From assembly GCF_000023205.1 (NCBI RefSeq), contig NC_012803.1:1080001-1112000 (forward strand): DNA of 32,000 nucleotides, read 5' to 3'. The notes beneath the pieces were generated by a model, which worked only from the letters and a program-made list of their open reading frames with translations, did no database searches and was not told where the DNA came from. Shown piece after piece: positions 1 through 32,000 of the stretch. Position 1 is the first letter of the stretch, and the number at the start of each line of letters is the position of its first letter. Origin of the DNA: Micrococcus luteus NCTC 2665 (GTDB lineage: Bacteria > Actinomycetota > Actinomycetes > Actinomycetales > Micrococcaceae). Made by a program: the position numbers and the translations under genes.

Positions 1-1
1 G

Positions 2-214
2 GCCCCGCTGTTCCTGCGTAAGTCCGCGGCGCCGGTGGTCCTCCAGGGCCCGGGTCGCGCCCCGGTCACCGTCACCCGTGGGGCCGTGGCGCTGCGGGCG
101 CCCGTCACGGTGACCGGCGAGGTCGGGGAGCTCCTCCTCTGGGCCTCGGGCCGGGACGCCGTGCACGTGGAGCTCGACGGCGACGCGTCGGCGGCCGTGC
201 GCACCGCCCTCTGA
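2..214 (+). CDS. 3' end of an upstream gene (partial); C-terminus resembles the mycothiol-dependent maleylpyruvate isomerase / TIGR03085-type C-terminal domain
   Basis: The frame ending at TGA 212-214 reads ...VTVTGEVGELLLWASGRDAVHVELDGDASAAVRTAL*. Third-position GC is high. The family assignment rests on recalled motif resemblance only. Confidence 0.35.
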   Translation, partial: APLFLRKSAAPVVLQGPGRAPVTVTRGAVALRAPVTVTGEVGELLLWASGRDAVHVELDGDASAAVRTAL

Positions 215-254
215 CGCGCTCCGGCCCCGCGGCCACGGGCCGGCGCATCGTCCA

Positions 255-492
255 CTACACTGGCGGGCACAGGCGTCGACCCGGCCATCACCGGCGAGCC
301 TCCGGAAGAACGGGCCGCACGGCCCCAGTAGAACCGGACGGGTAAGCCCGTCACAGCAGTCATCAAGCGGCCAGCACCCCGGGGACCTCCCGACGCCGGC
401 AAGCAAGGTGGTACCGCGTCCGCGGCCGGCCGGAGGGTCGGGCCCTCGGGCGTCCTTGCACGGAACCGACGCCCCGGACGCAAAGGACCCCC
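255..492 (+). promoter_or_regulatory. T-box leader (Ile specifier) upstream of ileS
   Basis: Canonical T-box sequence aaGGTGGTACCGCG at 405-418. The element order is AG-bulge-like AGTAGAA, then a GGGTAAG distal loop, then specifier ATC followed by A at 362-365. gtccttgc (452-459) can pair with gcaaaggac (480-488), which covers the SD of the GTG start at 493. Confidence 0.75.
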
Positions 493-3400
493 GTGTACCC
501 CCTCGCCTCCTCCGCCCCTGACGGCCGCACCCCCGCCTCCCCGCGCTTCCCGGAGATCGAGCGCCGCATCCTGGCGTACTGGGACGAGGACGGCACCTTC
601 CAGGCCTCGATCGACCAGCGTCCCGCCCTGAACGAGGACGGTTCGCAGAACGAGTTCGTCTTCTACGACGGCCCGCCCTTCGCCAACGGCCTGCCGCACT
701 ACGGCCACCTGCTCACCGGGTACGTCAAGGACCTCGTGGCTCGCTACCAGACGCAGCAGGGCCGCCGCGTGGAGCGCCGCTTCGGCTGGGACACCCACGG
801 CCTGCCCGCCGAGCTCGAGGCGATGAAGCAGCTGGGCATGACGGACAAGTCCGAGATCGAGGCCATGGGCATCGACAAGTTCAACGACGCCTGCCGCTCC
901 TCGGTCCTGAAGTACACGGACCAGTGGCAGGACTACGTGACCCGCCAGGCCCGCTGGGTCGACTTCGAGAACGACTACAAGACCCTCACCCCGGACTTCA
1001 TGGAGTCCGTGATCTGGGCCTTCTCCGAGCTGCACCGCAAGGGCCTGACCTACCGCGGCTTCCGCGTCCTGCCCTACTGCTGGAACGACGAGACCCCGCT
1101 GTCCAACCACGAGCTGCGCATGGACGACGACGTCTACAAGATGCGCCAGGACCCCTCGGTCACCGTCACGTTCCCGATCACCGGCCTCCCGGCGGACCCC
1201 GCCCTCGTGCCCGACGGCGGCGCCGACGCGGCGCTCGCCGCGCACCTGGCCGGCGTCCACGTCCTGGCCTGGACCACCACGCCCTGGACGCTGCCGACCA
1301 ACGCGGCCCTCGCCGTCGGCCCCCAGATCCAGTACGCCGTGGTGCCGGCCGGCCCCGAGGGCGCGACCGCGGACGGGGACCGCTTCCTCCTGGCCGTGGA
1401 CCTCGTGGGCACCCACGCCAGGGAGCTCGGCTACGCCGACGCCGACGCCGCCCGCGCCGCGGTCACCGAGACGATCCCCGGCGCCCGCCTCGGCGGCCTG
1501 GCCTACGCGCCGCTGTTCACGGACGTGTTCGACGTCCACCGCGGGGAGACCTTCACCGTCAACGGCCGTGACCTCGGCGTCGAGGGCGCCCACCGCATCC
1601 TCGTGGACGACTACGTCTCCACCGAGGACGGCACCGGCGTGGTCCACCAGGCGCCGGCCTACGGTGAGGACGATCAGCGCGTGTGCGAGGCCAACGGCAT
1701 CCCCGTGCTGCTCTCCGTGGACTCCGGAGCCCGGTTCCTGCCGCTGTTCGCCCGCGAGGACGTCGGGCGCGGCGACCTGCGCGAGATCGCCGGCGTCCAG
1801 GTCTTCGAGGCCAACCGCACGATCATCCGCGCCCTGCGCTCGCTGGGCCGGCTCGCGCGGGAGGCCTCCTACGAGCACTCCTACCCGCACTGCTGGCGCT
1901 GCCGCACGCCCCTGATCTACCGCGCGGTGACGTCCTGGTACGTCAAGGTCACCCAGATCAAGGAGCGCATGCTCGAGCTGAACGAGGAGATCACCTGGAT
2001 CCCCGGCAACGTGAAGCACGGGCAGTTCGGCACGTGGGTCGCCAACGCGCGCGACTGGTCCATCTCCCGCAACCGGTACTGGGGCTCGCCCATCCCGGTG
2101 TGGGAGTCCGACCACCCCGACTTCCCCCGCCAGGAGGTCTACGGCTCGCTCGCGGAGATCGAGGAGGCCTTCGGCCGCCTGCCGCGCAACGCCCAGGGCG
2201 AGGTGGACCTGCACCGCCCGTGGGTGGACGACCTCACCCGCCCCCACCCGGACCCCGAGGCCGCCGCGGCCGGTGCGGTCATGCGCCGCGTCGAGGACGT
2301 GCTGGACGTCTGGTTCGACTCCGGCTCCATGCCGTACGCCCAGGTGCACTACCCGTTCGAACGCGCGGACTGGTTCCCCACGCACAACCCGGCGGACTTC
2401 ATCGTGGAGTACATCGGCCAGACGCGCGGCTGGTTCTACACCATGCACATCCTGGCGACCGCCCTGTTCGACCGGCCGGCGTTCTCCAACGTGATCGCGC
2501 ACGGCATCGTGCTCGGCTCGGACGGGCAGAAGATGTCCAAGTCGCTGCGCAACTACCCGGACGTCACGGAGGTCCTGGACCGCGACGGCGCGGACGCCAT
2601 GCGCTGGTTCCTCATGGCCAGCCCCATCCTGCGCGGCGGCAACCTGATCGTCACCGAGGACGGCATCCGCGAGGGCGTCCGCCAGGTGCTGCTGCCGGCG
2701 TGGAACGCCTACCACTTCTTCACCCTGTACGCGAACACCGCGCACGACGGCGGCGCCCGCCCCGAGGGGTACCGCGCGCAGGAGCGGCACACCGCCGAGG
2801 ACCCCCTGGACCAGTACATCCTGGCCGCCACGGGCCGCATGCTGCGGGAGGTCAAGACCGGCCTGGACGCCTACGAGGTCTCGGACGCCACGGACGCCCT
2901 GCGCGGCTTCATGGACACGCTGACCAACTGGTACATCCGACGCTCCCGCGAGCGGTTCTTCGACGAGGACACCGTCGCCTTCGACGTCCTCTACACCGTC
3001 CTGGAGGCCTTCACCCGGGCCGCCGCACCGCTGATGCCGCTGATCGCCGAGGAGATCTGGCGCGGCCTCACGGGCGGTCGCTCGGTCCACCTGACCGACT
3101 ACCCGGACGCCGACCTGTTCCCGCACGGGCCCGAGGCGGACTCCCTCGTGGCCCGGATGGACGCGGTGCGCCGCATCAGCTCGGCCGGCTCGGCCCTGCG
3201 CAAGGGGGCCGGGCGCCGGGTGCGCCTGCCGCTGCCCCGCCTGTCCGTCGTCGTCCCGGACGCGGCGGGCCTCGAGGGCACCTACGCCCGCATCGTGGCG
3301 GACGAGCTGAACCTCAAGGACGTGGAGCTCACCGAGCTCTCGGAGGAGGCGATCGCCCGCTACGGCATCGGCACGGAGCTGAAGCTGAACTTCCGCGAGC

Positions 3401-3909
3401 TCGGCAAGGCGTTCGGCAGGCAGGTGCCGCTCGTGAAGCAGGCGGTCGACGCCGGCGCGTACGAGGAGACGGCCGAAGGCCTGGCGGTCACGCTCGCCGA
3501 CGGCGAGACCGTGACCCTGGCCCCCGCGCTCTACGAGCTGCGCACCGTCTCCACCGGCGCCCCCGAGGGGACCGCGGTCGGCGTGCTGCCCGGCACCGCC
3601 GGCTTCCTCGTGCTGGACACCGAGGTCTCCGCGGAGCTGGCCGCCGAGGGCACCGCCCGGGACGTGGTCCGCGCCGTGCAGGCGGCCCGCAAGGACGCCG
3701 GCCTGGACGTCTCCGACCGCGTGCGCACGCGGATCGAGGGCCCCACCGCCGTCGTGGCGGCGCTCGAGGTCCACCGCGGCCTCGTCGCGGAGGAGACCCT
3801 CACGGTGGACCTGGAGCTCGTGGACTCCGGTGCGGCCGACCCCCGCAAGGACCCGGCCGACGACGCCATGAAGACCGTGGCCGTCACCGTCGCGAAGGCG
3901 GACGCGTGA
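493..3909 (+). CDS. ileS: isoleucine--tRNA ligase (type 2)
   Basis: 1138 aa. HIGH-type motif [17 protein letters not shown] and KMSKS motif ([13 protein letters not shown]). An Ile T-box lies upstream. Confidence 0.95.
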
Positions 3910-5462
3910 TGCGCGCGGACGTCCCGGGCACGGTCGAGGAGGTCTACCGGGACCTGCTCGCCCGCGCCCCGGAGAACAAGATGCAGCCGCGGCTCGAGCC
4001 GATGCGGCGCGTGCTCGCGCTGCTCGGCGACCCGCAGCACGCGGCCCCGGTGATCCACCTGACCGGCACCAACGGCAAGACCTCCACGGCGCGGATGATC
4101 GAGGCCGTCCTGCGCGCCTACGGGCTGCGCACCGGGCGCTACACCTCGCCGCACCTGCAGCGCGTCACGGAGCGGATCAGCATCGACGGCGCCCCGGTCG
4201 CCGACGAGACCTTCGTGCGCGTCTGGGGGGAGATCCTCCCGATCGTGCAGACCGTGGACGCGGAGCTCGAGGCCGCGGGCGAGGTCCCGCTGACGTACTT
4301 CGAGGCGCTCACCACGCTGGGCTTCGCGGTGTTCGCGGACGAGCCCGTGGAGGTCGTCGTCCTCGAGGTGGGCCTCGGGGGCGTGACGGACGCGACCAAC
4401 GTCGCGGACGCCGTCGTCTCCGTGGTCACCCCCATCTCCCTGGACCACACGGACCTGCTGGGGGAGACCGAGGCCGAGATCGCCGAGGAGAAGGCCGGCA
4501 TCATCAAGCCCGGCGGCGCCCTCGTCTCCGCCGCCCAGGAGCGCGACGCCGCCCAGGTGCTGCTTGAGGCGGCGCGGGCGGCCGACGTGCCGTTCCGCTT
4601 CGAGGGCGTCGAGTTCGGCGTGCTCGAGCGCTCCCTGGCCGTGGGCGGCCAGCAGGTGTCCGTGCGTGGCCTCGCGGCCGAGTACCGGGACCTGTTCCTG
4701 CCGCTGCTCGGGGAGCACCAGGCGCAGAACCTCGCGGTGGCCGTGGCGGCCCTGGAGATGTTCCTGGGCGGCGGCGAGCGACCGCTGGACGAGGAGCTGC
4801 TGCGCGAGGGGCTGTCCCAGGTCACCTCGCCCGGCCGGCTCGAGGTGCTGCGCACCGCCCCCACGCTCATCGTGGACGCCGCCCACAACCCGGACGGCGT
4901 GCGGGCCACGGCCCGCGCGGTGCAGGAGGCGTTCGGCTTCACCCGTCTCTCGCTGGTCGTCGGGATCCTCCAGGAGAAGGACGCGCCGGGCATGCTCGCG
5001 GCGCTCTACCGGGCGTTCGGCGACGACGTGGAGGACCTCGCGGTGACGCAGTCCTCCTCGGCCCGCGCCATCCCGGCCGGGGAGCTGGCCCGCATGGCCG
5101 TCGACGCCGGCTGGCCCGAGGACGACGTGTACGCCACCGAGTCCGTGCCGGACGCCCTCGAGTGGGCGGTCGGCCGCGCGGAGGCCCTCGAGACGAGCGC
5201 GGACGAACTGGCCTCCGGCACCGGCGGCGGCGTGCTCGTGCTCGGCTCGATCACGCTGGCCGCCGAGGTCCGCGCCCTCGTGGGCGAGCCCCGCCATGCC
5301 GGCCCCGTCACCGTGGCGGCCCGCGGCCTCGACCCCGCCGACCTGCTCGACGCCGTCGGGCTGGCGGACGCCGACGAGGACGACCTGGACCCGGAGGTCC
5401 TCGAGCTGCTCGAGGACCGCGACGACGCCGGCGCCCGCCGCCGGCCGGAGGAGGACCGATGA
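3909..5462 (+). CDS. folC: bifunctional folylpolyglutamate synthase / dihydrofolate synthase
   Basis: ATG 3909 overlaps the ileS TGA by 1 nt. Mur-ligase P-loop HLTGTNGKTSTARM and the DHTDLLG motif are present. Only the 3' part of track ORF 1683..5462 is used. Confidence 0.9.
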   Translation: MRADVPGTVEEVYRDLLARAPENKMQPRLEPMRRVLALLGDPQHAAPVIHLTGTNGKTSTARMIEAVLRAYGLRTGRYTSPHLQRVTERISIDGAPVADETFVRVWGEILPIVQTVDAELEAAGEVPLTYFEALTTLGFAVFADEPVEVVVLEVGLGGVTDATNVADAVVSVVTPISLDHTDLLGETEAEIAEEKAGIIKPGGALVSAAQERDAAQVLLEAARAADVPFRFEGVEFGVLERSLAVGGQQVSVRGLAAEYRDLFLPLLGEHQAQNLAVAVAALEMFLGGGERPLDEELLREGLSQVTSPGRLEVLRTAPTLIVDAAHNPDGVRATARAVQEAFGFTRLSLVVGILQEKDAPGMLAALYRAFGDDVEDLAVTQSSSARAIPAGELARMAVDAGWPEDDVYATESVPDALEWAVGRAEALETSADELASGTGGGVLVLGSITLAAEVRALVGEPRHAGPVTVAARGLDPADLLDAVGLADADEDDLDPEVLELLEDRDDAGARRRPEEDR

Positions 5463-5959
5463 CCCCCGACCAGCCGGAGACCGGAGGCGCCACGGAGCAG
5501 GGGTGCTTCGGCGACGAGCCCTGGCGCCCCGAGCGTGAGACGCGAGCCCAGCGGCAGTGGCGCCCCGGCACTCGTCGGCGCCGCCGCTCCGTGCGCGCCC
5601 TGTTCACCTCCACGATCCTCATGCTCGAGGCGGTGCTCATCTTCTTCCTCGGGCTCATGCTGTTCGGCATGCACCGGGGAGAGCCGGGCGCCTGGTGGTT
5701 CGTGGCGGGCTACTCCGCGCTGGCCGTCGTCGCGGTGCTGACCTGCGCCCTGGTGCGCAAGCCCGTCGGCATCGCGATCGGCTGGGCGATCCAGGCCGTC
5801 CTGCTGGCCTCCGGCTTCTGGGAGTACTCGATGTTCGTGGTGGGGGCCCTCTTCGCGCTGACGTGGGCGTACGCCGTGATCAAGGGCGGTGCCATGGACG
5901 TCGAGAACGCCCACCGGGACCGCCTCGAGGCCGCCTGGGAGGCCGAGCACGGACGCTGA
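5459..5959 (+). CDS. DUF4233-type small membrane protein (conserved folC-ndk neighbour in actinobacteria)
   Basis: ATGA overlap with the folC stop. Several hydrophobic helices (LFTSTILMLEAVLIFFLGLMLFG, WWFVAGYSALAVVAVLTCAL, GWAIQAVLLASGFW). Position between folC and ndk matches the Rv2446c-like arrangement. Confidence 0.7.
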   Translation: MTPDQPETGGATEQGCFGDEPWRPERETRAQRQWRPGTRRRRRSVRALFTSTILMLEAVLIFFLGLMLFGMHRGEPGAWWFVAGYSALAVVAVLTCALVRKPVGIAIGWAIQAVLLASGFWEYSMFVVGALFALTWAYAVIKGGAMDVENAHRDRLEAAWEAEHGR

Positions 5960-6034
5960 GACCCGGGCCCCACTAGGGTGGGGCGGGAACCGGACCGCGC
6001 TCGCGGCCGTCCGACGACGCTAGGAGCACACCCC

Positions 6035-6457
6035 ATGACGCACCACACCGAAGAGACCCTCGTCCTCATCAAGCCGGACGGGGTGGCCCGCAACCTGGTC
6101 GGCGAGATCCTCGCGCGCATCGAGCGCAAGGGCTACGTGATCGCCGATCTGAAGATGCTCACGCCCACCCGCGCCATGCTGGAGCGCCACTACGAGGAGC
6201 ACCAGGGCAAGCCGTTCTTCGAGCCGCTGGTCGCGTTCATGGCCTCCGGCCCCGTGGTGGCCGCGCGCGTCACGGGCGATTCGGTGATCGAGGGCTTCCG
6301 CTCGCTGGCCGGCAAGACCGATCCCACCGTGGCCGCCCCGGGCACCATCCGCGGCGACCTGGGCCGGGACTGGGGCGAGGCCGTCCAGAAGAACCTCGTC
6401 CACGGTTCGGACTCGACCCTCTCGGCCGAGCGCGAGCTCGCGATCTGGTTCGGCTGA
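6035..6457 (+). CDS. ndk: nucleoside-diphosphate kinase
   Basis: [34 protein letters not shown]...NLVHGSDS (active-site His context). AGGAG at 6022-6026. Confidence 0.95.
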
Positions 6458-6501
6458 GCCCGTTCCGGGCCCGTCGTCGCGTCCGGTGGGGGAGCACGGG
6501 C

Positions 6502-7161
6502 TCAGTCGATCCCGATGACCCCGAGGCCCAGTTCCAGCAGGATCGAGGCGAACACCAGGACGTAGAGGAGCACGATCACGGGCCAGGCCAGCTCCCGGGC
6601 GAGTCGGACGAGTCCGGCCGGGGCCGGCAGCGTGCCGGTCTGCAGGTTCCGGGACGTCACGAGCACGAGCTGGGCGATGACCATGGCCCACACGATCATG
6701 CAGTAGAGGCACAGCGTGCCGATGCTGTAGACGGCGGAGTACCAGAGCCACACGCAGAACGCGAAGCCCGCCAGGATCCCCGCATTCATCAGCAGCCAGT
6801 ACCAGCGGGCGAAGCGGGCGCCGGCGAGCAGGGACACCGCCACGGTGATGAGCACGGAGAACGCGACCACGCCGATGTACGTGTTCGGGAAGCCGAAGGT
6901 GTGGGCCTGCCACGACTGCATCACCTGGCCGCAGGACACCCAGGGGTTGAGGTCGCAGGACGTGCGGTGCGTCGGGTCCGCGGTGAGGAGGGCGCGCTCG
7001 ACGATGATGACGATCGTCGCCGTCAGCGCCACGAGCGAGGTGATCAGGAGCAGCGCCGCCGTGCCCGCGGGCCGGGCGTACCAGGTGAGCCGGTCCTCCT
7101 CGGCGGGCACGTCGTCGGCAGGGGAGAGGCGGACGTCGTCCGTCGGCGGGGTCGCAGGCAT
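6502..7161 (-). CDS. vitamin K epoxide reductase (VKOR) family membrane protein
   Basis: Start is ATG at 7161 (MPATPPTDD). Loop cysteine pair SCDLNPWVSCGQV and the CLYC redox motif sit within 4-5 TM helices. Confidence 0.8.
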   Translation of the reverse strand: MPATPPTDDVRLSPADDVPAEEDRLTWYARPAGTAALLLITSLVALTATIVIIVERALLTADPTHRTSCDLNPWVSCGQVMQSWQAHTFGFPNTYIGVVAFSVLITVAVSLLAGARFARWYWLLMNAGILAGFAFCVWLWYSAVYSIGTLCLYCMIVWAMVIAQLVLVTSRNLQTGTLPAPAGLVRLARELAWPVIVLLYVLVFASILLELGLGVIGID

Positions 7162-7558
7162 GCACACGATTCTAGGCGCGTGCCCGGGGCGGATGTGAGA
7201 GAATCGGCCCTGGCCGTCCCGTGGCCACACCGCGGGGCAGCCCGCTGCGCGCCCGACGTCGGGCCGCCGCCGAGGCGCCCCCGCGTCGAACATCGCGCGG
7301 GAGGTGGACGCCGGGCCCCGCCCGTGTGCGTCCGTGCGCCGGCCGGCGGACGGCACATGACGCCCAGGCTCCGATCTCGAGGGCGCAGCGGTTCCGCGCC
7401 GGGCCCTGACGGTCGACGCGGTCCACCCGATGACTTCTCGGAGTCCGCCTCCCGGCGCACCCGTGGCGCACGGCGCCCGGGGCAACGCGGCCGGCGGCGG
7501 ACGCGGACACGCCGGGCGGCGGCGAGTGTGGCGTCGTCGGTCGGCGGGAGGTGCTGCC

Positions 7559-10500
7559 ATGGCGGCCAACAACGAGGACACGACCCGCGCAGACGAACGT
7601 GCGGAGGAGACGGCCGCGCAGGCCGTGACGCAGACCGCGGCGGACACCGCCGCCGGGGCGGTTCAGCCGGAGCGGACCGCCGCGTCCGACGACGCCGCGG
7701 GCCCGGCCGAGGAGCCGAGCGCGCCGACGCTGCAGTTCGACCCGACCGACCCGTTCGCCGTGCCGGCGAACCTGATCGAGGTCCTGCGCACCGAGACCAC
7801 GTCCCGGCAGCCCTCCGAGGACGAGGACGACCCGGAGACCTCCGGGCGTCCGCGCCGTCGTCGCCGCCCCTCGCGTGAGGGCGGCCACGCGGAGGAGGGG
7901 GCCGCAGATGCGTCGGCGGACGCCGAGGACCAGGAGGGCGCCGGAGAGTCCGAGGACCGAGCCGAGGGCGCCGTGGTCTCCCGTCGGCGCCGCCGACGCC
8001 GCCGCGGCGAGGTGGACATGGAGCTCGACGGCGGCGAGGCCGGCGATCCCGAGCACACCGTCACCCGCGTGCGCGCACCGCGCCAGGCCGCCAGCACCGC
8101 CTCGGACACCGTCCAGAGCGTCAAGGGCTCCACCCGGCTCGAGGCGAAGCGCCAGCGCCGCCGCGACTCCCGCTCGGGCGGGCGTCGCCGCACCGTGATC
8201 ACCGAGGCCGAGTTCCTGGCCCGCCGCGAGGCCGTGGACCGCAAGATGCTCGTGCGCCAGCGCGACCAGCGCATCCAGATCGCCGTGCTCGAGGACGGCG
8301 TGCTGGCCGAGCACTTCGTCTCGCACACCACGCAGGACTCGATGATCGGCAACGTGTACCTGGGCAAGGTCCAGAACGTGCTGCCGTCCATGGAGGCCGC
8401 GTTCGTGGACATCGGCCGCGGACGCAACGCCGTGCTCTACGCGGGCGAGGTCAACTGGGACGCCGCCCAGCTGGACGGCAAGCCGAGGAAGATCGAGAAC
8501 GCGCTCAAGTCCGGCGACACCGTGCTCGTCCAGGTCACCAAGGACTCGGTGGGCCACAAGGGCGCCCGCCTGACCAGCCAGGTCTCCCTGCCCGGCCGCT
8601 ACCTCGTGTACGTGCCCGGAGGCTCGATGACCGGCATCTCCCGCAAGCTGCCGGACGTGGAGCGCTCGCGTCTGAAGAAGATCCTCAAGGACCACCTGCC
8701 GCAGGACGCAGGCGTGATCGTGCGCACCGCGGCCGAGGGCACCTCCGAGCAGGAGCTGCAGAACGACATCAACCGTCTGCGCGCCCAGTGGGAGGGCATC
8801 CAGGAGAAGGCGTCCGGCACCAAGGTGCTCGCCCCCGAGCTGCTCTACGCCGAGCCTGACCTGACCATCAAGACGGTCCGCGACGTCTTCAACGAGGACT
8901 TCTCCGCCATGCTCGTCCAGGGCGAGGCCACGTGGGACAACATCGAGGCCTACGTGACCTACGTGGCCCCGCACCTGCTGGGCCGTCTGCACCACTGGGT
9001 GCCGGAGGACCACGACGGCGAGGACCTGTACGCCACCCACCGCGTGGACGAGCAGCTCCACAAGGCGCTCGAGCGCAAGGTGTACCTGCCCTCCGGCGGC
9101 TCCCTCGTGATCGACCGCACCGAGGCCATGACCGTGGTGGACGTGAACACCGGCAAATTCACGGGCTCCGGCGGCAACCTCGAGGAGACCGTCACCAAGA
9201 ACAACCTCGAGGCCGCCGAGGAGATCGTCCGGCAGCTGCGCCTGCGGGACATCGGCGGCATCATCGTCATCGACTTCATCGACATGGTGCTCGAGGCCAA
9301 CCGCGACCTCGTGCTGCGCCGTCTCGTGGAGTGCCTGGGCCGGGACCGCACGAAGCACCAGGTCGCCGAGGTGACCTCGCTCGGCCTGGTCCAGATGACG
9401 CGCAAGCGCATGGGCACCGGCCTGGTCGAGGTGTTCTCGGAGACCTGCGAGCACTGCGCCGGCCGCGGAATCCTCATCCAGGACACGCCGATCGAGCGGG
9501 GCCGCTCCGGCGGTGAGCAGCGCGGCGAGGCGGAGGGCCGCCGTCGTCGCCGGCGTCGGGGCGACGGCGAGGGCGAGCACGCCCACGCCGCCGCGGCCAC
9601 GACGACGGGCGCCGAGCCCACCGACTCCGAGGACGAGCGGCAGCGCCGTGAGCGGGCCGAGGCCGCCCGTGTCGCCCTGCACTCGATCGCGAAGGCCTCC
9701 GGCAAGGTGGCCGAGGACGAGACCCCCGCCCAGGAGTCCGCCCCCGCCGAGCAGGCGGCGGACGCCGCCGAGGACCAGGCGGCCGAGGCCGTCGAGGCCG
9801 CGTCGGCCGGGCCCGCGGAGGCCGGGCAGCCGGCCGGGGCGGACGAGGAGGAGACGCCGCGTCGCCGGCGCCGTCGGGGCCGCCGCCGCAGCCGGGGCCG
9901 CGCCGAGGAGTCGGGGGACACCGGCGCCGAGGATGCCGCGCGGTCGCACGACGACGAGCTCGCCGAGTCCGCCGAGCAGCCCCGTCAGACCGAGGAGGAG
10001 GCCGCCTCCAAGGCCCCTGGGGCCCCTGAGCACCAGGACCCGGTCGTGCAGGCCGAGGAGGCCGTGGCCGCCGTCGCGGAGGCGGAGGCCGACGCCGAGG
10101 CCGAGCCCACGGAGGATGCGGCCGAGCAGGGCGACCGCCCGCGCCGGTCCCGGCGTCGCCGGGGCGGTCGCGGCCGGTCCCGGCGGGACGGCGAGGCGGC
10201 CTCGACCGAGGCCGACGCCGAGGACCAGGGCGCGGAGCGCGCGACGCCGTCGCGGCACGACGTCGCGGGGGACGCACCGGAGCCGGAGCCCGCCGAGGAT
10301 GCGCCGGCGCCCGTGCCTGCCGAGGATGTCCCGGCGCCCCGGCGCCGCCGGTCCCGCCGGGCCTCGAGCGACGGCGTCGTCCGTCCGGCCGCCGGTGCGG
10401 ACGCGTCCGCCGAGCGGGCGGCCGACCGCATGGACGCGGCTCCGGTGGAGACCACCGAGCCCTCGCCCGAGGAGTCCACGGACGCCACCGAGGTCCACGA

Positions 10501-10834
10501 GCAGCCCGCCGCCCCGGCCGCCGTCGAGGAGGCCGTGATGGTGGAGCCTGCGGCGACCGAGCCGACGGCGGACGGGGAGCAGGCGTCCGCCGCGGACGCC
10601 CCGACCGAGGCCCAGGCGGCCCCGGCGCCCAAATCGCCGCGCCGGCGCTCGCGTCGTGCCGTGTCGTCCGACGGCGTCCACGTCCAGGTCCAGGCCGCGC
10701 CCGGCGGCGCCCAGGGCGGCCGCTTCACGGCGGCCGTGGCCGAGGCGTCCACCCCCGCCGAGCCGCAGGGTGCCGCCCCGGTGATGCTCGGCGTCGGCGT
10801 GAAGGCCGCCGACCTGGCCCGTCGCGGCCGCTGA
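7559..10834 (+). CDS. rne: ribonuclease E/G family endoribonuclease (RNase E)
   Basis: S1 domain GNVYLGKVQNVLPSMEAAFVDIGRGRNAVLY. Catalytic core includes LVIDRTEAMTVVDVNTGKF and IIVIDFIDM. It is flanked by Arg/Glu/Ala/Pro-rich low-complexity arms. ATG 7559 has GGGAGG 8 nt upstream; in-frame ATG 7430 is an alternative start. Confidence 0.85.
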   Translation: MAANNEDTTRADERAEETAAQAVTQTAADTAAGAVQPERTAASDDAAGPAEEPSAPTLQFDPTDPFAVPANLIEVLRTETTSRQPSEDEDDPETSGRPRRRRRPSREGGHAEEGAADASADAEDQEGAGESEDRAEGAVVSRRRRRRRRGEVDMELDGGEAGDPEHTVTRVRAPRQAASTASDTVQSVKGSTRLEAKRQRRRDSRSGGRRRTVITEAEFLARREAVDRKMLVRQRDQRIQIAVLEDGVLAEHFVSHTTQDSMIGNVYLGKVQNVLPSMEAAFVDIGRGRNAVLYAGEVNWDAAQLDGKPRKIENALKSGDTVLVQVTKDSVGHKGARLTSQVSLPGRYLVYVPGGSMTGISRKLPDVERSRLKKILKDHLPQDAGVIVRTAAEGTSEQELQNDINRLRAQWEGIQEKASGTKVLAPELLYAEPDLTIKTVRDVFNEDFSAMLVQGEATWDNIEAYVTYVAPHLLGRLHHWVPEDHDGEDLYATHRVDEQLHKALERKVYLPSGGSLVIDRTEAMTVVDVNTGKFTGSGGNLEETVTKNNLEAAEEIVRQLRLRDIGGIIVIDFIDMVLEANRDLVLRRLVECLGRDRTKHQVAEVTSLGLVQMTRKRMGTGLVEVFSETCEHCAGRGILIQDTPIERGRSGGEQRGEAEGRRRRRRRGDGEGEHAHAAAATTTGAEPTDSEDERQRRERAEAARVALHSIAKASGKVAEDETPAQESAPAEQAADAAEDQAAEAVEAASAGPAEAGQPAGADEEETPRRRRRRGRRRSRGRAEESGDTGAEDAARSHDDELAESAEQPRQTEEEAASKAPGAPEHQDPVVQAEEAVAAVAEAEADAEAEPTEDAAEQGDRPRRSRRRRGGRGRSRRDGEAASTEADAEDQGAERATPSRHDVAGDAPEPEPAEDAPAPVPAEDVPAPRRRRSRRASSDGVVRPAAGADASAERAADRMDAAPVETTEPSPEESTDATEVHEQPAAPAAVEEAVMVEPAATEPTADGEQASAADAPTEAQAAPAPKSPRRRSRRAVSSDGVHVQVQAAPGGAQGGRFTAAVAEASTPAEPQGAAPVMLGVGVKAADLARRGR

Positions 10835-10845
10835 CCGTCGTCGGT

Positions 10846-10876
10846 GCCGCCGCCCGGGCCTGCCCCGGGCGGCGGC
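10846..10876 (+). terminator. GC-rich hairpin after rne
   Basis: gccgccgcccggg (10846-10858) pairs with cccgggcggcggc (10864-10876). It lies 12 nt after the rne stop. Confidence 0.5.
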
Positions 10877-10897
10877 GACGCGCCGACACGCCTCTGT

Positions 10898-10927
10898 TTG
10901 GTCCGGACGCCCGGCAGCGAGTATGCT
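10898..10927 (+). promoter_or_regulatory. candidate promoter for rplU-rpmA
   Basis: TTGGTC (10898-10903), 18-nt spacer, TATGCT (10922-10927). A ~135-nt leader follows. Identified by eye only. Confidence 0.3.
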
Positions 10928-11065
10928 GGACCATCGGTGTTCACCGCCCGCACGCTCCCGCATGTCCCGGTGAGGGACCGCCGGACCCGGACGCAGCCGC
11001 GGTCGAGGTGCGGGCGAGCAGAACCCGATCTGATCCATTGAAACGTCGAGAGAAGTGAGTCCCAA

Positions 11066-11371
11066 GTGGTGTACGCGATTGTCCGCGCTGGCGGCCGCCA
11101 GGAGAAGGTTTCCGTCGGAGACCTCGTTACCCTTGACCGCGTTCCCGCTGAGACCGGTGGCTCCGTCGAGCTGCCCGCTCTGATGCTGGTGGACGGGGAC
11201 GAGGTCAAGGCTGGCGCCGATGCCGCCGGTGTGAAGGTGACCGCCGAGGTCGTCTCCCACTCCCGTGGCAAGAAGGTCGTCATCATGAAGTACAAGAACA
11301 AGACCGGCTACAAGAAGCGCCAGGGCCACCGCTCTGAGCTGTCCACGGTCAAGATCACCGGGATCGCCTGA
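11066..11371 (+). CDS. rplU: 50S ribosomal protein L21
   Basis: MVYAIVRAGGRQEKVSVGD... with a GTG start. Confidence 0.95.
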   Translation: MVYAIVRAGGRQEKVSVGDLVTLDRVPAETGGSVELPALMLVDGDEVKAGADAAGVKVTAEVVSHSRGKKVVIMKYKNKTGYKKRQGHRSELSTVKITGIA

Positions 11372-11422
11372 GCCGTCACCGGCACCGGCGAAACCGAGCA
11401 TCCGAGAGGTTAGGCAACAGCA

Positions 11423-11680
11423 ATGGCACATAAGAAGGCCGGCAGTTCCTCGAAGAACGGCCGCGATTCGAACCCGCAGTACCTCGGCGTCAAGCGCTAC
11501 GGCGGCGAGGACGTCAACGCCGGCGAGATCATCGTCCGCCAGCGTGGCACCAAGTTCCACCCGGGCCGCAACGTCGGCCGCGGCAAGGACGACACCCTCT
11601 TCGCGCTGTCCGCGGGCTCCGTGGCCTTCGGCCAGCGCCGCGGCCGCAAGGTCGTGGACATCGTCCCCGCCGCGGAGTGA
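11423..11680 (+). CDS. rpmA: 50S ribosomal protein L27
   Basis: [28 protein letters not shown]...[13 protein letters not shown]. Confidence 0.95.
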
Positions 11681-11747
11681 TCTGACACTCGTGCGGTCTG
11701 CGTGCGGACCCTCGCCCGGCGAGGACACCCGCACCCCCTGACGCCCC

Positions 11748-11787
11748 GGCGGGGGCGGGCCCGGCATCCACCGGACCCGCCCCCGCC
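11748..11787 (+). terminator. hairpin after rpmA
   Basis: ggcgggggcgggcccgg (11748-11764) pairs with ccggacccgcccccgcc (11771-11787). The stem is 17 bp with 1 mismatch, around a 6-nt loop. Confidence 0.5.
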
Positions 11788-11849
11788 GTCGGCGTCTCCG
11801 GCCCCTGGGCCGTCTGAGTCCGATCCCTCCAGCCCCTAGGAGCACTCCC

Positions 11850-13397
11850 ATGGCAGCCTTCGTGGACCGCGTGGTCCTCCACCTCACCGCCGGCAACGGC
11901 GGGCACGGGTGCGTCTCCGTGCATCGCGAGAAGTTCAAGCCCCTGGGTGGCCCCGACGGCGGGGACGGCGGCGACGGCGGTGACATCACCCTCGTGGTGG
12001 ACTCGCAGACCACCACGCTGCTGGACTACCACCACGCCCCGCATCGGTCTGCCGAGAACGGCCAGCCGGGCATGGGCGACCACCGCGAGGGCAAGAACGG
12101 CCAGTCGCTCGTGCTGCCCGTGCCGGACGGCACGGTGGTCAAGGACGAGCAGGGCAACATCGTGGCCGATCTCGTGGGGGAGGGCGCGACCTACGTCGCC
12201 GCCGCCGGCGGTCAGGGCGGCCTCGGCAACGCGGCCCTGGCCTCCGTGAAGCGCAAGGCGCCCGGCTTCGCGCTGCTCGGCCTGCCGGGGGAGAGCCGGG
12301 ACCTGACGCTCGAGATCAAGACCGTGGCGGACGTCGCGCTCGTGGGCTTCCCCTCGGCCGGCAAGTCCTCCCTCATCGCGGCCCTGTCTGCGGCCCGTCC
12401 CAAGATTGCGGACTACCCGTTCACCACGCTCGTGCCCAACCTCGGGGTCGTGCAGGCCGGCGACGTGCGCTTCACCGTGGCCGACGTCCCGGGCCTGATC
12501 CCCGGTGCCTCGGAGGGCCGCGGCCTCGGCCTGGAGTTCCTGCGCCACGTCGAGCGCTGTGCCGCGCTCGTGCACGTCCTCGACTGCGGCAGCCTCGAGT
12601 CCGACCGCGACCCGATCGCCGACTTCGAGGCCATCGAGGCCGAGCTCGAGGCCTACGCGGTGGAGCCCGTCTTCTCCCAGGGCGGGGAGGGCGTCGTGCC
12701 GCTGAACGAGCGGCCCCGCCTCATCGCCCTGAACAAGACCGACCTGCCCGAGGGCGCCGCGATGGCGGACATGGTCCGCGACGAGCTCGAGGGCCGTGGC
12801 CTGCGGGTCTTCGACATCTCCGCGCTGGCCCGCGAGGGCCTGGACGCCCTCAAGTACGCCATGGCCGAGCTCGTGGCGGAGGCCCGTTCCCGGGTGGTCG
12901 AGCCCGTGCCGGCCGCGCCCGTCGAGGTGCCGCGCCGGCATCGCCGCCGCGGCGAGCGGGCCGAATTCACGATCCGCCGCGAGGAGCGCAACCTCGAGCC
13001 GCTGTTCCGCGTGCGCGGCGAGAAGCCCGAGCGGTGGGTGGCCCAGACGGACTTCCAGAACGACGAGGCGATCGGCTACCTGGCGGACCGGCTCCAGCGG
13101 GCCGGCGTCGAGGACGGCCTGTTCAAGGCCGGCGCGAGGCCGGGTGACGCCGTGGTGATCGGCGACGACGTCACGGGCGTGGTCTTCGACTGGGAGCCCA
13201 CGCTGTCCGCGGGAGCCGAGCTGCTCGCCGGGCCCCGTGGCACCGACCTGCGGCTCGACGAGCGCACCCGCGCGACCCGCGCGGAGAAGCGCGCCGAGCA
13301 GGATGCCCGCCGGGCCGCCCGTGCGGCGACCCGGGCCGAGATGGAGGCCGAGCGACGCTCCGGCCTGTGGACCGACACCGACGATCGAGAGGGATGA
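11850..13397 (+). CDS. obg: GTPase Obg/CgtA
   Basis: Obg fold with Gly-rich N-terminus [29 protein letters not shown]1 motif GFPSAGKSS and G3 motif DVPGLI. C-terminal OCT-type extension. AGGAG precedes the ATG. Confidence 0.95.
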
Positions 13398-13400
13398 TCC

Positions 13401-14606
13401 ATGTCCGTGCGGCGCACCGTCGTCACCCGCTATCCGACCCCCGCCACGCGCGGCTCTGAGGACCCGCAGGCCAACCCCGTGACCTCGCGGGAGACGATGC
13501 AGGCCGCACGCCGAGTGGTCGTGAAGATCGGTTCGTCCTCGTTGACCACCCCGGACGGCCTGGACGTGGCGGCCATCGACCGGCTCGTGGACGTCCTCGC
13601 CGCCGAGCGGCAGAAGGGCACCCAGGTGGTGCTCGTGTCCTCCGGCGCCATCGCGGCCGGCTTCCCCCACCTCGGGCTGGGCCGACGCCCCAAGGACACC
13701 GCCACCCAGCAGGCCTCGGCGGCGGTCGGCCAGAGCAAGCTCATGGCGCACTACACCACGAGCTTCGGCCGGCACGACACCGAGGTGGCCCAGGTGCTCC
13801 TGACCGCCGAAGAGCTCATGCGGCGCACCCAGTACACGAACGCGCACCGCGCCCTGTCGCGGCTGCTCACGCTCGATGTGATGCCGATCGTGAACGAGAA
13901 CGACGCCGTGGCCACGCGCGAGATCCGCTTCGGCGACAACGACCGCCTCGCGGCCCTCACCGCCAACCTCTGCAAGGCGGACCTGCTGGTCCTGCTCTCG
14001 GACGTGGACGCGCTCTACACGGGCCACCCCTCCCACCCGGACGCGCGGCGCATCCCGGAGGTCACCTCGGACGACGATCTGGCCGGCGTCGACGTGCGTG
14101 TGCCCGGTTCCGCGGGCGTGGGCACGGGCGGCATGGTGACCAAGGTGGACGCGGCCGGCATCGCGGCCACCACCGGCATCCCGACCCTGCTCACCTCGGC
14201 CGCGAACGCGGGCGCCGCGTTCGCGGGGGAGGACGTGGGCACGTGGTTCTCCGCCACCGGCCGCCGCCGGTCCGCACGCGCGGCGTGGCTCGGCCTCACG
14301 GCGGAGGTCCGGGGCCGGCTCGTCATCGACGACGGCGCGGTGGCCGGGGCGATCGACCGCGGCCGCTCCCTGCTGGCCGCGGGCATCACCGGCTGCACGG
14401 GCGACTTCACGCCGGGCGACGTCGTCGAGATCGTGGACGCGCACGGCCGGGTGCGGGCGCGCGGCCTCGTGCAGTACTCCTCGTCGCAGCTGCCCGCCAT
14501 GCTCGGGCGGACGACCGCCGACCTCCGCCAGGACCTCGGCGCGGGCTACGACGGCGTCGTCGTGCACGCCGACGACTGGGTGCGTCTGACTCCGCCGCAG
14601 CGCTGA
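13401..14606 (+). CDS. proB: glutamate 5-kinase
   Basis: VVKIGSSSLT...VLVSSGAIAAG...NENDAV, plus a PUA-like C-terminus. ATG 13401 has GAGAGGGA upstream; ATG 13497 is an alternative shorter start. Confidence 0.9.
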   Translation: MSVRRTVVTRYPTPATRGSEDPQANPVTSRETMQAARRVVVKIGSSSLTTPDGLDVAAIDRLVDVLAAERQKGTQVVLVSSGAIAAGFPHLGLGRRPKDTATQQASAAVGQSKLMAHYTTSFGRHDTEVAQVLLTAEELMRRTQYTNAHRALSRLLTLDVMPIVNENDAVATREIRFGDNDRLAALTANLCKADLLVLLSDVDALYTGHPSHPDARRIPEVTSDDDLAGVDVRVPGSAGVGTGGMVTKVDAAGIAATTGIPTLLTSAANAGAAFAGEDVGTWFSATGRRRSARAAWLGLTAEVRGRLVIDDGAVAGAIDRGRSLLAAGITGCTGDFTPGDVVEIVDAHGRVRARGLVQYSSSQLPAMLGRTTADLRQDLGAGYDGVVVHADDWVRLTPPQR

Positions 14607-14678
14607 CCGGCACGGGCTCCGGCCGAGTCGACGGACCGGGCCTCGTGCCTCGTCCGGGGCGCTCGATAGGCTGGCGGC

Positions 14679-16028
14679 ATGCAGACCACCGAGAGCACCG
14701 CACCCCAGGATCAGTCCGGCCGCCAGGACGCCGAGGCGCCGAGGCCCGAGGTCGAGGAGGCCGTCCGCCAGCGGGCCGAGTGGGCGCGTCAGGCCGTGCC
14801 CGAGCTGGCCATCGCCGGCCGCGCCCGCAAGGACGCCGTCCTGCGCCACATGGCCGAGGCGCTGCGCGCCAACACGGCCGCGATCCTCACGGCCAACCGC
14901 GAGGACCGCGGCCGGGGCCGCGAGGCCGGCACCTCGGCGGCCATGCTGGACCGCCTCAAGCTGGACGAGGCGCGCGTCGAGGCGCTGGCCCTCGCCCTGG
15001 AGACCCTGGCCGGCCTGCCGGACCCCGTGGGCACCGTGGTCCGCGGCGGTCCGCTGCCCAACGGCGTGCGGATGAGCCAGGTGCGGGTGCCCCTGGGCGT
15101 CGTGGGCGCCGTGTACGAGGCCCGTCCGAACGTCACGGTGGACATCGCCGGCATCGCCCTGAAGTCGGGCAACGGCGTGATCCTGCGCGGCGGCTCGGCC
15201 GCGGAGTCCACCAACGCGGTCCTGATCCAGGTGCTGCGCGAGGCGCTCGTGGACCAGGGCTTCGACCCCAACATCATCCAGGGCATCGACGACCTCGGAC
15301 GTCCCGGCGTCGCCGCGCTGATGGCCGCCCGTGGCGCGGTGGACGTCCTCGTCCCGCGCGGCGGCCGTGAGCTGATCCAGCGCGTGGTCCGCGAGGCCCG
15401 GGTGCCCGTGATCGAGACGGGTGAGGGCAACGTGCATCTGTACGTGGACGCCTCCGCACCCAAGCAGATGGCGGTGGACATCGCGCTCAACTCGAAGACC
15501 CACCGCACCTCCGTGTGCAATGCGGCCGAGACCCTGCTGCTCCACCGGGACGCGGAGGAGACGGGCCGAGAAGTGCTGCGCGCCCTCACCCGTGCCGGCG
15601 TGCTGCTGCACGTGGACGAGGCCGCGCGGGCCTGGCTGCCCACGCTCGCCGACCGCGGCGACCGCGCCCGGGACGCCGTGGACGCCACGGAGGAGGACTG
15701 GGGCACCGAGTACCTGGACATGGAGATGGCCGTGCGCGTCGTGGACTCCCTCGACCAGGCGATCGAGCACATCGGCCGGTGGTCCACGGGCCACACCGAG
15801 GCCATCGTCACGAACGACCTGGCCGCGGCCGAGCGGTTCATCACCGAGGTGGACGCCGCGGCCGTCATCGTGAACGCGTCCACGCGCTTCACCGACGGCG
15901 GCGAGCTCGGCCTCGGCGCCGAAGTGGGCATCTCCACCCAGAAGATGCACGCCCGCGGGCCCATGGGCCTGGAGGAGCTCACGACCACCAAGTGGATCCT
16001 GCGCGGCGACGGGCAGATCCGCCGCTGA
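14679..16028 (+). CDS. proA: glutamate-5-semialdehyde dehydrogenase (gamma-glutamyl phosphate reductase)
   Basis: 449 aa aldehyde-dehydrogenase fold. Catalytic-Cys context KTHRTSVCNAAETLLLH. Follows proB. Confidence 0.95.
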   Translation: MQTTESTAPQDQSGRQDAEAPRPEVEEAVRQRAEWARQAVPELAIAGRARKDAVLRHMAEALRANTAAILTANREDRGRGREAGTSAAMLDRLKLDEARVEALALALETLAGLPDPVGTVVRGGPLPNGVRMSQVRVPLGVVGAVYEARPNVTVDIAGIALKSGNGVILRGGSAAESTNAVLIQVLREALVDQGFDPNIIQGIDDLGRPGVAALMAARGAVDVLVPRGGRELIQRVVREARVPVIETGEGNVHLYVDASAPKQMAVDIALNSKTHRTSVCNAAETLLLHRDAEETGREVLRALTRAGVLLHVDEAARAWLPTLADRGDRARDAVDATEEDWGTEYLDMEMAVRVVDSLDQAIEHIGRWSTGHTEAIVTNDLAAAERFITEVDAAAVIVNASTRFTDGGELGLGAEVGISTQKMHARGPMGLEELTTTKWILRGDGQIRR

Positions 16029-16107
16029 GCCGGGCTACGATGGGCACCAGGACCCCTTCGGCCCGGCCCCGGCCCGGCCGCCTGACCCGCTGCACCGAGG
16101 AGCATCC

Positions 16108-16329
16108 ATGCTGAACACCTCCCTGATCCTGGCCGCCGCCGAGGGCCACCACGTCGTCAACGAGCTGCCGATGGACCCCATCTGGTACGGCCTGCTCGTC
16201 TTCGCGCTGCTGATGGCCGCCCTGGCCGCCACCATGTCCATGCGCTCCCGCGCGCTGCGCCTGCCCGAGCCCACCACCGCGGTCCAGCACCACGGCACCG
16301 GCCGCGGCTCGCACACCTCCGGTCACTGA
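16108..16329 (+). CDS. small hypothetical membrane protein (73 aa, one TM helix)
   Basis: GAGGAG lies 6 nt upstream of the ATG. Third-position GC is very high. TM segment [21 protein letters not shown]. No family recognised. Confidence 0.5.
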
Positions 16330-16403
16330 CGTCTCACCGGCCCGCCGCGTCGTCGCCTCCGCCGGGGGCGACGCTGCGGGCCGTCCGTTCGTCTCCTGAG
16401 CGC

Positions 16404-17051
16404 ATGACCGTCGCCTCCCGCACCCCCGTCACCGCGCCCACCGCCGGGCGCGCTCGCCGTCCGCGCCTCGGCATCATGGGCGGCACCTTCGACCCGATCC
16501 ACCACGGGCACCTCGTGGCCGCCTCCGAGGTGGCCGCCGAGTTCGAGCTGGACGAGGTCGTCTTCGTCCCCACGGGCCAGCCGTGGCAGAAGTCGGACCG
16601 GCAGGTCTCCCCGGCCGAGGACCGCTACCTCATGACCGTGGTGGCGACCGCCTCCAACCCCCGGTTCACCGTCTCCCGCGTGGACATCGACCGCCCCGGC
16701 GCCACCTACACCGTGGACACGCTGCGGGACCTGCACCGACTGCACCCGGACGCCGAGCTGTTCTTCATCACCGGCGCGGACGCCATGGGCCAGATCCTCA
16801 CGTGGAAGGACGTGGACGAGCTCTGGGGCCTGGCGCACTTCGTCGGTGTCACCCGTCCCGGCCACGACCTCTCGGACATGGGCCTGGGGGATGACGTGTC
16901 CCTGATGGAGATCCCCGCCATGGCGATCTCCTCCACGGACTGCCGGGAGCGCGTCCGCCGGGGCCGGCCCGTCTGGTATCTCGTCCCGGACGGCGTCGTC
17001 CAATACATCGCCAAGCACCACCTCTACGTCTCGGAAGAGGAGACCTCGTGA
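16404..17051 (+). CDS. nadD: nicotinate-nucleotide adenylyltransferase
   Basis: [15 protein letters not shown] (HxGH nucleotidyltransferase motif) and a C-terminal ISSTDCR motif. Confidence 0.9.
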
Positions 17052-17473
17052 CCGTTCCCCAGACCACCCTGGACGCCCTCACCACCGCCGCGGCCGCCGC
17101 CGCGGACAAGCTCGGCACGCACATCGTCGCGTTCGACGTCGCCGAGCGGCTCGGCCTGACCGACGCCTTCCTGATCGCCTCCGGCGCCTCGGAGCGTCAG
17201 GTCAACGCGATCGTCGACGGCGTCGAGGAGGCGCTGCTGAAGGACGAGCAGCTCAAGCCGCTGCGTCGCGAGGGCCGGTCCGACGGCCACTGGGTGCTGC
17301 TCGACTACGGGCACTTCGTGGTGCACGTCCAGCATCGCGAGGACCGCGAGTTCTACGCGCTGGACCGCCTGTGGAAGGACACCCCGGCGATCGACCTCGG
17401 CCTGCCGGAGGAGAGCACCCGCCCGGACGCGGCCGCCCAGGACGACGGCGCCTCCGCCTCGCACGCCTCCTGA
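17048..17473 (+). CDS. rsfS: ribosome silencing factor RsfS (iojap-like)
   Basis: GTGA overlap with the nadD stop. [29 protein letters not shown]...[14 protein letters not shown]. Confidence 0.9.
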
Positions 17474-17486
17474 GCGGGGCCGCAAG

Positions 17487-18152
17487 ATGCGCCTGATCCT
17501 GCTGCGACACGGCGAGACCGACTGGAACGCCCTGGACCGCTACCAGGGGCACACGGACATCGAGCTGAACGCCGAGGGGGAGCGCCAGGCGCGCCGCGCC
17601 GCCGGCGGGCCCGTGGGCGACCTGATCGAGGACGCGGAGGAGCTCGTGGCCGTGTGCTCCCCGCTGGCCCGGGCGCGGCACACGGCCGAGATCGTCCTCC
17701 AGGCCCGCGTCGGCGCGGCATCCGTGGCCCTCGACCCGGAGCTGGTCGAGCTGGCCGGGGGAGAGTGGGAGGGCCTGGAGCTCAGTGCCATCGCGGAACG
17801 CTGGCCGGACGAGCACCGCCTCTGGCGGGCCGAGCCGGCGCTCGACGCCGGCCCCGTCGGCGGGGAGACCCTGCGCGGGGGCGGCGGGCGGGCCCTGCGC
17901 GCGCTGCGCGGACACGTGCCCTCGCACTGGGGGGACACCCCGCGCGACGGGGGCGCCCAGACTCTGCTCGCCGTGGCCCACGGTGCGCTGATCCGCGCGG
18001 CCACGGGGCTGCTCCTGCGTCACGAGGGCGAGGCCTTCGCGGCGATGGAGCGGATCGGCAACGCCCGCGCCGCCGTGCTGCAGGGCGCGTTCGCTCCCGA
18101 CACCGGGGCCGAGGGCTGGGGCGACTGGACCCTCGAGGGCTACAACATCTGA
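17487..18152 (+). CDS. histidine phosphatase family protein (phosphoglycerate-mutase-like)
   Basis: RLILLRHGETDWN (RHG catalytic motif) and a later HG in AVAHGALIRA. Confidence 0.85.
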   Translation: MRLILLRHGETDWNALDRYQGHTDIELNAEGERQARRAAGGPVGDLIEDAEELVAVCSPLARARHTAEIVLQARVGAASVALDPELVELAGGEWEGLELSAIAERWPDEHRLWRAEPALDAGPVGGETLRGGGGRALRALRGHVPSHWGDTPRDGGAQTLLAVAHGALIRAATGLLLRHEGEAFAAMERIGNARAAVLQGAFAPDTGAEGWGDWTLEGYNI

Positions 18153-18176
18153 GGGCGCCTCGGCCCGGACGCCGAT

Positions 18177-18205
18177 TTGGTGCCCGCGCGGGGACCGTGT
18201 ACGCT
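18177..18205 (+). promoter_or_regulatory. candidate promoter of tRNA-Ala copy 1
   Basis: TTGGTG (18177-18182), 17-nt spacer, TACGCT (18200-18205). Identified by eye only. Confidence 0.3.
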
Positions 18206-18273
18206 GGTCGAGTTGCCAGCGAGGCGAACGGGCCGGAAACGGCGCGTGAACATCGCGGGTGACGCCCACATCT

Positions 18274-18346
18274 GGGGGTATGGCGCAGTTGGTAGCGCGT
18301 CTGCATGGCATGCAGAAGGTCAGGGGTTCGAATCCCCTTACCTCCA
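18274..18346 (+). tRNA. tRNA-Ala (anticodon GGC), copy 1
   Basis: A 73-nt cloverleaf folded by hand. Acceptor GGGGGTA/TACCTCC with the G3:U70 Ala identity pair. Anticodon loop ATGGCAT, T-loop TTCGAAT, discriminator A. CCA is not encoded. Confidence 0.9.
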
Positions 18347-18399
18347 CCGCACGCACAAGGCTCGAACCCTTGCCAACGGAAACGTCGGTCGAGGCTCGG

Positions 18400-18995
18400 G
18401 CCTTGTGTGCGTCTGCGGCCCAGGTCAGAGCGTTGGCGTTGACCTGCGGATCGAGCAGCATCTCGAAGGGCCGGTTGTGCTCGACACGCAGCTCGTTGTC
18501 CTCGTCGATGAAGACCTTCGTGAAGAACGCCTGATTGTACAGCCGCCGGCTGGTGTCGTCGCACCGGGTGTAGATGTCGGCGCAGTTGGCGAGCAGCCCG
18601 AGGGCGTCGTCGAGGTGGGCGCGGGCGTCGGCGTAGTCACCGAAGTGCGCGTCGATGCGACGGGTCACCTGGTCGAGTTCGGGGACGATCCGGTCCTGCT
18701 CGCGCTGGAGCACGGAGAGCGGGATCGCATCGGCGTAGTGCGCCTGCATGAGCCGGTCCTGCTCGCTTTCGAGCCGGTCGCGGTTGGTGGTGAGGCGTTC
18801 CAGTTCCTCGGTTTCGGCGGCCATGAGCCGGTCGAACTCGTGGTGGAGCATGCTCGCGAGTGCGTCCTGCTGGGCGGGCGTGATCTGGACGCGGGTGTAG
18901 TAGTCCGCGACAAGTTTCTCGACGTCTTCGATGAGCATCGCCTGGCGCGTGCAGCAGTCCCGGGCGCCGCCCGAGTCGGCTGCGCAGAAGATCGA
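18400..18995 (-). pseudogene. large serine recombinase remnant (C-terminal zinc-ribbon / coiled-coil part only; catalytic domain absent)
   Basis: The minus-strand frame reads ...IFCAADSGGARDCCTRQAMLIEDVEKLVADYYTRVQITPAQQDALASMLHHEFDRLMAAETEELERLTTNRDRLESEQDRLMQAHYADAIPLSVLQREQDRI...RRLYNQAFFTKVFIDEDNELRVEHNRPFEMLL. This resembles recalled C-terminal regions of actinobacterial large serine recombinases. No resolvase-type N-terminal domain is seen upstream. The frame has no stop before running antisense through the tRNA. Confidence 0.6.
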
Positions 18996-19306
18996 CGCTG
19001 CGAGGGCGCGAGCCACGCTCACGCAGGCAACCGACGTCGCCGGTACGCGCGCGGGACGTAGCGGGCCTCGGCCGGTCGAACACAGATCGCTCGGCCGCTC
19101 GCTGTAAGTCCCGTGGCAGGCGGGCGATCTGCGGAGGGTAGCGTCGTCCACCTGCCTGAAACCGAACCCGTGCCGTGGGCGGAGGGAGCATCTGGCACGA
19201 CCTTGTCTCTCTCGGCAGGTGCTCCCCGCAGCGAGAGGTCGCTACCGGTACACTTTGAAGATCACCACCCGGCTTTAGAGGCGTGCCACTGAGAGGAGGT
19301 CCCCTG

Positions 19307-20317
19307 ATGGCGACCAACGATCAGCTCAAGGCACTCGTAAAGAGCCACGCCGACGGGGACGACCCGCAGTTCTACTCGGTGGCCATGCAGGTCGCAGCCA
19401 AAGCCGCGCGCGCTGGGCAGTCGAAGTTCGCCCAGGAGCTTCGCGACCTCGTCAACGACCTCCGTGAGCGATCTGGCCAACGCGCCCGCATCGCCGCCGT
19501 GGTTCCGTTCGCTCAGCCGAAGGGTGAGCTCGGGGCGCTGCTGAACGTCTCGTACCCCGAGGCCAGACTGAGCGATCTTGTGCTCACGGACAAGCTTCAT
19601 GAACGACTGACGCACGTACTGCTGGAACAGCGACAGCGTGACGCGCTGGCACGACATGGCCTGACCCCTGCGCGGCGCCTTTTGCTCACTGGGCCGCCAG
19701 GCACTGGGAAGACATCTACTGCGCGCGTGATCGCGGGCGAACTAGGACTTCCGCTGTTCTCGATCAGACTGGATACAGTGCTGACGAAGTTCATGGGAGA
19801 GACTGCCGCGAAACTGCGTCTTGTATTCGATGCGCTCGCCGAGACTCGTGGTGTCTACCTCTTCGACGAGGTTGACGCACTCGGTGGCGACCGCGCCGCA
19901 CAGAATGACGTAGGGGAGATTCGTCGAGTACTCAACTCGTTCCTACAGTTCCTCGAGGAGGACACGTCAGACAGCGTCATCATTGCTGCAACGAACCATC
20001 CCAGCCTGTTGGACAACGCACTGTTCCGTAGGTTTGACACCGTGATGGACTTCGCTCTGCCGGACGACGCGGCAGTGGAATCAGTTATCAAGAACCGGCT
20101 CGCGTCGTTCCACATCTACAACCTGAGCTGGTCACGAATCATCCCAGCAGCTCGTGGTCTGAGCCACGCTGAGATCGCGACAGCCGCCGAGAACGCCGCT
20201 AGCGAACCGTCCTTGGTGGACGCACCCAAGTGCGTACCGATGATGTTGTCATCGCTTTGGAAGAACGTCCGCGCTCCAAGCGTCGGACTGACGGGGCGAA
20301 CTAGCGGAGATGGCTGA
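19307..20317 (+). CDS. AAA+ ATPase, IetA-like; probable 1-nt frameshift near codon 298
   Basis: GAGGAGG lies 7 nt upstream of ATG 19307. Walker A GPPGTGKT (19691-19714). Walker B VYLFDEVD (D187/E188 at 19865-19870). Sensor-1 IIAATNHP and Arg-finger region LFRRFD. The tail after 20200 reads better in another frame (see findings). Confidence 0.85.
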   Translation: MATNDQLKALVKSHADGDDPQFYSVAMQVAAKAARAGQSKFAQELRDLVNDLRERSGQRARIAAVVPFAQPKGELGALLNVSYPEARLSDLVLTDKLHERLTHVLLEQRQRDALARHGLTPARRLLLTGPPGTGKTSTARVIAGELGLPLFSIRLDTVLTKFMGETAAKLRLVFDALAETRGVYLFDEVDALGGDRAAQNDVGEIRRVLNSFLQFLEEDTSDSVIIAATNHPSLLDNALFRRFDTVMDFALPDDAAVESVIKNRLASFHIYNLSWSRIIPAARGLSHAEIATAAENAASEPSLVDAPKCVPMMLSSLWKNVRAPSVGLTGRTSGDG

Positions 20318-22679
20318 GCGAGACCGTCCGCACATCCTGGTGCCCACGCCGCCCGCGTCTGAGTCCTTCACGCCTATCACGACGCCGGTGACGAGCCGAG
20401 GTGGTGGCTTTAGCGGGAGCCGGAGCGAGCACGGGAAGCGCCTGACTCAAGAGTTCGAGGCCGCCTGGGCGCCCCCAGTAGATGAGCCTGAAACCACGGG
20501 CACATACCTCACCTTCGCCTCCTTTCCCGGCCTCGACCTGATGTTCGAGAGCTTGGAGTCGCGTCGGCCTGGTGCCCAGCCAGAGCTTGTTGCTGTCCAA
20601 CAGGAATTGACCCCAGCAGGCGAGATCGCAAACGCGACGGTCTTCATCCCCGAAGGGCAGAAGGAGTTCTTCCTCAAGAAACTTGAGCAGTATGTCGAGA
20701 CGGCCGAGGTCGCAGAAGGGAAGCCGAAGCACGCGGCTCTTATCGAGGGTATTGCCTCGATCCGTCGCGCAACGATCCGAGAGCTGTGGACGGACCCTGC
20801 GGACGAGTACCCGACTAGCCCCACCGAATCCCGCTGGTGGGAACTTTGGCTCAGAGCCCTTGACGGCCAGGAGTACGCCCGACTGACGGCGTACGCCCAG
20901 TTGCATAACCTCCCTGTGAGCGACCACTACCTCGGATTCGGTGACCGAACGGTCGTGCTCATCCGCGCCACGAGTGAACAACTCGCGATGACCTTCCGGA
21001 GCATCGACGACATCGCCGAGCTGCGTCGCCCACACGAAGTAGCCTCGTCCCTTCCAGGGTTATCAGCATTCGAACAACGCGACTGGGTGCGCGAGTTGCA
21101 GTCTCGCGTCGAACACGCTGGAACCGACGCTCCCGCGGTGTGCCTCCTCGACCGTGGCGTGCAAGCCGGGCACCCGCTACTGGAAGACTCACTCGCAGCC
21201 GACGACCTTCACGCGGTTGAGCCAAGTTGGCGCAAAGATGTGGCGATCCACGCCCACGGCACCGAGATGGCTGGACTTGCGCTCTATGGAGACCTGCAAG
21301 CCGCAGTCGGCGCTCAGCACCGCATCCGTCTGGAGCATCGGCTCGAATCAGTGAAGCTGCTCCCTGACACTGCGGACAACGATCCCGATGTGTACGGGGC
21401 AGTGACAGCGAGAGCGGTCGATCAGCCCGAGATTTCAGCACAGAATCGGGCCCGGGTGTTCATGCTGGCCATCACTGCACCTGCCGCTGCGCCAAACCCA
21501 GGGCATCGTGTCGAGGACCGTCCGAAGCAGGAGTCCGGGCGTCCGACGGCGTGGTCCGCCACGCTCGATGCCCTGGCCTTCGGCCGTGCGATTGATGACA
21601 GCGCCCCCAAGTTCACCTACCTGAACCGAGACGAGGAGCCCACGCCCCGGCTCTTTGTCGTTTCCGCTGGCAACATCCGTGACGTGCGCGCCGAGGACAA
21701 TCACCTTGATCGTAGCGATGCGGAAGGAGTCGAAGACCCGGCACAGTCGTGGAACGCGCTCGCGGTTGGAGCCTACGCGGAGCATGACGCGATGGATCAC
21801 GCCCCTGACGTCTTTGCAGGATACGTGCCGATCGCAGCCCGTGGTGAGCTATCACCCACCAGTCGGACTTCGGTTTCCTTTGATCAGAAGCGGTGGCCGT
21901 TCAAGCCGGATGTCGTCGCACCTGGTGGGAACCTTGCTCGGACCCCTGACGGCTCAGGGGTAGACACACCTGAGAACCTCGCGATCCTCACCACTCGTCT
22001 CCAGCACCCTGGCGAGGGATTCTTTACGACCACCCGGGATACCTCGGCTGCCACGGCCCAGGTCTCGGCTATCGCAGCCGACATCCTGGCCGCCTACCCT
22101 CACTTGAGGCCCGAGACAGTCCGCGCCCTGATCGTCCACTCTGCTGAGTGGACGGACGCGATGCAAGCGCGAATCACTGCCGCGCGCACAAAGGGAGCAG
22201 CGGTCAACTTGCTTCGTCGCTACGGGATGGGCGTGCCCAGCCTGGAACGCGCTACCCGCAGCGCAACCAATGCGCTGACGCTGGTGGACGAGGCCGTCAT
22301 CCATCCATATGAGCGTGACGGCAATTCCAGCAGTGGGAAAGCGCGCGAGATGAACCTGCATCGCCTGCCGTGGCCCATCGACGAGTTGTCCGCGCTTGGA
22401 GAGACCGAAGTTCGGCTGCGCGTCACCCTCTCGTACTTCGTAGAACCAAACCCATCGAGTCGCGGCTGGACGGGCCGATACGTCTACCCCTCTCATGGGT
22501 TGCGCTTCGCGATGAAACGACCCGAGGACAACCTTGACGCGTTCCGCCAGCGCGTCAACAAGCAGGCACGCGATGAAGGTGAGAAGCCACTGGCCCTCAA
22601 TACCGAGAGCGGTTGGCTTTTCGGCCGTGACCAGCAGACCTCGGCCGGATCACTCCACACCGATATTTGGCTCTCCTGA
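20310..22679 (+). CDS. S8 family (subtilisin-like) serine peptidase, IetS-like; 3' end cut off by ISL3 insertion
   Basis: Triad contexts are CLLDRGV (D281, 21150-21152), HAHGTEMAG (H316, 21255-21257) and TRDTSAATAQVS (S579, 22044-22046). Oxyanion motif SAGN. The last two codons and the stop come from the IS inverted repeat. Confidence 0.85.
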   Translation: MAERDRPHILVPTPPASESFTPITTPVTSRGGGFSGSRSEHGKRLTQEFEAAWAPPVDEPETTGTYLTFASFPGLDLMFESLESRRPGAQPELVAVQQELTPAGEIANATVFIPEGQKEFFLKKLEQYVETAEVAEGKPKHAALIEGIASIRRATIRELWTDPADEYPTSPTESRWWELWLRALDGQEYARLTAYAQLHNLPVSDHYLGFGDRTVVLIRATSEQLAMTFRSIDDIAELRRPHEVASSLPGLSAFEQRDWVRELQSRVEHAGTDAPAVCLLDRGVQAGHPLLEDSLAADDLHAVEPSWRKDVAIHAHGTEMAGLALYGDLQAAVGAQHRIRLEHRLESVKLLPDTADNDPDVYGAVTARAVDQPEISAQNRARVFMLAITAPAAAPNPGHRVEDRPKQESGRPTAWSATLDALAFGRAIDDSAPKFTYLNRDEEPTPRLFVVSAGNIRDVRAEDNHLDRSDAEGVEDPAQSWNALAVGAYAEHDAMDHAPDVFAGYVPIAARGELSPTSRTSVSFDQKRWPFKPDVVAPGGNLARTPDGSGVDTPENLAILTTRLQHPGEGFFTTTRDTSAATAQVSAIAADILAAYPHLRPETVRALIVHSAEWTDAMQARITAARTKGAAVNLLRRYGMGVPSLERATRSATNALTLVDEAVIHPYERDGNSSSGKAREMNLHRLPWPIDELSALGETEVRLRVTLSYFVEPNPSSRGWTGRYVYPSHGLRFAMKRPEDNLDAFRQRVNKQARDEGEKPLALNTESGWLFGRDQQTSAGSLHTDIWLS
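22661..22668. repeat. target-site duplication CGATATTT (left copy) of the ISL3 insertion
   Basis: Identical 8-mer at 24066-24073, immediately outside the inverted repeats. Confidence 0.85.
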
Positions 22680-24065
22680 CTGATCCGTGGGTCATTTCCG
22701 GCCCGGTAGGACGGGTCGGTGGCCGCCGAGGTTGAGCATGGCCAGGGCGATGAGGGCTTCGGGGGACTTGAAGCCGAAGGCGACGCGGGTGATGAGCCGA
22801 ATCTTCGTGTTCACGGACTCGATACGTCCGTTGGACAGGCCGTGCTCGATCGCGGCGAGGATCGAGGCCTTGTGCTTGACGATGCGGCGTTGGAGCTCGA
22901 CGAAGGCGGGGATGCGGCAACGTCGGGCCCAGCCGATCCAGCGTTCCAGGGCCGTCTCGGCCTCGTCGGCGGGTAGCTGGAAGACCAGGCGCAGTCCTTC
23001 CTTGAGCAGGTAGGCCCGGTGCAGGCGCGGGTCGGTCTTGGCGACCCAGGCGAGCTTGGCCTGCTGCCGGGTGGTGAGGTTCTCGGGGTTCTTCCACAGC
23101 GCGTACCGGGCGTGCTTGAGCGCCTTGGCGTGCCCGCCGGCCCGCCCGGCCCGGCGCTGCCGGACCGCGCCACGGGCCTCGTTCCACGCCTGGCGACGGA
23201 CCTCGTCCAGGGCCTCGGTGGCCCACTTGACGATGTGGAACGGATCAGCGCACCGCACCGCGTTCGGGCACCGCTCGGCGACCACGGCGGCGATCCAGTC
23301 CGCCCCGTCGGCGCTGACGTGGGTGATCTCGGCGCACCGGTCGGGCCCGAGGGCCTCGAAGAACGCCGCCAGGGTCGCCTTGTCCCGGCCCGGGGCGGCC
23401 CAGACGAGCCGGCCGGTGTCGTGGTCGACCACGATCGTGAGGTAGCGGTGGCCCTTCTTGTAGGAGATCTCATCGATGCCGATCCGTCGCAGGCCGGCGA
23501 ACCGGTCGCCGAGGGCCTCCACGTCGGCCCAGACCCGGGTGATGATCGCCCCGACGGTGCGCCAGGCGATGCGCATCAGCTCGGTGACCGCGGACTTGGA
23601 GCACTGCGTGGCCAGCCAGGCCACCTGCTCGTCGAACACCACGGTGTGACCGGCCCCGTGCCTGGCCCACGGGACGGCGGCCACCGTGGGACCGTGCTCG
23701 CGGCAGGCCACCCGCGGGGCGTCGGCCTCGAGGTAGACCTGCACCGTGCCCAGATCCAGCGCCCGCCACCGCCGCCGACCCTCGCCACGGTCGTACCCGG
23801 GCGACCTGCGCCCGCACCGCCCGCACCGGCCACGCACTCGAGCCCGGGGACGGACATGAGCCACCAGGAGCTGGTCGTCCTCATCGAACTCGATGCCCTC
23901 CACGACCGTCTTCTCGACGCCCAGCAAGGACCGCCATAGGCTTGCGTTCCGCACGCCGTTCTCCGCCCTTCAGGTAACTGACCTCAACAGCCAGAAACCT
24001 AGGCAGAGAGCGGCGTGCCCTCGTCAACGGCTCGCCAGAACACCCACGGAAGCGTCAGGAGAGCC
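22669..24065 (-). mobile_element. ISL3-family insertion sequence (1397 bp)
   Basis: Terminal inverted repeats are GGCTCTCCTGACtgaTCCGTGGGT (left) and GGCTCTCCTGACgctTCCGTGGGT (right, reverse complement). 8-bp TSD. A single transposase gene fills the element. Confidence 0.85.
22692..23954 (-). CDS. ISL3 family transposase
   Basis: 420 aa. N-terminal zinc-finger-like RCGRCGRRSPGYDRGEGRRRWRALDLG. Later VFDEQVAWLATQ...RRIGIDEISYKKGHRYLTIVVDHDTGRLVW, typical of the ISL3 (IS204/IS1001/IS1096) family. Confidence 0.9.
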   Translation of the reverse strand: MRNASLWRSLLGVEKTVVEGIEFDEDDQLLVAHVRPRARVRGRCGRCGRRSPGYDRGEGRRRWRALDLGTVQVYLEADAPRVACREHGPTVAAVPWARHGAGHTVVFDEQVAWLATQCSKSAVTELMRIAWRTVGAIITRVWADVEALGDRFAGLRRIGIDEISYKKGHRYLTIVVDHDTGRLVWAAPGRDKATLAAFFEALGPDRCAEITHVSADGADWIAAVVAERCPNAVRCADPFHIVKWATEALDEVRRQAWNEARGAVRQRRAGRAGGHAKALKHARYALWKNPENLTTRQQAKLAWVAKTDPRLHRAYLLKEGLRLVFQLPADEAETALERWIGWARRCRIPAFVELQRRIVKHKASILAAIEHGLSNGRIESVNTKIRLITRVAFGFKSPEALIALAMLNLGGHRPVLPGRK

Positions 24066-24276
24066 CGATATTTGGTCGGGGTCGGCCGCTGACCTCGCGG
24101 CCAAAGAGGCTGTCGTTGTGTACCCCGTCGCAGGTTGGTGGAAGAACCGGCCGAAGCTGGATCAGAGCGACAAAGGCGTCAACTACTCGCTCGTCGTCAG
24201 CATCGAGGCCCCCGAGGTGGAAGTCGACCTCTGGACACCGGTCTACCAGCAGGTGGCCGCAGTGATTGAGGTCTGA
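24066..24276 (+). pseudogene. displaced 3' end of the S8 peptidase gene (right TSD copy plus last 66 codons and stop)
   Basis: Deleting 22669-24073 joins ...GSLHTDIW to SGSAADLAAKEAVVVYPVAGWWKNRPKLDQSDKGVNYSLVVSIEAPEVEVDLWTPVYQQVAAVIEV* in frame. Confidence 0.85.
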
Positions 24277-24550
24277 CAGCGAAACCCGATCCTGCAGTGT
24301 GCATGAACGCGGACGTTCACCTCGACAACGTTGACCGGGAGCCTTGATGGATACGCGCCGAGTCCCGTGACATGGGATCCTGGGGATCGGATGCTGTGAG
24401 GGCCCGCCCGCCCTCGTGACTGAACGATCTCATTTCCGTCGGTTGGCGCGGGCGCGTCAGATCACCCGCATGCGCGACAACATAAGCGAGGGGACTGCTG
24501 CACGGATAGGTGACATCTGATCTGTGACGCTGTGAGGCGTTGCTGGAAGG

Positions 24551-24853
24551 ATGAACACCGTGCCCAAGCCCTATCCCCAGGAGTTCCGCGACGACGTCGT
24601 GCGCGTCGCCCGCAACCGTGAACCTGGCCAGACCATCAAGCAGATCGCCGCGGACTTCGGCATTGCCGAGTCCTGCCTGCGCAACTGGATGCGCCGGGCG
24701 GACGTGGAAGAGGGCTCCACACCCGGAACGAGCGCCGCCGAGCACGCCGAGCTCCGGGAGGCCAAGAAGCGCATCCGGCTGCTGGAGCAGGAGAACGAGG
24801 TTCTGCGCCGGGCGGCGGCCTATCTGTCCCAGGCGAACCTGCCGGGAAAATGA
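24551..24853 (+). CDS. IS3 family transposase OrfA (HTH)
   Basis: MNTVPKPYPQEFRDDVVRVARNREPGQTIKQIAADFGIAESCLRNWMRRA...leucine-zipper-like LREAKKRIRLLEQENEVLRRA. Confidence 0.85.
   Translation: MNTVPKPYPQEFRDDVVRVARNREPGQTIKQIAADFGIAESCLRNWMRRADVEEGSTPGTSAAEHAELREAKKRIRLLEQENEVLRRAAAYLSQANLPGK
24844..24850 (+). promoter_or_regulatory. programmed -1 ribosomal frameshift heptamer G_GGA_AAA at the orfA/orfB junction
   Basis: An X_XXY_YYZ heptamer in the orfA frame, immediately before the orfA TGA. The -1 frame continues GKMKYPLVRELAAVGIPVTVTCRVLKLTRQPYYRW (OrfB N-terminus). Confidence 0.55.
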
Positions 24854-24970
24854 AATACCCGCTCGTCCGTGAGCTGGCCGCCGTCGGGATCCCCGTCACG
24901 GTGACGTGCCGGGTCCTCAAGCTCACCCGCCAGCCCTACTACCGCTGGCTCGCCACCCCGGTCACCGACG

Positions 24971-24979
24971 CCGAACTGG
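24971..24979. repeat. target-site duplication CCGAACTGG (left copy) of the IS256 insertion
   Basis: Identical 9-mer at 26401-26409. Removing the IS plus one copy restores the orfB frame. Confidence 0.8.
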
Positions 24980-26400
24980 AGTTGAGTCCCGCATAGTGGT
25001 ATAGCGCCCGGTGGTCGGGCGTGTCGTCTCAGACGTGGACGCGGCCACCGTGTGATCCGTCGAGTCAACCTTCCACAGAATCCTCGAATGGAGTCATCAC
25101 GATGACCGCTCCTCATATTCTCGACCCTGCCGGCCTGCTCGGAGAAGCCCTGTCTGAAGCGTCCCCGGACATGATGCGCCATCTGCTGCAGACCATGATC
25201 AACACCTTGCTGTCCGCGGATGCCGACGCGGTGGTCGGTGCCGAATGGGGCAAGCCCAGCTCCTCGCGCACTGCTCGGCGGAACGGGTACCGCCACCGGG
25301 ACCTGGACACCCGGGTCGGCACCCTGGACGTGGCCATCCCCAAGCTCAGATCGGGCACGTACTTCCCGGACTGGCTACTTGAACGCAGGAAGAGAGCGGA
25401 GTCGGCGCTGATCACCGTGGTCGCTGACTGCTACCTCGCCGGGGTCTCGACCCAACGGATGGACAAGCTGGTCAAGACTCTGGGCGTCAACGCCCTGTCC
25501 AAGTCCCAAGTCTCCCGGATGGCCACCGAGCTCGACGAGCAGGTCGAGGCCTTCCGCCACCGCCCGCTCGGGGTGGCCGGCCCGTTCACGTTCGTGGCCG
25601 CCGATGCGCTGAGCATGAAGGTCCGCGAGGGCGGGCGCGTGGTCAACGCCGTGGTGCTGCTGGCCACCGGGGTCAACGCTGACGGCCACCGCGAGGTCCT
25701 GGGCCTGCGGGTCGCCACCTCGGAGACCGGGGCGGCGTGGAACGAGTTCTTCGCCGACCTGGTCGCCCGCGGCCTGGCCGGGGTCCGGTTGGTCACTTCT
25801 GACGCCCACACCGGACTCAAGGACGCCATCGCGGCGAACCTGCCCGGAGCGACGTGGCAGCGCTGCCGCACCCATTACGCGGCGAACCTGATGGGCATCA
25901 CCCCGAAGAACATGTGGCCGGCCGTGAAAGCCATGCTGCACTCGGTCTATGACCAGCCCGATGCGGCCAGCGTGCACGCGCAGTTCGACCGGCTCCTGGA
26001 CTACGTGAGCGAGAAGCTGCCCACCGTGGCTGAGCACCTCGACGCCGCCCGGGCGGACATCCTGGCCTTCACCACGTTCCCGAAGGACGTCTGGACGCAG
26101 GTCTGGTCGAACAACCCGGCCGAGCGGCTCAACCGGGAGATCCGCCGTCGCACCGACGCGGTGGGCATCTTCCCCAACCGGGCGGCCATCGTCAGGCTAG
26201 TGGGTGCGGTGCTGGCCGAGCAGACCGATGAATGGGCCGAGGGTCGACGCTACCTCGGTCTCGAAGTCCTGGCCCGCTGCAGGCTCACCACCGTGACCAA
26301 CACCGGAGACGAGGTGGACCCCGACACCGAACTCACCCTCGGCCTCAGCGCCTGACCCCCATGAAGGATCAGACCGCTACACCATCACGAGGGGCTTGAC
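24980..26400 (+). mobile_element. IS256-family insertion sequence (about 1421 bp) nested inside IS3 orfB
   Basis: Imperfect terminal inverted repeats (18 of 26 positions match between gttgagtcccgcatagtggtatagcg and the reverse complement of the right end gtcaagcccctcgtgatggtgtagcg). 8-9 bp TSD. One mutator-type transposase gene. Confidence 0.8.
25102..26355 (+). CDS. IS256 family (mutator-type) transposase
   Basis: MTAPHILDPAGLLGEALS...LLSADADAVVGAEWGKPSSSRTARRNGYRHRDLDTRVGTLDVAIPKLRSGTYFPDWLLERRKRAE...CYLAGVSTQRMDKLVKTLG...WQRCRTHYAANL. In-frame ATG 25021 is less likely to be the start. Confidence 0.9.
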   Translation: MTAPHILDPAGLLGEALSEASPDMMRHLLQTMINTLLSADADAVVGAEWGKPSSSRTARRNGYRHRDLDTRVGTLDVAIPKLRSGTYFPDWLLERRKRAESALITVVADCYLAGVSTQRMDKLVKTLGVNALSKSQVSRMATELDEQVEAFRHRPLGVAGPFTFVAADALSMKVREGGRVVNAVVLLATGVNADGHREVLGLRVATSETGAAWNEFFADLVARGLAGVRLVTSDAHTGLKDAIAANLPGATWQRCRTHYAANLMGITPKNMWPAVKAMLHSVYDQPDAASVHAQFDRLLDYVSEKLPTVAEHLDAARADILAFTTFPKDVWTQVWSNNPAERLNREIRRRTDAVGIFPNRAAIVRLVGAVLAEQTDEWAEGRRYLGLEVLARCRLTTVTNTGDEVDPDTELTLGLSA

Positions 26401-27184
26401 CCGAACTGGCCGAGGCGTACCTGGCCAACGCGTTGTTCGACGCCCATCGCGACGACCCCGAGTTCGGCTACCGGTACCTGGCCGATGAGGCCCGAGACGC
26501 CGGCCACGCCGCGTGTGACCGGACGATGTGGCGGGTGTGCTCGGCCAACGGCTGGTGGAGCGCGTTCGGCAAGAAGCGCGGCAAGAACGGCAAGAAGCCG
26601 GGCCCACCGGTCCACGACGATCTGGTGAAACGCGATTTCACCGCCGACGCCCCGAACGAACTCTGGTTGGCCGACATCACCGAACACCGCACCGGTCAAG
26701 GCAAGCTCTACCTGTGCGCGGTCAAGGGCGTGTCCTCCAACCGGATCGTGGGCTACTCGATCAGCGACCGGATGAAGTCGCGCCTGGCCGTGAATGCGCT
26801 AAACAATGCCGTGGCCAGACGCACCGAGGTGGCTGGCTGTATTCTGCGCACAGACCGCGGATCGCAATTTCGGTCCAGGAAATTCGTCCGCGCCCTGCAC
26901 CACCACGACATGGTCGGTTCGATGGGCAAGGTCGGTGCCGCCGGTGACAACGCGGCCATGGAGAGCTTCTTCGCGCTGCTGCAGAAGAACGTCCTGGACC
27001 GTCGCACCTGGGCCACTCGCCAGGAGCTGCGGATCGCGATCGTCACCTGGATTGAGCGGACCTACCACCGCCGGCGCAGGCAGACAGCCCTGGGCTGATT
27101 GACTCCCGTTGAATACGAGACCATCATGACCGCACCGGTCGCTCAGGCAGCCTGACCCACCCTGTCACCTATCCGTGCAGCAGT

Positions 27185-27334
27185 TCCCACCTCCCGCCGG
27201 ATGAGGTGGGTGGCGACCGTGCGGCGGTTCACTCCGAACACGGATGCCAGCTCCACGAGCGTCGCGCCCCTGCAGTACTGCGCCACCCGATCGTCGACCT
27301 GCTCGGGGGCGCAGCAGGGTTTGAGCCATCCCAA
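27185..27334 (-). pseudogene. helix-turn-helix gene remnant (resolvase / sigma-70 region-4-like HTH), cut by the IS3 right end
   Basis: The minus frame reads ...APEQVDDRVAQYCRGATLVELASVFGVNRRTVATHLIRREVG and then enters the IS3 inverted repeat. The frame is open upstream to 27433. Confidence 0.35.
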
Positions 27335-27471
27335 GTGATCGCACCACTCGACCCCTGGAATCGGAAACCGTAGGCTCAGAGGAGCGCTGGTCCTGGTTGT
27401 AGAAGCCCCGTGACCTGCGCAAAGACAAGGTTTTCAGGTGTGGGCAGGGGTTCTCAAACTCTCTACGGAGG

Positions 27472-27520
27472 TCCACCAGTCAGAAGGCCCGGTCCATACG
27501 GACCGGGCCTTCGTCGTCGT
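27472..27520 (+). repeat. att-like junction: 6-bp tRNA 3'-end core TCCACC plus terminator hairpin; 46/49 identical to 28932-28980
   Basis: tccaccAgtcagaaggcccggtccATACggaccgggccttcgtcgtcgt versus tccaccCgtcagaaggcccggtccGTGCggaccgggccttcgtcgtcgt. The 13-bp stem is 27483-27495 / 27500-27512. Two of the three mismatches fall in the hairpin loop. Confidence 0.7.
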
Positions 27521-27560
27521 CGGGCTCCCGTGCGGGGCCGGGAGGCGACCGCCACCCCGC

Positions 27561-27593
27561 GACATCACCGCGGTTCTGCACTGCGGTGATGTC
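27561..27593. terminator. 11-bp-stem hairpin overlapping the oxidoreductase stop codon
   Basis: gacatcaccgc (27561-27571) pairs with gcggtgatgtc (27583-27593) around an 11-nt loop. Confidence 0.3.
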
Positions 27594-28695
27594 GCTCCGC
27601 CGCGGTCGGTGCGGGGGACACGCCGGGGTACGCGGCGCACTCCGCCGCCGTGAGTGCGGGTTCCACCGCACGGCCCTCCCGCGCCGAGGCGACGGCGGCC
27701 TCGAGCACCGCCATCACGGCGACGGCCTGGTCGGGGGTGGCGGCGTCACCGTTCGGGCGGCCCAGGATCGCGTCGCGCACACCCGTGTAGGACCGCTGCT
27801 GGGCTCCGGTGGGCGCGGGGACGCGCTCGGTGTTCCCCTCCCCGTCGTGCAGGAGGATCGGGTCGGGGTCGACACCCCAGCCCTCGGAGCCGGGGAGCAG
27901 ACCCGCGTGCAGCTGCGCCTCCTGCTGATCCGGCAGTTCCTTCACCGCGGAGCCGCGCGTGCCGTGGACCGCGAAGCGCGGGCTGCCGCCGGCCACGAGC
28001 ATCGACGCCTGCAGGACCACGCGCCGGCCCGGGTACTGCAGCACGCAGTGCGCCCAGTCCTCGACCGGGGCGCCCGGACGCAGGGCCGCGAGGTCGGCGT
28101 CCACGCGTTCGGGGACACCGAAGAGCAGGAGCGCCTGGTCGACCAGGTGCGGTCCGAGGTCGAACCAGATGCCGCCCCCGGGCACCGCGGCTTCCCGCCA
28201 GCGGTCCCGGACGGTCGGGCGGAAGCGGTCGATCCGGGACTCGAGGTGGACGACGTCCCCGAGCCGGCCGGAGCGGACCAGCTCGGCGATGCCCAGGAAG
28301 TCGCTGTCGAAGCGGCGGTTCTGGAACACCCGCAGCACCCGCCCGGTCTCGACCGCGAGGTCGCGAAGCTCCCGCGCCTCGGCGAGACTCAGCGTGAAGG
28401 GCTTGTCCACCACCACGTGCCTACCCGCCCTCAGGGCCGTGCGCGCGAGCGGCGTGTGCTGGTCGTTCGGGGCGGCGATCACCACGAGGTCCACGTCGTG
28501 GCGCGCCAGGATCGCGTCCACGTCGGGCACCACGACGACGTCCGGCAGATCCGCGTGCACCGCGTCCGGGCGGCTCGAGGCGACATGGGTGAGCACGAGA
28601 CCCTCCGTGGCGCGGAGCAGGGGGACGTGGAACGTCTTCCCGGCGAACCCGTAGCCGATCAGCGCTGTGCGGATCGGTGCGTCGGTGGGGGACAT
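27565..28695 (-). CDS. Gfo/Idh/MocA family NAD(P)-dependent oxidoreductase
   Basis: Start ATG at 28695 with AGGAGG upstream. Rossmann N-terminus IRTALIGYGFAGKTFHVPLL and the EKP-like motif VVVDKPFTLSLAEA. Confidence 0.85.
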   Translation of the reverse strand: MSPTDAPIRTALIGYGFAGKTFHVPLLRATEGLVLTHVASSRPDAVHADLPDVVVVPDVDAILARHDVDLVVIAAPNDQHTPLARTALRAGRHVVVDKPFTLSLAEARELRDLAVETGRVLRVFQNRRFDSDFLGIAELVRSGRLGDVVHLESRIDRFRPTVRDRWREAAVPGGGIWFDLGPHLVDQALLLFGVPERVDADLAALRPGAPVEDWAHCVLQYPGRRVVLQASMLVAGGSPRFAVHGTRGSAVKELPDQQEAQLHAGLLPGSEGWGVDPDPILLHDGEGNTERVPAPTGAQQRSYTGVRDAILGRPNGDAATPDQAVAVMAVLEAAVASAREGRAVEPALTAAECAAYPGVSPAPTAAERHHRSAEPR

Positions 28696-28785
28696 GCAGG
28701 ACCTCCTGGGCAGGCGGCGGGCTGGGGGTGTCTCCTGCACGCTAGGCCGTGGGGCGGCGGCGGTCCATCGACGTCGCCGGCCGGT

Positions 28786-28814
28786 TTGCGCGGTTGTCGC
28801 AGGCCGGGTATTCT
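28786..28814 (+). promoter_or_regulatory. candidate promoter of tRNA-Ala copy 2
   Basis: TTGCGC (28786-28791), 17-nt spacer, TATTCT (28809-28814). Identified by eye only. Confidence 0.3.
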
Positions 28815-28862
28815 GTTCAGGTGCTCCGGCCGGTCCGCCGGAAACGGAGTCACCACCCACCT

Positions 28863-28935
28863 GGGGGTATGGCGCAGTTGGTAGCGCGTCTGCATGGCAT
28901 GCAGAAGGTCAGGGGTTCGAATCCCCTTACCTCCA
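28863..28935 (+). tRNA. tRNA-Ala (anticodon GGC), copy 2
   Basis: 73/73 identical to 18274-18346. The upstream leader differs except for ccggaaacgg and a gtSacSMcccac-like block. Confidence 0.9.
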
Positions 28936-28942
28936 CCCGTCA

Positions 28943-28972
28943 GAAGGCCCGGTCCGTGCGGACCGGGCCTTC
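28943..28972 (+). terminator. hairpin terminator after tRNA-Ala copy 2
   Basis: gaaggcccggtcc (28943-28955), loop gtgc, ggaccgggccttc (28960-28972). No T-tract follows; I recall this being frequent in actinobacteria. Confidence 0.6.
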
Positions 28973-29181
28973 GTCGTCGTGACGGCCAGCTCGCCGTCGA
29001 GACCCGCCGGTCACGGCCGGGTTGCGGTCCCGCGTCGATCACGCATCGACGTCGCACAGCCCTTTCACGGCAGGCTCTCGGCGGACAGACTCGAGGCGTC
29101 CCCACCCGTGGAGCCCGGAACGCCGGTGCTGCAGAGGCGGGGGCCGCCGGCTCTGTCCGGCCGACTCAGTGAGGAGTTGCC

Positions 29182-30261
29182 ATGTCCGTCATCCGTACCC
29201 GTCGTCCCTCCCTCCGTCACCTGCCCGCCGCCGTCGCCGCCGCCGGCCTCATCACCACCGTCGCCCTCGCCGGCCCCGCCGCGGCCTGGGACGACGCCCA
29301 TGGCCCCCAGGCCGGCTACTTCCAGGCCGTCGACCACGAGAACGTCACCGCCGCCTTCTTCCAGACCTACGACGGCTACGACCCGGAGGACCTCACGCTC
29401 ACGATCACGCCGGTGGCCGAGGACGGCACCCGCCTGGAGGGCGGTCAGGAGGTGGAGTTCACCGCCCTGGACGTCATCGACGGCGGCGCGGTGGACGTCC
29501 TCGAGACCCGCCGCGCGCTCGGCGCGGCCGGTGAAGGCCTCGTGCGGTACGACGTGGAGGTGGACGGGCAGATGCTGACCATGGGCATCACGCTCCAGGC
29601 GGACGCTGATCTCGCCGACGATCAGGGGGCGGCCGTGCACTCCGTCGACGGACCGCAGACGGGCCACCTCGGGGACCGGCCCCTGGCCTGGGACTCGGCC
29701 ATGCAGTTGGCACCTGGGGTGGAGGGCGCCGAGATCGTTCACCTGGTCGCCGCGCCGACGATGGAGAACACCTACGCGGCGGTCGTGGCCGAGCCGGCCC
29801 ACGGTGAGGTCTTCGCGTTCCGTGACTCGGAGCACTCCGAGCTCCGTGCCTGGTACATCCCCGACGAGGGCTTCGTCGGCACGGACACCTTCACCGTCGA
29901 CTTCCACAGCGACCATGTCGCCCATGTCCAGACCGTCACCGTGCATGTCGGCGAGGAGATCCCCGCCGCGTACGACGGCTTCCTCGATGCCGAGGACGGC
30001 GTCCTCAATGGGAAGCCGCTCGACCTGACCGACCCGCACACCGCTGCGGCGCTCGCCGCGTTCCGGGGCGACGAGGCCGCCCCGGCTCCGGAGGGCGCGG
30101 AGAAGCAGCCCGCTCCGGTCGAGGACGACGCCGACGAGCAGCACACGACCCCGGACACCGTCGAGACGGGGCAGTCCACCGGCTGGTGGCTGGCCGGCCT
30201 CGGCGCCGCCGCCGCGGGGGTGCTGGTCGCGGCCCGCCGTCGTCTGGGACTGACCGACTGA
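29182..30261 (+). CDS. secreted protein with signal peptide and C-terminal sortase-type anchor-like signal
   Basis: GAGGAG precedes the ATG. N-terminus RTRRPSLRHLPAAVAAAGLITTVALAGPAAA/W. C-terminus TVETGQSTGWWLAGLGAAAAGVLVAARRR (xxETG, a hydrophobic helix, then a basic tail). The central region matches no family I recognise. Confidence 0.7.
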   Translation: MSVIRTRRPSLRHLPAAVAAAGLITTVALAGPAAAWDDAHGPQAGYFQAVDHENVTAAFFQTYDGYDPEDLTLTITPVAEDGTRLEGGQEVEFTALDVIDGGAVDVLETRRALGAAGEGLVRYDVEVDGQMLTMGITLQADADLADDQGAAVHSVDGPQTGHLGDRPLAWDSAMQLAPGVEGAEIVHLVAAPTMENTYAAVVAEPAHGEVFAFRDSEHSELRAWYIPDEGFVGTDTFTVDFHSDHVAHVQTVTVHVGEEIPAAYDGFLDAEDGVLNGKPLDLTDPHTAAALAAFRGDEAAPAPEGAEKQPAPVEDDADEQHTTPDTVETGQSTGWWLAGLGAAAAGVLVAARRRLGLTD

Positions 30262-30285
30262 CAGCCCGCCGCACACAGATCCGTT

Positions 30286-30322
30286 GACGCGCCGCTCCTC
30301 TCACGCGGAGGGGCGGCGCGTC
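30286..30322. terminator. hairpin between convergent genes
   Basis: gacgcgccgc (30286-30295) pairs with gcggcgcgtc (30313-30322), with inner cctc/gagg pairing. Confidence 0.45.
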
Positions 30323-30355
30323 CGTGCCGGCATGACACGCGGCCGGCAACCCGCG

Positions 30356-31048
30356 TCAGTCGCCGAGGCCCGCCAGCAGCAGGTCCAGTCCCTCCTCGAA
30401 GGGTGCGTCCGCGTAGGGGTTCCGCGCCCCCGTCGCGCGCGTGCCCCCGCCCGCCCGGAAGGCCTCGGCGGCCGCGCCGAGCGCGGGCAGGCGCTCCTGC
30501 GCCCCCGCCACCTCGAAGATGTCGGCCGGAGCGTCGACGTCGTACGCGGAACCGTAGATGAAGGACTCGAGCGCGATCACCCGGGCCAGCACCTGCTCCG
30601 GCGCCAGGCCGGTCCGGGCCAGCACCGCGCACACCGTCTCGTAGACCCGCTGCGTCGACGGGGCTCCCTCGATCGGCAGGGTGGCGATGAGCGGGATCAG
30701 CGGCGGATGGGCCGCGAAGACGTCCCGGTAGGAGCGTGCCCACGCCCGCAGGGCGGCGACGACGGGCGCCTCGCCCCGGATCGCGGCCTCCAGCTCGACG
30801 AGCGAGACCTCGCCCATCACGGCGTCCTGCAGCAGGACGAGCAGCTCGTGCTTGCCCCGGATGTGGTTGTAGAGCGCGCTCGGCGCCACGCCCAGGCGAC
30901 GGCCGACCGCCGCCATGGTGAGCCCTTCGTATCCCTCGGCGCGGGCGACCGCGAGCGCCGCATCCGCGATCGCCTCGCGGCTCAGAGCGGGGGAGAGAGG
31001 TCGTCCGCGGCGGCGGCGCGTCCGGGGCGGTTCAGGGGTCTCGTCCAT
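30356..31048 (-). CDS. TetR/AcrR family transcriptional regulator
   Basis: Start ATG at 31048 (MDETPEPP...). HTH region EGYEGLTMAAVGRRLGVAPSALYNHIRGKHELL. Confidence 0.85.
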   Translation of the reverse strand: MDETPEPPRTRRRRGRPLSPALSREAIADAALAVARAEGYEGLTMAAVGRRLGVAPSALYNHIRGKHELLVLLQDAVMGEVSLVELEAAIRGEAPVVAALRAWARSYRDVFAAHPPLIPLIATLPIEGAPSTQRVYETVCAVLARTGLAPEQVLARVIALESFIYGSAYDVDAPADIFEVAGAQERLPALGAAAEAFRAGGGTRATGARNPYADAPFEEGLDLLLAGLGD

Positions 31049-31152
31049 CCGGCCATTCTGACCCGTCGGACGGGCAGGAGGTGTCAGGCCGGCCACGGAC
31101 CGGCCTTCCCTTCCCGGCGCGCGGCCCGTACAGTGAGCGCCGACACTCTAAA

Positions 31153-31165
31153 TGAACGGCATTCA
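31153..31165. promoter_or_regulatory. candidate TetR operator (imperfect palindrome TGAAcGgCaTTCA) in the divergent intergenic region
   Basis: 10 of 13 positions are self-complementary. It sits in an AT-richer patch (ctctaaatgaacggcattcac) 46 nt upstream of the oxidase ATG. Confidence 0.25.
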
Positions 31166-31210
31166 CCCGGGCCCCGCCCGATGCCCCCGTCCCCGCCAGA
31201 GGAGCACCCC

Positions 31211-32000
31211 ATGACCACCGCCCCCGCCACCGCCGGCCGCGAGCGCCGGACGAGCGACGTCGTCGTGATCGGCGCCGGCCCGGCCGGCCTCATGGCCGCC
31301 CGCACCGCGAAGGCCCAGGGCCTGTCCGTCACCGTCCTGGAGGCTCGCCGGCGCGTCGGCGGCCGCACCTGGAACGGCCTGGTCGAGGGCGCCGACGGCA
31401 AGGACCACTTCATCGAGATCGGCGGCCAGTGGATCTCCCCGGACCAGACCCGCCTCATCTCCCTGGTGGAGGAGCTCGGCCTGCCGACGTTCTCCCGCTT
31501 CCGCGACGGTCGCAACGTCTACGTGGACCCGCGCGGAGAACGCCACGTCTACGACGGCCTCGACTTCCCGGTAGCCGAGAAGACGGACCGGGAGATGGAC
31601 CGCCTGATCGCCAAGATCGACGAACTGACCGCAGAGATCGACGCCGCCGCCCCGTGGGAGCACCCGCGGGCCGCCGAGCTGGACACGATCTCCTTCCGCC
31701 ACTGGCTGGAACAGGAGTCGGACGACCCGGAGGCCATCGACAACGTCTCCATCTACATCGCCTCCGGCATGCTGACCAAGCCCTCCCACACCTTCTCCAT
31801 GCTCCAGGCGCTGCTCATGGCCGCCTCGGCGGGGTCGTTCCGCAACCTGGTGGACGAGGACTTCATCCTGGACAAGCGCGTCGAGGGCGGCATGCAGTCG
31901 GTGTCCCTGACCATGGCCGCCGAGCTGGGCGACGACGTCGTCCTCGGCCAACCGGTGCGCACCCTGCGCTGGGCCGAGCCGGACCCGTCCACCGCGGACG
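31211..32000 (+). CDS. puo: flavin monoamine oxidase family protein, putrescine-oxidase-like (partial; continues past the window)
   Basis: AGAGGAG upstream of the ATG. Translation is MTTAPATAGRERRTSDVVVIGAGPAGLMAARTAKAQGLSVTVLEARRRVGGRTWNG...IEIGGQWISPDQTRLISLVEELGL...GSFRNLVDEDFILDKRVEGGMQSVS. FAD dinucleotide motif GAGPAG. Close resemblance to recalled actinobacterial putrescine oxidases. The ORF is absent from the track because it is open-ended. Confidence 0.8.
   Translation, partial: MTTAPATAGRERRTSDVVVIGAGPAGLMAARTAKAQGLSVTVLEARRRVGGRTWNGLVEGADGKDHFIEIGGQWISPDQTRLISLVEELGLPTFSRFRDGRNVYVDPRGERHVYDGLDFPVAEKTDREMDRLIAKIDELTAEIDAAAPWEHPRAAELDTISFRHWLEQESDDPEAIDNVSIYIASGMLTKPSHTFSMLQALLMAASAGSFRNLVDEDFILDKRVEGGMQSVSLTMAAELGDDVVLGQPVRTLRWAEPDPSTAD

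What the first reader, a model, noticed from the sequence alone, without database searches (positions are those of the whole stretch)
18343..27520. A ~9.1 kb island inserted exactly at the 3' end of tRNA-Ala(GGC), with a 6-bp crossover core
The first tRNA-Ala ends ...cttaccTCCACC and is followed by foreign DNA. TCCACC reappears at 27472, followed by agtcagaaggcccggtccatacggaccgggccttcgtcgtcgt. That sequence is 46/49 identical to the native sequence immediately downstream of the second tRNA-Ala copy (28932-28980). The simplest reading is that tRNA copy 1 originally ran straight into the terminator now at 27478-27512. On that reading, 18349-27471 is an insertion with attL at 18343-18348 and attR at 27472-27477. 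The very short core and the adjacent large-serine-recombinase remnant fit serine-integrase-type integration rather than a tyrosine integrase, which usually leaves longer tRNA-derived repeats. About 4.1 kb of the 9.1 kb is IS DNA and no intact recombinase remains, so the island appears immobilised.
Basis: partly seen in the sequence, partly recalled or inferred. Interest (0 to 1): 0.65.

Follow-up and report, generated by a model that had tools for sequence, protein, structure and literature searches.

The report
Decayed mobile island at tRNA-Ala
The 9.1-kb segment is a real foreign insertion at the last bases of a tRNA-Ala gene in Micrococcus luteus: the worn-down remnant of a mobilizable element that a large serine recombinase put there, carrying an IetAS defence/stability gene pair, which makes it a well-documented but ordinary kind of genomic island.

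Summary
tRNA-Ala(GGC) copy 1 (18274-18348) is followed by low-GC DNA. TCCACC recurs at 27472. The next 43 bases match the terminator after tRNA copy 2; counting the core, the match is 46/49.

Two other M. luteus assemblies carry exactly the predicted empty site. Six carry the island.

The minus-strand gene that abuts attL is the C-terminal ~40% of a large serine recombinase (LSR). A more complete relative has this order: tRNA-Ala, LSR, SSB, coupling protein, TrwC relaxase, IetA, IetS. The window lacks 6.6 kb of that.

The remainder is further damaged:
- ISL3 sits in ietS.
- An IS3 copy holding an IS256 has cut a small 2xHTH gene at the right end.
- ietA has a 1-bp frameshift.

The island's two ends are contiguous in another genome, 52/54 identical across the junction. 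The right arm occurs exactly in 48 metagenome contigs next to 41 unrelated flanks, always joined at GGTGGA.

The serine-integrase reading is therefore supported. The 6 bp is only the shared core of sites about 50 bp long. The island is non-autonomous, but its att arms are intact.

[quoted passage not shown] Verdict: a new member of a known kind.

The parts
18274..18348 (+). tRNA-Ala(GGC) copy 1, the integration target. After integration the gene ends ...ACCg instead of the encoded ...ACCa.
   Evidence: ARAGORN. The empty site in L086 reads ...tccaccagtcag.
18343..18348 (.). attL core TCCACC (tRNA positions 70-75), shared by attB and attP.
   Evidence: the flanking alignments to the empty site overlap by 6 bp.
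18349..18412 (.). Element left end. It holds the P1 arm of attP (gcacgcacaaggctcgaaccc) within a strong hairpin directly after the tRNA.
   Evidence: The arm is conserved in L091, L093, L095, L096, L097, L099 and L102. The fold is -48.2 kcal/mol, z = -5.0.
18349..18961 (-). Remnant of the large serine recombinase gene, about residues 326 to the end (coiled-coil/C-terminal part). There is no stop codon before the junction, so the frame runs into the antisense tRNA.
   Evidence: Translation and a GC3 of 0.9. Homologues are 73-100% identical. Full-length relatives have PF00239, PF07508 and PF13408. tblastn of P0125 matches residues 326-510.
18961..18963 (.). Deletion joint. Relative to L096, about 6.6 kb is missing: the LSR N-terminus, a 187-aa ORF, SSB, the coupling protein and most of the TrwC relaxase.
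   Evidence: BLASTN places window 18274-18954 on L096 11481-10801 and window 18970-22670 on L096 4155-456.
18963..19107 (+). Last ~45 codons of the TrwC relaxase gene. This is inferred from the alignment to L096 4155-4018.
   Evidence: It was not checked independently by translation.
19307..20317 (+). ietA (AAA+ ATPase). Its C-terminal tail is frameshifted by a 1-bp deletion at 20202 relative to three other assemblies.
   Evidence: PADLOC IetA at 4e-71. Pfam AAA. The indel is shown.
20310..22670 (+). ietS (S8 subtilase), residues 1-787 of 853, cut by ISL3.
   Evidence: Pfam Peptidase_S8 at 5.5e-54. PADLOC IetS at 1.7e-35. The intact 853-aa form is in L083.
22671..24064 (-). ISL3-family insertion sequence with an 8-9-bp target duplication, CGATATTT(G).
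   Evidence: Pfam DDE_Tnp_ISL3 at 5e-75. Inverted repeats. L083 carries the uninterrupted site.
24065..24276 (+). 3' end of ietS.
   Evidence: BLASTN to L096 466-257 and to L083.
24490..27188 (+). IS3-family element. orfA is at 24551-24853 and the rve domain at 26433-27098. An IS256-family element (about 24981-26415, target duplication CCGAACTGG) interrupts it. No target duplication was found for the IS3 copy.
   Evidence: The 26-nt inverted repeats are 96% complementary. Pfam Transposase_mut and rve. Flanking sequences.
27189..27300 (-). Truncated and frameshifted small 2xHTH gene of the element, a regulator or recombination directionality factor candidate.
   Evidence: Translation. Intact homologues lie next to the same arm in L102, L129 and about 40 metagenome loci. 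Pfam HTH_28 and HTH_23.
27448..27477 (-). attR: the P2 arm plus core, GGTGGACCTCCGTAGAGAGTTTGAGAACCC on the minus strand. The core TCCACC lies at 27472-27477.
   Evidence: The 30-mer is found exactly in 48 metagenome contigs. It is 30/30 identical in L102.
27478..27520 (+). Displaced native terminator of tRNA copy 1.
   Evidence: It directly follows the tRNA in L086 and L088. The hairpin is -34.3 kcal/mol, z = -4.8. Counted over 27472-27520, i.e. with the 6-bp core, the match to the sequence after copy 2 is 46/49.
28862..28938 (+). tRNA-Ala(GGC) copy 2, a second attachment site. It is empty here. In L086 a different LSR-type remnant occupies it.
   Evidence: In one search, tblastn of P0125 residues 459-508 matches L086 12515-12366.

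Best explanation
The segment 18349-27471 is the eroded remnant of an integrative mobilizable element.

How it arrived. The element entered tRNA-Ala(GGC) copy 1 by conservative site-specific recombination catalysed by its own large serine recombinase (LSR).
- attP lies at the very 3' end of the LSR reading frame. On its other side is a small 2xHTH gene.
- attB is the last six bases of the tRNA (T70-C75, TCCACC) plus the acceptor/T-arm on one side.
- Recombination inside the 6-bp identity left the LSR gene abutting the tRNA (attL) and the HTH gene abutting the displaced terminator (attR).
- The element brought ietA-ietS, an ATPase/protease pair described as an anti-phage or plasmid-stability system.

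How it decayed.
- A 6.6-kb internal deletion removed the LSR catalytic half, SSB, the coupling protein and the relaxase.
- ISL3 split ietS.
- An IS3 copy, itself hit by IS256, replaced the region between ietS and the HTH gene.
- ietA and the HTH gene carry frameshifts.

Shown versus inferred.
- Shown: the insertion, its exact boundaries, the empty site, the LSR identity, the deletion and IS events, and the contiguity of the two ends in another genome.
- Inferred: the 2-bp crossover inside the core, the role of the GAACCC motifs as recombinase half-site contacts, the role of the HTH protein, and the possibility of excision in trans.
For: - Empty site: it is exact in L086 and L088.
- Composition: GC steps at both boundaries.
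- LSR remnant: it is flush with attL. Full-length homologues have Resolvase, Recombinase and Zn-ribbon domains.
- Same junction elsewhere: relatives sit at tRNA-Ala(GGC), tRNA-Ala(CGC) and tRNA-Lys(TTT), always directly after ...ACC.
- More complete relative: L096 reads tRNA|LSR|SSB|T4CP|TrwC|IetA|IetS. The window aligns to it on both sides of a 6.6-kb gap.
- Contiguity of the ends: the window's left and right ends are contiguous in L102, 52/54 identical across the junction and 64% identical beyond it.
- Right arm: it is found exactly in 48 metagenome contigs, joined at GGTGGA to 41 unrelated flanks. A 2xHTH gene follows it in most of them.
- Cargo: IetA and IetS match PADLOC models at 4e-71 and 1.7e-35.
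- IS events: ISL3 and IS256 have target duplications, and L083 carries the ISL3-free allele.
Against: - No recombination was observed; everything rests on sequence comparison.
- No fully intact element with both ends was recovered in a single locus. L096 has an assembly gap of Ns inside the LSR gene. Its relaxase and coupling protein match only the C-terminal parts of the Pfam profiles.
- The contiguous junctions seen in chromosomes (L093, L099, L102) may be joints between tandem elements rather than true attP sites.
- The host-side arm of attB shows no conservation. That is unusual for LSRs, which normally contact both half-sites.
Confidence: 0.88

Rival explanations
1. The island was integrated by a tyrosine integrase, as for most tRNA-borne islands. 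That gene was later lost, and the LSR remnant is a passenger.
For: tRNA 3' ends are the classic targets of tyrosine integrases. The literature calls serine-recombinase integration into tRNA rare (PMC3218068, read).
Against: - No Phage_integrase domain appears in any island ORF, nor in L096, L097, L091 or L095.
- The direct repeat is 6 bp, not a tRNA-derived block of tens of bases.
- The LSR reading frame ends flush with the junction in every relative, whatever the tRNA.
Confidence: 0.03
2. The 6-bp repeat is a target-site duplication made by a transposase, with the segment acting as a composite or unit transposon driven by one of the resident IS elements.
For: Three IS elements lie inside the segment, and the flanking 6-bp direct repeat is formally compatible with a duplication.
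Against: - The island ends carry no IS termini or inverted repeats of transposon type.
- L083 has the same island boundaries without ISL3.
- The identical right arm is joined at the same 6 bases in 41 different contexts, and the left arm always meets a tRNA 3' end. A transposase would not give that pattern.
Confidence: 0.03
3. The segment is ancestral in M. luteus, and the 'empty' strains lost it by deletion.
For: Six of eight informative assemblies carry it.
Against: - Its GC is about 10 points below the flanks.
- The empty allele is a perfectly intact tRNA-plus-terminator unit, like copy 2.
- The contents are mobile-element genes with 80-91% DNA identity to elements in other genera.
- Precise loss would itself imply LSR-mediated excision, which is the same mechanism.
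Confidence: 0.04

Closest known systems
Serine-recombinase AICEs of Mycobacterium integrated in a tRNA-Leu gene, and phage phiRSM1 in tRNA-Ser (Ghinet et al. 2011, PMC3218068)
   Same: They are actinobacterial integrative elements placed by a serine recombinase at a tRNA gene. The source itself describes this as rare.
   Different: The target here is tRNA-Ala (with tRNA-Lys in a sister lineage). The transfer module here is relaxase plus coupling protein, not the FtsK/TraB plus Rep module that defines AICEs. Sequence relatedness of the recombinases was not tested.
Dehalococcoides ssrA genomic islands with the LSR DsiB (McMurdie et al. 2011, PMC3146451)
   Same: They are LSR-type mobilizable islands that sit next to a tRNA-like gene, with the recombinase gene on the reverse strand next to attL. 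They accumulate in tandem downstream of the target.
   Different: Their target is the tmRNA T-loop with a 20-bp direct repeat. They carry a second small serine recombinase, DsiA. Their cargo is dehalogenase genes.
Phage serine integrases (phiC31, Bxb1, A118/LI). This comparison rests on my own knowledge of the published att-site models.
   Same: The domain order is the same: Resolvase, Recombinase, Zn ribbon, coiled coil. The shared core is very short. The attP is about 50 bp with an outer inverted repeat. The outer motif sits about 5 bp further from the centre in attP (15-18 nt) than in the tRNA arm of attB (13 nt).
   Different: Those enzymes integrate into protein-coding genes and contact two related half-sites in attB. 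Here only the tRNA-side arm is conserved, and the other arm has about zero information across 41 sites. No phage genes are present, and the arm has no match in IMG/VR.
IetAS (anti-phage system of Gao et al. 2020; earlier described as a plasmid-stability pair on Ti plasmids; both recalled from memory)
   Same: An AAA+ ATPase is followed by an overlapping S8 protease gene, and both match the PADLOC IetA and IetS models.
   Different: In this window both genes are damaged: a frameshift in ietA and ISL3 in ietS. Intact copies exist in other M. luteus strains.

Membership tests
Element integrated by a large serine recombinase | An LSR gene (Resolvase + Recombinase + Zn ribbon + coiled coil) lies next to an att site. 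| tested here: inconclusive
   The window holds only the C-terminal ~220 residues and has no Pfam hit. It is 66-100% identical to the matching part of proteins that carry all three domains. The gene is of this family but not intact.
Element integrated by a large serine recombinase | The insertion is precise and conservative relative to an empty site, with only a few bases shared between attP and attB. | tested here: met
   The empty site is present in L086 and L088, and 6 bp are shared.
Element integrated by a large serine recombinase | The attP is about 50 bp, conserved as a unit, and has imperfect dyad symmetry. | tested here: met
   Identity is 52/54 across the junction against 64% beside it. 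The outer ends are GGGTTC and GAACCC. The inner symmetry is weak (read).
Element integrated by a large serine recombinase | Serine-mediated 2-bp staggered cleavage with subunit rotation. | not testable with these tools
   This needs biochemistry. Comparison of junctions only confines the crossover to GGTGGA, or to GTGGA if the L086 copy-2 element is included.
Integrative mobilizable or conjugative element (IME/ICE) | Relaxase and coupling protein, plus a VirB4-type T4SS for an ICE. | tested here: not met
   The window keeps only about 45 codons of the relaxase. Relatives have TrwC and TraG/TrwB-type proteins. No VirB4 was seen in the loci read. The window is therefore a remnant, and the family looks like an IME rather than an ICE.
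Actinomycete ICE (AICE) | An FtsK/SpoIIIE-type Tra protein and a Rep protein (criteria of PMC3218068). | tested here: not met
   Neither domain was found in the window or in L096.
Tyrosine-integrase tRNA island | A Phage_integrase (PF00589) gene and a tRNA-derived direct repeat of roughly 15-60 bp. | tested here: not met
   There is no PF00589 hit. The exact repeat is 6 bp. The weak T-arm-like similarity at 27440-27471 belongs to the element's own arm.
IetAS | Adjacent IetA (AAA+ ATPase) and IetS (S8 protease) genes. | tested here: met
   PADLOC gives 4.2e-71 and 1.7e-35. Both genes are disrupted in this window, and function was not tested.

The most novel reading that the evidence does not exclude
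This LSR family has two unusual properties that have not been described for serine integrases.

1. It recognises essentially only the tRNA half of attB, using a GAACCC T-loop motif that both arms of attP imitate. The attL of a resident element therefore stays a usable target, and elements pile up in tandem at tRNA-Ala.

2. Its reading frame has no stop codon before the crossover. Integration therefore swaps the protein's C-terminus. In the circular form the frame runs on, in frame, through the 2xHTH gene. In the integrated form it ends in antisense tRNA. That could act as a built-in switch of directionality or expression.
Probability: 0.15. Interest if true: 0.65.

Novelty: new member of a known kind. 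Interest (0 to 1): 0.35.

Why it matters
- For M. luteus, it explains a strain-variable 9-kb segment next to a conserved ribosome-associated gene cluster. It also identifies both tRNA-Ala(GGC) copies as landing sites for foreign DNA.
- More generally, it adds a well-delimited example, with an empty site, both junctions and a reconstructed attP, to the small set of serine recombinases that target tRNA genes.
- The identical right arm occurs in 48 metagenome contigs with 41 different flanks, so the element family is widespread in Actinobacteria.
- If the one-sided site recognition holds up, the enzyme could be of practical interest as an integrase aimed at a conserved tRNA sequence.

Tried and rejected
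- Wasted genome scan. 
- 'Fragments only' idea. The first homologue search with the 182-aa remnant returned only proteins of 320 aa or fewer. That suggested for a time that only fragments of this LSR exist. A second search with a longer query found forms of 477-537 aa with all domains. The idea was an artefact of the word index, and I dropped it.
- Selection on the linker. I asked whether the in-frame LSR-to-HTH read-through is under coding selection. Mismatches by codon position in the 117-nt linker are 14/8/20. That is suggestive at best, about p = 0.08 by my own chi-square, so the read-through is not claimed.
- Far end of L095. It holds a small frameshifted resolvase, not the HTH end, so it gave no second attR.
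- Rest of the L096 contig.
- IetS homologues in L100 and L101. They lie downstream of tRNA-Ala(CGC) and tRNA-Lys(TTT) but show no recognisable LSR remnant at the DNA level.
- Plasmids and viral contigs. The best full-length LSR match on a plasmid is 24% identical. The viral scan gave 0 matches to the arm.
- The 71-bp insert. My pattern search for it was mis-specified and found nothing. A direct check showed a single copy in the window.
Full report
**1. The observation**

ARAGORN finds two tRNA-Ala(GGC) genes, at 18274-18348 and 28862-28938. Copy 1 ends ...cttacctccacc and is followed by gcacgcacaagg.... TCCACC recurs at 27472 and is followed by a hairpin sequence. Taken over 27472-27520, that stretch matches the sequence after copy 2 (28932-28980) at 46 of 49 positions.

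GC content is 0.72-0.78 to the left and 0.59-0.68 from about 18.3 kb. It returns to 0.70-0.77 after 27.5 kb. A high-GC patch inside the segment corresponds to an ISL3 element.

**2. Organism and the empty site**

An exact-protein look-up with the histidine-phosphatase gene just upstream of copy 1 returned Micrococcus luteus chromosomes of about 2.5 Mb. The 789-aa truncated IetS of the window is on record from a contig of 2,501,097 bp. As far as I know, that is the size of the NCTC 2665 genome.

The informative assemblies split as follows:
- Six carry the island. Two of them (L081, L082) have the ISL3 insertion. Four (L083, L084, L085, L087) lack it.
These are L086 and L088.

BLASTN aligns the window's left flank up to 18348 and its right flank from 27472 to L086. 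The two alignments overlap by six bases. The segment 18349-27471 is therefore an insertion, and TCCACC is the only sequence shared at both junctions.

**3. What lies at the left end**

The minus strand from about 18960 down to 18349 has a GC3 near 0.9. It encodes ...DCTRQAMLIEDVEKLV...NQAFFTKVFIDEDNELRVEHNRPFEMLLDPQV...GKGSSLVRAV. There is no stop codon before the junction, so the frame runs on into the antisense tRNA.

Homologues of this remnant are annotated as site-specific recombinases. A longer query found forms of 477-537 aa, and the two that I scanned against Pfam carry Resolvase, Recombinase and Zn_ribbon_recom domains. P0125 carries the catalytic motif YLRVSTKEQ. tblastn places residues 326-510 of P0125 on window 19022-18477.

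No tyrosine-integrase domain was found in the island.

**4. A more complete relative and the internal deletion**

L096 is a contig from GCA_001577815.1. It reads, outward from the tRNA:
- tRNA-Ala(CGC);
- the LSR, at 9770-11524, with a run of N in the assembly;
- a 187-aa ORF;
- SSB;
- a TraG/TrwB-type coupling protein;
- a TrwC relaxase;
- IetA;
- IetS.

Window 18274-18954 aligns to L096 11481-10801 at 91% identity. Window 18970-22670 aligns to L096 4155-456 at 81%. Local alignments put the joint at about 18961/18963.

The window has therefore lost about 6.6 kb: the recombinase N-terminus, SSB, the coupling protein and nearly all of the relaxase. L096 is not pristine either. Its relaxase and coupling protein match only the C-terminal parts of the Pfam profiles.

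**5. Cargo and later damage**

- ORF 19283-20317 (start probably at 19307) matches PADLOC IetA at 4e-71. ORF 20310-22679 matches IetS at 1.7e-35 and Pfam Peptidase_S8 at 5.5e-54.
- ietS is split at 22670/24065 by an ISL3 element with a CGATATTT(G) target duplication. L083 carries the uninterrupted 853-aa gene.
- ietA lacks one base at 20202 relative to L081, L082 and L083, which changes its last ~26 residues. This may be a sequencing error.
- An IS3-family element lies at 24490-27188. Its 26-nt inverted repeats are 96% complementary. An IS256 with a CCGAACTGG duplication interrupts it.
- I found no target duplication for the IS3 copy. In L129 about 1.6 kb separates ietS from the HTH gene; here only about 0.2 kb of non-IS DNA remains next to ietS (24277-24489). 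I therefore infer that the IS3 insertion came with a deletion.

IS DNA totals 4.09 kb.

**6. The right end and the attachment sites**

The minus strand at about 27300-27189 encodes the start of a small protein with two HTH motifs. It is frameshifted by one extra C and cut by IS3 after ...THLIRRE. Intact versions are seen in L102 and L129, and they hit HTH_28 and HTH_23.

In Brachybacterium sacelli (L102) the LSR 3' end and this HTH gene are contiguous. I joined the window's left end, the core and the right end, in the LSR orientation, and compared the result with L102:

AAGGGTTCGAGCCTTGTGCGTG[C/G]GGTGGACCTCCGTAGAGAGTTTGAGAACCC

The match is 52 of 54 across the junction. The next 117 nt are only 64% identical. 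The island is therefore a circular permutation of that arrangement, opened exactly at GGTGGA (TCCACC).

The right arm was searched as an exact 30-mer. It occurs in 48 metagenome contigs and in no IMG/VR contig. The DNA on its other side falls into 41 unrelated classes with almost no information at any position. The only regularity is that the base next to the core is never A, and it is T in 19 of the 41 classes.

On the other side, the left arm meets the 3' end of tRNA-Ala(GGC), tRNA-Ala(CGC) or tRNA-Lys(TTT) directly after ...ACC in every relative. This is the signature of site-specific recombination at a fixed position.

**7. Inferred mechanism**

TCCACC is T70-C75 of tRNA-Ala (my reading of the tRNA numbering). 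The crossover must lie inside it. The second, unrelated element in L086 narrows it to the last five bases in the LSR orientation, GTGGA.

The motif GAACCC lies at these distances from the core:
- 18 nt in the right arm of attP;
- 15 nt in the left arm of attP, as GGGTTC on the same strand;
- 13 nt in the tRNA arm, where it is the T-loop (read).

A shift of about 5 bp between attP and attB half-sites is what the structural model of serine-integrase site recognition predicts. That statement rests on my knowledge of the A118/LI integrase work, not on a test here. The dyad centre falls on core position 4-5 or 5-6.

The weak tRNA-like similarity just left of 27472 is thus the element's own arm. It is not a displaced tRNA fragment.

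Integration changes the encoded CCA to CCg. The element supplies a strong hairpin (-48 kcal/mol, z = -5) directly after the tRNA, in place of the native terminator (-34 kcal/mol).

**8. Tandem arrays**

In about ten loci the sequence next to the right arm is the 3' end of another LSR gene, often a truncated one. These loci are L093, L099, L102, L108, L109, L114, L137, L138, L144 and L150.

I read these as joints between an older element and a newer one that entered between it and the tRNA. That is possible if only the tRNA-side arm matters. It also explains why 'attP-like' junctions sit in chromosomes. This is inference.

The window shows no such array. The native terminator follows attR directly.

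**9. Comparison with known systems**

Ghinet et al. [quoted passage not shown] They cite eight Mycobacterium AICEs in a tRNA-Leu gene and phage phiRSM1 in tRNA-Ser. The Dehalococcoides ssrA islands use an LSR at the tmRNA gene and accumulate in tandem.

The present element has a relaxase plus coupling-protein module rather than the FtsK/Rep module of AICEs. It looks like an integrative mobilizable element. I found no paper that describes this island or this recombinase family in Micrococcus. The search was limited to the held library.

**10. Verdict**

Three corrections apply:
- The att sites extend well beyond six bases.
- The island is a gutted mobilizable element, not merely a defence cassette.
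- 'Immobilised' means non-autonomous, because the att arms are intact and could respond to a recombinase supplied in trans.

It is a new, well-delimited member of a known kind. Interest is modest. It rises somewhat if the one-sided recognition, or the C-terminal swap of the recombinase on integration, proves real.

Noticed in passing
L086 12170-12520 (GCA_007665935.1): In the strain whose copy-1 site is empty, tRNA-Ala copy 2 is occupied. After ...cttacctccac comes gtaacaag... and an 84-aa minus-strand ORF. The ORF resembles the C-terminus of a distant LSR (36% to P0125 residues 459-508) and is cut by an IS256. Both tRNA copies are therefore landing sites for different LSR lineages.
   Followed up: partly
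window 20202: ietA lacks one A relative to three other M. luteus assemblies, including LS483396.1. This gives a C-terminal frameshift. It could be a real mutation or a homopolymer sequencing error.
   Followed up: partly
window 27538-27608: A 71-bp stretch is absent from L086. It has an internal 13-bp inverted repeat (gcgacatcaccgc...gcggtgatgtcgc) and is flanked by gtgcgggg on both sides. It lies at the 3' end of the Gfo/Idh/MocA oxidoreductase gene and occurs once in the window.
   Followed up: partly
window 18269-18348 and 28858-28980: The tRNA-Ala(GGC) gene with its terminator, about 123 bp, is duplicated on either side of a single oxidoreductase gene. A related genus (L095) shows only one copy at the equivalent place downstream of rsfS.
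   Followed up: no
L093 10679-20696, L099 8028-17741, L102 29-3853: The DNA next to LSR/HTH junctions in other genomes is rich in defence genes: a HEPN/DUF499/DUF1156 cluster, AbiEi/AbiEii, and a CBASS-like Patatin/SMODS/E2 set. These elements appear to be frequent carriers of defence cargo.
   Followed up: no
L100 4938-12562 and L101 8113-12562: IetAS pairs about 78-79% identical at the DNA level lie downstream of tRNA-Ala(CGC) (Micrococcales bacterium 31B) and of tRNA-Lys(TTT) (Corynebacterium atrinae). No recognisable LSR remnant was found by BLASTN.
   Followed up: partly
P0004, P0008, P0017, P0067, P0144, P0149, P0177, P0183, P0206: In at least five diverged lineages the LSR frame continues without a stop through the junction and, in frame, through the HTH gene, so gene callers report fusion proteins. 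All of these lack the catalytic N-terminus. Codon-position evidence for selection on the linker is weak (14/8/20).
   Followed up: partly
L102 4646-6888 and 11698-14615: In Brachybacterium sacelli a TetR/MFS/AraC trio is present twice in inverted orientation, flanking the IS3 + truncated LSR + HTH piece.
   Followed up: no
L113 1211-2746: In this metagenome contig the right arm lies only 1.46 kb from a tRNA-Ala(CGC). It looks like an almost completely eroded copy of the element.
   Followed up: no

Follow-up and report, generated by a model that had tools for sequence, protein, structure and literature searches.

Genes and features of the ietAS locus

The window analysed, a 32,000-nt stretch of Micrococcus luteus NCTC 2665 DNA (GCF_000023205.1, NC_012803.1:1080001-1112000), carries a two-gene cassette consisting of ietA, encoding an AAA+ ATPase, and ietS, encoding an S8 protease (Table 1). 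The G+C content of the cassette is 0.61-0.64 versus 0.72-0.74 in the flanks, and the GC3 of its genes is 0.70-0.72 versus 0.95 in a neighbouring housekeeping gene. An earlier note on this DNA had described two tightly packed genes of low G+C (32 G+C in the 60 nt at 19921-19980) on a tRNA-associated island with a recombinase remnant. All of this was borne out: the 60-nt count is correct, in the native arrangement 5 nt separate the genes, a tRNA-Ala(GGC) gene marks the left side of the low-G+C island, and the remnant is 40% identical over 163 aa (tblastn, E 3e-29) to a large serine recombinase.

Neither gene is intact in the window, as ietS is split by an ISL3-family element and ietA has a 1-nt deletion found in this record only. 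ietA starts with ATG at 19307, preceded by a presumed Shine-Dalgarno sequence (GAGAGGAGG, 19291-19299), and its native stop codon is at 20302-20304; a sigma-70 consensus was sought in the upstream region (18968..19306) and none was found. The deletion at ~20201 throws the last ~34 codons out of frame, and the ORF as read in the window spans 19283/19307-20317. Two assemblies with the same IS insertion (L090, LS483396.1, and L091) lack this frameshift, so that a sequence error is its probable origin.

Table 1 Features of the ietAS locus and its surroundings (positions counted from the first letter of the window)
Feature	Position	Strand	Evidence
tRNA-Ala(GGC), left landmark of the low-G+C island	18274..18348	+	ARAGORN; Rfam tRNA, 69.9 bits
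Large serine recombinase remnant, post-zinc-ribbon coiled-coil region	18465..18953	-	tblastn
Upstream region co-travelling with the cassette, presumed promoter	18968..19306	+	Identity to L009; direct reading
ietA, AAA+ ATPase, putative antitoxin, 332 aa native	19307..20304	+	Pfam AAA; PADLOC IetA; pTiC58 identity; motifs
1-nt deletion in ietA (AAG to AG)	20200..20201	+	Missing from 8/8 other M. luteus loci
ietS 5' part, codons 1-786 and first base of codon 787 (N-terminal domain, S8 catalytic domain, most of the C-terminal domain)	20310..22668	+	Pfam Peptidase_S8; PADLOC IetS; catalytic triad
ISL3-family insertion sequence in ietS, 1397 bp	22669..24065	-	Pfam DDE_Tnp_ISL3, 5e-75; inverted repeats; target duplication
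ietS 3' part, remainder of codon 787 to codon 853 and stop	24074..24276	+	Join gives 853 aa
Downstream flank co-travelling with the cassette	24277..24490	+	93-94% nt identity to L009 and L010
IS3-family element with 26-nt inverted repeats; IS256-family element nested at ~24979-26402	24490..27188	+	Inverted repeats; Pfam
Second recombinase-gene remnant (3' tail / helix-turn-helix), frameshifted	27188..27476	-	Identity to L009

Characteristics of IetA and IetS

IetA matches Pfam AAA with an E value of 5e-31. Among 80 IetA sequences compared, there is no variation in Walker A (G129-K135-T136), Walker B (D187/E188), sensor-1 (N230) or the two Arg fingers (R241/R242), and the pore-loop aromatic is kept in 79; the M. 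luteus pore loop reads K161-F162-M163-G164, in line with a K-[F/Y]-M-G pattern. The motifs named in the earlier note all stand, and its length of ~335 aa is corrected to 332 aa in the native protein. The pore-loop-1 motif together with N230 and R241/R242 gives IetA, at the level of sequence, the features of classical-clade AAA+ proteins, and the closest solved structures are those of the unfoldases NSF, Cdc48/p97 and AFG2.

Once joined, the two pieces of ietS encode 853 aa, and this sequence matches P0001, the product of the unbroken gene in other M. luteus strains, with 100% identity. Both this length and the D-H-S triad agree with the earlier reconstruction: the Peptidase_S8 match covers residues 274-641 (E 5.5e-54), and D281, H316, N455 and S579 are invariant. 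The C-terminal extension is shorter than had been noted, ~212 aa instead of ~270 aa. IetS aligns over its full length with homologues from Klebsiella and Rhodococcus. In searches with its AF2 model (pLDDT 78), the top fold matches were ProN-Tk-SP, EpiP, PCSK9 and Kex2, which are subtilases with a propeptide and a beta-jelly-roll or P-domain. The fold matches of the N-terminal domain are weak (TM 0.2-0.35); this domain is present in 1231 representative clusters and sits at the protein N-terminus in essentially all of the 150 matches listed. IetS would comprise three parts, an N-terminal domain of two tandem ferredoxin-like modules, an S8 core and a beta-rich C-terminal domain. No hydrophobic segment was found in the protein (Kyte-Doolittle 19-residue maximum of 1.06), nor was a signal peptide or membrane anchor, and IetS is predicted to be a cytoplasmic S8 protease.

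Membership in the IetAS family

The earlier note had recognised the ATPase plus S8 protease pair as the IetAS architecture (Gao_Iet in DefenseFinder), leaving open whether it is a true IetAS or a separate family. Profile searches returned significant matches, with IetA matching the PADLOC IetA model PDLC02196 (E 4.2e-71, residues 11-308, 238 bits) and the repaired IetS matching the IetS model PDLC02198 (E 1e-38, 131 bits). Together with the identity to the pTiC58 pair, these matches argue for genuine membership, and we consider it highly probable that the cassette is an IS-disrupted representative of this already known two-gene toxin-antitoxin/anti-phage family. Two NCBIfam models define their members more strictly: IetA reaches 205.2 bits against a cut-off of 510 (IteA_antiphage, NF042959) and IetS 45.5 bits against 900 (IteS_antiphage, NF042956). 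Since the pTiC58 pair also falls short of these cut-offs (IetA 198.8 bits, no match for the protease), the models describe a narrower clade, and the M. luteus pair, with scores well below the cut-offs, belongs to a different one.

The genes are also conserved as a pair. In every one of the 77 related loci with upstream DNA, from many phyla, ietS is directly preceded by ietA in the same orientation, and the identities of IetA and IetS co-vary (r = 0.956). IetAS is mainly known from Proteobacteria and Firmicutes, and the present analysis adds a compact actinobacterial clade.

Comparison with characterised relatives

As a reference we fetched the AAA/S8 pair of Agrobacterium pTiC58 (NC_003065 97873-101373), which we take to be the founding ietA/ietS pair described by Yamamoto et al. 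2009; this identification draws in part on the listing of Atu6083 among candidate toxins. The two pairs share the gene order, a spacer of a few nucleotides and the same best PADLOC models (PDLC02196 and PDLC02198), on which the pTiC58 proteins score no better (239 and 86 bits). IetA is 54% identical over 322 aligned residues and IetS 40% over 833 residues, N- and C-terminal domains included, with only 29% in the N-terminal domain. Unlike the pTiC58 pair, the M. luteus pair is on a chromosomal island of a Gram-positive actinobacterium rather than a conjugative Ti plasmid, and its copy is interrupted by an IS.

Other relatives have been studied by experiment. The anti-phage IetAS of Gao et al. 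2020 and the Bacillus cereus m1293 system (NCBIfam IteA/IteS equivalogs) are AAA+ and S8 pairs of the same PADLOC family as that of M. luteus, and the expected mode is abortive infection needing protease activity. The earlier note had held the IetAS trigger to be unresolved, but it is known for the B. cereus system, in which SPbeta YosG triggers abortive infection (bioRxiv 10.1101/2022.08.27.505566); the M. luteus cassette is not known to have a counterpart of this trigger. SgiA/SgiT (S026/S025) of SGI1, an IetAS homologue on an integrated mobile island, acts as an addiction module (PMC5006074); its setting of island, recombinase and integration site is analogous to that in M. luteus, whereas its host is a proteobacterium and its function there was shown by experiment. 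The chromosomal Mycoplasma pair TA132/133, from a distant lineage and likened to the M. luteus pair by description, combines an upstream AAA-ATPase gene with a subtilisin-like protease and is flanked by island features, and its ATPase is essential only when the protease is present (PMC8562856). Finally, ietHAS (Liu-DS4) has the same IetA and IetS core plus a SNF2 helicase (PMC13069673), a gene that the M. luteus cassette does not have. In two distant homologous loci (L063 and L074), the pair is part of a string of ResIII helicase, methyltransferase, ietA, ietS and UvrD-like helicase.

Distribution and mobility of ietAS

The left recombinase remnant aligns to residues 347-509 of a 699-aa recombinase that adjoins ietAS in Propionicicella superfundia (locus L009), whose ORF matches the TP901-1, A118 and PhiC31 integrase chains; the remnant also has a weak match to the phrog_95 integrase. 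Nucleotide identity of 96% with the P. superfundia locus begins at 18968, and the identity in the downstream flank stops exactly at the IS3 inverted repeat. The IS3/IS256 region beyond it matches Pfam HTH_Tnp_1, Transposase_mut and rve, and Micrococcus plasmids carry an uninterrupted copy of the IS3 element. The second remnant, 90% identical in nucleotides and 96% and 73% identical in amino acids to residues 536-631 of the same recombinase, is the right end of the foreign DNA. Propionicicella belongs to a different order from Micrococcus, and the cassette is 96% identical between them at the nucleotide level. Transfer between orders, at nucleotide identities of 94-96%, is a trait of the actinobacterial ietAS clade. 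These comparisons indicate that the cassette was acquired horizontally on a now decayed integrative island next to tRNA-Ala.

The context of the homologues is likewise that of mobile elements and defence rather than housekeeping. A total of 423 plasmid records carry an IetS homologue, and 310 of these plasmids are conjugative; in 50,697 phage genome records the homologues are nearly absent, with 2 short records carrying one. Genes for restriction-modification, UvrD-like helicases, integrases and transposases recur beside ietAS; most of the homologous loci sampled have no recognisable defence gene directly next to the pair. In 7 of the 15 actinobacterial chromosomal loci scanned, tRNA genes are found just upstream of ietAS, and none of the homologous loci has a secreted-protease operon context. 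Of the outcomes that the earlier note had named as refuting its reading, namely no significant profile matches, a lack of co-conservation and mainly housekeeping contexts, none was observed.

Putative function of the cassette

The first account of IetAS, as cited in PMC13069673 and PMC8562856, was of a toxin-antitoxin pair on a plasmid, a correction to the earlier note. In its relatives the two proteins have toxin and antitoxin roles with protease activity being required, and a mutated ietA could not be cloned (PMC13069673); deletion of the ATPase gene alone is lethal in mycoplasma (PMC8562856), and the SGI1 homologues form a working toxin-antitoxin pair (PMC5006074). Protection against phage is reported for E. 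coli and Bacillus members (PMC13069673; bioRxiv 10.1101/2022.08.27.505566), with Gao et al. 2020 cited for it in PMC13069673. By analogy, M. luteus IetAS is likely a protease toxin held by an ATP-driven antitoxin and giving abortive infection or addiction. IetS would be the toxin, whose proteolysis arrests or kills the cell. The antitoxin would be IetA, an ATPase of the classical AAA+ clade whose pore loop is intact, and it would restrain IetS at the expense of ATP. A phage protein blocking or diverting IetA, or an end to IetA synthesis once the element has been lost, would release IetS, with abortive infection or post-segregational killing as the outcome.

The way in which IetA neutralises IetS is a more tentative matter; remodelling or unfolding through the pore loop is our own suggestion, and we hold it somewhat less likely than not. 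A specific and rather speculative form of it is an 'unfoldase antitoxin', in which a hexameric pore-loop AAA+ motor would hold IetS unfolded or immature at the cost of ATP, perhaps engaging it through the N-terminal tandem ferredoxin-like (ACT- or propeptide-like) modules. If this were true, a phage protein that blocks IetA, or a dwindling supply of ATP or IetA, would set free an active cytoplasmic subtilase, and the mode of action would differ from those of the known antitoxin types (binding, degradation or modification).

It is quite possible, if not the reading we would choose, that the cassette mainly serves as an addiction module stabilising the integrative island rather than as phage defence. 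The functions first described for the family concern plasmid and island maintenance (PMC13069673, PMC5006074), as with ietAS for pTiC58 and sgiAT for SGI1, and the association with a large serine recombinase, the carriage on conjugative plasmids and the scarcity in phage genomes point the same way. However, the relatives that protect against phage, and several homologous loci set among restriction-modification, helicase and STAND genes, argue for defence, and the two roles are compatible with each other.

An improbable alternative is a cooperative AAA+ protease machine of the Lon, FtsH or proteasome kind, in which IetS would degrade selected substrates that IetA has unfolded and passed on. The unfoldase pore loop, the nearest characterised relatives FtsH, PAN and Cdc48, and the strict pairing and co-evolution of the genes would fit such a machine, but subtilases are open monomeric endopeptidases, not chambered proteases, and a patchy spread on mobile elements is unlike that of a housekeeping protease. 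Moreover, the genetics of relatives shows antagonism, with toxicity residing in the protease and the ATPase being dispensable once the protease is absent (PMC8562856, PMC13069673), in keeping with the toxin-antitoxin reading. The name that the NCTC 2665 record gives to the truncated ORF (NCBI name of P0010) would make IetS a secreted subtilase or one of the mycosin type of type VII secretion, for which there is next to no chance: the weak match of IetS to the mycosin model TIGR03921 scores 31.9 bits against a cut-off of 278.75 and covers residues 532-614 only, export signals are missing, the neighbours are nadD, rsfS, tRNA and IS elements with no ESX genes, and IetS shows full-length IetS-family homology and has an obligate IetA partner. 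The 'mycosin' label is corrected here.

State of the cassette in NCTC 2665

The ISL3 element, with a transposase ORF at 22692-23954 and imperfect inverted repeats starting GGCTCTCCTGAC, splits ietS at codon 787 and is flanked by an 8-bp target duplication (CGATATTT, 22661-22668 and 24066-24073). It is missing from six other M. luteus loci (L001-L006), whose ietS is uninterrupted and 100% identical. The truncated IetS has 789 aa, and the 67 residues cut off from its end carry the family-conserved motifs AadLA, vyP..GWWk and Y.L.vsI and form three strands and the terminal helix of the C-terminal domain in the AF2 model. Because these conserved residues are removed, the truncated toxin, and hence the whole system, is probably inactive in NCTC 2665; this is something that we infer, since the whole catalytic domain is retained.

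We see little prospect that the cassette still functions, with the shortened IetS keeping a regulated activity. The catalytic and N-terminal domains are untouched by the insertion, and ietA is intact in the two further assemblies that share it; nevertheless, the missing residues rank with the best-conserved stretches of the family and contribute core strands to the C-terminal domain, and if the ietA frameshift were real, survival of the cell would mean that IetS is harmless. With a probably inactive IetS, NCTC 2665 can be regarded as a natural ietS knockout. A comparison of 20 kb beyond the cassette gives 1 SNP between it and strains with uninterrupted ietS, making these near-isogenic strains a handy pair for studying toxicity, the antitoxin ATPase and phage protection.

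An ISL3-family element truncates ietS in Micrococcus luteus NCTC 2665

The interval 19307-24276 is occupied by two same-strand genes, ietA followed by ietS, which encode a AAA+ ATPase (putative antitoxin) and an S8 subtilisin-like protease (putative toxin), respectively. IetA contains a single Pfam AAA domain (5e-31). An ISL3-family element is inserted near the 3' end of ietS, and as a result the gene ends at a premature stop at 22679, giving an ORF of 789 aa identical to P0010, the NCBI protein of strain NCTC 2665. The element has imperfect terminal inverted repeats, beginning with GGCTCTCCTGAC, and is flanked on each side by an 8-bp duplication, CGATATTT. When the element and one copy of the duplication were taken out, joining 20310-22668 to 24074-24276, the repaired ietS encoded an 853-aa protein 100% identical to P0001, the uninterrupted IetS of other M. 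luteus strains, which was found on 30 contigs. Alignment of 10311-32000, minus the 1.4-kb element, with strain CP035298.1 revealed one SNP and one 1-nt gap.

Features of the ietAS region and its surroundings in the window
Feature	Position	Strand	Remarks
G+C peak	9501-10500		G+C 0.82; AT skew 0.37
tRNA-Ala(GGC)	18274-18348
Large serine recombinase fragment	18465-18953	minus	40% identity, E 3e-29, to the post-zinc-ribbon region of the Propionicicella superfundia recombinase
194-aa hypothetical protein	18477-19061	plus	public gene calls
ietAS cassette	19307-24276		ISL3 element inside
ietA start	19307	plus	ATG; Shine-Dalgarno GAGAGGAGG upstream
ietS start	20310	plus	Pfam Peptidase_S8 at residues 274-641, 5.5e-54
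Truncated ietS ORF	20310-22679	plus
ISL3-family element	22669-24065
ISL3 transposase	22692-23954	minus	Pfam DDE_Tnp_ISL3, 5e-75
IS3-family element	24490-27188		IS256-family element nested inside
IS256-family element	~24979-26402
Second recombinase fragment	27188-27476	minus	frameshifted; matches the tail of that recombinase ORF at 96% and 73% identity
GFO_IDH_MocA oxidoreductase gene	27565-28860	minus
tRNA-Ala(GGC)	28862-28938

The cassette region is compositionally foreign, with a G+C content of 0.61-0.64, compared with 0.72-0.74 in the flanking DNA, and a GC3 of 0.70-0.72, compared with 0.95 in the adjoining nadD-like gene, in agreement with the low G+C recorded in an earlier note on this DNA. 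The coordinates, lengths and motif calls of that note were accurate apart from two small corrections: the C-terminal extension of IetS, put at ~270 aa, is ~212 aa, and native IetA, put at ~335 aa, has 332 aa. Scans of 18900-24600 detected no promoter-like site; a single terminator-like site turned up, fewer than expected by chance.

In this record, one A is also missing from ietA at ~20201 (AAG to AG, 20200-20201), leaving the last ~34 codons out of frame and extending the ORF to 20317. All eight other M. luteus loci carry AAG at this site, six of them with an uninterrupted ietS and two with the ISL3 insertion. The 332-aa IetA is encoded in both of the latter, namely the 2.5-Mb chromosome LS483396.1 and an independently produced assembly of run SRR001568. 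Being present in three assemblies, the IS insertion is a real feature of the strain. Since the two assemblies sharing the insertion have AAG, the frameshift most likely reflects either an error in the consensus or a mutation private to this one record; of the two, an error in the source sequence is the probable one. The reading that both genes have decayed was dropped as unsafe on the same ground.

The insertion takes off the last 67 residues of IetS, a stretch that holds motifs among the best conserved in the family and, in the AlphaFold model, contributes three strands and the final helix to the C-terminal domain. The IetS toxin is therefore probably dead in this strain, with ietA orphaned; a toxin-antitoxin pair decays safely when the toxin is lost first. 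The value of the locus lies in the pairing of a natural ietS knockout with intact alleles within M. luteus, and further in the mechanism of the family.

The cassette belongs to the IetAS family

The cassette had been proposed from the sequence to be an IetAS-like candidate anti-phage system, and this identity was borne out by the PADLOC profiles for IetA (4.2e-71) and, on the repaired protein, IetS (1e-38), alongside the Pfam AAA and Peptidase_S8 matches. As a reference, the adjoining AAA (97873-98859) and S8 (98863-101373) genes of the Agrobacterium plasmid pTiC58 were used, which we take to be ietA and ietS (Atu6082/6083). Atu6083 appears as a toxin candidate in one paper. Identity to the pTiC58 proteins is 54% over 322 aligned residues for IetA and 40% over 833 for IetS, and the IetS alignment takes in N- and C-terminal regions without any Pfam model. 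The pTiC58 pair matches the same PADLOC models with scores equal to or lower than those of the M. luteus pair.

Two observations might argue against this assignment. The M. luteus pair falls far under the NCBIfam IteA/IteS equivalog cut-offs; because the pTiC58 pair does so as well, this is no evidence against membership of the wider family and was dropped as an argument, the NCBIfam models covering a narrower clade, that of the phage-tested system. The truncated ORF is named a type VII secretion-associated serine protease mycosin at NCBI, which is a misannotation: it scores 31.9 bits where the cut-off is 278.75, and IetS has no hydrophobic segment and no ESX neighbours. The cassette is an IS-interrupted, probably inactive new member of a family already recognised by standard defence-finder profiles; the earlier observation was real and its interpretation sound. 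A literature search returned no paper naming M. luteus together with IetAS, which is reported to be common in another actinobacterium, Propionibacterium freudenreichii (PMC12755874).

ietA and ietS form one conserved unit

IetS relatives were scanned using one genome per species, and the best 80 of 584 confirmed relatives were analysed. An IetA homologue lies directly upstream of ietS on the same strand in 77/77 loci having upstream DNA, the remaining three ending at a contig edge, so that the co-conservation on which the earlier proposal depended is present and ietA and ietS are one unit. The hosts include Actinomycetota, Myxococcota, Pseudomonadota, Acidobacteriota, Cyanobacteria, Planctomycetota and others. 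Percentage identity to the M. luteus proteins is correlated between IetA and IetS (r = 0.956), with IetA the more conserved (mean 60% versus 50%). The N-terminal 270 residues of IetS diverge fastest (mean identity 40%, versus 53-55% for the other two parts).

IetS homologues occur on 423 plasmid records (310 conjugative), most commonly from Klebsiella (212) and Agrobacterium (53). Phage genomes almost never carry one (2 short records out of 50,697). Among 97 immediate neighbours at 43 loci, ResIII helicases, N6/N4 and type III methyltransferases, a type ISP enzyme, UvrD-like helicases, tyrosine integrases, transposases and plasmid transfer genes recur, the others being one-off unrelated genes. 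No secreted-protease operon, the housekeeping context that would have spoken against a defence role, was seen around these loci. In L053, an nSTAND3 NTPase lies directly 3' of ietS. In two distant proteobacterial bins (L063 989-12577 and L074 537-12359), a same-strand string with gaps <40 nt comprises a ResIII helicase (1023 aa), an N6/N4 methyltransferase (~1000 aa), ietA, ietS and a UvrD-like helicase (690 aa); it may be a larger composite system and recalls the published helicase-bearing ietHAS variant.

Protein architecture and a working model

IetA is a single-module AAA+ protein of the classical clade whose nearest solved relatives are NSF, Cdc48/p97 and AFG2. Walker A and B, sensor-1 and two Arg fingers are kept across the 80-sequence set, as is the pore loop K-[F/Y]-M-G, whose aromatic residue is present in 79 sequences. 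A helical N-terminal region of ~100 residues is also conserved.

IetS lacks a signal peptide. Its sequence had no match in the PDB at E <= 0.01, and the searched copy thus holds no solved structure of a family member. The AlphaFold model (pLDDT 78, pTM 0.75) has three parts, namely two beta-alpha-beta-beta-alpha-beta modules (~60-240), the subtilase core and a beta-rich C-terminal domain. The best fold matches are subtilases with a propeptide and a beta-jelly-roll or P-domain (ProN-Tk-SP, EpiP, PCSK9, Kex2), from which the model differs in domain packing. Searched alone, the N-terminal part resembled tandem ACT or ferredoxin-like proteins weakly and in a generic way (TM 0.2-0.35), and neither an ACT domain nor a true propeptide is claimed on that basis. 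The N-terminal region occurs in 1231 representative clusters, stands at the protein N-terminus in essentially all of the 150 matches listed, and belongs to full-length proteins of 810-870 aa.

In relatives, the toxin and antitoxin roles fall to the protease and the ATPase, respectively, phage defence requires protease activity, mutated ietA was not clonable, and the anti-phage mechanism "remains unknown" (PMC13069673); our literature search likewise found no paper reporting an IetAS mechanism. The SGI1 homologues are a working, island-stabilising toxin-antitoxin pair (PMC5006074), and in mycoplasma the ATPase gene could be deleted only together with the protease gene (PMC8562856). In Bacillus cereus, the system works through abortive infection, with the phage SPbeta protein YosG as the trigger (bioRxiv 10.1101/2022.08.27.505566). 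In our working model, IetA would use ATP and its pore loop to hold IetS inactive, and a phage product or a lost supply of IetA would free IetS to cleave cell proteins.

The M. luteus island and its transfer

The recombinase remnant mentioned in the earlier note, here placed upstream of the cassette, had no Pfam match and no tblastn match against plasmids, and its NCBIfam and PHROGs matches were weak. Its identity was settled by homology to a full-length large serine recombinase with TP901-1, A118 and PhiC31 integrase domain matches, encoded just downstream of ietAS in Propionicicella superfundia, Propionibacteriales (L009 12204-14303). The ietAS copies of P. superfundia (L009 6659-10776) and a Tessaracoccus metagenome bin (L010 364-4484) share 96% and 94% nucleotide identity with the M. 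luteus cassette, and the shared block comprises the cassette, ~340 bp upstream and 215 bp downstream. Such near-identity, judged from sequence comparison, indicates recent movement of the cassette between two actinobacterial orders, Micrococcales and Propionibacteriales. Fragments of two different large serine recombinase genes flank the M. luteus cassette, and the intact counterpart adjoins a near-identical ietAS in P. superfundia, suggesting a small recombinase-plus-ietAS mobile element. Such a small, serine-recombinase-driven element was probably the carrier and has later decayed in M. luteus.

Of the 15 actinobacterial chromosomal loci scanned, 7, including M. luteus (L001), have a same-strand tRNA gene no more than 6 kb upstream. 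In the other six (L012, L014, L011, L015, L023 and L051), these are Ala-CGC, Pro-GGG and Lys-TTT tRNAs, and two lie within 240 nt of ietA (236 nt in L014, 164 nt in L023). The two tRNA-Ala(GGC) genes of the window, the only Rfam matches in it, are identical in gene sequence with unrelated flanks; they stand 10.6 kb apart and bracket the island and the oxidoreductase gene. The IS3-family element has 26-nt inverted repeats and is split by the IS256-family element, a nested arrangement common to other M. luteus strains; an uninterrupted IS3 copy is present on Micrococcus plasmids. The 194-aa hypothetical protein called opposite the recombinase remnant had no family match and is probably a spurious high-GC ORF. 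Further upstream, the G+C peak with strong AT skew falls in the 3' part of an RNase E/G gene according to the annotation of the aligned strain and is presumably a low-complexity tail.
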